A DNA stretch of 64,000 nucleotides, taken from NCBI GenBank assembly GCA_964106915.2, contig OZ066917.1. The stretch is one strand, 5' to 3'. A program made the translations under genes and the position numbers. Numbering within the stretch: position 1 is the stretch's first letter; each line of letters begins with the position of its first letter. This document shows positions 1-64,000 of the stretch, in pieces. The notes below the pieces were generated by a model. The model was not told where the DNA came from and searched no databases. It was given only the letters and a program-made list of their open reading frames with translations. This DNA is from Podarcis gaigeae. Taxonomy: Eukaryota.

Positions 1-99
1 CACAACGTGGCATCAAAGCAAAGCTTAGCCCATTTCGCCATCACTTTCCTTCTCACAAAAAGTCTCCATTTTTGTGGGTTCGCACTTCCATTCCACTTT

Positions 100-296
100 C
101 CCCCAAGGAGTTCAAGGTGGTGTCAATGCTTCTCTTCCTCTTCGTTTTATCCTTAGAACACCCCAGTGAGGTAGATTTGGCTGAGAGACTGTGAATGGCC
201 CAAAGTAACCCAAGTGAGTTTCATGGCTGAAGTAAGGATCTGAACCCCAGTTGCCCAGTTACCTAATCCCAACCCTCTAACCACTATGCCACACTG
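100..296 (-). mobile_element. MIR/CORE-like SINE, diverged
   Basis: Typical CORE-SINE reverse-strand text (gtgaggtag...ggcccaaagtaaccc...tttcatggctga...tgaacccc...taaccactatgccacactg). A similar copy lies at 7640-7835. Confidence 0.7.
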
Positions 297-799
297 TCAT
301 GGTGCAACCTGACAAATGTGCCTGAATCCTTGCAAGCGACCCCTCAGGTAAGCACATAACAGGATCCTACCCATCTTAAAGACAAGTGACTCTGTCGTCT
401 GTGCAATTGCATGGTGCTTCCCGGTTGCCAACGTGTTTGTGAAATCTGCCTGTACTTTTGTTATACGTGCATGTGGCTGAAGGGTGCAGCCCACCCTCAG
501 GGCTATCTTCCAGTCTATACTATGCCACATCACGTCACGCTGGTAACACACTGCATGCATTCGCCGTTGACTTACTACTTTTCTTTTACACAGACACACC
601 TCTGTGGCCCCTGCTTGCTCCTTTTTCTAACCACTACGGTGTGAATGAGTTCTGCACCTTTTTTATTTTTAAACGACCCACTACGAAACACAGCTGCCTT
701 TTGACAATCATACGTTGCCACACCCCCTGAGCAGTCTGCAATGTTCTCTCTCTCCCCCCCCCCCACGCCCACCCCGCAATTTTTGTACAGTGGGAAAGT

Positions 800-940
800 C
801 GCTGGGTAATTGGGTCCAGATTGGATAGGTTTAAATATTCATGAGGCTGGCAGAGGACTTGCGAGGGGGTGGCTGCCTTGATAGTGGTGATGTTGGTGGT
901 GGTAGGGGGCTGGGGGTGGGGAAGTGACTAGTCACTGAGA
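800..940 (+). promoter_or_regulatory. GAP43: GAP43 distal (P1-type) core promoter: two inverted CCAAT boxes and a TATA-like TTTAAATA
   Basis: ATTGG at 809-813 and 820-824 and TTTAAATA at 830-837, about 400 bp upstream of the ATG. The layout matches the described mammalian GAP-43 TATA promoter. Confidence 0.65.
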
Positions 941-959
941 GCTGCCAGTGAACAATTCT

Positions 960-1239
960 GGGAAAGAGGAAGGGAGGGAGGGAGCGAGGGGGAGAGCGAG
1001 CGAGCGAGAGAGCATGTGTGATGAGCAATAGCTGTGGACCTTACAGTTGCTGCTAACTGCCCTGGCGTGTTTGTGAGAGTGAGGGTGTGCGTGTGTGTGA
1101 GTGTGTGCGAGGAGCGAGAAAGAGGGAGGGGAGGGAGTGGAGAGGGTGGGGGGAGAGATAAGAGAGAGAGAGAGAGAGAGGAGGAAAAAGGAGAGAGGAG
1201 AAGGAAGGAACAACAAGGAAGAAAGGGGACAATACAATC
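960..1239 (+). promoter_or_regulatory. GAP43: GAP43 GA-rich 5' UTR / proximal (P2-type) promoter with a conserved block at 1010-1066
   Basis: Purine-rich (GA)n tracts flank gagcatgtgtgatgagcaatagctgtggaccttacagttgctgctaactgccctgg, which I recognise from the mammalian GAP43 5' region. It contains E-boxes CATGTG and CAGTTG. Confidence 0.7.
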
Positions 1240-1269
1240 ATGCTGTGCTGTATGAGAAGAACAAAACAG
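1240..1269 (+). CDS. GAP43: GAP43 (neuromodulin) coding exon 1, MLCCMRRTKQ
   Basis: ATGCTGTGCTGTATGAGAAGAACAAAACAG followed by a GT donor at 1270. This is the canonical GAP43 N-terminal palmitoylation decapeptide (Cys3/Cys4), phase 0. Confidence 0.98.
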
Positions 1270-4200
1270 GTAGAGCTGAAGATTTTATACCTCTTTTCCG
1301 CCGAGAAATTCCTAAGACTTGTGGGCTTAATGTGCGTTGGATCTGCGTGCAGGAGAGAAAGAAAGATTCTTTTTTTTTCTTAATATAGGAAACTGCTTCC
1401 TTTGCAATTCTTTAGCATCTTCCCACGAAAGGCTCAGATCACACCCCTTCCATGTATGCAGCGGAGGGGTGGTTTTTCCTCTCTCTTTCTCTGCCTCCCG
1501 TGGAGTTGGCGGGTGGGTGGGTGGGGGGAAGGCTGCCTAATGATCAGAACTGGGGAGCAATAAGGGGGATATCCTTGTTAGACACACCTGGGGGAGGGGG
1601 GTCGTGGGAATGTACGTGGCATAGGATTGTCTATTTAGGATTTGTCGAGGGTGTGTGGATATGGATGGGAGGAAGGAGAGAGGAAAATGGAGAGGGGGAG
1701 CGTTGAGGCAATTCCCTTTCATACACCCCCTTCCCGAGCTACCATGTGAATCTTAGCTGAGAGATGCTTTCTGTCTGTGATTGTTCTAATAGAGATTAGA
1801 AGGAGCTTGGAAGATGGGTGTAGGTTTTCCTTCTCCTCCTTTTCTTTAAGCAACTTGAAGAAGAATAGCTCTACCATTCCTCCCATTGCCTTTTAAATTT
1901 TTTTTTCTTAGGGGTGGGGGAAACAAATGAGCTGCTAGGAGAGATTAGGGGTGTGGGCTGGGGTTCCCTCTGCAATTCCTTTCATGCCGGGGACACTTGG
2001 ACAACTGTGCACCAGCTGGTAAAAGAGACAGAGGACCACGCCTCTGTTAGCTCTCAGCTACGGTGGGATGGGGAAGATGGAACAGTATATGAACTTGGTG
2101 GAAACTGGTTAATTTCTTGTTGGCTCACAAGGTTTTGAGGGGGGGGGGGAAGCAAGTGGGGTTTTGTGGAAAGACTGAGAAGGCATTTCATTTCCAGCAA
2201 TGATAAAATTGTAAAGACGCCCTCAGACAGCCTTCTGCCCCTCCACACACCTTTAAACTCCACTGCTGGTCAATGGTCAAGTCTGCTCCAAATCCTTCTT
2301 TGTGGAGAGGAATTTATCTTATTCATCATGTGGTCTAACTTCTGATTTATTCAAACTGGACCAGGATTTTGGTGTCTTTGATGTGTGGAAAATGGATTTT
2401 GTATATGTATAGGTTTTAAAAGAGAAATCTCAGTAGGTTGTTTTTTAAAAAAATATCTGGCAGCTTCCTTCTAGTATATCAGCTTGTTCCATAATGCAGC
2501 ATCTAGGGTGTTGGGTGGGTGGAAACTGTGGTGTTTGAAATGGTTATTTGTGACTACTGAATATCTGGATTTTGAAAAGCCGCATGCCTTTCCGAGCCAA
2601 CATATATGTTAGAAAGGTGGTCTGAAAGATCTCTAGGGTGGGGTTGGTGAATGGGAACTTCCACTTGCAATAGCATCTATTTCCGAATGTGTGTGTGTGT
2701 GTGTTTTAGACACACTCCAGTTGGTGGTACATTCACTAAATCCTGAAGCAGAGTGGTCATAGAACATGTTGCAGTCAGCCAGCAGAGCATATTCAGTAGC
2801 CATATGTGGGATGAAAAGGCAGCAGGAGGAAGGCAAAAATGACACAGCAGTGAGTGGAGAGGCTTAACACATTTTAAAATAAGGTAGCAGCAGCCTCTGA
2901 AGCTTTTGGGAGTGATAGGCTTGTGAGAGGAACAGTCACCATCTTTTCAAAGGAGAGCACATGGCTAATATCCTACCCACCTCATGGTTATGCTCTTACA
3001 CTTTTTCTATGTATGTGGGTGGGTTTTTATGCTTCCTAGTTTTCATGCACATTTATAAATCTGTGCTGGATTAAAAAAGAAAAGAAAAAGGCACTCTTTC
3101 AGACACCAGCCACACCCCTTTACACACCCCTGAGTGCTTTTCCATGGATGCAACCATACATAGGTATATTTAGATGTGTGGGAAAATGCTCTATCAATAT
3201 ACAATTCAGTGCACATACTTTTGCAGACACAAAGAGACACACCCATGCACATACCCACTCATTCATACACACATAGACATAACTGCACACAGGTGCAAAC
3301 CTTTATTCAGACACACCCACACATGGATCTCCGTTCTACCCTGAGAGTTATACTGCTTGCGCGCACACACAGATCATGCTCATAAAACACATAGAAGTTC
3401 AAACCTATACCTTATAAACCAAACCTGGAGAAAATGAAGGAACCCCTCTCTTCCCATGCTTAACCCCCTTCCTGCTCTTCCTTTCAACTATTCAGGAAAG
3501 GAAAGCCAGATAACAGACGACCGTGATCTGAAGTGGGTGTTTCCAAATTTAAGGGAGGTTTATTTGCTTCCTGGGGAATCCCCTCCTGTATTTTTGCTTG
3601 CAAAAGGACAAATAGCAGAATTCTTTTGGGGGCTGGGAGTTGGGTGTGGGTGGACTCTGAAGTACATATCTGTTTCCATGCATCTATGTTGATCATATGT
3701 ATTTGAATGTATATGTGGTATTCTAGAAGGATAGATGTAGAAGTACATATATCCAATTTTAGCCTCCCCCCTTCAAAATCTATGCCTATAGTTTGTTTGT
3801 GCCTGTAACCGGAATGCACAGAACGAAACATTATACCTAACTGGCCTTGCAGAGGCACAACCTAGATTTCTAACACCTTGGCAGCTGTATTCCTTTTAAA
3901 AAAACCCACCACCATTAAAATGCTGAAAGGTGATGCGGAAGAATAATTGGAGATTAGATTTGGGTATATTTCGAAGATAAAATCCTAAAGTTTATATTGT
4001 ACTCTGTGATTGGAAATGTGCCTTATATATGTTCCATTAACCAATGGCTGTGCTTCTCCTGTTTTCTACTATATATTGAAACAGACAAATACTATGTGGC
4101 TAAAGTGCTCAGTAATGGATGGAATGGGTGATTAAATGAGAGCTAGCATTTCCCACTTGTAGGTGAGAGGATCCTTGCCTTATTCATTGCTTCCCTGATG

Positions 4201-6950
4201 CAATACACTTGTGTTTGAGAGAAAGAGAGGTTTGAACCCTGCCACACCCATGAAATCAAAGGAAGGGGAGGGGTACAAGGAGGAGGTGGAAGAAGAAGGG
4301 AGAGCCTGCATTTCTTCCCTCTTCCACAGGAGTAGCATGGACAAGCTAGGATCTATCTATCTATCTGGACACTGTTTAATGCAACTGTAGAGCAATCAAA
4401 GGTTAGGCAACTGTTTCAGCAATTAGTGTTGGATAGTGTAGTGCCTTTTAAAACACCAGGAAGGCGGAAAGGTACAGGGGAAGATGGAAAGAAAGACAGG
4501 AGTAAGCACCAGAGAGGAGGTTTTATTTCTTCAGGGTATCATCTGTCTCATTTTTTTTTAAAAAAACCCTTACTTATGCTGCATAATGCAGAGGTTGCAA
4601 ACTTGCAAGGGGTGATATGTACCTTTAAATACTGAGGCAGGGAGGAGGTGAAGCCATCTCCCTTCTTTGTGGGAGGGAAACTCAAGCATCTGCAGCTGAT
4701 TCCCCCCCTGATATAATGGGCTACAGCAATATCATCAACTAAAGCCCACAGAACTATATCACTTGGCACTGGCTGTAGATCATGGCTAGAGCTTATCTTG
4801 CAGACAGACATGACACGCGGCTTCTCAAAACTTTTAATTTTAGCTTGAGAGGGTTTTTTTGTGGCTGGAGGCTTTTGAGGATCTTACATTCCATCCATGA
4901 CTATTGTCTTTGAAGATTTCTTATAAATCAAGCATCTGCATGGAAATACTCAGTCTCAGTTCTCTTCCTCCTCTCTCCCTCCCCTGCCCCCTCCCCTCCA
5001 ATTTCTGAACTCCTTGGTTATTATAGAAATGGATTTTTCATAAATCACTTAGTGTAACCCATCCCCCTTTGCATAGATGAGCTTCCCAAGAGGTTTAATT
5101 GAAAGCAGTTCTTCCATAAAGTAAAAGGGAACCAAGATGGTTAGTGGAAGATGTCACCCTTTCCTTGTCGGTACAACTTTCCCATCAGCATTCATAGCCA
5201 CATGTCAGAACTAAAGGGGCATTTGTGGTTCTTTGAATTCTGATATAAGAGTTTTTAAAGCATATTTCATAAGGGAAATAAAGCCCTTCCCAAGAAACAC
5301 CTTGAAAACATGGCTATGCCAGCACATCTGTCCATAACCACACCCACAGTCATGATTTCGAGCTGTTTCTAGAGAAGATAATTTGGTGTAGGGCTTTCTT
5401 TCTTAAGCTGAGCAAAAGAAAGCAGTTTTTCAAATGGAGATTGTATTTCCATGTTGGAAAGGTTTTCAGAACTTAGAATTCTCCCAGCCACTTCTGCAGT
5501 CAACATTTAGGTAATATGTATAACCTGAGGCTGTCTTCCTGTGCGAGGGCAAGATGATGCGACTGTTGCAAAGGCAATGTCCACAGATTATATGAATTTA
5601 GAATACACCCCCTTGTCTGCAGCTCTTTTATGCTGTGCCTATCTTTTTCACATTAGGTGTGTAAAATACTAAGACCTTTGACCCTCTCTTTCTGTGATTA
5701 GTTTGTAAAACAGTTATCCCATGCTGTGGGGGGCATGGCTCTGCTGGTCAGAGGCTGCCTTGAGTGCTTTGCCTTTCACTGTGCTGAAGGGTGTGGATGG
5801 TCCAAAACCTCTGCTTGTTCTGTTCTTAATATGTGCATCTATAAATGATTGACTTTCTCAGTCACACAGGGAGCATATAAACTGCAGGTTCCAAGTGGCT
5901 CACACTGAGAAGATGTTTGCAGCCTGGGTAGTCTCTTCCTGCCCCATGGCGTGATTTTATGCACAACTCCTGAGCTTTGTTTTGTCCCACACCACAGAGG
6001 CATACATTATCAAAGGGCTCAGCTTCTCCCATGATCTTTGAGTTTATAACCTGCAGGCTCCTCCTTCCTGCTGTGTGTCAACTGAGAGTTTTTGACATCC
6101 CATTTTGAATGGGTTCATATACCTTCAGGGTGCAATGTTTTTCAAAAAAAGGACATTGCATTGTATATAGAACTTGCCCATGCCTGACTCCCATAGAGGC
6201 CTAGTTTTCAGGACTGCCACCTATTTGTAACTGCCCATGAAAGTGAACAATCAGAAGTAAGGGTCATGACTGCTCTTTGCAATGGTACCAAGTGACTGAG
6301 TTCTGGTAGAAGGGGGTTTAGTGCAAAGGGAAAGGATTTGGCTCACACCAGTGGTTGCCACCACAAAAAACTACTCCATGTTGTCTTGCCTGTAGTCTAC
6401 AAGAGTCACAGCATATGGATCATGTGAGTTACTTCCTCACTTCATCCCATGTCTGCACCAAGGGCTTCAATGAAGGCATGGCGTTAATGTGGAAAGGAAT
6501 AGCACAATAGAAAGTGTCATATGATTCAGCGCTTGTATATCTTACTGCTGCACTGTGCAGACCAACTACTGAAGAACCATTTTGGTGGGGCCCATGAGGC
6601 TACAGAGAACAATGCCAGAGTGGGGCCTAACTCACTCACTGTGGAATGGGTTTCCACAGGCAACAATCAGCAAATGGATGAAGCAGCCTGAGACCACATT
6701 TGTCAGAGCATGACAACAGTTGCTAATACCTAAAGGGAGTGACTTTCAGGGATGTCTGATGATAGGCCACATTCCCCATGACCTGAAAGCTTCATGTGTT
6801 ACAAGATGTGTCAGAAACAACACTGAGGAACTTGACAAGGTACTTGAAAGGCAATAGGACGTAAGCAGCCTCCTATGCAAGAAGGGTCTTTTGCTTTGTG
6901 TTTTTGCTTATAGAAATGTTGGATAAAGATGAGAACTATTTACTGAGTTA

Positions 6951-7008
6951 GTGCCTGGCGTGCTCTGGTCCATGGGGGTCATGAAGAGTCGGACACAACT
7001 GAACAACA
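6951..7008 (+). mobile_element. BovB (RTE) LINE extreme 3' end
   Basis: gtgcctggcgtgctctggtccatgggggtcatgaagagtcggacacaactgaacaacaa. Degenerate 13-bp TSD atttactgagtta / atttcccgagtta. Confidence 0.75.
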
Positions 7009-7639
7009 ATTTCCCGAGTTAACATCCAGTTAGGATGAGAAACAGAGCAACAAATGTTAGAAAGTTACAATATTAAAAAAATTGGAAGGTTCAGAATCAC
7101 ACTAGTCAACAGTGTTCACACAAGTAAAGAACAACAAACATGGGAAATGTACTCTTCCATATTGAATGGTATGCCTGTACCTAATCATACCGAATCATTT
7201 CTACATGTTGCTGATGCACCTTGCTGTGGAATGTGTGTTTTCCCAAGCAACACGATTGGGGCCAATTCCATGGGCCTTTCACTTCTCAATCACCACCATG
7301 CCTGATGGGACTGTAATAATTGTCTGGGTCTTTCTCATCTGGCCACTAGCCCTTTCTCATGTGATTATAGTATTCATACACAAGCTGTAGTTGTACTGGA
7401 TAACAATGCAGCGGAGCAACATCTATGCAATTGTGCACATGTGAAGGAGGCCTGGGGAGAAACGAAAACATGGTTTGCTAAAAGGAAAGGAGCATATGGG
7501 TCAGTGTCATCGGGTGGGTGTGTTTAAACAGGAATCCAAATTCATTTGGAAAAGCTTCTGGCCCAGCTGAGATAGACAGACTAATCTTATGCATATCTAT
7601 TAAGAATTACCGAAGTCACATAACATTTACATCTGTAGT

Positions 7640-7835
7640 TTCCTCCAAGGAGTTCAAGGTGGCACACATAGTTCTCCTTCTCATTTTATCATCCCAACAA
7701 CCCTGTGAAGTAGGTTACGCTGAGAGTGAATAACTGGCCCAAGATCACCCAACGGGCTTCATGGCAGAGTGGAGATTGGAACCCTGGTCTCTCAGGTCCT
7801 AGTCCAGGACTGTAACCACCATAGCACACTGACTC
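7640..7835 (-). mobile_element. MIR/CORE-like SINE
   Basis: Same family as 100-296 (acaaccctgtgaagtagg...ggcccaagatcaccc...ttcatggcagagtgg...gaaccctgg). Confidence 0.7.
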
Positions 7836-10419
7836 TCACATTGCTGCCACACACTAGTAGAGGTTGGGAAGGTATGCATTTCATACCTTCCCTTTTAAGG
7901 TCTTTGGATCTCCCCATGGAGCTCCATTTTATAATCTGAAAATGATTGCTGTGTTTAAAATAATGTGTAGTTTTGGACCAACAGAGAAGGAAACAGTTTC
8001 ACATAATTCTAGAGCAATGAAATTGTAATATACAGAAATCTGCTGCAGGTCTACAGAAAGTATTTCCCCCCCTTGCTTCACGCATAGTGGTGTGAGAGCC
8101 CCTTTTCTGTGATGCAATCCCAGGGCCTGTTTAACTCCATGTGGATGATGTAACCCCATGGTCAGGGCCCTCCCCTCCAGCCTAGGTACCAGTCAGGTGG
8201 GAAAGACTCATATGATGTGATAGGCTCTCCCCATGTGCATAATCAGACACATGGAACTGCTTCATGGGGAAGCAGGCCCTATGCCACTGCTGCTGTGTGT
8301 GAAGATCTTGAAGTGGACAGGTGACCTTTGGAACTCATTGCTGATAGGTTTGATAATTCCCAAATGACTAAAATGCATGCAAATCAGAAATGCAGTGCCT
8401 AATACTGTGAAGATGGAGAGGGAGTTCTTGCACTTTGTGATACTTGAGTGGAAAATGGGATTAGTATTGGTCCTGTTTTCTACACTGTGCTTTAACTCAG
8501 ATCAACAGAGATTACTGAGCTATGCCCACCATTTTGTTAACCATTAGTATTGAGACATCTAGATTAGGGTTGCCATATTTCAAAAAGTGAAAATCCAGTC
8601 AGAAAGGTGGTCGAGCTTTTCTTGCCCATGTCTGGCAACCCAAAGATGCACATTCTGGTTCTACTTTTCTCTTGCTGGATTTCCACTGAGCATGTTTCTC
8701 CCTGCATGCCAATCTCTCTTTCTATGACTCTGAGCTAATACTTCGCATGGGGATTCTGCGTTTTAATTTAGACAACATTTGCATAACTGTTTTGAATTCC
8801 TAGATGCAAGGTCACACATGTTTTCACCGAGAGTCTTTTGTGTAGGGGGAAAAAAGCCCACAATTTCGCTTCTCGGTAATTTGTGAAAACATTAATTACT
8901 GAATATAGCTTATTACCAGACAAGTGCTGTCCTGGCTGGATCTCATGGAGAAGAGATGGGTAAAAGGTGGAGCTTTGAGTGGGAAGGAAGTTTTAAAAAG
9001 AAAATTCAATGAGACAGCAGGGAGGGAGGAAGAGTTACTGCATTTGTAGGATTGGTGCCTGAGTCTCTGGGCCACAGATGGTTCATGGTTTTTGCTGAAC
9101 AAAGGGAATCTGATTTTGATAGATTATGATAATTCTCTTTATTGGGTTGTATCCAACTAAGTTCTACTTAGTATTCTTGGGTACAAACTATTGCTGTTGT
9201 TTATTTATTTTGTGTTGTTGCAGCAAAATAATCCTGTGGTGTGTATATGGTGCTATACACGTTTATTTTATTTCTTTGAAAATCATTGACTGATGCCATC
9301 GATCTTGTTCTTATGGACAGAGACTTTTAGAATAACCCAGGCCAGAGTAATAGCAGAGTCTTTGTGGTTTGAAGTGTTCAGTGATGATGCATGTGCATGG
9401 GAAGTATGAGTCAGTTCTACTATGGATCTACAATTCCATGCGCTTCTGCCCAAACCAAATGAAAACCAAAATGTGATATCCTCATGTCACTATGTGAGAG
9501 TGGATGATGTCCTGTCTTGCCCAGTGATGTCCTGCCCTGTGAGGAACCTGATGCTGCAAGTCTTTGTCCTACGCAGCATCACTTACTTTTTCATGAAGAT
9601 AGGTGCTGCAGTTGCGTTACTGGTACTCTTCCCTGCCCTAGAGCTTTCCACTTACAATTTACAAAGCAATTTCCACATTTTTAGACTCTGCTTCATAGAC
9701 AGCATCTCTACCCTTTCTTGCCATTACGTAGACAACCCATCCTTCCTGTTCATGGTAATGCAGCATCCCTGTGGGAAAACACACCCATTTGCTTCTGTGG
9801 AAAAATAGCATTGGGAAAATATTGATTTAACTGTCTTTGGTGCAATAAAGGTTTTGTTCTTCTTGAATAAAGTTAATAGCACTGTCTCCTGCAGCTCTTC
9901 ATTTCCTTTTGCACACCCATCTGTTCTGCTTCCGATTGCTTTTCCTCTCCTGTGTGATTCATGTTTCCAGGTTGCTAATCCCTGCTGTGGACCTTGTGCA
10001 TACTTAGCCCTTTTATCTGGCCTGTCTTTTTTCTTCTGCCTTTGTTTCTCTTGTGGCCAGTTTCTTTGAACAACCCATCTTCGTTCTGCTTGATACTAAA
10101 ACGATGGAGGTGATTACACCTGCAAACCTTCCACGGAGCCTGTGGGTTTTGGTTTTCTGTGTTGCAACCTACATGAATTTACGCCCTCCAACTGGAGGAA
10201 ATACGTCACTTCCTCTGTGGGCAGCACCATAACTATCAGAGACTGCGCCTCCCAAGCAAGTCTGAAATGGTCATCTCTAGGGTGGCCAGGCTGGCCAAGG
10301 ATGAGGGCTTGCTATGCTGCGACAGGCCAGTGTTCTAGGCCAGCATTCTCTCTGCTGACAGTGGCAGATATAAGCACAGCATGATGGTTGACAAGCACAG
10401 CATGATGGCAATACCCACC

Positions 10420-10880
10420 CACTGTCATTAATCCTCAGCATCTGATAGCCAGAGAAGTGATGTCTCTGAACATGGAAGTTGCAATTTGGATATTATGGCT
10501 TGCTATAGCCATCAATTGACCTATTCTCCGTGCGCTTATTTTATCTGCTGAAGGCAATAATGTCCTGTGAAAATGAGTTCCACAGGTTAATTATATGTTG
10601 TGTGAGAGAGTAATTTCTTCTGTTTGTCTTACATCTGCTGTGGATGGCCTTGGACCTTTTTTATTTTGAGATTGTTGCCCTTTATTTACTCTCTTCACAC
10701 CAATCATGTTTCTCTAAAACCTACCCCTTGTCCTCTCTCGGTTTTCATTTTTCTCCTAAGCTAAGAAGCCCTGTCTGTTTCATTTTCCATTCTTTTTTAT
10801 TACTATTTAAAAAAGACCCCTTCCAGTGTTTCTACATCTTTTATTATGAAAAAGAAGGTGAACATTGTCCAGAACTGCAT
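10420..10880 (-). mobile_element. Old CR1-type LINE 3' fragment
   Basis: tagccatcaattgacctattctcc is the reverse complement of the CR1 3' motif seen at 11700-11730. Boundaries are approximate. Confidence 0.45.
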
Positions 10881-11424
10881 GTGTTGCTCTAAATGAAGAT
10901 CCTTTTCATAATAATTTCTACCATTATTATTATTATTATTATTAGTAGTAGTAATAGTAAATTTGTATACTGCCCTATACCAGTGGTATACCTGTGCCTG
11001 CACTAATGCTGCACAAAAGTGACCCTCTGATGAGATTGCTGGCTGATCATGCTCAGTGCATACTTTGAAGCCACTCTTTGGAATATTTGGATGGATACTC
11101 TGTTGGAATTGGTTCCTGCTCATCTTAGGACTTACTGTGTTATCCTAGCATTTTGTTTTGAGCAGCTAGTAATGTGCTCTTACATTCTTACATGTTGAAG
11201 TCTTACATGTTAAAGGAGGACCATACCATATGCTTTTTCTAGATATCATATTATAATTTGTAGCACCCCCCCCCAAATGTATGAGAACTGTCCTGCTGAA
11301 TAAGAACAAAGGGCCATCTAGCCCTGTATTTCTGTTCCCCAACAACAGTAGCTGGGCAGATTCTCACAGGAAGCTAAGAAATATGGCACTGGTGATAGTG
11401 GCACTGGCTTCTTCTTCTCATCAT

Positions 11425-11520
11425 ACAACTCCCATGATCCCTAGCTAACAGGACCAGTGGTCAGGGATGATGGGAATTGTAGTCCCAAAACATCTGGCGG
11501 GCCGAGTTTGCCTATGCCTG
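11425..11520 (-). mobile_element. hAT MITE, partial copy of the 21181 family
   Basis: Near-identical to the 21181-21317 element, with one TIR (gagtttgcctatgcctg) retained. Confidence 0.8.
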
Positions 11521-11669
11521 CCCTGAATTACCTTTTTACTCTAGCCTTCACTACAGTGGTTAGGGCTGATGGGAGTTGTAGTCCAAAATGTCTGGAGAGC
11601 ACTTGGTTGACAAAGGCTGCTTTGTTAATTCACACAGTGCATAGCTGAACTATGGTATTCATTTCCACA

Positions 11670-11930
11670 AGAGACAAAGATGGCCACCAGCTTGGATTAG
11701 ACAAATTAGTGGAGGATAAGGCTATCAATGGCTTCTAACCCTGATGGATACATTCTGCCTCAGCATGCTTCTCAATACCTGTTGCTGGAAACTGCAAGAG
11801 GGGTGCATGCTGTTGTGTTCGGATCTTGCTTCTGGGCTTCCTAAGGGCATCTAGTTGGCCACTGTGAGAACAGACTGATGGACTAGATGGGCCACTAGCC
11901 TGATCCAGCAGCAGACTCTTCTTTTTCTTA
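11670..11930 (+). mobile_element. CR1-type LINE 3' end
   Basis: gatggccacc...ggattagacaaattagtggaggataaggctatcaatggc...ggactagatgggccactagcctgatccagc. Confidence 0.6.
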
Positions 11931-12239
11931 CAGTGTGAGCATTCTGAAGACCATTGCTAATTTGTTTTCGTACCCTGGCCTTCATCTTCTAGTCTTTTTA
12001 TTCTGCACCACCTCATTTGGTTTGGAGATCTCACCCCATGCATTACTATCATGCCAGATGGTTACGTAATTGTGAAACCTACCAAGCAGAACTTAGTTGA
12101 CCACCAGTATGGCCTTTGAACTCTACACAAGAGTTTCATCCGTCTATTCTTGTGGCTGTCATTGCATTATAATCCACATAAAGTGCATTGCAATATTCCA
12201 TTTGTAAGGTTATCAGTGCATGGCTCCCTTTAACTATGG

Positions 12240-12400
12240 TATCCGTGTCTAGGAATGGCTGCAGCTAATGCTGAAATTGGTAAAAAGGACTCCTAACCAC
12301 TAAGGCCATTTGAGTCTCCAGTGACAATGATGGATCCAGGAGTACTCCCAAGCTATGTGCCTGTTTCTTCAGAGGGAGTGCAACCCTGTCCACAACAGGT
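12240..12400 (-). mobile_element. L2-type LINE RT fragment
   Basis: Minus-strand translation LPLKKQAHSLGVLLDPSLSLETQM resembles the L2/CR1-superfamily ORF2 C-terminal region. A related fragment lies at 49070-49340. Confidence 0.6.
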
Positions 12401-12409
12401 AACTGACAT

Positions 12410-12473
12410 ACACATTGCAGGAGGTTGGATGAGATAACCCACAGGGTCCCTTCCAACTCTACAATTCTGTGAT
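12410..12473 (+). mobile_element. CR1 3' terminal fragment
   Basis: ggttggatgagataacccacagggtcccttccaactctacaattctgtgat, the CR1 terminal hairpin plus ATTCTRTG repeat. Confidence 0.7.
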
Positions 12474-13536
12474 CTCAAACAGTAAACGATTCACCCACAG
12501 GGCCTCTAACTTAGCAGGATTTAGTTTCATGACCCTGTCACATTCCCCCTCCCCCCAAGTGAATCTTTCCCCCTAGTGTGAAAAATATCCTAGTTGATCT
12601 GAACCACTATCAAAAGCTGCACTATGATTGTAATGGGTATCACCTTTCCGGCACTGATGCTTGTGGGAGGACAAATGTATTGCCCTAAGAGGATTGCACC
12701 ACATACTTTCCCTGAATGTTGCTATATATCTGTAGCATCCTAAGAATGTAAGAGCTGTCTTGCTGGATCAGAATAAAGGGCCATCTGGTCAGGCATTCTG
12801 CTCCCAACTTTGACTTGGCACACAAATTCGACTTAGTAGAGACAGCCTTTATCATAACAGTTCCAGAGTTTCCATTTTGTAATGGAAATGTTAATGTCAC
12901 TATAGGTCCTGTTTGGCTCACCTAATATCCCCCTCCACTCCCATTTTGTATTGTCTGAATTTGCAAATTGGCAATGCAAATGGAACCTGAGACCATTACA
13001 CCATGCTATTTGTTCTAATCAACTGATAATCTAGGGGCACTAATACACTTTATAGCGTCCATAAAGGAAGATTAGCTTCCCTTCATTTGAAGCAATAACC
13101 AATAGAGAAATTTGCTATTGTCTGTTGATGGCCCTGTTATTTATTAATATTTATTTGCTTATATTTATAGCTCCTTCCTAACCAATTTGGAAGTCAGACC
13201 ACGTAACAGACCAAATAATCTCTTGTCAATGTACACCCATCCACTGACGTCCCTTGCCTTCTGAGCTGTCTGGCTGTTCTTAACCTTTCTGCAGTCCTCT
13301 CCAACTACCCTTAGACTTCACTCCCTTAAACCTAATCAGCACTCTTCCAGCTGCTGCTTGTGTCTTGGGGAAAAGGCATGGGAAAGATGAGGGTGTAGGA
13401 ATTCCCTTGGTTGACGTATGATCAAGCCAATTGAGCTCCTAGTAGGTAGAAAGCTCCAGCTGACAACCTGCGCATGGTTGCACTCAAGCCCATCACCTAC
13501 CCTTTTGGCCCCATCACTTGATTTAGGTCTCCCCTA

Positions 13537-13760
13537 CTGCAAAAAAGCTAATGCTATTCTAGGCCACATCAACAACAGTATAGCGTCCTGGTGAAAGGAA
13601 GAATAGTACCACTCTATACTGCCTTGGTCAGACCACACCTGGGGTACTGTGTCCAGTTCTGGGTGCCACAATTTAAGAAGGATATTGACAATCTGGAATG
13701 TGAATGAGATGATCAAGGGCCTGAAATCCAAGCCTTATGAGGAATGGTTGAGGGAGTTGG
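13537..13760 (+). mobile_element. CR1 LINE ORF2 fragment
   Basis: Encodes ANAILGHIN...[31 protein letters not shown] with disruptions, a hallmark CR1 RT C-terminal segment. Confidence 0.85.
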
Positions 13761-14409
13761 AAATCAATTCAGTAGGCCTGTTGGCACAAGAAAAGTATTC
13801 AGTAGGTCCCTAAGTCTTACCAATGAGGAAGTCTGCCAAATTTTATGGTGTCTGGGATTGGGGGGAGATTTGGAGTTTGAAGTACCCTGATCCCAGTTTC
13901 CACAGCCCCAAACTTCCCCACACAAACATAGTGAAGCGGAAGCAGAATAAACAAGTTCCTGCATTGTACAACTTCTCAGGGCCGGAGAAGCAGTCACTGC
14001 AGGAGCTGAACAGTTTCCACTTACTACCCCTCTTCTCTGGCTAGGAAGGTACAGCAGAACACTTGCGTCTCTCCCTGAAAGGGGCTTCACAGAACATCCT
14101 TCAAGGACAGGTGCTATAGTAGTTCTTTTCCTGAGCCAGGCACTGGAGCAGGAGCAGAGGAGTTGAAATAGAAGCAGTTCTCCCTGGAGCTTCTCCCTGG
14201 AGCTGAGCTTGGGAAGGCCCACTGTAGCCCAGGGAGATTGACCACAGCCATCTGCTTGAGATGGTTGCTTGCTAGTTCGAGCAGAATAACTGAACTTGCA
14301 TTGTCATGATCTCTCTCTCTCCTTTTGTAGGTTCCCTCTCCCCCACTTTACCAATCTCACGTTGCTGGGTATTGCCACTGGGTGCTGCCATTGGCTGCTA
14401 GCTTTGGCA

Positions 14410-14778
14410 CTGACCTGTGACAGGGCCTTCTTGGTGGTGGTTCTCCACTTGTGGAACGCTACCCTGGTGAGCTGTGTTGATCTCCCTTAGGAGGAGTTCT
14501 CAAACATTCCTGTTAAGCCAGGCATTTGTTGGTTAAAAGATGCTATTCTTGGCAACGTTCAAATTAAATTATTAACTATGCTTTTAAATATTCTAACAGT
14601 TTAGATATTCTTAAAAGTTTTCGGATGTTCCTATTGTTTTTAAATGTTTTAAGTATGTTTTTTTTTACTTTTAATTGTGTTGTTTTGTTGCTTTGGTGCT
14701 TGCCATGGGCTCTCGTGGCAGTAAGGGCGAGATAGAAATTTAATACATACATACATACATACATACATACATACATAC
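14410..14778 (+). mobile_element. L2-like LINE 3' end with (ATAC)n tail
   Basis: gacagggccttcttggtggtgg...ttgtggaacgct, then an AT-rich tail and an (ATAC)9 microsatellite at 14743-14778. Confidence 0.55.
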
Positions 14779-16007
14779 AAAATTAATTTTTTGGTGGGAA
14801 TTGGCATTTATATAGCTGCATAAACATGGTAATTTACAGAAATGAGTGCAAATCAAGCAAATTTTTATATATTGACCCCTTCTAAATTTGTGAGAGAATG
14901 GTGGAAGGCAGAATGAGATTTGAATGGATTTCAATGCATCTGCTCCAGAATGATGCCTTTTAATAGATTCAGATCACTATACAAACTAGTAAGTGACAAC
15001 AAATTGAGCAATTTGATCTCCGCTTTCTTAAATACCATGGCAACACAGTTGAGTACCAGATTTCAAGGGCCAGGTCAGTTCCCAGAATACAACTGCTTCA
15101 ACAGAAATAACACAAGCGACAAGATAGAACACCACTGCTTTTTGCCTACAGCTCACATTTGAGGTTGTTGTAATGCATCACAATGGAACTACAAACTGTT
15201 GTCAAGAGTGATCTGCTGGGAAGAGCAAAGAAGTCACAAGGAGCTGACCTTTGCTGGCACATAGACAGCTGGATAACCTAAAAAACCCAATCACTGCTCA
15301 GAAACATATATTGCCAAATTTATGACAAGAAATTGTAACAGACCGAAATGTTGACTATGGCCTCTGATACTTTGCTTTGTCTCAGTGGTACTGTCCATTG
15401 TACCTACATGCCAATGTTAGCAATTCACATTGGATAACTACCCTATCTTTTAAATGTAGTGACTGGGCACAGATCATATACAAAGAGCAAGAACACCAAG
15501 AAAGGAGTGGTGTCCACAGAACTGGACACACTATTGCTTATGTGAGTTACAGTTATTTGGAACATCAAATTGTGTGGATCCATGGAACATATGACAACTG
15601 AACAGGAGTTCAAATAGAAACTCCTCAGTATTCTAGAATCAGAATAAAAAGTGAAGAATTGTGTCTGTCAGAGATTATTCTGTCTCTACTTTTTACAATT
15701 TTCAAAAGAAACATTCCCCACTGAATGGATGCTAATTTAATTATTAAGGAGGCTGCAGTCACAGTCACTATATTCAGATCTTCATTCTAGCAGAATAGCA
15801 GCTAATGTGTCTTCCAGATTCTGTGAACTACAACTCCCATTGGCCCAAGTCAGCATGATCAATGGTTAGGAGTGATGTGAGATGGAGTCCAAAATAGCTA
15901 GAGGACATCACAATGTCCTTACTCCTAGAATGTGTATGGTGGGCGGGGGCGGGTTAAGTGCATGCTAGCCTCCGTTCCTGACTTACATATGTTTACTATC
16001 ACTACAA

Positions 16008-16375
16008 GGGACGCAGGTGGCGCTGTGGGTTAAAGCCTCAGCACCTAGGACTTGCCGATCGAAAGGTCGGCGGTTCGAATCCCTGCGGCGGGGTGCGCTC
16101 CCGCTGCTCGGTCCCAGCGCCTGCCAACCTAGCAGTTCGAAAGCACCTCCGGGTGCAAGTAGATAAATAGGGACCGCTTACCAGTGGGAAGGTAAACGGC
16201 GTTTCCGTGTGCGGCTCTGGCTCGCCAGATGCAGCTTTGTCACGCTGGCCACGTGACCCGGAAGTGTCTCCGGACAGCGCTGGCCCCTGGCCTCTTGAGT
16301 GAGATGGGCGCACAACCCCAGAGTCTGTCAAGACTGGCCCGTACAGGCAGGGGTACCTTTACCTTTACCTTTACC
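16008..16375 (+). mobile_element. Full-length Sauria SINE (tRNA-derived head, (ACCTTT)n tail)
   Basis: A/B boxes (tggcgctgtgggtt; ggttcgaatcc) and an (accttt)n tail. Perfect 15-bp TSD ttactatcactacaa at 15993-16007 and 16376-16390. CpG-rich, so young. Confidence 0.93.
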
Positions 16376-17678
16376 TTACTATCACTACAAATAGGCATGC
16401 ATGCACCGTTATATGTGCAGAGGGCTTTTCTGCATGACCAAGAACCCTGTGGTTTCAGGTTCCCCCAACACAAAGACAGAGGCTTATTCTTCTTTGTTGT
16501 AATCTTCTTCATTCGCATGGTTTGGGGTGGAGCCATGATGTGACTCCTCCCATGCATTCTTTGGAATCTATTGGAATAACCTTCTAGATCAGGAACAATG
16601 ATCAGCAACGTTCAGTAGTTTAGCAACAACCAAAGGGCCAAAGGTTCCCCATACCCAACCCCAGACTCTAGGAAAAGGGCTGAGTTATGCTAGTATAGAC
16701 AGATTAGGAGAGAAACACAGCTTTCGCCTCTGCCAAGAGAAACCTTGAATAGAGATAAGTTTTGCCTTCTCTGCTGTTTTTTGAAATTATGTTCCTGATG
16801 CCCCTTTGGGCAGACTGTCATCTAAATGCAGGATTGGTCCAGTACTGGTCCTGTAGGCTTTAAGACATTACCTTCCATTATGACTACAATTTAACATATC
16901 TGCTTCTAAATGTCTGCCACTTTCTTTCTGCTCTGGCCTTATGCTCATCACTTCCTGTTCCCTTTTTTGTGTGTGTGGTTTGCTCTGCCGCACACATGTT
17001 TATTCCGAACAAGTTAGCAACATGCCTAATTATCCTTGCTGTAAGCATCCTGTGTATCATCAGCTCCTTCTGCTGGGGTGATTGTTCATTCATTTCTGTA
17101 GAGCAAATACGGCTTTGATGATCAAAATAGGATCTGTGAAGGCAAATTAAGGGGAGGGAGCATAATCAGACTGACACATAAATCCCAGTGAGAAATATGG
17201 TGACACGAAGCTATATGATAAAGTGGGCCTGGGACAGTTTTCAGTAGGTCACTGGGATACTGGAGGCAATACATGGCCATTGATAGCCTTCTCCATGAAT
17301 ACGTCAAACACCCTTTTCAAACCATGTTGGTGGCCATCTCTGCATCCTATGGCTTGAATTCCATGGTTTTATCTATGTGTGAAGAAATGTTTCCTTTTGT
17401 CTGTCCTGAATAATTGCCTTTGTATTTTCCTCCTAATATACTCTAACGTGTGCCCTCCCTCCCAATGCTAGATATGGGTGGTATTATTGAACTAAACAGT
17501 TGGGTGAGCAGAATGACTTCTGCTTGCACAGCAGGACTGCCCTCTTCTCTTCTCCCTGCATACGCCCCGTACCTTTCCTAAATCTGCTCTGGAGGGTTGA
17601 AAGAACCCAGAGGACAGATTTAGGGCATGAGCTGGGAGAGGAGGAAAGTTATTCCTCTTGTGCAAGGATATAGCTCTA

Positions 17679-17854
17679 CATAGCTGTCAACCTTCCTTTT
17701 TTGCGGGAAATTCCCTTATTCCAGCGCCGTTTCCCGCTGCTATCCTGGATTGTTAGATATCCTGTAGACTATCCCCAGGACAGGTGAGGCTGCTGATCCC
17801 TTATTTTCGAGGCTACTGATCCTTTATTTTCAAATCTGAAAGTTGACAGCTATG
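17679..17854. mobile_element. hAT-type MITE
   Basis: TIR catagctgtcaac / gttgacagctatg, perfect 8-bp TSD tagctcta, and an internal ~23-bp tandem duplication. Confidence 0.9.
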
Positions 17855-20800
17855 TAGCTCTACCCTGAATATGACCTCTGGAATCAATGTGATGGTGCTG
17901 CCACCAGTGCCCCTTTCCCGATTAGCCCATTTTCTTTTTTGCTTTTGCCTCAATCTTGGTCACTTTATGCTGGGGGTCAAACTAAATATGCCACTGTGAG
18001 AACGTAATTAGCACACAGGTGTTAATTACATAAATAGCAGCTGCAGGGGCCTCAAAGCAGCTTCAGGACCATACAGGAGGGTAGAGAACTTGTTCTTTTC
18101 CTGCCACATTCTGAACTAAAACCACAAAAATCAGCTTCAGAGAAGCATTTGAAGGGGAAGCCTCCCTAAGGAACATTGCTGGTTGAAATGCAAATGGCAG
18201 CTTTGGAAAGCCAATTTTGTCAAGTTTGTGACAGGGAAACAAAAATGTGTGTGTTAACTGCATCCATACAATTAAAGTTGCACCTAGTTTGTCTTTCCCC
18301 CCTGACAAATTCCATGTATAATTTTGTTGCTCATTCACCCAGTCTGAAGAGATCTTTTTCTCTTCAGTCCACTTAGGTATATACACCATTCTAAATACTT
18401 GATGTCATCTGCAAACTACGCTACCTATCTATGCTGTTTTCTTCAGCTTAAAGAAACATATTTTCAATCTATAAGAGGTTTACAGAAGATACCGAGAAAA
18501 GGAGAATTACCCAGATAATCCATCCCAGCTGCTTTTAGCACTGTATAGTTCCAGACTAACATTTGTGAAGTAAACATGGGCCTACAACAACAGCAGAAAA
18601 AAAGTCACTTGGAGGAGGGTGACTATCAAGGGAAGAGTTAAGCACATACATTCCCTTTGTGCTACCTCGGCTTCAAAGCACTTTGCAGTGGTGGGAGGAC
18701 TTCGTGTGGAAGGTTTGCCCAAGAAAGTTACAGCTGCACAAGAGAGACTTGTACTTGTTCTAATATCCTTGCATACCATCGCAAAGTGAAGGGCTGCACT
18801 TTTCTGGAATCTGCTGGTTCAGGGTTCTCTCCCCCCCCCCCTTTTCTTGGAGGAGAGTGTCGAAGAAAAGAATGCAGGTGAACCCTGTGTGAATGCTGAG
18901 AGATAATGCAAAAGAACCCCCTCATTTCACACACCCTGTCCCTCTCTGTACCTCCCCAGTTTCCAGGCACCCACTGAGGGATCTCTTGCAAAAAAAAAAG
19001 AACAACTCTTGAACCATTTTCCTGGGGGAAAGCCCTTCCCTCCAGACCCCTGTGCTTCTTAGCTTTATCCATGCCAGCATTATTGCACTTGCTCACAGCT
19101 TCCGCTTACCTGTAATGTGGCCCTGGGGCAGCTGGTAATGGAAAATGTACAGTGCTTTGCTCCCCCCTGGCAGTTTCTCTGTCAGAATTGCCCTCGGGCT
19201 TTTCTTTGTGCTGGAACCTGAGCAGGAGCTAGCTATGTCCTAATTGACATTTCCAACTACATTCTTACTCATGCGCTACTCTCTCTCCCTTCCCATGGAA
19301 TTCAGAAGGCTTGATTCAGTCAAACATGCTCAGAATGTAAACACGGACTCATTTCAATACACTTGAAGCCAGCTAAGAACCCTCAAGAGAAGTATTTGGG
19401 GGTCTCTCTCTCTGTACTTTGGGGGGCATATATTGGGCCCTGTATATTTTTCAACATTTTAGCAGTCAGGCAGTTATGCTTAAAGACCTAAACCAAGTTT
19501 ATTCAATTCCAGCGCTAAGTACCTTGAGATCCTGCCCATGGACAACTTGGCAAGTCGCTAGTCTGATAGAAGACAAATGAAACTGTTTAAGAATATATCC
19601 CCACAAAGGTCAAAAACAAATAACTTTTAAGAAATAAATAAATTAATTATTTGCTTTTCTATTCTATCTTGTAGACAACACATGCTATGACTGCAACATA
19701 GGTCAAAAACAAATTTCTGATAGGCTGGACAAGAAACCAAAGAACTTTTCTGAGCCCGCAAAAAAGCAATACTGTAATCAGTATTTTATTCTTCATCTTT
19801 GCTCTGACTTCTCAGTTAACGTGCAAATATTTTGAGGCCGTGTCTGAGTTGATAGCTACTGTGCACATAAAGAATGTTCATATCTGTAGTCACCAATGCT
19901 GTGGTTTTAAAAGGATCTTGGGATAGGCTTAGGACATGTAAGGAGCACAATAGACGCTCCGTGTTCTCTGCAGGCTGCCTCATCCCCTTGCATAGCACGT
20001 CTGGCCATAGACACGCCTCCTGTGTGATTAGTGGCAGGTTAGTCCTCCAGTCTATTGTCTGGGATGGAGGGAGGAAGGAAGCTTTGCTGAAAGCAGCCAT
20101 GTATTAACACATCAGCATCCAAATCAATATCTTCCCTGACAGGACTAATTCCACAGAGACATGCTGCCGCCAGCCATGCTGTAAGGAAAAGCCGTGCCGG
20201 TCCGGGGGAAATGCAGATGTGGAGGTGCCTGGGACCATGGCAGTCCTGGGACTAACACAGCTGGGGTGTAGGAATCGCCGCAAAGCTGCATGGTTTGCTA
20301 GGGAAAATGCCTTTGTATCAAGCTTGGACAGGTCTGTCTTCAATTTCCTGCTTCAGTATCGCTTGTCTGTGTGCATCCCTCCTGCATCACCCCTTTGGTG
20401 CTTTCTCTTTGTCATTGTCTGTACCGTTTTGCCTTTTGCTCTTGCTCATCTTCCTTCCTTCCTTTCTTCTCCTCAAGGTCTTGTAGCACATATTCTTTCC
20501 TTCAACCATTTCCCTCCCATCCTTCTCATTGACTTCTCAATTCCAGTCAATCCAGGGTGGCTTTTGCAGGCAGGGGGGAGGAAAGGCGTGGCACCTGTTG
20601 CTTATGTTTCTGCTGGAAGGGTGGAACTTCCTTTCAGCTTGTGGTTGCTGCCACGTGTCAGGAATGAAGACCCAACTGCACAGCCCAAACCCATCCACCA
20701 AGCTACCTGCTTCCCCAGCCGTTGGGAATTCACCCCTTTCCTCTAATTGCTTGGGATGTTTGCTTGATTTAACGAACCCGTAAACACCACCTCAGAATGT

Positions 20801-21180
20801 TAATTGCTCCTATTTCCAGTGACACAAATTAAAAACACTACCACCTCAAACAGAGCACAAGCAAAACAAGAGCAGGGAGGATACTTTGTTGAACTTGGCA
20901 CTCTTCTGTTCAGTGGATGGAGTGAACATTGCCATCAGCAGCAGTAGCTCATGCTCCACCCGTATAAAGCAAAGTTCAGTGTTCAAGCATCCCAAGAAGA
21001 ACTGGTACCCAAGCATCATTTTTCTGGGCACATCTGGTATAAACTTGTAACATGGGCCCCTTTCCTCTTCCTCTCAGAAGGCTTCGCCTGCCTGATTTAT
21101 TAAATAGGGTAGATTGTTTGATGTCATTGAGCTTTTTGATTAGCTCCCTTTGTTGGAACTGCTTAACCAAGGCTGTAAAC

Positions 21181-21317
21181 CAGGCATAGGCAAACTCGGC
21201 CCTCCAGATGTTTTTGGGACTACAATTCCCATCATCCCTGACCACTGGTCCTGTTAGCTAGGGATGATGGGAGTTGTAGTCCCAAAACATCTGGAGGGCT
21301 GAGTTTGCCTATGCCTG
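21181..21317. mobile_element. hAT-type palindromic MITE (~137 bp)
   Basis: TIR caggcataggcaaactc / gagtttgcctatgcctg and 8-bp TSD ctgtaaac. The body is largely self-complementary. Confidence 0.92.
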
Positions 21318-24300
21318 CTGTAAACTCTTGGAGGCAGAAATCAAAACTCCATCTCCTACAGATGCAACTGGTTCTTGTACCTTTGGGGGATAAGATCAGG
21401 AAAACTGCTATTTTCATCACTTGTGGATGCTCTGACCATAGTAACAACATCTGCCCCGGCATAGAAGAATCCTGCTAAGAGAGCTGCAGGGCGGAGGAGG
21501 CAGAAGCCACAGTCTTCTATCCTGGTGCCTTCACACTATTTAGCTAGGTTAAGCGCAACTGTCCTTGGTGCTAAATTGCTTCCACACCTCAGAAAGCGTG
21601 AAAGGTTTTTTCCTGCCTCCTGTGCCCATGTTTCGCTATTTTAGTAGATACAGTTGGCAAATCTTTTCCCTCTGCGCTTCATTCTCAGCTATTAGATATC
21701 AGTCATCTTTGATTTTTATAACATGATCCCTTTCGTTCTGTCTGACAAAACAGCTATACGGGGGATTCTTTGGATAAGGCTGAAAATTTTTGTAGTTGCT
21801 TTAATTAGTATTTGTATCCCTGAGCCACTGCATGTGTGGGTGTATTTGATTATGTGTGTGTACATACTTTTTAAATTAATAAAATAATGAAAATGAGAAA
21901 AAGGTGGCTAGTTGCCTCCACTCCCCAAGTTTACAACGTAGGAATCCTAGATTGTCTCTGTTTCTCGAGGGGGATAGACCCACCAACTAGAAAAGGGGAT
22001 TATCCCTCTGTGAATCCTGCTACTCCATTAGCAGTCAGCCTGAATAATGGGGAAAGGTACATTTTGCATGTGACAATTCCGTTCCCCCGCCCCTAGTCAT
22101 TCATTTCATAGGGAGCTGCCTTATATTGGATCACAACGCCTTGTTTGTCTTGCCTGGCATTTTGTAGTCCCTGTCCTGAAACTGCCATGGCTGGAGATGC
22201 CAGTGGTTGAACATTGGACCCTCTGCATACAAGGCATATTCTCAACCACTGGTCCTGCTTCATTGCTCATCTGAACCTAGGAATCTGCACAGAATTAGAA
22301 AGAGACTCACAAAAAGGGCCGAAATTCCTTACGAGCTGCCCTTGTTCCATGGCTGGATGAGCCTCAGGTCCTCTGAGAATTGGTTTTGGATATTGCATCA
22401 GAAGCACAAGGTTTGCTTGCTTACAGAAGCCAAGCTTCTCTTGCAATGCCCAAACCGATTCTTCTCCATTTATAAATGTCTTCTCCATTTATTTCATTGG
22501 AACTCCAACCCGCCCCCCTGGCCAGGGGACTTTGCTCCCTAAGATTTTTCTCCCCAAATCTTGTTCTTCAGTCTCTCTTACTTCTTTACAGGATTATGAA
22601 ACCTATCATTTATGATCAGTGCTCTTCCAAGGTGTTTGACACCTCCACATTCTTCATTTACCCCATTTCAAGTCACGTGCCTGTCCCCCCATCACTTTAT
22701 GCTTCATAAAACCAAACAATTGGATCCATGCACTTGAATGTAGGTCCTCCAGATACAAAGAGTGGTGGATTGTGGCCACACAGAATAAACAAATCACTTC
22801 ACTTTTTTCACCTGTGAGGCTGGTAAAAGAGCATCTATCTCTGCATTTCTGCTGTATCTTCCTCCTAGAGGGAGGAGATGAAAGTGCTCTTCTCTTCCAT
22901 GGGAGGAATGATGCCAACCCAGGCTCCTTCATCGTTGGTGTGCTACCTGCTATGGGATCAATGGGGGAAGATGGCTCTGGTAGTCCCTCTGGTAGTCCTT
23001 GTTGCTGAAACACATTAATTCTTCCCCCTATCAGCCCCGTATTAACGTGAATTGCCCATCAGAAGCAGAGATGCTCCAGTGTCCTGTACCTTCTTATTGT
23101 AATCCAGGAAGACAGGGGAAGAACAGATGGAAAATGATTGCTGCATTTCAGTATACGGAACTGTTGGAGAAACACACACAACAGTAGAGGGTGAGGTAGC
23201 GAGAATGATGCCAAAATAATGACTGCATCCTATCCTGAACTGGGAATCTTAGATAGTGAGTCATGGATCTACGTATTTCATGAAAAAGAGGTAGAAATAT
23301 TATGAAGATTGTAGGTTTGATAACGTGGATCGGAGAATGAGGTTAACAAGCCTGAATACAGTCCTTTGGGCAACTAGTAGAAGTCATTTTGACAAGGGAT
23401 TCCTTGGAGGAGGTTTGGGGGCATGAAAGAAGAACAGAGTGTTCCCTTCTTCCAATATATGACAGAAAGGACTCTGGAGAATACATGTAATGAGGACTTT
23501 CTTTCTTTTTTTGTCCAAAGAAGTTTGATCAATAGTGAATTTTCTCAGGGCTGCCGACATTCTATTTATGAAATCACAGGTCTTGCCATCTTAGTGTTTT
23601 TTTCTGTACCTCAAGCTCCTAAAATTTAAAATAGTCTTCAAGTTTTAGAAACTGAAAGCTTATTTTAAAATGCTTCTAAATGAATTAATATTCTTTAACG
23701 TCAGCTTGTTATTTTGGAAGCGTGACTTACTTTTAAAGCCATCCTATGCTGTACTAACCGTGCAACATATGCAGACTGCCTACACAATACACTTTCCCCC
23801 ACATTTCAGGTGAATTGCTGCTCTATGGATGCCTTCAGACTGCCAGTATTCATTTAAATACTGGCAAATTGAGGTTTGTGAAGTTAAAGTGGATTAAAGT
23901 GTTCTGACTCTCAGACACAACAAACCCACTTTCAAACACAACACAAAATAGACTTTTTGCTGTAAGGAAAGTTATGGGAAAATGTGGGATGACATTAGAT
24001 TGGTGGAAAGCCATATAACCTTGACACAAACAAATCAGGGTGTGAATGCTCAATGAACAATGGACATCATACAACCTCTGCAGAAACTTTGTGCAAATGA
24101 ATCAGAATGAATAAGCAAGTTTCCAGAAGTGACCTGTGTTCATGACAATGCTGAACCAGCTTTTCTTAAATCACTAGTATGTAAGATACTGAGATCAGCA
24201 ATGTCAGTTCTGTAGAGCTCCAATGGACCAGGAGGGTCACTGGGGAGACTTCTTGGAAAAAATATTTGAGTCTCAGAGAAGCCAACACTCATGGGTCACT

Positions 24301-25379
24301 AATTACCTTTTCTTAGTCAGCCATCCCATTGCCCTAATAATCTGCAGGCACTCACCAGCTTAATGTCTGTCTCATCAACCCATAGCAGCGTTTTCTTCCT
24401 GTTAATGCTAGCAGGGCATAATGAGGCAGGCAGGAAAGTCAGCACCAAGCAGGAAAGTGACACACCAGCAGCATGGATCCAGGCTGCACAGGACCCCCCT
24501 GGCCACTTCGCAGCTGGGTATCTGACCTAACACCTTCCTCCATTGCTCCTGGTGAAGGCAAGGCCTCCTTGGCTTTCCTCAGTCACTTGCACTGCAGTGG
24601 TAGCGGAGTCCTACCTGCTGCAGCTCACCCAACACCGCTGTCCACATCTGACTCATTGGTTCTTGTTTGTGGATGGGGATGTGCATTTGCATATCTCATT
24701 GAAAGTGATCAGTGAAGACAGATGGCGCCAACAAGCATTCTGCTGTGCTTTTGAATGTGCATCAGACTTGTGCCGTAAAGTGATACATGTGCAGAAGCAT
24801 GCTTACTTGTGAGGGTTTGCTTAGCTGCATTGGTAAGCCTGCTTCTAAGTGGGAACCACACTAAATTGCCTTTGTGGGAACCTGTCCCTGTGTTTAGCTC
24901 CTTAGCCTGGAACAGTTTGTGTCATGCTGGACAAACCCCTTGACCATGTTGCATCTGCTTTCCCATGCTGCAGGCAGTGGTGACTGGTGTCCATTGGACC
25001 TGGTGGGGCATAAGGCAAGGGACCAATGAGAGGGACAACCATAGCCAATGACAGGCAGAGCCAATTAATTTTAGTTTTGTTCCCATCCTCTTTTCTGCAG
25101 AGTTCTACAAGGGCAACACTGAGACTGAGAAGGATGAAACTTATAGGCAGCACCATCCGGTGGTGGAGACTGAAGTCAGATTGTGATGGGTGGGGCAGTG
25201 TTCCATTTGCACTAAAGGAGAGATCTCCACTGCCTATAGGGCTGTTGGCTTTTGAACGTCTCTTGCCTTCAGAGCTCTCAGCTTTCAGGCTGCGTATTGC
25301 TTCCTGACCACCACCTGGATTGAAGAGCTGCCATATTTTGTGTGGACAACCCCACTCCCCTGCTTGTCCTCCTAAAGAA

Positions 25380-25606
25380 GAAACAAAACAATATAAAAAT
25401 CCTTCCAGTAGCACCTTAGAGACCAACTAAGTTTGTTATTGGTATGAGCTTTCATGTGCATGCACACTTCTTCAGATTTCGTGTGCAGCTATACACACAA
25501 AAGCTCGTACCAATAACAAACTAAGTTGGTCTCTAAGGTGCTACTGGAAGGAATTTTTTTATTTGGTTTCAACTACGGCAGACCAACATGGCTACCAACC
25601 TGTAAC
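25380..25606. mobile_element. Penelope-like element terminal-repeat fragment with inverted arms
   Basis: Inverted arms ccttccagtagcaccttagagaccaactaag.../...ctaagttggtctctaaggtgctactggaagg. Same family as 26019-26284, in the opposite orientation. Confidence 0.8.
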
Positions 25607-26107
25607 TCCTACAAAAGGAGATTGAAAAGCTATTTCGAGTGTGGTTTTCTCCCCCAGTGCATTCAAACAGAGCTTCAGATAGCTGTGCTGTGCTTTTCAT
25701 CCTGCAGGATTTCCCTGGGGCTGTGAAAGATCTCCAGGCGACGAGCTTGCAAATGGGTTCTTAATGCATTCCAAGATGCCCATTTGAAAGAACAAATGTG
25801 TATGTACAGAACATTACCTTTGGGAGCCCCACTGGAAATTTCAGGATGGATGTTGAAAATAGAGAGGCCATCAAATTCATCCAGCCTAGCATTGTTGACT
25901 CTTACTGGCAGCTGCTCCCCTGGGTCCTGATCAGAAGAAGGACTTTCCCATTACTTTAAGAACATCAAAACAACAAGAGTGCTGTAGCCCCCTAAAGACT
26001 ACTATCATGCTATAAGTTACAGATAGGTAGCCGTGTTGGTCTGCCATAGTCAAAACAAAAAAAATTCCTTCCAGTAGCACCTTAAAGACCAACTAAGTCA
26101 GTTCTTG

Positions 26108-26145
26108 GTATGAGCTTTCGTGTGCATGCACACTTCTTCAGATAC
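26108..26145 (-). ncRNA. Minimal type I hammerhead ribozyme motif (Penelope-associated), antisense to GAP43
   Basis: The reverse complement reads GTAT-CTGAAGA-A-GTGTGCATGCACAC-GAA-AGCT-C-ATAC. Confidence 0.75.
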
Positions 26146-26191
26146 ACTGAAACAGAAGTTTCCAGACCCTTCTGGAAACTTCTGTTTCAGT

Positions 26192-26229
26192 GTATCTGAA
26201 GAAGTGTGCATGCACACGAAAGCTCATAC
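26192..26229 (+). ncRNA. Minimal type I hammerhead ribozyme motif (Penelope-associated), sense to GAP43 pre-mRNA
   Basis: GTAT (stem I), CUGAAGA core, stem II GTGTGCATGCACAC, GAA, palindromic AGCU in place of stem III, C17, then ATAC (stem I). Predicted cleavage after 26225. Confidence 0.75.
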
Positions 26230-26386
26230 CAAGCACTGACTTAGTTGGTCTTTAAGGTGCTACTGGAAGGAGTTTTTTTTGTTTTATCATGCTATAAGTT
26301 TTCATAGACTGGAGCCCACTTCACAAGATGTATGAAGATGCATACTCAGTTGCAAATATATATTTAAATCATATTATATTAGTGAT

Positions 26387-26410
26387 GTGTGTGTGTGTGT
26401 GTGTGTGTGT
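26387..26410. repeat. (GT)n microsatellite
   Basis: Read directly from the sequence. Confidence 0.9.
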
Positions 26411-27510
26411 GCGCGTAAGCAGTGAAGTTGGAGGAAAATGAAATGCAAGAAACAGTGCCAATTACAATTCAATTGGAGCTATAATGTGTACAAAACAAGT
26501 GTAGTAATAGGTGATAAAACAATCAAGATGGTAATGCTGAGTGAATTAACACTTGTAGCAGGATATGAAACCATTGTCTCTACTCAGATCCAAATGAACA
26601 GAACTGAAATTCTTGATTAAATATTATCCAGGAGTTTCACATTGGAACCCATCCCTTGAAATTCCTTTATTCACATTTGGCCTCTTCAAGATCAATAGCA
26701 GAGCATCCTTGTAGAATGAAATGTTTTCCCACAGGTTTCTGAACACTACCATTTCCGATGTCATATTTGCGCCCGTATGATTCTTTTCTACGTGGACTAG
26801 GCTGCTTGCCCTGTGTAGAATGTGGAAGGGCATTTCTGACAGATGATAGTAATGTATATGATGAAGATGAACAAGTAAATTGACCCTTGATGATGTGGCT
26901 GACATTTTTGGTTCCTGCAATTGTGTTGCCTGATTAGGTGTGTTGGGAGGACAGAGTTGGCATCTGGGTCAGCTGCAAGCTGCGGTTCCACAGGTTGTGT
27001 GGGCTATTGTTGCTGGTGAGTAGCTATTTCAGATGAGGGATATTTATGTAACCAAAGACTGGCCCACCAACCATGGGCCAGGAGAACAAAGCATGCTTGA
27101 TTTCACTGCTTAAAGTTCTCCCCATGTGGCTCTATACTGTGAATTACACTACGCATCTGGTAGATTCTAGCTCACGAAAGCTTGTTTGTTATTTGCCACA
27201 ATACTGGTTGTTGTTGTTTTTTGTACTGCAACACAGAAACTCTAGATACCCTCTGGAAATTGCCTTATATCTACCCCAGCATTGTGTATTCTAATGGGCA
27301 GAAGCTCTTTGGGGTCTTAGGCAGAGACTTTTCCACTGTCTACTACATGATCCTTTTCAACAGAGATGCTGAGGATTGACCCTGAGTCTTGAACCTGAGA
27401 CTCGCTGCATGGCAAAGCATGTGCTGTGCCACCCAGCTATGCCCCACCCTGCCCAGCCCATTTAAATTTTGCCTCTGCTTTCCCAAAAACTCTTTGCTAA
27501 TTACCTGACC

Positions 27511-27652
27511 ATAGTATCATGGAATTGTAGAGTTGGAAGTAACCACGGGTGTCATCTAGGCCAATTCCCTGCAATTCAGGAATCTTTTGACCAACATGGG
27601 GCTCAAACCCGGACCCTGAGATTAAGAGTCTGATGCTTTACCAACTGAGCTA
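27511..27652 (-). mobile_element. tRNA-Lys-derived SINE with CR1 3' tail
   Basis: Minus strand TAGCTCAGTTGGTAAAGCATCAGACTCTTAATCTCAGGGTCCGGGTTTGAGCCCCATGTTGG is tRNA-Lys(CTT)-like. It is joined to a CR1 tail ...ttccaactctacaattccatgat. Confidence 0.75.
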
Positions 27653-28464
27653 TAGAGACCAGCCTGTCATTAGTCTGCTGTACTCAAGGCTGGTGAATTA
27701 CTAAGAGAAAACAAATATGTACAGTATATAAAAAGAGACATAAAAGATTGCATTTATTCATGTGTAGAAGTTAAAACAGAGCTATCCGTCATTTAATACC
27801 TCTTTAGGAAACATTTAAAGCAACTTAGTGCTTATGTTTGCACTGGATAGAGGCTGCCAGTGTGCACTGTAGGTCAGGTCATTTAAAACCACACTTAAAA
27901 GAAACCATCTGATAAATGTACCCCTTGTTTTGGAAACAAAAGGATAGTATTTCATGATAAATATGTTGTTTTATTTATTTATCTAAAGTATTTATAGGGC
28001 ACTCTTCAGCAATGCTCTCAGAGTGGCAGCTTGCAATAAAATAATCAAACCACAATGCAGTACAATGAGTCATAAACATCTCAATAAAACAAGACACAGA
28101 GGAGCAATAAATTAAGATAAAACAGTAACAGTAAATCTCATCAAGCACTTAAAAAACCTGGGCAAATAAAAAGGTTTTTACCTGGCACAGAAAAGAAAAC
28201 AAGGCTAATGCCAGGTACCTCTGTTGGTAGAGGGGATTCCAGAGAATTGGTGCCACAGCAGAGGAGGCGCCTTGTCTTGCTGTCACCACCTCATCTCAGA
28301 AGATATGTTGGGAGGGGTTGTTGATTCATGAATGAGCACATGCTTTGTATGCAGAAAGTCTGGGAGGTGGATTTAGGGCAGCACAACTGGTTTCGCCACA
28401 CTGGGCACCAAGCCTAGGAGGGGCATTGTAGGAAGCTGCCACTATGATGTAGTGAATTGAGCAT

Positions 28465-28569
28465 GTTGTTGTTGTTTAGTCGTTTAGTCGTGTCCGACTC
28501 TTTGTGACCCCATGGACCAGAGAACGCCAGGCACCTCTGTCCTCCACTGCCTCCCGCAGTTTGGTCAAA
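28465..28569 (-). mobile_element. BovB LINE 3' fragment
   Basis: (caa)n tail, BovB 3' sequence and a perfect 11-bp TSD gaattgagcat. Confidence 0.88.
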
Positions 28570-29704
28570 GAATTGAGCATAACAGAAGGCAATATGCAGG
28601 AGTTGGGGTGCCAAATTTTGGCCTCACACAGGGTGCCACTGAAATTTGAAAAACCAGTTTGCCCCTGTCAAAGCTGAGATGAACTCCTTTCTAGAACCTT
28701 GGAGAGTTGTTGTCATTCAGGAGTGAGCTAGGCAGGACAATGGTCTGACTTGGTATATGACAGCTTCTTGTGTTCCTAAGGTGGCAAGACTTTTTACACC
28801 CATAAATGTCCATATGAGAATAGATGCCCCTTCAAAGAACCTGATGCCGAGCCACTTAGGATTTTGTAGGTCAGAACCAATACTTTGAATTGTACCTGGA
28901 AATGGATCGCTGAGATGTGTTCCATATATTTGGCCATGCTGCTGCATTTTGCTCTTACTCTTGAACAGCACATTTCAAAATTCTAAATGAGATGTTTAGT
29001 TGATGCATATACAGATCCATTCTATCATCTATCTACCTACCTACCTACCTATTTGGTATGACCTGCAAGCCCTGTGACAAGTATATGGCTTTTTCCATGC
29101 ATGCTTTCTTCAGAGGCATTGTCAAAATCCTGAAGCTCTGGGGATGGGTCCTTTGCAGTGGTTGCCACAGGTCTGTGCTGACCATGGAAGGAAAGTGGCA
29201 GTTGAAGCCTGCAGCTCCTAAAAGCTATGGAGAGAGTGCTTTCAAAGTCTCCTTGAATGTTGCAGAGCATGGGCTGAACATATCGGTGTGGTCAGCACAG
29301 AACATCATTGTAGAGTGACAGTTGCTATGGGAACGGTGTACCAGTGTTGAGTGACAAGCAGCTCACCCATCGTCCCTAATAAGTATAAAGTGTCTCTCTT
29401 AAGAGTTCAAATTATAATAAATATGGGATTGGCTTAGCATGTTGAATATGGAACGGAAGTCACATGCTGGATTTTCATTCTTTAATGCTGCATATTAGTA
29501 GTAACATGTTTTTCTACTATTAACTTTGCTTATTACAGCAAGTATCAGGAACGAGGAAAATGAAAACCTCCTGTAATTGCTTTATGTTTGCTATGTGTGT
29601 TCTGCAATATGCTTACCCAAACACCCTAACTAACTTTCATAGAATGTATTTGCTCGAGAGATTTCTAATCAAACCTCCCCTCTCTTTTCTTCTCCCCACA
29701 AAAG

Positions 29705-30317
29705 GTTGAAAAAAATGATGACATTGACCAAAAGATTGAACAAGATGGCATCAAACCAGAAGATAAAGCTCATAAGGCAGCCACCAAAATTCAGGCTAGC
29801 TTCCGTGGACACATAACAAGGAAAAAGCTCAAGGGGGAGAAGAAGGGAGATTCCCAAACTACTGATGTTGAAGCTGGTGAGAAGAAGGAGGAAGTCCTCG
29901 CCAATGGCTTGGCGGATGGCAAAGCTGCTATTACAGAAGCTGCTCCAACTGAGAATGCCCTGCCTGCCGATGGCAGCAAAGGAGGAAGCACTCCAGCAGA
30001 TGAGAAGCAGGGGGAGGGCACAGCTGACACTGGTTCAGAACAACCTGCCACAAAGGCCACTACTCCCGCTGCCCCGTCGGAGGAAAAGTCCGCTGCTGTT
30101 GCCGCTGAAACGGAAAGTGCCACTAAAGCTTCTACCGATAATTCACCATCCTTGAAGGCCGACGAAGCGCAAGTCAAGGAGGAACCTAAACAAGCCGAAG
30201 TGCCTGCCACTGTCACTACTGCCGTTACCCCCACTGCTGCAGAGGATGCTATTGCCAAGGCAACAGTGCAACCCCAAACAGACACAGCGGAGAGTAGCCA
30301 AACCGAAGAGAAGACAG
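29705..30317 (+). CDS. GAP43: GAP43 coding exon 2 (IQ calmodulin-binding motif, PKC serine, Ala/Glu/Lys-rich region)
   Basis: Polypyrimidine tract and AG at 29703-29704. Translates [43 protein letters not shown]...SSQTEEKT. Phase-1 donor G|GTACGC at 30318. The PKC serine is residue 42. Confidence 0.98.
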
Positions 30318-31074
30318 GTACGCTAACAATAGCAAGGGAGGAAAGCTGTCTTGGAATGGAGATAGAGTGGTGATGTGTGAGCTAGGAATTGGGGATTAAC
30401 ATTAGGATTAAGCCACCAGTGGTCCTTCATGAGAACAGGGCAGGTGTAGCTTTAAAGCAGGCAGCCATCTATCCTAAATGAAAGTTGGCAATTGACTGGC
30501 TCTGTGGTACTGCTCCATGATAGAGGAGCCCAATTTACAGTTCTTGGGCTTTGACGTGACCAGCAAGAGATTTATCTCCCTCGCTCTCCCCTCATAAGGA
30601 GGTTTCACCCATAAGGAAAACAAACCTATTTTCAAACATTATGAGAGATACATTTTAAGTATTGCAAGAGAGAAGTTTCAAAAACTCTGAGCGCTCAAAA
30701 GATTTTGAGCCTTGTCCACCACGATAGGGTTGGGTTGGGTGTCATAACATAAGCCCAGTCACCAGATTATACCATTTATAATAAAGTTGCCATAGCGTCT
30801 GGCCATTTCTGCCCATGAGTACTGCATTGCCTGATAAATCCACAACCCAGGGCAGCTGATTTGAGGGGTGATGAGAGAGCAGTAAATGGTCAGCAATTTA
30901 ATTTATTGCTGTATTTACACATCCAAAAGGTGCGGAAAAGGTGTTCAAGTGCCAGAATAACTTGACCAGCTTTGGGTGCTGTGTGTCTTGACTGGGCAGT
31001 GGGGTGGAGTAGTGCAATTTACTGTTCTACCCCAGGCAGCAAACTGCCTTAGGCCAGCACAGCTTGAATTTTTT

Positions 31075-31420
31075 TTAGTTTATTTCATAAAATGCATACA
31101 CCGATTGATTGAAAATCAACAACCACCACCCTCAAAGTGGTTTACGAAAGATAAAACAGTAAAATCAGAAAACTTCACAACCATACTTTTAAATCTACAA
31201 AAGTTAAAATACTAAAAACAAATTAAAATCACCTCAACTTTCTAAGCATCTGGGTAGGCCTTTTGGAACAAGAATGTTTTTAGCAGGTGCCTAAAAGAGT
31301 ACAGTGGAGACGACTGCTTGATCTCAAGAGGCACAGAGTTCCAAAGTGCGGGTGCTGCCACACTAAATGATTGAATTCTTACTAATGTGGAATGGGTATT
31401 GTGTGGCACTTGTAGTAGTG
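31075..31420 (-). mobile_element. L2-like LINE 3' end
   Basis: Minus-strand FSVAAPALWNSVPLEIK...FRHLLKTFLF followed by an AT-rich tail. Confidence 0.7.
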
Positions 31421-32739
31421 CCAATTCCACCAACTGAAGCTATTGAGTGGTCACATGCAGGGTAAGACGAGTGGACACAAATGGCAAAATGGCAAAATGA
31501 TAGTGGTAAGGTCAGCTGGAGGTTTGTGGTGCAAGGGTGGTAAGGGGAAGACAATAGACTTTGGTATGATAACCCAGAAAAGGTGGCTTATAATTGCAAA
31601 ATCTGAAACCAGCATAGGAATTGTGCAGATGGGCTCTATACTGGAGACTTGTGATTCTCAACAATTATTATTTAGGGGCATGCCACACAGCAATTATGGC
31701 TAGTAACCATTAATAGCCTTATTCTCCAAACAGCAATAAGCAAATAGTAAAATGTACAGCGTATCAGGCAGAAAGAGCAGCCAAACTGAAATGTATCCAT
31801 TCTCCTTGGGTCATGTTTTTGTATGGCTTGATTCCAAATGACTTCAATGGAGATGGGCCAGAGATGATTTTGAATCACAGTTTCTGCCAAATTGATCTGT
31901 AAATCTCATGGGAAAGCAATGTCTCCAGTATCATAAAGCTACTAATCTAAAACTTCGAGTGGGATGAACTGAATAAGCAAGGACACATAGGTTATGTGTA
32001 TAATAAACTTCACAATTCTGGTTGACAAGGGTAAATTATTTTCAGCAGGAACTGAGCTTTTCTTGCTGGGGCCAGGGAGAAGAAAGAGGTGGGGGAAGGG
32101 ATGGCAAAGAAGGTGCTTAGGGGCATTTTCAGTCAATAGGCATGTTGAAAGAGGCTGCAAAGCTCATTTGCTCCCGTGTAGTCCAATTAATCTCTGTGGA
32201 ACTGTGCCAGAGCAAATGGACAGTGGAATATGGTCTGTGAAGAGACACTGGGGGCAGATGGTCCATCCTCAACTATGGCAAACCTTGCACGATCCTCCAC
32301 TGAGTTCTGATTTAAATATTCCATTCTTTCATTTTCTGAATCAACCAATAGGCAGAGAGAGGCTTGTCTTGTAACAATGACAGTGGCGCCATACGCAAGG
32401 CAAGCATGGAAGCTTGGTTACGCCATGTATCAGTTTTGATTGTATTATGAAAGCACAGTGCCATGTATGCACTGTGTTACAATAAGGCCAGTGTAACTCA
32501 CTGTGAGGAGGCCAAGAAACCTTAGGTTGCCCATGGCTTGGCTCTAAAGTTGTCACTGAACTTCTCCCTTCAGTGAAGTTTTTCATCAGAAAGATAGCAA
32601 GGGGTGGGAGGAGAGGAACAATGACAAAATAAAAAACTTAGATTCAACAGCCCAGTAAAATGGCAACATTGCTAGGTAGAACTGGTTCACCCAAACTATT
32701 CAGCAACTTACGCCCTAAATATCTGAAAGATTGCCTCCA

Positions 32740-33140
32740 TCCCTACAGCCTCTCTTGGGTATTAGACTCAGGAGAGGAGCTCTCTTGGTAGTTCTGCCAC
32801 CCTCAGAAGTGCAGGAAATGCAGCCCAGGCTTTCTCTGTGGCAGCCCCTACATTGTGGAACACCCTCTCCGCAGATACACATCTTGCATCTTCATTATAC
32901 AGTTTCAGCCATATGCTGAAGACATACCTCTTTCTCTTTGACTCTGAGAATTCAGGTATTTTTGTGGGACCCATCTCTTCTATATTTGGGTTAAACTATA
33001 TAGCACTGCTTTTGCTTCAGATTGTTTTACTTGCCTTTATAATTGCATATAAATTGTTTACTTCTTTTGTATTGTTTCAATTGTATTGCTGTAACCTGCC
33101 CTGGGACCTTACACTGAAGGGTGGGTTAGAAATCCAATAA
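32740..33140 (+). mobile_element. L2-like LINE 3' end
   Basis: AFSVAAPTLWNTL...LKTYLF followed by a T-rich 3' UTR. Confidence 0.65.
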
Positions 33141-34597
33141 ACAACAAAACAAATATTTGACAGAAACGGGGGCAAATTTGGATGCTCCTGGGCAGGCAAA
33201 ACATCTTCAGGTATTTCAAGAGGAATTTCCAAGGTTTAACACTATACTTGAATTCCAGGCTCTTTGAACAGTTCACATGCTCCAGTTCACATAGCTGACT
33301 CAACTTATTAAAACTAGACCATGAATTCTGCAAGAAAACCTATCTTTCCTTGAACAGATGAGAAGTTTGAGGGCTTTCCTCTACCCTTTGGCTCATGGTA
33401 GCAAAACCATTTCAAAGCCAATACAAAAAGTGATAGGATTGATTATATTAGAATGAATTGTAGGATAGTAGTGAGAAATTGATTGAGCTGATTGAGCTAT
33501 TAGTGGAAAATTGATTGGGGTTTTTTTTGCTTGGAATTAAGCTGAGCAAAAATCAATGTTTGCTTAGCTTAATTGGCTCTAAATTAACATTGTCCAAACA
33601 TTTCATAAAATTGTGAAATGAAGACAGGAATAAAAATGTGTGTGTCTACTGATGATGCCATTTTGTGGGCCCTCTTGGATACAAGGTGGAATTAAAATAG
33701 ATTGGGTGAGTGAATATTCACTTTCCCTTTAAACTATAATTGAAAGGTGAGCAGGGCCACTTAACTGCTTTCATTGCATACCATGAAAAGGTGCTTGCTC
33801 ACCTCATAAATGCTCCACCCTACGGTCTCCACAGTCAGGTGCCTACCTTTAATCCGCTTCCCACAAAGTAGATCCTTTCCTTCTCTCCCCTTAATGACCT
33901 GAGGGTGCTTTATGGTATACCCCATGCATTACTCTCTAAAGGGGCCAGTGACAGCTGGCTTGGAGTGTGAAAGGTGGAACTGAACTTTCATAGGAATTTC
34001 CTGAGTCTTCATAGAGATGCCTGACATTTGTTCTAAAAATCATTGGCATTATTATTTCAGCGAGCAAAGGCTGGCACTGTAATTGGTAGTGGAAGGCTGC
34101 CAACAAATAAATAAATCTAGTTGGCTACAAGATGGTATCATTGGCTGGCTAATTTCCAAGGCACACTTGGCTCCCACTATTACAAGAAAGTAAATGCAGG
34201 TCAGCCCACATTTTTGCAGCGGTGTTCATCTGGAATAAATTTTCCTATAGTTACTGCCTCAATCTTCTAATTCAAGGACATGATCTCATGGGTGACATTG
34301 ACAGTAGACATACCCTTCCCTTTATTTGTCCTATGTTTGGGAAACCATGATGTCATCTGAAATTGAGCTGCATGCAGGAATTGCCTAGTGCATCAAGTAA
34401 CTGCAATAATCAAGATATTTCAGGACTTACAATCATAATAATCATTTTTATTTCTTAACATCTGGCACAACTGAGCTGGAATGTCTCTTGTGCGGGATCC
34501 ATTGAAGCGATTGAAACATGCAACTTATTCTTGTAGAGATGTGGACATGTGCTGATCTTTTACAAAAATGCTTGCTTAAAACTGATATTGTATAGGA

Positions 34598-34734
34598 CAG
34601 GCACCCCCAAACTCGGCCCTCCACATGTTTTGGGGCTACAATTCCCATCATCCCTGACCAACTGGTCCTGTCAGCTAGGGATGATGGGAGTTGTGGTCCC
34701 AAAACATCTGGCGGGCCGAGTTTGGGGGTGCCTG
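34598..34734. mobile_element. hAT-type palindromic MITE
   Basis: TIR caggcacccccaaactcggccc / gggccgagtttgggggtgcctg and 8-bp TSD gtatagga. Confidence 0.92.
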
Positions 34735-37493
34735 GTATAGGAAGTCCAGGTTCCCTCTCTTCTATCCTGTAAGGATAGTCCCTACATATGGAATTTACTC
34801 AATCTATCTCATATAAGGATCACTACTGAACTTGGAAAATGCAACTGCTTCCCCCTAAGGTTCAGAAAATAGCTCCGTTTATTCTGAGTTCTATTATGCT
34901 ATTGGTGCTATTTCTCTGTCAACTTGTGAGCCACCTGGCCACCTTGTTTGTGTACATAACTTGCTCTATCTCAAGGGGTGGGATGGAGCCTTGAGTGAGC
35001 ATAGGTTTCTAACTAGACTCCTCTCTTGCCACCTCACACTTCATGTCCACTGTGCAGGTGGTAGTGGTCTTGTGTAAGGGCTCTACCAGGATCAATGTCC
35101 TTCCAAGGCCCAAGTTTCTCTGTGCTGGCATAAAGATTTTTACAGTGGCACAATGATGTCCTCTGCCAGATCAGGAGGTGATCCTATCCCACCTGCTGGG
35201 CATAACTGAATATATGATTGTTCTGAAAGTCACTGCAAAGTTATCACATATATACCAGCTATTGCTGTAAAGCAATAAAAAGACAATTTATGGTAGATCA
35301 CATGGCTGGAAAAGGCCAGGTTTTCATGTGACAATGATCTCAAGGGTTACGTAGCTATCTGAAGAAGAAAGTATGCCTCTGTACTCAGGAAAGTCAAATT
35401 ATGCATGTAAAGCTGGCAAAATCTCTCTCTCTCTTTTAACGTGGCACTGCATCTTTGCTGCATTGTTCTACATTAAGGCTTTATCTGTCTCCCCACATTC
35501 TCAGGTTGTTTTAGGGGTCTTTATATCTCAAGAACCTATGGATAACTATTCCATTCTACTTTCAGTTTCCTGGTGGACATGGATCTCTGTAGATGGTTTT
35601 CAAAATGTTTGAAAAGCTCTATTTTATTTTATACAGGATAGTGGTAAAGAAAAACATTTCAGCTACTTTGGGTATCACTTGTGCATACAGGATTGAGTCA
35701 GGGAAATGTCAGTTGTAATATAAAATGTATGAAAAAATCTAGTTCTAATGTGACCATTTTATCTGAGTATTTGAAACACCGTGCTTTGTAGCTGCTATCA
35801 CACTGAGCAAATTTAGTGCCTGTTCCAATTTCACTTGCATTAATCCAGAGATCTATGCACTGATTTCTATTAAGTGAGCAAACACAGAGGCTCCCCTGTG
35901 ATGGCAATGGAAGGATTAACTATAATGTTCAATCTAGCTATGCAATGTGTAATTTCCTTCTTCGCAAGCTCTGTATAACAAGGGCCACATGTATGTCTAA
36001 ACTTGAAATCATATACAACCTTGCATTCTCCTGTGCAATGAAATCCAGTGTGGTTTCCAAAAACTCCTTGTTCTTCCCTGTTTGTTTCTGGTCAGGAATG
36101 TTTATTGGCTTTATTGCTAATTATGAATGTTTTGCAAATACTCCTTCCCTCTCATAGATTGCATTTCCATTTTTAATACCAAAGAGTGATAAGTGCTTTC
36201 CCTGTATTCTGGTATTACAACTATTGCTGGGCAACCTGTGATGTTGCTGGACTTCCAACTGCCATGATCCCTAACCATGCTGGCTGATGGGAGATGGTTT
36301 GTTTTATTTATGAATACTTTGTATTATTTTCTGTGCACCATTTTTATAATACTGTTATTGTTTAACTTAACAACATTTTTCATCACCTTGTAAGAAATTT
36401 TCTGAAAAGGGGACTATACATTACTTAAGGATGGGAATCACTTAACAAACTGTGTCAGCGGAAGTCCCTCACATTGTCATGGCTTCTGCAATGGGGCTCC
36501 TCACTCTCCTCCTTCCATGCACTCCCCATAATTGGCTCATGAGTGGGATGAAGAACCCCCCAGAACCACACATGTAGGAGATGGATGATTGTTCCATCTG
36601 GCAAGCTTCAACGCTTGCACAGACGGAACGACCGCCACAGTGCTACCTTGAATTTTACCCAGAATAATTAAACAGCATAAGGAGGTTCACAGGTTCCCTA
36701 GTCATGGCTTTGGACATTTGGGAGAAGGGCTTTCCTGGTGATTTGCTGACTGTTCCCAAGGAAGTCACATGCTTCCTCCTCGGTCCCCTTTTAAATTATG
36801 TCTCTTAATAAGGAGACACAGTACCATTTAGGTTTTCCTAAGTCAGTTTTCTGCCTGACGTAGAGTACCAAATGCCAGGCACCCATTCTGCTAACTTTTA
36901 GGAATCAGGGTGAGACACATTTACACTCTCAGCCATTTTAATTGGACGTATTTTAAGTATTGGAAGGATGTTGTGTTAGCTGTTGCTTTCACAGCTAATT
37001 GGCATTTAATCATCTCAATTTTTGCTGATTTTAAATGTTTAATTGTATGTATTATATTGTTGTTGTTACTTAGTTTTATTGTACAATGTAAACTGCCCTG
37101 GGATAAATATTATGGGTACCATATAAAAGCCTTGACTGTCTGAATGAATGAATATTTTTAGAATATGTTATTGCAGCACAATCCCATGTCTTTTCAAAAG
37201 TAAGTCCTATTGAATGAAATGGGGCTTACTCACAGGTAAGTGAGGTTGGGATTGCAGAGTTAGTTACCATAAGCAAAGTATGTTTTACTGTAAAAATCTC
37301 ATCTTTCATCACCAAGATCACCCTTAGAGAAAGCAACTCTCATCATGTAGCCCTTTTGTTCCAAAGGGGTTTTCTCAACCCCTACTTCAAAGCCAGCTGT
37401 CATCTATTGCAAAGGACTCCCTTTTCTTCCCCAGGTAACCTGAGCAGCAAAACAGACTTCAGCACAAAGATGGATTCTGCTTTAAAAACTACG

Positions 37494-37542
<49 letters not shown>

Positions 37543-37543
37543 C
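37494..37543. repeat. (CAA)n microsatellite
   Basis: About 16 units, read directly. Confidence 0.95.
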
Positions 37544-38934
37544 CAGTCAATGTCTCTAGCTTCCACATCACTGGCCAAGAGTTAGACTGATAGCAAGATA
37601 GAGATTATTTTCTAATTTCCTCCTAGGAACCTGCATATTAATTGCATCCCAGTGAGGAAATAGCTTCAAACATGCTTGTCTCTGATCAGCTCGATCAAAG
37701 TTTTTGAGAGCTAGGGATTGGGAATCTAGGTACTCTTTTAATGCAGAAGAGCCTGCAGACTGGCTGGACTCATAGAAATGTTGTCCTACAACTTCTAAAT
37801 AAGGATAGTTCAGAAGTTCAGAAATCATTCTCTCTACTGTTGTTTATGCTCTGTGTCCTAAAGGGGATCTGTGCTATCCCAGGTCCTGATACTGGTTTGT
37901 GTTATTGGTGGAATGAACATGCTGCCATGTTAATCAAAATCTCTTCCAGGGAAGCGGAAAGGGGAATTGATTTTTAACTTCAGGAATCATCTGGAAATAT
38001 CTTTACTTCTAACATAAGATAACTTTTGCCTTTTGTCTATCCAGAGCATGCCCTCTCTTAAGAGTCGACATTTCATTTTATTTCTTGATTATACTCCAAA
38101 TCTACTTTCCCTTGAACATGTTAACTGAAAATAGTAAGGTCTTGCTTAATTAAGTCTGCATTGGGATCTGGGTGGTTGTCAACAGGCTCAGTTTGCCCTG
38201 TATGAGTGACATACTGCTTGGCGAGGCTAGTGAGAAAAACCTATGGGAGTCTGGTAAACTGGTAGACTTAGAAATTGGCAAGTGAGGCCAATTTACACCT
38301 TGAAACTCGTGTTGAATTGCTGATTGAGAATCTTCTTGCTTTGTTAATTGACCTATGGGTGAGAGTTTCTGAATTTCTAGCAGTGATGGAGAAACTTTTT
38401 CACACTTAGGGCCACATGTCCTTCTGTGCAACCTTTCAGGGGCCACACACCAGTGTGCAGGGTGGGGCCAGAAGGAAAAGTGGTCAGAGCAATGAATGTA
38501 ATCCCTTCACTTTGTACAGTTGGCTAGTTTCTACACACATGCACATACCCCTCCTTGTTCTTTGACTAGCCCTGCCTAAAATTGTCTATGCCACAGTGAA
38601 GTGGCTTTGTTCCAAGTTGAACACCACTTGCATGCTAGTCTTTGCATGTTAGATATTCAAGATCAATCTGCATTTAACAGTTTAACCAGACTGTTGATAG
38701 AGAATAAACAAGTTAAGAGACTATGGGAATATGTGCCTTGAAATAATGGATACTTCTGAGTAGACATGTATAAGTTGATTAAGCCGCATATCTTCCAGAA
38801 AGTGTCAGAATGCAACTGGATTTGTTTGTGTCAGCATATGAGTAGGGTGCCCTGGTTGGCCCATCACCAGTGAGGTGATGAGCCAATCAGAACAGGTATT
38901 TCTAGCATCAGAAGGGAGAGATTTTTGAAACAAT

Positions 38935-39295
38935 GTTGTTGTTGTTTAGTCGTGTCCAACTCTTTGTGACCCCATGGACCAGAGCACGCCAGGCACTCCT
39001 GTCTTCCACTGTCTCCCGCAGTTTGGTCAAACTCATGCTGGTAGCTTCAAGAACACTGTCCAACCATCTCGTCCTCTGTCGTCCCCTTCTCCTTGTGCCC
39101 TCCATCTTTCCCAACATCAGGGTCTTTTCCAGGGAGTCTTCTCTTCTCATGAGGTGGCCAAAGTATTGGAGCCTCAGCTTCACAATGTGTCCTTCCAGTG
39201 AGTACTCAGGGCTGATTTCCTTAAGAATGGATAGGTTTGATCTTCTTGCAGTCCATGGGACTCTCAAGAGTCTCCTCCAGCACCATAATTCAAAA
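38935..39295 (-). mobile_element. BovB (RTE) LINE 5'-truncated copy
   Basis: Encodes RVPWTARRSNLSILKEISPEYSLEG...LQYFGHLMRREDSLEKTLMLGK...RRRGRQRTRWLD, the BovB RT C-terminus. (caa)n tail and TSD tttgaaa(c/t)aat. Confidence 0.95.
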
Positions 39296-42200
39296 TTTGA
39301 AATAATAAGACCAATTAAATATCATCAGATCTATTATAATATCAGCAATAAGATTGCCAACACCTGCATTTCAAGCTAGCTTCTGATAACTATATACCTG
39401 GAGAGGTTTGGCCCCACCATCACAAAATAACTTACACACGCAGCTCTTAAAAGCACAAACTTAAGCTTTGAGAAGGCAGGAGATATAATGCATTGTACAG
39501 ACCCGAGAGCCTGTTGTGTACAGTTGAGAAATGGCAATGTAGTTTACAGCAGTAACACAATCCCTTAATACCAGCATCTAATAGGCTAAACATTTCAGAT
39601 GAAAACCAAAAGCTGCTAGAATATCTTTTGGGATTTTGTGCTCAAAGGAGCAAATCCATTAGAAAACAGTCAAGGTTATATGGGCTGCACTTTGTAATGT
39701 GCATTTCAACCTGTTTCACAGCATAAAGATCCATAGCGGAACATCCCTGCTAAGTGCACCTGGGCTAAGAACATCTGTTTATGGAATAATTCACAAGTGC
39801 CTTCCAATTTGTGAATGACAGGGTCAGAAGAGTAAACAAACAAACAAACAAACAAATCAGATACTGACCAGCAGTTATTCCGAAAATCTACAGCAGCTCC
39901 ATAAGCTTAGATATAGTCTTTCCATGAATACAGAAACAAGAAAGGCACATGTAGTCCTTTGTCGTATTGTATAATTGTGGTATGGCAATACAGTCCTTGT
40001 CCCGACTTTCAATACAAGATGAGTAAGTCCTAGTTATCCCTTTATTTTGTTAAAGCAAAAACCCACCTTATCAAAGGGACATCATAACATCAAGTTTCAG
40101 CAAAGCTACTCCAGGAGACAGGTGAATGAGAATATGGTCTCATTTTTTAGTACATTACAGGACTTCTAAGCTCCATTAGGGTCTTTCATGTGCTGAAAAA
40201 TGGTTTCATAACAGATTTTGAGATGCATTTAAGAAGATATACAAATGCCCATGGGAAAAACTGATGAATGGCTTTGGGGTGTGAGTTGCATTGTCCACTC
40301 AGCTGGCCACATCATGTAAGACTAGTATACTATTTAACAGAAGTAGCTGCTTTCTGTGTAAACCTTTTACACTGCTTCTGAAGAATGTGGACTAACTTTA
40401 CAACCTTATATATACTTAACTGAACAGAGTGGGCAATACTTTTGAATAGGCATGCATAGGATTCCACTGTGAGTTTTTTTAAAAAAAATATGGCCCCAAG
40501 CACTTCCCTCAATAAATGGGATACTTAAAGTACCTTATGAATCTCATCAGAATAGAAGAGTGTGAATTCCATGCTAACTAGATTTTAAAAATAGATGGTT
40601 TTACTGGAGAAAGGCTGGAACACTTCTACAGAACATCTGATTTGCATGTAGAAAGTCCTAGGTCCCCAGCATTTTCAGGAAGAAACCCTGGAGAGTAGCT
40701 GCCAATGAGTATAAACAATGTTGAGTTAGATGGACCAATGGTCCACTGAATTTCTGCATAAACCTTGCAACCAAAAATTTGTTGCCTATACCTATATTTT
40801 CTCACTAGAGCCTCTTTTGATGTATCCCTCAATTCTCTGCCCTCCCTCCTCTCAAGAGGGGCCAGAACTAATTAAATGCACCTGTTAACATGACTCAGAA
40901 GTAATTACCATGACATTTTCACACCTGGGCTTCAATGACTCAGCACAAGAGCTCACTATTCCCTCTCTGGGCTTTTGGGGGTAGCAATTAATATGTCTGG
41001 CAGAGTGGGTGTATAAGGCCATCAGATGCTAGCATTAAAACCACTGCCTTTGTGGCTGGGCATGTGGGAGTTATTCACGGAGGGAAAACAATCTAATTAA
41101 GGTTGTCTTATGGATCACCATCCTGCCACATCATTCCTAGAACTCAGTTTGTGTTTTAGGGGCCAGGACTAGGGTGACCAGGTGAAAAAGAGGACAGCGC
41201 TTCTGTACCTTTGCTAGTTGGGAAGAAGACTGAAACTTACACCTCCTGAAATTCCTTCTTCTGTACAGCTATTTAAAGTAAAAGAGCGTTAACCAGGCCA
41301 ACATAACTTGGGCCCAGTCTTGTATGGGATGTTCATCAGAGCTGAACATGCCTTCCTGTTTTGCCATGTTTGGCTCAACAAGAGACAGTGCAAATTCATT
41401 CATTTCAAATTCCTTACACCTTTCACGATTTTGCTTTTTCTTCTTGAAGGACATGTTGTTTCCCTTTGAGAATTATCAGATGCAGGAAATGATCATGGTG
41501 GGTAAGAGGATTAAACCTCTTGTGCCATTGTGTATTTCCATAAGTGCTTATTGCAGTGTCTGAGGGCAGTGGTGGGTTTTCTGGGATATGCCCTTGGAAG
41601 CTTAGCTATGTGAATTGTTTGATTTTGTTGAAGTTGGAGTGGGTGCATTTTGTATGTGTGGATTTTAAACAAAGTGTGCTAATTGTGTTGTGTTCTGGTT
41701 AAAGCCGCAATCTTATTACCTCTTACTTAGGAGTAAGCCATATTGAACGCAATGGGAGTTGAAGCAGGAGGGACAGGTGCACTTCTTGAGCTAATAGTAG
41801 CATTGAAGGGAGTAAGTGTCATCATGAAAGGGTCTGAGTAGTCATGCTTAAGACTAAGTGCCACTAGAGCAGCTTTCTTCAATTGAGTACCCACCAGATG
41901 TTCTGGACTCCATTTCCCATCAGCCCCTGCCAGCATAGCAAGTTGTCAGGGATGATGGGAGTTGTAGTCCAAAAGGTCTGGAGGGCCTCAGGTTGTGAGC
42001 CTGAACTAGGGAGTAATTTTAAACCAACCAGGGTTGGCAGCTGTAGCACCAAGAGCAGAAGAACGGTAAAAATATATTTGAATGAACTTTCTCACTAACT
42101 GTCAAAGGATTGGTGCTCAAACCATTACAACTACCATCACTACCACTTTTTTTCTCTGAGGAAACTTACAGTTTGCATGTACTACTGAGGTCCTACTAGA

Positions 42201-43583
42201 GGTTTAATGTCAGGACCCTGTAGGAAGCAATCTGTTTTTGGATTGGTAGCATATTTCAGTCTTTATTTATTTATTACTAAGGCACACTGACACAGAATTA
42301 ACTGCTAAAAGAAAACAGATTTTAACCCATTTGCATGGCAAAAGTCAAATAACTCTGAGAGCTGAAGCAACTGATTTTGACCTCTGCCATCTTAACTGCA
42401 AGTGCTGGTAATTAGTGAGAGGAGGTAGCTGATGCTGTGTCCTCATAAGCAATTATGTTAGTCAGTGATAATGCTTGCATCCTTGACAAACTAATATGCT
42501 TGCATGAATATTCCTAACTTCATGTCACAGGTCTGGTCTGGTGTATCTGTTGTATGGTCCTTAACTGACACATCCTACCAAAGTGATACAATTGCAATAT
42601 GTTAAACTAGAAACTATGGAACACAGCAACTAACTGGATTTTGATTTGATTATGTTAATAAGGAGTGATACTTATCATCAATCTGTCTCTCTGGTGGCAC
42701 ATGAATGTTGTGTGATTTCTTCACTGGCATTACTGAAAACTTCATGGAGGGAGGGTAGGGAACAGCCATGAATGCTTGGTTACTTTCTTGGCCATAGTTG
42801 GTCATTCAAGAGCAGTAAGACACATGGCAGAGCACAGTATTCCCAAAGCATTGCACACTATGCTATTGACTCTGTTACTGAGCACTGTGTTGGTTTGACA
42901 TTAACATTTTGGTAGTTCTAAGGGAACTTCTGACTGTTCATACCTCTGTTAAGGTAGTTCCCTTTACACACAGCTGAGATACGGAAGTCATTTCCCCATA
43001 CTCCAGAAGCATGTGGATATCCCAGCCATGTGGGCATGGTTGATTGTGTGGGTCATCTTCTTTAGATCAGTGCAGTATTGGGTGGAAGAGCCAAGTGACT
43101 GGCCTATCCTTTGTTATAGCAATACACAGTGCTCAATAGCAGTGGATTGCACCAAAGTAATGTAGACGTATCGCCGCATGTGGTGTGTGTCTGTACATTT
43201 TCTGATTCCATTCCATTCAGTTATCAAAGGTCTATCAGAATCCGTTTAGTCACCGCTACCAATACTAGAATACAGTCTGGAAAACAGCAGTATACAATAT
43301 TTGAGCAGGTAGTGAGACAAGTCTTTGAATGAAGAAACAGACACATATTGACACAGTCACCTATTAGTTCATGCTGAGATTGCTAGAGTGATGCTTGGAA
43401 AACTTGATTCTGTGAACATCTTGTGCACTTGTTTCAATTTTCTGGACCACAGGGAGTTAAATGAAGATGAGGTGAAAAGATTTTGTGGGTGGGTGGAGGT
43501 TTTGTATAGATAAAAGCAAGTTTGTATGACAAGGTATTGGACCATTGGGTTGGGATGCCCTGCTCTTTTTACATAGGAGTAAC

Positions 43584-43917
43584 TAAACCACAGAGCCTAG
43601 TGCTTGCCGATCAGAAGGTTGGCAGTTCTAATCCCTGTGACGGGGTAAGCTCCCATTGTTTGATCCCAGCTCCTGTCCACCTAGCAGTTCGAAAGCACGT
43701 CAAAGTGCAAGTAGATAAATAGGTACTCCTCCAGCGGGAAGGTAAACGGTGTTTCTGTGCGCTGCTCTGGTTCACCAGAAGTGGTTTAGTCATGCTGGCC
43801 ACATGACCCGGAAGCTGCCTGTGGACAAACGCCGCCTCCCTCGACCAGTAAAGTGAGATGAGCACTGCAACCCCATAGTCATCTGCGACTGGACTTAACA
43901 GGGGTCCCTTTACCTTT
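43584..43917 (+). mobile_element. Sauria SINE, 5'-truncated and more diverged
   Basis: Colinear with 16008-16375 (ctagcagttcgaaagcac...gtgcaagtagataaatagg...cctttaccttta). Confidence 0.88.
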
Positions 43918-44271
43918 AACTAGCAAGGGCTCCCCTTAATTAAGCCTGTCCTTATATCAGAAGGAGATCTCTCTGTTTATCCTCCCTCCTTATTCCTCTC
44001 AACTATGAAAACAACCTCAAATAGTTTGGCCCAGTTGACTCTTCCCTTCCTGAAACTTGTTTTAGTGCTATTGCAAGTCTGTGCGTATCTGTAGATATAC
44101 ACGGAGGTGAAAGGAGGTCAAGCAAGCCTATCACTTGGATTGTTGGCCAATTTGCAGAGACAGGCAAAGTCATCTTGGCCACCTCCTTTATATGAGAGGT
44201 ATAGGTTGGTGATGGAGCACCGTCTTTTGAAAAGCCTCAGAGCTATAGGTTACCCAGAACATCAGAAACCA

Positions 44272-44333
44272 GGGGGTTGGACTCGATGGCCCTTGTGGTC
44301 TCTTCCAACTCTATGATTCTATGATTCTATGAT
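44272..44333 (+). mobile_element. CR1 3' terminus
   Basis: gggttggactcgatggcccttgtggtctcttccaactctatg(attctatg)2. Confidence 0.85.
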
Positions 44334-44993
44334 GTTCTGGTATGCTCCTTGGAGCAACATTTTAGGCACCTATTGCACAGTATTTAGTGAGAAAGTAGCA
44401 ACAGTGCCATCTGCTGATAATTAAGGAACTGCAGCTATTGCTCCATTCATTGAGGCCTTCAACAGTTCTCATGTTCAAACTGAATTCATTAATCAAGTAA
44501 TTTTTATTATAGAAATCCTGTACACAAAAGGGAGAAAAAAATTGCAGTGGAAAAGCATCTGCTCCTTATGACCACGTGCTTTCTATAGCATTTAGAAAAA
44601 TACAGGGTGCTGAACTTTCCTCTTGTAAGTTACTCTAATAATTACATTAAAATGGTAACAATGGCACAATTTCTCTCTCTTTTGTACAGAAAATGGAAAA
44701 ATGGATTCTGGATGTCATTTTAACACCCATCCCAATTTTGTCATTTTCTCTTGTAGGGATCAATACTATCTCATAGCATGAATCCTTCCCCACCTCTTGT
44801 TTCCATGGCAACGCCTAGCAGTCAGGATTTTAAGGCCTACTGAAGGAGTGCCATACATACTTAGGTAACTCATAAATGGCATGCTGCTTTTTGACTATGG
44901 AGCTGGAAGACTACAACTGAAGTGGTATTTCAGGGCAAGGTCACAACTATTTGTTTGGGTCCAGCATTCATAAAGGACTGCCTCCTTTTGTAT

Positions 44994-45454
44994 CAGCCTT
45001 CCCAGACCCTCTAAGTGTCCGTTTTCCAAGGACAGTCCCGAATTTACAGAAGCCATCCTGGTTTCTGATTTGATCCCAAAATGTCCATCTTTTCCTTAGG
45101 ACATCCCTGTTCTCATCCCGAGCTAAGGAGATAAGTAGCTATACAACCTTTAGAAGACATCTGAAGGCAACCCTGCTTTTTAATGTTTAATTATGTTTTT
45201 ATATGTTGGAAGCCACCCAGAGTGACTAGGGCAGGCATGGCCAAACTTGGCCCTCCAGATGTTTTGGGACTACAATTCCCATCATCCGTGACCACCGGTC
45301 CTGTTAGCTAGGGATGATGGGAGTTGTAGTCCCAAAACATCTGGAGGGCCAAGTTTGGTCATACCTGGACTAGGGCAATCCAGCTAGATGGGTGGGGAAT
45401 AATAACAATAACAATAACGTCCTTATTTTCATCAGAGAAATGTTGGAGGGCATG
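44994..45454. mobile_element. Composite non-autonomous DNA element with an internal LINE-tail-like segment, host of the 45232 MITE
   Basis: Ends cagaccctctaagtgtcc... / ...gaaatgttggagggcatg. The internal segment ends in an (aat/aac)n run. Confidence 0.5.
45232..45367. mobile_element. hAT-type palindromic MITE
   Basis: TIR caggcatggccaaacttggccc / gggccaagtttggtcatacctg and 8-bp TSD gactaggg. Confidence 0.92.
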
Positions 45455-47545
45455 CCTCCCTGCTACCTAAAATCTAGTAGTGAGGCTGTTATTTGTGTCC
45501 CATCTATGATAGAAGCACAGTTGGCTGTGATAATAGTTAGGGCTTCTTCATTGGCTCAACTCAAACTGTGGAATACCTTGTCCCATGAAGTTTAGGTGGT
45601 CCATCTTTAATCACCTTCTGCTGACTATTAAAGACTTTTTAAAAATCTGTTATGCATGCACACACCCATAAAATGTATATTGTAGGAAGCATCCCACAGC
45701 TATTGAAGATTTCTTTTTGTCTCATCCTGGTAAACTTGTGTCTACTTCAACTGTGTAAAAACATTGACCAGTCCTTGATGGAGTACAGCACTTGACTCTG
45801 CATTCACATTAGTATCAGTCTTCACATACTTCTCTCAGAACAAATTTGAGAGTTAAAAAATAAGCACTCCAAAGGGCTGGGAAAAAAATATCTTTGCGGA
45901 ACAACCACATGGGGTAGAAATAGCTTTTTAAACACTTGTACATGCAACATCTCCTTGCCAGCTGCCAGATGTCAACCCACAGCTGGAAACATATCCATGC
46001 CTGCAAATTCAAGCTGTGAAAAACACTTCACAGCTGTAGTTATGGTAAAGTCAGAATCCATACTTGGTAGGAATATCATGCAGGTGCTTCTGTCTGGGAG
46101 AACGGATCTTCGGAAGTCTATAACCCAACCCACCCGCACACATAAAAGCACTTAGCACAGAAAGCCTCTTTTGAATCATTTCCATCTTGGCAGATTTCAG
46201 ATCCCTAATGTTTCCTGCACTCTGTGGACACACTCAAAACAACATATGCCTCAAGTGACTGTACCACAGAAGGTGAACCACAGACTGAAGGGTGACGGCA
46301 TGCTCATTAGAATTCACATGCTTTGACAATCAAACTGTTCTTGAAACAATTATTCCACTTGCTTCGGAACTTTTCTGACTGAACTTTTCAGTAAATGTTG
46401 TTTTGCTGCATTCTGGATTCCTCCCTCTTTTTTGTTGTTGTTGATGACACATTACCACAGTCTATCAGAGCTTTTTTTAAAAAAGGTAAAAGCCCCAAAG
46501 AACAGTGTTTGGGGCATACCTCAGCTGGTCCCACACTGAAGGGCTCCTCAAGGGAATCCACAACCTGCCCTTGACCTGTGGAGTGTCCGATTTGTCCATC
46601 AAGGACTCTGTATCAGGACCAGGACCAGGCATGACAAACATTAGGAAAACATGCCTAACAGTGGAGCAGGCTGCCTCTGAAAGTGGTGGACCTGCCTTAG
46701 CTGAAGGTTTTTAAGCATAAGCTGGATGGCTGCCTTCAGGGACATGGTCATTCCATCTAGCCTTATAGATCTTGCATTGAACAAGCTCATCATCCATGAC
46801 CACTAGTTTTGCTAGCTAGGGATCTTGGGAATTACAGTCCGAAAATAGCTGGAGACCCAAGTTTGGGAAACACAGGATTAGACAATCTCCAAAGTACCAT
46901 CCAACTCCTATTGTCAGCAATTAGGTAGAAACACTCAAGGGAGAAGGGTGATGATGGTGGACCAGAACACTGTCCGTTCCCCCAAGTCACCACTTATTTT
47001 CTTTTACCTCTGAGCTGCCCTCAGAGCTACACAGCTGGCCAGATTTGGCTCAGGGGCTTCCAAGTGGAGATTCTTCACCTACAAGTCCTGCATGTGAGTG
47101 AATCTTTGGGTTTCACCCATGAGCCATCTCCACATACTGCGCTGCCTCTTCGCAGCTCCCTGCACTTCCATGCACTCCCTTACCTGCTGACTGAAATAAA
47201 ACAAGCACGCTGATGAAATGTGTCTTCAAGATGATAGAACCGCTGTTGGCAGAGTGCTGTGTTATTTCCTCTGGAGCAGGAGAGAGTGAGTGGTGGGAGG
47301 GGGAGGCAAGCATTCAACAGGGAGAACTTCCCCTCCAAATAGCCCTCAATGTACCTGACAGTCTGCCATCCCCTCCCTGGGGTGTTTCTTTAGGTACAAT
47401 TAAGGTTTCTGTGCTGGTGGAGGAAGCTCTGATGTTACTGTAGGAGCATGGGAGAAAGAGGGGGGGGGGAGAGAATGAGAGTTGGGAAGGATGGAGAAAT
47501 GAGCAGCAAGGCGTATCTCAGGCATTTTGTTCTGCTGCCTGGGAT

Positions 47546-47550
<5 letters not shown>

Positions 47551-47588
<38 letters not shown>
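47551..47588. repeat. (CT)19 microsatellite
   Basis: Read directly from the sequence. Confidence 0.95.
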
Positions 47589-47590
<2 letters not shown>

Positions 47591-47921
47591 TGAAGGTAGC
47601 TGTGGAGAGAGGAATGGGTGAGCTCGTCTTTCCTCCTGTGAATGCAGTTGTAACAGGGTTGAGGCATCACATTCACAAAGAGCATCACTCTCTCTCTCAC
47701 CTCCCTCCCACCACCACCACCAGCCCCCTTGAGTGATTTCTCTGGAGAGACATTACTGCTTTTGCCCATCAGCCAAAGTTGGAGGGTTTCCATGACGACC
47801 AGGCAGCTGGTGTCTAGACACAGTGAGAGATGCCTTGCAATGGAGCTGTGGTGCTCTCGCTTCCCTTCTCCTCCCCATTCCCTTCTCCTCCCCATTGCCT
47901 CCCTCCTCCTCCCCATTTACT

Positions 47922-47968
<47 letters not shown>
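47922..47968. repeat. (AC)n(AG)n compound microsatellite
   Basis: Read directly from the sequence. Confidence 0.95.
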
Positions 47969-47969
<1 letters not shown>

Positions 47970-49069
47970 GGTGGTGTTTCTATTCCACAATCTTTAGCAA
48001 GAGGAAAGGATGGTGCAAGAACACCAAACAGAGCCTCAATCTACTCAGATTAATGATGTCAGGAGGATGTTGCTTCGATGGATTTGGAGAGTGCTTAATT
48101 GGGTCAGGAAACAGCAAGCATCTCTCAGGATAGCACAAAGAGCTCCCTACCTCCCTTCTGCTCTTCTGTTAGGTTGAGGAAAATAGGTACATTAGAGAAC
48201 ACTTTTGTGTGTGGGGAGGGGCAGGAAGGAATAAAGTGTGTATCATATACATTTTTTTGGGGAGCATACAAGGTAATTCCTAAAAACTGGTCACCTGAAG
48301 TACAGTTAGCCCAAGACAATGCATTTATTCTGCAACAATCAACCTGTTTTATTGAATCTGTTATTTTCAGCTCTTTATTTGCTTTACTTTTAAATATATT
48401 TTTAATCCCCCTTTCTGCCAAGGTGGTTTGCATTTTATAACCATAGCTTCTAATCAAAGAGACATGATACAGAGTTGGGAGGTTAGAGGAAGCAAAGCAA
48501 ATTCAGACAACAGTTCTTTCATACTGGTTGCATAATGAACAACACAATCCTATACATGCCTATTCTGAAGTCCTGTGGGGTTTCATGGGACTTACTGCAC
48601 CTGACCACAGGTGACCACCTGACCTTACTGCATAGGACCACAACGAAAGCTATAGAAGGATCAGGTGAGATGGGCTTTCCGGAGATGTTTCCTGGAGAGG
48701 AGAAGCTAAATCCAGAAGTGGCTTTCTGGGTGGGGTGCAGCCACAATGCTACCTTCCTGGTACGTGCGCCACTGCTGCCTTTGAGGAAGGAGGTGGGTGG
48801 AAGATTTGTGCAGTGCAGGCACATCTGTAGGAATCATGGATTGGCTCCACTGGTGCATTTGCACCACACTGACCTTCTTGCCCCTCGTTGGCTATGCTGT
48901 GCTTCCACAATCAGAAACATTAACACAGGCTTTACTGATGTTCTTAACATCAGCTGCCAGAAAGCTAGTGTTGCTGCTCCATCTCACCTGAAGAGCCCCT
49001 TCTGCCCAAATCCCCATTCCATCTGAAAGAGATGTAGCTGTGTCGGTGCTGAACTAGTGCCTGCAGGTG

Positions 49070-49340
49070 GTAATGGGCTGGATAAGGCTTGAAAACATTA
49101 AAGCTGACAGGATGGAGGTTCTGTTGTATGTCCAGAAATTGGGTGTTTCGCTTGTTCTGGAAGGAAACACACTCATCTTAAATGAGCAAGTAGGTAATCT
49201 GTGGTTGCTCCTAGATCCATCTCTGTCACTGGAGGCCCAGGTAGCATTCATGGCAAGCAGTGTGTATTTCCATTTTTTGTCATTCTTGGACCACAGGGTT
49301 GCAAGCTCCAATAACTTCACATGCTACATTGGGCTACACT
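49070..49340 (+). mobile_element. L2-type LINE RT fragment
   Basis: MGWIRLENIKADRMEVL...LNEQVGNLWLLLDPSLSLEAQV, a degenerate L2 ORF2 segment. Confidence 0.6.
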
Positions 49341-49982
49341 GGAAGACATACCCTCCAGACATGGGGCACCATCTTCTGCGCCTGCAGTTCCGCATGAGTC
49401 ACGTGACTGTGTGAGATCAAGGCCTCACAGAAAGCGTTTTCTTTTCAGGCACAGTGCCATGCAAAATTGCTGCCCCCCAAATGTGCCATGCCTGAAAAAA
49501 GTGGGGGAAGCCATTTAATAAATTTGTAGAGCACTATTTGAGACCCTTTAACTAGATATCCTGGGATTGAACATCTGTGTGCCAAACCCCATTATTGAGC
49601 AGTAATATTTCACTTTTCTAAGATGCTATATCTCCTGATGGAGAAATAGCTTTCCTTTCTCGATGGAGGACCCCACCCCCACTATTTTATTATATGTTGG
49701 CATATAAATGCTTTTATAAAAAAATGAATATATTATTGACATTAATTTATTAGTAGCCTGCTATATAATCATTTCAAGGCGATGAAGAATAAAACCAGAA
49801 TAAAAAAACAGCTAAAAACACATAAATTAAGTTTCAATTTTAATCAATTCTTAAAGGGAAAAAAATCATCTAATATGTTGATGCCATAAAACATCCTTGC
49901 TTTTCATTACAAAATCTCACCATTATTATTTCTGTAGACTTTGGTATACACAAGCAGATATCCAGTGGCCATTTAACAACGT

Positions 49983-50334
49983 TTGTTGTTGTTGTTTAGT
50001 CGTTTAGTCGTGGCTGACTCTTCGTGACCCCATGGACCAGAGCACACCAGGCACTCCTGTCTTCCACTGCCTCCCACAGTTTAGTCAAACTCATGCTGGT
50101 AGCTTTGAGAACACTATCCAACCTTCTCATCCTCTGTCGTCCCCTTCTCCTTGTGCCCTCCATCTTTCCCAACATCAGGGTCTTTTCCGGGGAGTCTTCT
50201 CTTCTCATGAGGTGGCCAAAGTATTGGAGCCTCAGCTTCACGATCTGTCCTTCCAGTGAGCACTCAGGGCTGATTTCCTTCAGAATGGATACGTTTGATC
50301 TTCTTGCAGTCCATGGGACTCTCAAGAGTCTCCT
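49983..50334 (-). mobile_element. BovB (RTE) LINE 5'-truncated copy
   Basis: RRLLRVPWTARRSNVSILKEISPECSLEGQIVKLRLQYFGHLMRR..., with a (caa)n tail and degenerate TSD catttaa(c/g)aa(c/t)gt. Confidence 0.95.
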
Positions 50335-52842
50335 ACTACATTTAAGAATGTAGTTTTTAGTTAATGCAGCTCCATTGAACTTGGCAGAGCCATTAGCCTT
50401 TTTGTTCTTAATTACCATGAGAAACAAATCATATTGGGTTAGGAGAGAAATATCATTGGCTAAGGTTCTTTCCAAGGCCTTGGCTTTCCCTCTTCTTTTC
50501 TAGATGTGCTGCAGTTGTAATTCACCAAACAAAAGATAGTTCCTAGAAGCAAATATTTTTCAAACTATGGGTTATGAAGCTGGCTTGTTTAACTAGCCAT
50601 TTTTTAAAGCAAACCAGGATTCCTGGATTGTAATGCTAAGTTGGCTCTTGGAAAGTTAAACTAAACTAGGAGAAGTCTTCTTGGATGCAAGGGATGGTAA
50701 GGGGGAATACACCTGCCTGACACTTCGCTTGGGCTCTTGGGAGGTTCATCAACATAATGCTAAACTATAGTTTAACGTTACATGTGAATGCAGCCATTAG
50801 CTTTACTAGTCCTAGGCAAATACAAGGCTAGGAACAGATGAATGCTCACCTGATGAAATGTGGCTAGATTTGGCCAACAGATTTTCTAATGGAAATCTTG
50901 CCTCTAGGAAAGTGAAGTTCCATTGACTTCCAATTTGCTGTGCCTTAGATCCAGGGATAAAAGCACTGTTCTACTTTCCTAATGGTCAGAGCAAAGGTCA
51001 AGGTGGATGCAAGCCAATCAAGTGGTTGATGCTGAGTGCCAAGGGAATTGTAATGGCTGTTTCCGAGTGAGCAGTGTCAACAATAAATATGAAAACCATG
51101 AAGGACAAATCCTCTGAGGCTGTTGGAAGGAATCTAGAGTGCTGATATGATTTATTTCTACTGGCACTGTGGTTGATCATTTAAAGATCCCACAGATATA
51201 AAAACAAAACCATAAGCCACCAGCCACAAAAAGAAAGTAAGATCAGTGGCAATGTGCTGTTGTCTGCTTCAATTTAATTAATCCTGGCAAGTCAAAGAGG
51301 GCTGGGCAGATCCCAAGAGACTGTCTTTTACCCAGAAATCCACTCAACCTAATTTCACCAATGTAGGGCAGCAGAAGGACTTGGCGCTCAGCCTACAGGC
51401 CATTAGCACATAGTGGAGATGGAGACAGCTGGGAATGCTGCCCTCAGTTGGAACTGGTGCCCCCCTGCCTGACTCAGTTTTATAGCAACCAAGTTTGTAT
51501 TTATTCACAGCACTCATTCATTTCCTGATAAATGAATGTGCACATCCTCCTTGTTCTTTCAAGGAACTACAAAGTGCACCAAGAAGCAAGGTTCTTAAGA
51601 AGCTGTGCCAGCAGGATTTTGCCATATCTGCTGAAGGCCTTTTTATTTACTGTAGTATGATACAGAAGAGTGCTGGTGATTCCCAGGTGAAGGAAGAGCA
51701 TTGGTTATTGGAATCTCCATGCACTAGAAAAAGTAAACTCTGTGTTAATCACCTATCAAGTTGTTCCTTGGTTCAGAGAGAAAATGTTGAGATTGCTCGA
51801 ACTGGGAATGGGTGGGGAGGCAGAAGTGGGTATTGAAAGTAAATGCATTGTTGGGAGTGAAAGCTAATTCAGTGCCCATCATTTACAATTCTTCCACAAA
51901 CCATGGTTTGGGAAGCAGTGTTATTAAACCACAAAGGGATAAGATGAACTCTCCTGGGTCAGACAATGGTCCATGTATTGAAGCGTGCTGTTTCCAACAG
52001 TTGCAAAGAGGAAGTCCATGGAAGGGCTATTACAGGCAGACAGACAGAGGAGGAAGTCTATTTTCCCTGAATGTGCAAGGACATTTGCCCACCAAATTGT
52101 AATTCTATGCGTTTTCAACTAAAACCCAATAATTCTTTTCTATTAAAAGTCCCATGTTCCCAGGTGAACTGACATGAAAAAGTCCTGCATGCCAAAATGA
52201 AGGGATTTCCCAAAGGCCAAAGTTACTTCGGAAGAGCTCTCAATGGCACCAGTGCAAGTAATGCCCCTTTGCTTTGGTTCAGGGATCCTGGCTTTTTCTC
52301 ACTTCAGTCTTACAAACCTGATCTCTTCTGACTAGATGTTTCTGTCACCCAGATCACTTTCTAGTTTGTTTACCTGCAGTTGCTTCCATTATTATTTTGG
52401 TCTTTAGAGGTGACCCAATAGTAATAGCTTAATTTTTCTATTATACTGTGCATGCCCTCTGTATCCAATCCCTTCTGCCATGCCCCCTCCCCTGCTCTAT
52501 TTAATTTTGCTCAGTGTAATTAATTAATTCAGCGTAACTATCATTCCCAGTTTCATACAGTCATCAGCTTCTGTTGGAATCTCCATTTCTCCCATAACTA
52601 TGCCTAGAAAGGATAAAGAAGTCAGCAAGGCATGAGACTAGGACGTGTAGGAGATATGGGGGCACCAAAGTGGGGTTCTTCCCAAGCCACCCCCTTCACT
52701 GCCTCTGCTTCACACACCTCTTTGAATGTGTCATTGAACTCTAATAATACCTTTTACGTGCCTGGATGCAGAAGAAAGAGATAGGTGTGTGTATGTGTGT
52801 AGAAACTAGCCTACTGTACAAAGATAACATTTAGATGCATTG

Positions 52843-52843
<1 letters not shown>

Positions 52844-52881
<38 letters not shown>
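52844..52881. repeat. (CA)n microsatellite
   Basis: Read directly from the sequence. Confidence 0.95.
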
Positions 52882-52886
<5 letters not shown>

Positions 52887-53737
52887 CTTTGGCTCTGCCC
52901 ACCTCTGCAAGAAGGGGGAATGTTTTTTAAAATACTGTGGCCTTTTAAATGTGTTTATGGAAGGGGGTTATGGAAGGGGGTTATTGGTCTGTTTTTATTA
53001 TGTATTTTGTGTTCTCATTTTGCATTTTTATGTTGTGAACCATTTTATGATCTTTGGGTGAAGGGCAGTAGACAAATTTAACAAATAATAATAATATGGC
53101 ACTTTGTCTTGCTCACCTTCTATAAATTCAGAAACTGGTGCCACGTCAAGTTACAAAGCAAAAGGATTCTGTGTTGCCAATTCAACATGAAGCTGTTGTT
53201 TTTGGGTATACAGAGCTAGGTCCGCATTGCCAATTTCTAAGACTATTGGTCTACACAATTTCTAAATCCATGCACACACAAACACACAACAGCTAGGCCC
53301 AGGAGCTTTCTAACCCGCATAGAATTAGTGTATTGAAGTTCCTTTATAACAAGAACAAGTAATGTGTGCCTCAGTCAGCCATTCAAGTGAACACGTAGAG
53401 GCTTAAAGTGGAGAGGGGATGAGGTGCACATGAAAGCCCCATTTCCAGAGTTGCAGAGCTCAGCTGGAATCCTCCATGCAATCAGAAGAGGGGGCTCAAT
53501 ATGCTTAGCCAAATGTTCAGCCAAATGTGCTTAGAAGCCATCTTTCCCTGCTAAGGTCTGAAATGGAGCCTTCACATGGGGGGGGGGCATTGGGAGGGCA
53601 GCATTCCGCCAACCTTCTTCCTAGCTTCAAGGTCATTCACTTGAACACCCAAATATGTCGCTCAACCTAATTTTTCCACAAGTGTCAATGTGTGAATCAA
53701 GGTTGGATTTACAACTTTGCGTTTGTATACCTTTCAG

Positions 53738-53826
53738 ATGCTGTAGAAGAAACCAAACCTTCTGAAAGTGCCCAGCAGGAAGAAGCGAAAGAAGACGAGA
53801 GCAAGGCGGACCAAGAAAATGCCTGA
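53738..53826 (+). CDS. GAP43: GAP43 coding exon 3 (C-terminus DAVEETKPSESAQQEEAKEDESKADQENA*)
   Basis: Acceptor ctttcag|AT, phase 1, compatible with exon 2. Conserved GAP43 C-terminus and TGA at 53824-53826. Total CDS is 732 nt = 243 aa. Confidence 0.97.
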
Positions 53827-54050
53827 ACATTAAGAAATGACTCCCTGTTGCCCTGTGCCCCCTTCCTCTTTCCCCGTATCTCCCCTCCCTCCCTCGTTCC
53901 AATCTCACCCTCTCCCGCTCGCCCTTGGGCTGAGTCTGTCTGTCTTCCTTGTCCCCTCCGCGCCCCTCCCTTAACCCTTTTTCTCTCTGTGTGGCAAACA
54001 TTTAAAGAAAAAAAAAAAAGCAGGAAAAATCCCAGTCAAACAGTGTGGCT

Positions 54051-54135
54051 TAAACATTTTGTTTCTTGGTGTTGTTATGGCGAGTTTTTTGGTAATGATG
54101 ATCCAATCATTTTGGGAAAATTCTTGCACTGTATC
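54051..54135 (+). promoter_or_regulatory. GAP43: GAP43 3' UTR U-rich element (candidate HuD/ELAVL4-KSRP stability element)
   Basis: taaacattttgtttcttggtgttgttatggcgagttttttggtaatgatg... matches the conserved U-rich block of mammalian GAP43 3' UTRs as I recall it. Confidence 0.65.
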
Positions 54136-54481
54136 AGAATTGTTTGATCTGCGCGTGCGTGTGTTTGTCTGCCCACCACGAGTGCGCTCTCTCTCTCTCT
54201 CTCCTTCTCCCTCTCTCTCTCTCTCTGTTCCAAGTGTGTGCGCAATGTTACGTTCATCTGAGGAGTCCAAACCTATTGAGTGAGTTAAGGAAAGGAAAAA
54301 AAAAAAGAGAATGAACATTTTTCTTTTCTTTTCTCCCCTTTTCAATGTGATGATGGTGATGATGGTGGAATGAACTAAAGGAGGCAAAACAAACAAAGCA
54401 AAAAAAGAAAAAAGAAAAAAAGAAAAAAAGAAAACGGAAAACACAGAATGAGAATACAACCCCGGTTTGTTTTTAAAAAAT

Positions 54482-54497
54482 AATAAAATAAAATAAA
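54482..54497 (+). terminator. GAP43: GAP43 polyadenylation signals (tandem AATAAA)
   Basis: AATAAA at 54482-54487 and 54492-54497, followed by gcaaatgtgccaattagcgt and GT/T-rich sequence. Confidence 0.8.
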
Positions 54498-55090
54498 GCA
54501 AATGTGCCAATTAGCGTTACTTGTGACTCCCGGCTCCTTTTTCAAACTGCAGAATGACAATAAAGGAGAATAATTATGATGGTATCACTGTGATGCATTT
54601 CTGTAGCACATTATATTTCAGTGGATCTTGTGTGTTTTGTGGGTAGAAATTCATTCGGGTGGTTATCAGTATACCAGACATGCTTCAATTTTTATGCGGA
54701 TAACTTTTCTAAGGAGCAGCATATGTTAGAATGGCCACAGAAGTGCAATTTCAGTCTGACATACAGCAATTAAGGATCAGTTTTTTGATGCACATAGTAG
54801 ACTGAAATTACTACGGCACATAGGTTCATCCGTTCTGACATAACAAGATACATGTAGCATCACATACTGCACAGTTTTTGTGTTCCATCTGCAGCCACAG
54901 AAGATGGATGATGCTGGATCACCTAGTCGTTCCTTGTACACTTTCAGTGAAAATGAATGTCTGACAGATGTCAATATTGTATGTCAGGTGTTAGCTAGGG
55001 AGGGGGGGAGAAATCATGAGAAGGTTACAGCAATACAAAACGTACCATTAAAAACAGATTAAAACAAAATTACAATCACAATTAGAGTTT

Positions 55091-55128
55091 AGATAGATGA
55101 TAGATAGATAGATATAGATAGATAGATA
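55091..55128. repeat. (GATA)n microsatellite, imperfect
   Basis: Read directly from the sequence. Confidence 0.85.
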
Positions 55129-56236
55129 GTCAAAGTAAGGTGCAATGAAGGTGTCAGACAAAGCTCTGTGGAGCAGGAATTCCACAATGTAGGGGCTGCC
55201 ACAGAGAATGTCCTTTTCTGTGTCACCACCCCATTAATCTCTGAAGGCTTCCTGAAAATGAATGCCAAAATACAGCTTTTGGGTTTTTTTTTTTTTGGGG
55301 GGGGGAATTTGCACTTCTCCAAATTTTGTGATGCATTTCTCCAACCAAATGATGCATAAGAGAACATGTAGATTTGGGGAAAGCATGCCTAAAATGCATA
55401 TATTTATGAAAATGGCATATGAAATGCATTGTATTGGGAGAAGTTAGTTGCAAAAGTGTGGGCATTGCATACAAAATATTAGGAGAAATGCACCCTAAAA
55501 TGCTGATGAATTTTCACAAGGATTTCTTTTTTTTGGGGGGGGGGGGGAATCTGCGACTGATGTGGAAATGGGGATAACAGAATGGATTATTAGAAAAACA
55601 AGAAACTGAAAATGAGAGTTTTGTCCATCTCTAGCATTAGCAGACTTCAGGCTTCTGGAAACTCCAAGAATCAGCAACTGTAATAATAATAATATATTTA
55701 TTGTCATTGCCCCCTCTCGGGGACAACGAAATTACTTGGCTGCTCCATCCACCCAGGTGGGAAATAGTCCCTGGGGGAAGGTAGACCCAGTTACCTACTG
55801 AATCCCATGAGTTAAAGGCCCCCTTGGACAAGTACAGTTCTACAGCTGATTTATTTCAGATCAGGGATCCTAACAGCATAATTTAGAGAGAAATAAAGAC
55901 TTTGTTGTCACTGTCCAGCGATCTACCTTCTGACCATCCCTGCTCTATGCAACTTCGGTCTCAACTTCCTGTAGCTTTACAGTGCCCTCTGCTGGTTAGC
56001 TGCTAATTTGCAAAAGAGGGAAATGTTTATTAGGCAGTGGTAGAAGGAAAGCACCGTAGAAGTTACAGGGACTACTATAGTTGATGAAACAGGTGGGTCT
56101 ATATAGTCTAGAAATCTGACTTAGCCATTAGCAAATTCCCACTATTTGACGGAAACATATGTCTCCTATAATGCTTGTAGGTGTTGTGAATGAGTAGCTC
56201 AGTATCCCAGTTATGTACAGGTTAGGTTTAGGAGTA

Positions 56237-56448
56237 CAGTGGTACCTCGGGTTACATACGCTTTAGGTTACAGACTCCCCTAACCCAGAAATAGTACCTT
56301 GGGTTAAGAACTTTGCTTCAGGATGAGAACAGAAATCGTGCTCCGGCAGCTCAGTGGCAGCAGCGGGAGGCCCCATTAGCTAAAGTGGTGCTTCAGGTTA
56401 AGAACAGACCTCCGGAATGAATTAAGTACTTAACCCAAGGTACCACTG
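56237..56448. mobile_element. Tc1/mariner (pogo/Tigger-like) MITE
   Basis: TIR cagtggtacctcgggtta / taacccaaggtaccactg with TA target duplication. Confidence 0.9.
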
Positions 56449-57402
56449 TAAAGTGAAAGACAATATAAGCCTCTGATCAAATCAGAGATCCTGCAGACCA
56501 TCTCAGTGCCTCCTACCTGAATTATTTCCAAAGTACTTTGTGATATATTTAAATACCAGGCACTTGAATAGCTCATTTTTGAGACAGCATCCCAAACAAG
56601 CTAGCTGAGGACCACCTGTTTTGAGTAAGAGGAGAACTGCTTCCTACAAAACCCCACAATTTTGCTAGTGTTCACTATCTGAATATACACTAGGACCAGT
56701 TTCCCTTATCTGATGAGACCTGACAGCCTCAATAGCTCAAGGCGTGTATAGCTGTCTGCGTCTGCTGTTCTCTTTATTAGCTGTGAGAGCAAACAGTTTA
56801 ATTGTATTACGGGAAAACCATTTTTTAAAGGATCCTTCTGTAAAAAAGCTCTTAAGATAATCATAAATCCTGCAGGTGATGCCCTCTCACTGCCCTGATT
56901 AATGTCCCTATATTGTCTGTGAGCCTCTTTTTAATAGGACTTTCTTCTCAGTGAAGGCTGGAAACAATAGCCGCGGTGACCCTAAGCAATAGTGTTATAC
57001 AATAGCACATGCTTGATAAACCCACTAGCCCCACAGCTGAAACACCCAGAAGGACACTGTGTCCAGAGATGATGCTGAAGTTCTCTGATCTTGGGCTCAC
57101 AAGTCAAAAGCCTCCCTCAAAGGAGTACCTTGGGCAAATGTGATCTCCCATGGTCCTCTGGGCTTAGAGTCCTGATGTGCTGTTGCGCAGGAAGGAAGGG
57201 GATGAGGGGAGAGTGGGGAGTGGGGCTGGGCTTTAGAAAACACTGATGGCTGGTGGACACAGGGACATTTCTTCTAGGCTCTCAGATTGACTGGTACAAT
57301 GAGGTTTTCCCATTCTGTCCTCCTCCCCTGGACGATCTCAGTACTTTTCAGAATTAATCCGAGATAAGTTTTGGAAACACTTCCATCTCTAGTCACCAAA
57401 TA

Positions 57403-57647
57403 CAGTGGAACCTTGGGTTGCAGACATAATCCATGACAGAGGCACGTCTACAACCCGCCGTGTTCGCAAGCTGAACAGGTGCCGGCGCCATTTGGCACTT
57501 CTGTGCATGCTGAAGCATGATTTAGTGCTGCTGTGCATGCGCAAGTGTCAAACCCCGGAAATACCCCATTCTGGTACTTCTGGGTTTCCCGCGGTCCGCA
57601 ACCTGAAAACACATAACCTGAAGCAAACATAACATGAGGTATGCCTG
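57403..57647. mobile_element. Tc1/mariner-type MITE, diverged
   Basis: TA-flanked, with imperfect TIR cagtggaaccttgggttg / taacatgaggtatgcctg. Confidence 0.65.
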
Positions 57648-57754
57648 TAATTTGTTTGGAACAGTGTGTTTGAATAGAATCCTAGTTAAAAATGAGAATG
57701 CTGGGAAAGAAGTGAAGGGAAAGGAAAGGAAAGGGAAAGCAGAGTGTATGGCAA

Positions 57755-58120
57755 ACTCTGGGGCCTTAAGGAAGGGTAGAGCATTTGCTTGCATGCAAAA
57801 CGCCCCGGGTTAAATCCCTGACATCTCCATACAGAGCTGAAAAAGACGCCTGCCTAGGAACTGGAAAGCTGCTGCCTGCAATACTGAGTTAGATGGACCA
57901 ATGGTCTGACTAAGGACTCAGCTACATTAGTAAACAAACAAACAAACAAAAAGTTTTACAAATGCGCTGTAACCCTGTGACACCAGATGGCGCTGTAGAG
58001 CTGTAATTGGAACTCTATGAAATTTTGCAACTTTGAGCTAGAAAACGGTTATTTAAAGATCATTTTCAGGTTGTTTTTTAATAGCTGCGTAGATGCCTGT
58101 GTATAAGGCAGCTTCCTCTG
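57755..58120 (+). mobile_element. tRNA-derived squamate SINE interrupted by a ~190-bp insertion (57911-58099)
   Basis: Head ggtagagcatttgcttgcatgcaaaa...ggttaaatccctg. The tail tagatggaccaatggtctgact...gtataaggcagcttcct is split by the insert. Related uninterrupted tails lie at 28730-28778 and 40725-40750. Confidence 0.6.
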
Positions 58121-58244
58121 TAAGGTGAATGAGTCCAGTGTGGCAGATGGAATTCAAACTAACTATGTGAATTCTCATAAGAAACTAATATGCTTCCGCT
58201 GCAGGTTTTTTATTTAGGGAGGAACAGTACTTCTGGTGGTGGAA

Positions 58245-58920
58245 CTAACCTTCTGGGGTAGTTTGTCCACCATTAATCCCCACCCTGCACTCAGCTCTCA
58301 CCTGGGACTCCCAGAAGCTGTCAGCATGTGACACCCCACGAATGGCTTCAACGGGCCAGCTAAACCAGGTGAGGATCGTCAATGGGTCTCAAACCTTCTG
58401 TGAGTTAAGAACTTCCCCTGTATGCAAAGATAGGCTCCAGCGAATTGAGTGGATGAGACCAATAGTGGGTTCAACATTCAAGAAGGCTGTTTCTCTGCAG
58501 GTGGTAGAGGGAAGTGAGGGATAGATGGTGCTCATCAACCTGGGAAAGCAGCTCATCTAGGAGAAAGAAAACTGATCCTGAACCCCCGCTGCCTTGTGGG
58601 ATATATTTGGGAGAAGAAAGGGCTAAGGAGTAAACTCTACACAAATCCAGAGTGGAGTCCCTAAGACAGTTGGGTGACAGCTTGTACGCTTCCGTCCAGC
58701 AATTCATGTGCTGCCAAAAATTTTGCTCTGCTTTCCTTTGGACCACATCAGTGAGGCTGAAAGGAGGGTCTTGTCATCTGGGCAGCGCAGGACCTCCATA
58801 CACACTGCCTAGGCTTGTACCCTGTGGAGATCACTTCGGTGTTGCTAACAGCAGTTTGCCTTCACCCCTGGAGGCACACTTCATTGTCCCTCAAGACAGA
58901 TGGATGACAATAATGACAAC
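58245..58920 (+). mobile_element. Non-autonomous RTE-clade retroelement (probable)
   Basis: Contains gcagctcatctaggagaaagaaaactgatcctgaacccccgctgccttg, resembling RTE 5' UTR motifs. Ends in gacagatggatgacaataatgacaac. Confidence 0.45.
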
Positions 58921-61900
58921 ATTTTTCTCCTGCCTTTCCTCCAAGGTGGCATACATAGTTCTGCCATATTCTCCTCAGGGCAAACCCTGAGCAAACCCAT
59001 TGAGCAGACAACAATAAATCTTCACTAACTTTTGTTTTACAAATGACTATTAACTTTTGAGAACACTGCCGATTAGCACAAGTGCCAAGGGAAAGGAAAT
59101 AAGGGCTGCTTTAGAAGTCAGGCAAGGTAGCTCAGTCTAATAACCATCACCGACTTGAAATCTTTTCTGAAACAATGAAATTGTACATTTATGCTTCACA
59201 CCGTTCATTGCTAGGCTTTTTAAAGCCCTTGGGTCTGGAATCTTCAGCCACCTCTGAAAATAGCCGCTGTTTCAAGAGGAACACTGTTAACACATTGGCA
59301 CTGCAAAGGCAAAGATGAATACAGACCCTAATATATTAACCAGCTTTGGATCCTTTATTAAAAAAATTAAAAAACCTAGAAGAACAAGGTTTAGTGCTAC
59401 TGCTTTGATCAGGGATTTTCACACTGTGAACACTTTACGATGGAACCAGACCTTGATACCACACAGGATTCCAGAAGACCAGGTAAGCCAAGTCCACATC
59501 TTCTAATAGACAAGTAAGACATTTACCCAGAATCTTAGCCCAATTGTTTCCTCTTCTTCCTAGTCGCAGATTCCATTTATTCCACCATGATCCTAAACAC
59601 ACTGTGTCCCTCTTCTTCCCCTCTCAGTCCTTAATGCTAGCTCTCATTTTACACCATGATCCTTAGTGAAGGTCTGTGGTTCAGCAATGGAGCATGAATT
59701 GGTGGTGGAAATCTTGCTGGCTTGGTTGGGATCAGCCAGATGGGCCCCAGATAACACTTTAGGACAGTGCTAATCTCCTCACAGTGGACCCACCTGGTTG
59801 GCAAGCTCACCAGTGCAGGGGCAATGATTCCACCCAGGCAAGATTTTTTCCTTGCAACACCCAAAAGCAGCTCTACCTCCAGACCTGCTTCGAGATACCT
59901 TCTGAAAATGCAGGGCTAATGATGGGATGTCAGCAATGGGTCAGTTGTAGTACCCGGATCAGTGAGAAAAGCATTATTAGGTAGGAAGCTGTTTATATCA
60001 AACCAGACGTCCATCCACTTGGCTCAGTATTGTGGTTTGCCTATGGCTCACCAGGGTTTCTGTCAGGAGTTTTTCCTCTACCTGGCGATGCCACCGATCT
60101 ACTGCATGCATAGATGTGCCCTGCCACTGAGTAACAATTCTTCCTCATACTTGACAAGGTCAAGCTAAAACTTGACAAATCTTGCAATAAATAAAAATCC
60201 CGCTAGTTAGCATTTGTAGAAAATAAATAAATCTCATCCTCATATAAATCATTGCCAAGCTCTAATATTAGTTAGCAAATTTACAAAATTCAAGTGACTC
60301 GTCCCCAGGGTTCTTCTACATGGTTCACTTCAGTGTATGACATCAGTCTTGGGGGAATCATTTTCACAGAATGCTGTGAGCAAAGTAGCACAAGATTTAT
60401 ATTTTGGGAACCAAGGTACTTTCATATTTGGCAGTTTGAAAATATTAGCACAGAGAAAGGAGTGCCATCTAGTGTATCAACAACTTATAACTTCTTGTAG
60501 CACCCAAAGGATTTTGAAGGCCGTCTTCTACCCTATAAAGATTTGCCAGGCTTTGGTTAGCCAGTAAAAAGTAAGGGCAACCCAACCTTTGATCAGTTCA
60601 TCATTTGTGTGTGCTGAAAGTTTCTACGACGTAGTACAAAACAGCACCATTGTCTTATTTATTTCGTGTTTCAAATTCTGTGATTTGCTTGCAAATAAAC
60701 TGGCTCTACTGGCAGACAAACTAGAAAAGCATGTTGCTCTTTCAAAGATGAACTGAAATTTCTTCTAACATATAGACATTGAAGATCAAGATCACATTGT
60801 CAAAGGAAATGGTTCTCTAGTGTTACTGAAAACGCTGTAGTCTATTTACGTAGGGAGGAATGACAAGATGCCTCTTCCATTTAACTTGCACCCTGCAGGC
60901 AATTATAGAAGCTCAGTGCAGACAAATACCGGTATGTAGTTGGAATGAGCACATTACAAGGCTGGGCTCTTGTCTGCTGGCTTGTTTCTGTTTACCACGT
61001 GTTCATCAGAATCGCTATACAGAATCTGTGCACACAAACAGGGCATGATCTACAGCCCGCTATGTGCTTTTCATTTTACTAACACTAATGGCTGAATAGG
61101 GCTAGTATTTCAGTTACTCATGCATTTTCTTCTCTATTCACCACAATTTTTGCCCAGGGCAAAAAAACCCCAAGGCATCAATTTCTGTGAACAAGTAGGG
61201 TGGTATTCAATTATGGCATCCAGTCAGCACTGGCAGGTATAACTGGCAGCAGTGCACATACTAACATTGGACATAGTCATCATGGCTAGTAGCCATTGAT
61301 ATTCTCATTCTCCCTCCACACTGGCCACCACATTGAGTGTGGTGGTGGTGAATTCCATAGTTTATCAAAGTGCTGTGTAAAGAAGTACTTTGGAAGTCCT
61401 GAATCTTCTAATATTCACCTTCATTGGTGGCAACAGAGTCAAATGACTGAGGACCACCATCCCCCTCTCTCACGTTCCAGATTGACTGTACACTGTGAGG
61501 AATTAAAGTATTAGTGAGGCCCACCACCATGGGCTACTTAAAGCCAAAAAAGGGGGCGGGAAGGAAAGAGGCCTGAAGCAGGTGTACCAGCAAATGGGTC
61601 CAGGGCTGCACAGTGGTCACAATTTCTCCTACCAGCTTGGTTTCCTCAAAATAAGAGTTTCACATGTCCAGGCAGAATAAAGAGAATAAGAAATCTATAC
61701 AGAAACAAACATCTAGAACACCATTCACCAACTTGGGGAAAACCCGTCTATCCAGTGTGATACAAAAATAATCTGGAAGGCACCAGGTCGGTGATATAGA
61801 AGAATGGGGGAAGCATATTTTCATGCAGTTTATCGGTGTGTGCTTTTCTGTATACTTAAAATGAAGCCCGGCCTACCAAGGCAGAGGGGCTACTGGTCCC

Positions 61901-64000
61901 TAGTCATTAGGCGGCAGCAGCCTGGCCTGTTTGCAGTCTTAGCCTCTGTAATCCTCACTGGTAAAGAGGTCATTAATAATGCTTTCTAGCCTGTCACTGC
62001 ATGCTGCATCTTTTGAAATCTATGCCCCTCTGGGCCCATTAGAGGGAGGAACTATGTCTGCTGAAACATATGAGTCTGGCAAGTACTGCCTGCTGTTCTT
62101 GTCTCAAAGCCAACACCACCATCCTTGTACACTAAAGAAGGCTGGGAGACTCTGGGGGAGGATAGTGAGTGAGAATGGGGGTGGGGATGACTGTTGGATC
62201 ATTGCATTTGTTTGTGGAAGTGCAGAAGAGTCTGAATCAGAGTTGGGGTTAAAGCTGAAAGCCTGTGCCTCAATAGAGAGAGCAGGAATGGTGCCTAGCC
62301 CGAAATCAATGTATGAAAGGGATTCTGGCATCGGGTGAATAAATACAGGAAACCATTTACCAAGTAGTCATCTCCCCCTCTGTGCATATAGCCACTTGGA
62401 AAATCAGTTATCCATAAGGAGGTCATCTTCCAGGTGCCCCAGCGAGGTAAGTTGGATGGTTGAAGGGAGGGAGAGAAGGAGAGAGAGTATGCTTCTGGTC
62501 TTGTTTTGTAAAGTGTCCTGGAAGCATCACTGAAGGCAAAGACAATCTTTTAAACAAATATGTTTGGCCGAACATCTACTCTCAATGAGAAATCTAGAGA
62601 AATAGAGACTAATAAAATTTCTCCTTATTTAGGATGGCCATATTTCTAGAAGTTGAGCTTTTTTGGGGGGGAAATGAATCTCAAAAACTTTTTTTAATGT
62701 CCTCAAAATCTCAGACATTTTCCTGATTTCCTGAAATTTCCCCTGGATGCTATTTTCTCTGGTTAAATCCTGAACATATCCAGGAAATTCCAGACGTATG
62801 TCGACTATGCCTTATTACTACTTTGAAGAATGCCAGAAAAAGTGGCTTAACAGCTGCTTAAATGTATGCTATGGTAATCACTTGGTTAATCTGCCCTCTT
62901 TACTCACCCCGAATCTCCACTCCCTGAGACAGGGGTGTGGAATTTTAGCAAGGATATTCTAATGACTCTTAGGCTACAATACCCACTTGAAAACAGCAGG
63001 ACTTACTTATGAGTAGATATGTATAGGATTAAACTGCTACAGATCAATCCAAACCACCCTAATGTTGGACTGTGTCGAATTAGGTGGAGACATAACTCAG
63101 TTGACCTCCCACTAATTGCCAAACACACGTGGTGAGGAGGCCAAATCTGGAATCAATCTAGATTGAAAGCAGCATCTTGAGGATGAGCACAAATGATTCC
63201 AGATTGAGAAGAATACACATTAGTGCTGCAAATGGGTTAGTGTGTGCTTAGCCAAAGACTTCAATGCTACGTAGACATCCTTGGGAGTAAGACCCATTGA
63301 ACTTCCTTCTGTACTCTCACATCAGATTTGACTGGTTGACTGTATGCAATGTACCAGCACCCTCAGTTCTGGGTAAGTTGTTTTAAATATTTGAATTCCA
63401 TATGGTGAAATCCTGGGAATCTTCCAGCCGGTGTCTTATCACGTCATTTGTACTTCTAAAGTGTTCTTAATTCTGCTGGAGCTTCTCTGATCATTTATGG
63501 AACGGGAACAGGATTTTACGAAGATTCTGGTCTTTGAAATATTCATGGGGCTTTAGTGGTGTGTGATTCATTTACTCCCCCTCCCCCTTGTCTTAATGGG
63601 ATGCCTGAGATTGGAAGAGGAGAGAGGAAACTCTGCTGGGAAAGCACTAGAGACAGCTCACTTGGTCACGAACTGAACTGGCCATACTCCACCCTGCACT
63701 TGCCTGTCAGATGCTATCCAGCAGAACTGACATTGGCCCAGCAAATAGCCCTGAAGTAGCTGTAGTACAAGAGAAGCAGGGGTCTGCATATCCTACATCC
63801 TTTTCCAGGTTAAATATAAATACATGAGTTATGTAAGAGAGCAGCTCATCACAGAGGGGTAAAAAGCAAAGGAGCATAATCAAACTGTTTTGACAGATCC
63901 ATTTGTGGCATGTGCAGGGATGCCTCCATTACACAGTTCTGAAAAACTCACATTTGAAAATTTGTATTTCCCTATCACCTTGAGAACTATTTATTCAGTT

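Follow-up and report, generated by a model that had tools for sequence, protein, structure and literature searches.

A young head-to-head insertion of a Penelope-like element end in intron 1 of GAP43 carries a minimal hammerhead motif on each strand

The palindrome in intron 1 of GAP43 is very probably a young, lineage-restricted head-to-head insertion of the end of a Penelope-like element (PLE), and its two hammerhead motifs are probably inert cargo without a role in GAP43. The parent family, the target-site duplication (TSD), the empty sites of relatives, the abundance of similar inserts and the architecture of one tailed and one untailed arm are described below, together with the readings of the motifs and of the way in which the two arms arose.

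Anatomy, parent element and age of the insert

All coordinates refer to the window, the 64-kb stretch of DNA that was analysed. GAP43 was identified on the + strand by Pfam matches to Neuromodulin_N, IQ and Neuromodulin. The coding part of exon 1 covers 1240-1269 and is followed by GT, and exon 2 starts at 29705; these boundaries and domains confirm the location in intron 1 given by an earlier note, and re-examination of the sequence confirmed its palindrome. Element positions are counted from an A taken as +1, which follows the first T of the TATA-like motif at a distance of 30 nt. The features are as follows.

1270..29704, + strand: GAP43 intron 1, the host context of the insert
25386..25607, no strand: older, separate head-to-head insertion of the same family, with arms 84-91% identical to the arm of the GAP43 insert
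26003..26018, no strand: left TSD copy, 16 nt, of which the final 4 nt are also the end of the element's tail
26015..26051, - strand: PLE tail, made up of codons 1-11 of the parent ORF (MADQHGYLSVT), with which the tailed arm ends on its outer side; RT start site 'B'
26052..26173, - strand: tailed arm with the pLTR's 3' part, which spans element position -24 up to the T-run; the TATA box (at -30) is missing
26108..26145, - strand: minimal hammerhead motif, antisense in GAP43 pre-mRNA
26164..26173, no strand: head-to-head junction, where a 3-nt microhomology falls within a 3-bp/4-nt mini-hairpin that is native to the pLTR (compare the intact pLTR of locus L056)
26171..26285, + strand: untailed arm, comprising pLTR positions -17 to +97; its end in the T-run that precedes the ATG is RT start site 'A'
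26192..26229, + strand: minimal hammerhead motif, sense in GAP43 pre-mRNA, predicted cut after C26225
26285..26300, no strand: right TSD copy, a 16-nt direct repeat

The paired parts of the arms (26052-26166 and 26171-26285) are 115 nt each and enclose a 4-nt loop. They differ at two mismatches, 26065/26272, which is a U-G wobble in RNA, and 26103/26234; judged against other copies, both changes sit in the untailed arm. The tailed arm exceeds the untailed arm by 7 nt, and the TATA box is found in neither. The tail, 33-37 nt long, had been overlooked in the earlier note. In the predicted fold the hairpin has an energy of -217.7 kcal/mol (z = -33), and none of 200 shuffled sequences was equally stable. 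A miRNA reading of the hairpin was rejected: the miRNA models fit a generic hairpin and all scored below their own gathering scores. On the GAP43 sense strand, a pyrimidine tract followed by CAG (26178-26190) just 5' of the sense hammerhead has the look of a splice acceptor, but it is enclosed in the hairpin. Some 85 bp downstream of the insert there is a GT dinucleotide microsatellite (26386-26411).

The insert derives from the end of a young PLE, of Neptune type by its linker motif, as a 5'-truncated copy in head-to-head arrangement. A full-length parent was found at L056, where a truncated copy, a pLTR, an open ORF of 910 amino acids and a further pLTR follow each other as a partial tandem. 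The ORF carries RVT_1 (residues 438-586) and, C-terminally, a GIY-YIG domain (808-856) according to Pfam, and the L056 pLTR matches the insert arm at 99%. The Penelope-like origin proposed earlier is thus borne out by the ORF domains, the pLTR match, the tail and the TSD. All features expected of an EN+ PLE were found, namely an ORF with RT and GIY-YIG, partial-tandem pLTRs, a 30-40-bp tail at one end and an inverted 5'-truncated copy with a TSD. At residue 770 the ORF has a CX4CxxC linker, which falls within the CX2-5CxxC pattern that precedes GIY-YIG in Neptune and, according to the available text, is shared with Nematis (PMC8557442). The ORF lies at L056:706-3435 on the - strand (contig C17), and one cysteine of its CCHH motif is replaced by R, where other copies have C. 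Among named proteins, the closest are ORFs of turtles (68-70%) and fragments from lacertids (80-81%); pieces of the family's ORF also appear to be fused into annotated turtle and lacertid gene models. A non-autonomous, MITE-like family was rejected because the centres and arm lengths vary from copy to copy, each with its own TSD.

The exact 34-nt hammerhead motif occurs in 11,151 genomic copies, and the reversed control in none. Head-to-head motif pairs number 1,583 with a gap of 0-30 and 311 with a gap of 31-60, up to about 1,894 in total (~1,900), with a few pairs counted in both gap classes. At the resulting density of ~1.25 per Mb, 0.036 pairs are expected in an intron of this size, and many genes are therefore expected to carry one. 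For a fragment of the endonuclease end, 40 of 40 scored copies (1,387 candidates) showed a 100% match; the family is very young as well as abundant.

Four DNA runs were compared at the insertion site; in one of them (X7, organism E) the flanks were uncovered. In two close relatives (organisms B and D) the site is empty: in single contigs, 26002 is directly followed by 26285, and the TSD sequence occurs once at the empty site (runs X4 and X6). The insert is hence young and lineage-restricted. Conservation at the orthologous site, as would mark an intronic ribozyme exapted by the host, was not found in B and D. The presence/absence typing proposed in the earlier note thus revealed a difference between species. 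Presence within the species is suggested by a second same-species sample (run X3), whose contig enters the insert by 22-25 letters, below the 31-letter bridging rule. In the relatives' comparison, the contig depth was raised at 25000-25150, which represents another repeat fragment.

The older insertion at 25386-25607 had also been overlooked. It lies 666 bp upstream, with its tail on the right and a degenerate TSD; its + arm lacks the hammerhead core, and its - arm has kept the core with one change. Its left arm could also pair with 26194-26285 (88%). This older insertion appears to be common to all four runs, because contigs from each of them cross the unique flank into it.

Hammerhead motifs and the GAP43 transcript

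The motif at 26192-26229 has a 4-bp stem I, a palindromic stem II of 14 nt and a palindromic AGCU, and lacks helix III. Helices I and II form in the predicted monomer fold. The sequence contains the core nucleotides, helix I, helix II and the palindromic 15.2-16.2 of a minimal type-I hammerhead, and one such motif was confirmed on each strand, as the earlier note had reported. Its description of the hammerhead as 'complete' has to be withdrawn, since helix III is represented by the palindromic AGCU only and no Rfam hammerhead model matched; a canonical hammerhead has both helix III and such a match. Over the window, Rfam gave no hits at the gathering score, and relaxing the search to E up to 10 gave 22 matches, mostly to miRNA models, with no hammerhead among them. 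The + strand of the window carries one sense motif only. According to the available text of a study of metazoan minimal hammerheads, monomers do not cleave, dimers show low activity, and dual motifs on opposite strands have already been described (PMC4209133).

In GAP43 pre-mRNA, the antisense arm would be transcribed first and the 115-bp hairpin would bury the lone sense motif. The motif would be inactive regardless, without helix III, a partner or PLE protein. Masking of the sense motif, as proposed in the earlier note, is supported as a prediction by the folding energy and z-score given above. The order of transcription that it had stated is also correct for this locus but is no specialty of GAP43, as it is true of any head-to-head insert in either direction, and masking therefore follows from the geometry. 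The further step, a GAP43-specific ribozyme/anti-ribozyme lock, is not supported: the geometry recurs at up to ~1,894 loci, the insert is absent in B and D, and the sense motif stands alone. With one sense motif and no cleavage of monomers in published assays, the 'lock' is a geometric by-product. Likewise, about 1,900 similar insertions and the absence in two close relatives make it likely that the two motifs are inert cargo and not a gene switch.

Two ways in which the hairpin could still matter to the host were weighed. That it holds an active ribozyme off in GAP43 pre-mRNA until ADAR or helicases release it to cut the transcript is highly improbable, even with an intact set of core nucleotides and a very stable duplex. 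Helix III and a second sense motif in the window are lacking, and the modelled hairpin (-205.9 kcal/mol) dwarfs a double-hammerhead dimer (-11.1 kcal/mol); two monomers are predicted to favour a 14-bp intermolecular stem-II duplex instead (-30.6 kcal/mol). Less than 1% of the genomic copies begin at the cleavage site, and the common geometry and the empty sites of relatives speak against this reading as well. Long intronic inverted repeats are typical ADAR substrates, as known from inverted Alus. The near-perfect 115-bp intronic duplex could, irrespective of any ribozyme, serve as an ADAR or Dicer substrate, and incidental editing is plausible. That this measurably changes GAP43 splicing or expression is nevertheless improbable: some 3.4 kb separate the insert from the nearest known splice site, it is young and lineage-restricted, near-identical hairpins number ~1,900, and editing would be a by-product common to the family.

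Template RNA and origin of the two arms

The 5' ends of the copies point to the RNA that was copied. Of 100 motif-bearing arms, 59 begin at +2 to +8. Genome-wide, 2,727 breaks were counted before +4, 2,133 before +2 and 501 before +1, so that about 4,900 copies begin at two positions ~32 nt behind the TATA box, often with an extra G. Among the first 100 matches listed for +4, 68 starts were preceded by G, 17 by C and 15 by A (counted by eye), and we infer that the G fits copying of the cap. Before +2 starts, T was found in 79 of 100 among the matches listed, possibly through untemplated A addition or slippage on a GUGU 5' end. At the cleavage site 154 breaks were found, compared with 121 and 120 at control positions and with the 2,727 at +4; 18 of 30 inspected cleavage-site breaks were true truncations (two borderline). 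Hammerhead-cleaved RNA was accordingly rejected as the main template, though a small excess is possible. The start peaks at +4 and +2, together with the near-control number of cleavage-site breaks, make uncleaved RNA starting at stem I the likely main template. The GAP43 arms reach -17 and -24 and were therefore likely copied from read-through RNA. A pyrimidine tract and CAG end at +2, yet an origin of the 5' hot spot from a splice junction was rejected because no shared upstream exon precedes the copies.

For a census of head-to-head inserts, the first 100 exact motifs listed (contig C1, 0.15-6.67 Mb) were grouped to 78 loci and the copies were mapped on the natural copy L056; the census thus covers the first 6.7 Mb of one contig. 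The outer ends cluster either in the T-run that precedes the ATG (A) or at the end of the tail (B), and single-arm inserts end at A or B independently. There were 51 adjacent head-to-head pairs, of which 12 with an unclassifiable end were dropped. Among the remaining 39, 36 were AB, three AA and none BB, compared with 19.4 AB pairs expected (P = 1.5e-8). An AB pair was held by 34 of the 78 loci, and 33 of the 36 AB pairs had a TSD of 11-17 nt. By at least 10 nt, the untailed arm reached further 5' in 18 of these pairs and the tailed arm in six, with similar reach in 12. At BLAST boundaries, the junctions of the 36 AB pairs showed extra letters (18), overlap (14) or a blunt join (four). Many junctions among those listed have short repeats of adjacent arm sequence, and some have extra AC repeats. 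We take the repeated arm pieces to resemble templated insertions of polymerase theta end-joining.

Arms were also compared at +50, a subfamily allele, in 63 AB pairs from all loci, 57 of which had +50 in both arms. The arms agreed in 53 of the 57 pairs and were discordant in four. The background (31 of 4,091 sites) predicts 0.43 discordant pairs (P = 0.001), and a random combination of alleles about 27. Discordance at +84 (15 of 60 pairs) was set aside as homopolymer-edge noise.

We consider it rather likely that the PLE nicks its target and that two cDNAs are joined end to end. In this process the PLE protein would nick both target strands 12-16 nt apart. From the 3' end at each nick, element RNA would be copied into cDNA, with one start at the tail end and the other at the T-run preceding the ATG. 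The two cDNAs would halt early and then be joined end to end at a microhomology. As the hammerhead sits in the pLTR end, each strand would receive one motif. The one-tail rule, the unequal and discordant arms and the two-strand priming seen in vitro, as given in the available text of PMC11167929, together favour two primed cDNAs over fold-back.

An otherwise identical, inert PLE insertion could have gained its mirror arm by fold-back self-priming, either by snap-back of the cDNA or by self-priming on an antisense template; self-priming is the mechanism proposed for inverted PLE copies in the available text of PMC3846280. We regard this origin as doubtful. It would account for the GAP43 junction, which is a natural mini-hairpin and, with a 3-bp stem, a 4-nt loop and the longer tailed arm, fits snap-back as well as it fits two primers. 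Several of the best-matching copies (L002-L008) also turn at a natural 6-bp inverted repeat, and the +50 allele is common to both arms in most pairs, an agreement that fits copying, a shared source RNA or a succession of subfamilies in time. On the other hand, 18 of 36 untailed arms hold sequence absent from the tailed arm and the tailed arm holds the tail; since each arm has sequence that the other lacks, neither can simply have been copied from its partner, though unequal arms could also result from deletions that later struck the centre of a palindrome. The four discordant pairs, the single-arm inserts that end at A or B by themselves and the loop-less perfect palindromes at five of 50 loci among the matches listed also argue against fold-back.

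With two primed cDNAs as the preferred origin, the ~1,900 mini-palindromes may or may not, in equal measure, be a fossil record of the PLE mechanism. In that case two cDNAs would be primed by a dimeric RT-endonuclease at the nicks of both target strands, with an obligatory start at the tail end for one and a start at the pre-ATG T-run for the other. Most would be 'strong-stop'-like run-offs where the capped RNA, TATA-driven and beginning at the first base of stem I, has its 5' end, and host end-joining with templated insertions would then fuse them. If true, this would explain the inverted-plus-tail structure without antisense self-priming. Literature listings on PLE priming, squamate palindromes and GAP43 ribozymes contained no paper that puts forward the two-primer model or describes the GAP43 insert.

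The GAP43 locus itself is of small import; its insert is a generic intronic hairpin whose presence or absence can serve as a marker among close species. Of greater interest is the family, which is very young, has 11,000 copies, and provides counts that separate models of how tandem and inverted PLE structures originate. These are a single tail in each inverted insert, arms that are unequal and in some cases differ in their alleles, a sharp 5' run-off point where an additional G is seen, and next to no starts at the ribozyme cut. The open 910-aa ORF with its Neptune-type linker is material for in vitro work as carried out for Anolis Poseidon.

Comparison with known systems

In L1 twin priming, a cDNA is primed by each of two target 3' ends and the two products are fused head to head; they derive from non-overlapping parts of one RNA. 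Here, in contrast, the arms are both copies of one and the same pLTR segment, begun at two fixed start sites.

The following comparisons concern the available portions of the papers cited. Drosophila Penelope has an internal TATA-less promoter (PMC2377424) and differs in this from the TATA-driven start read here; rotifer pLTRs carry TATA and Inr-like motifs (PMC3846280). With the minimal hammerheads of metazoan PLEs (PMC4209133) the insert shares the core boxes, the extra nucleotide between 9 and 10.1, G10.1-C11.1, a 4-bp helix I, the palindromic 15.2-16.2 and the absence of helix III. It differs from them in that stem II is itself a 14-nt palindrome.

The PLE protein of Anolis carolinensis Poseidon (PAc) cuts and extends both strands, and its RT starts at two sites that bound the tail; the hammerhead cleaves only with PLE protein and is dispensable for insertion, and the portion available reports no matching RNA-seq ends (PMC11167929). 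Two RT start sites bounding the tail were likewise found here, and as for PAc there is no sign of hammerhead-cleaved RNA as the main template. Unlike PAc, the family has the CX2-5CxxC linker, which is absent from Penelope/Poseidon, and its ORF begins downstream of the hammerhead, whereas that of PAc begins in stem II.

The closest likeness in architecture is to the insertion units of EN+ PLEs (PMC3846280, PMC8557442), which also consist of a pLTR end with a head-to-head inverted, 5'-truncated copy, a 30-40-bp tail, made up of codons from the ORF start, on one of the inverted pLTRs, a TSD of variable length and a TATA-like pLTR motif. The inverted truncated copy, the tail on one arm and the pLTR hammerhead are thus already in print, and the GAP43 locus is a further example. 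The origin of tandem and inverted PLE structures is termed undefined in PMC8557442. What sets the present family apart from these units is that both arms measure only ~115-160 nt, that minimal palindromes number ~1,900, and that the one-tail rule is near-strict (36 of 39 pairs).
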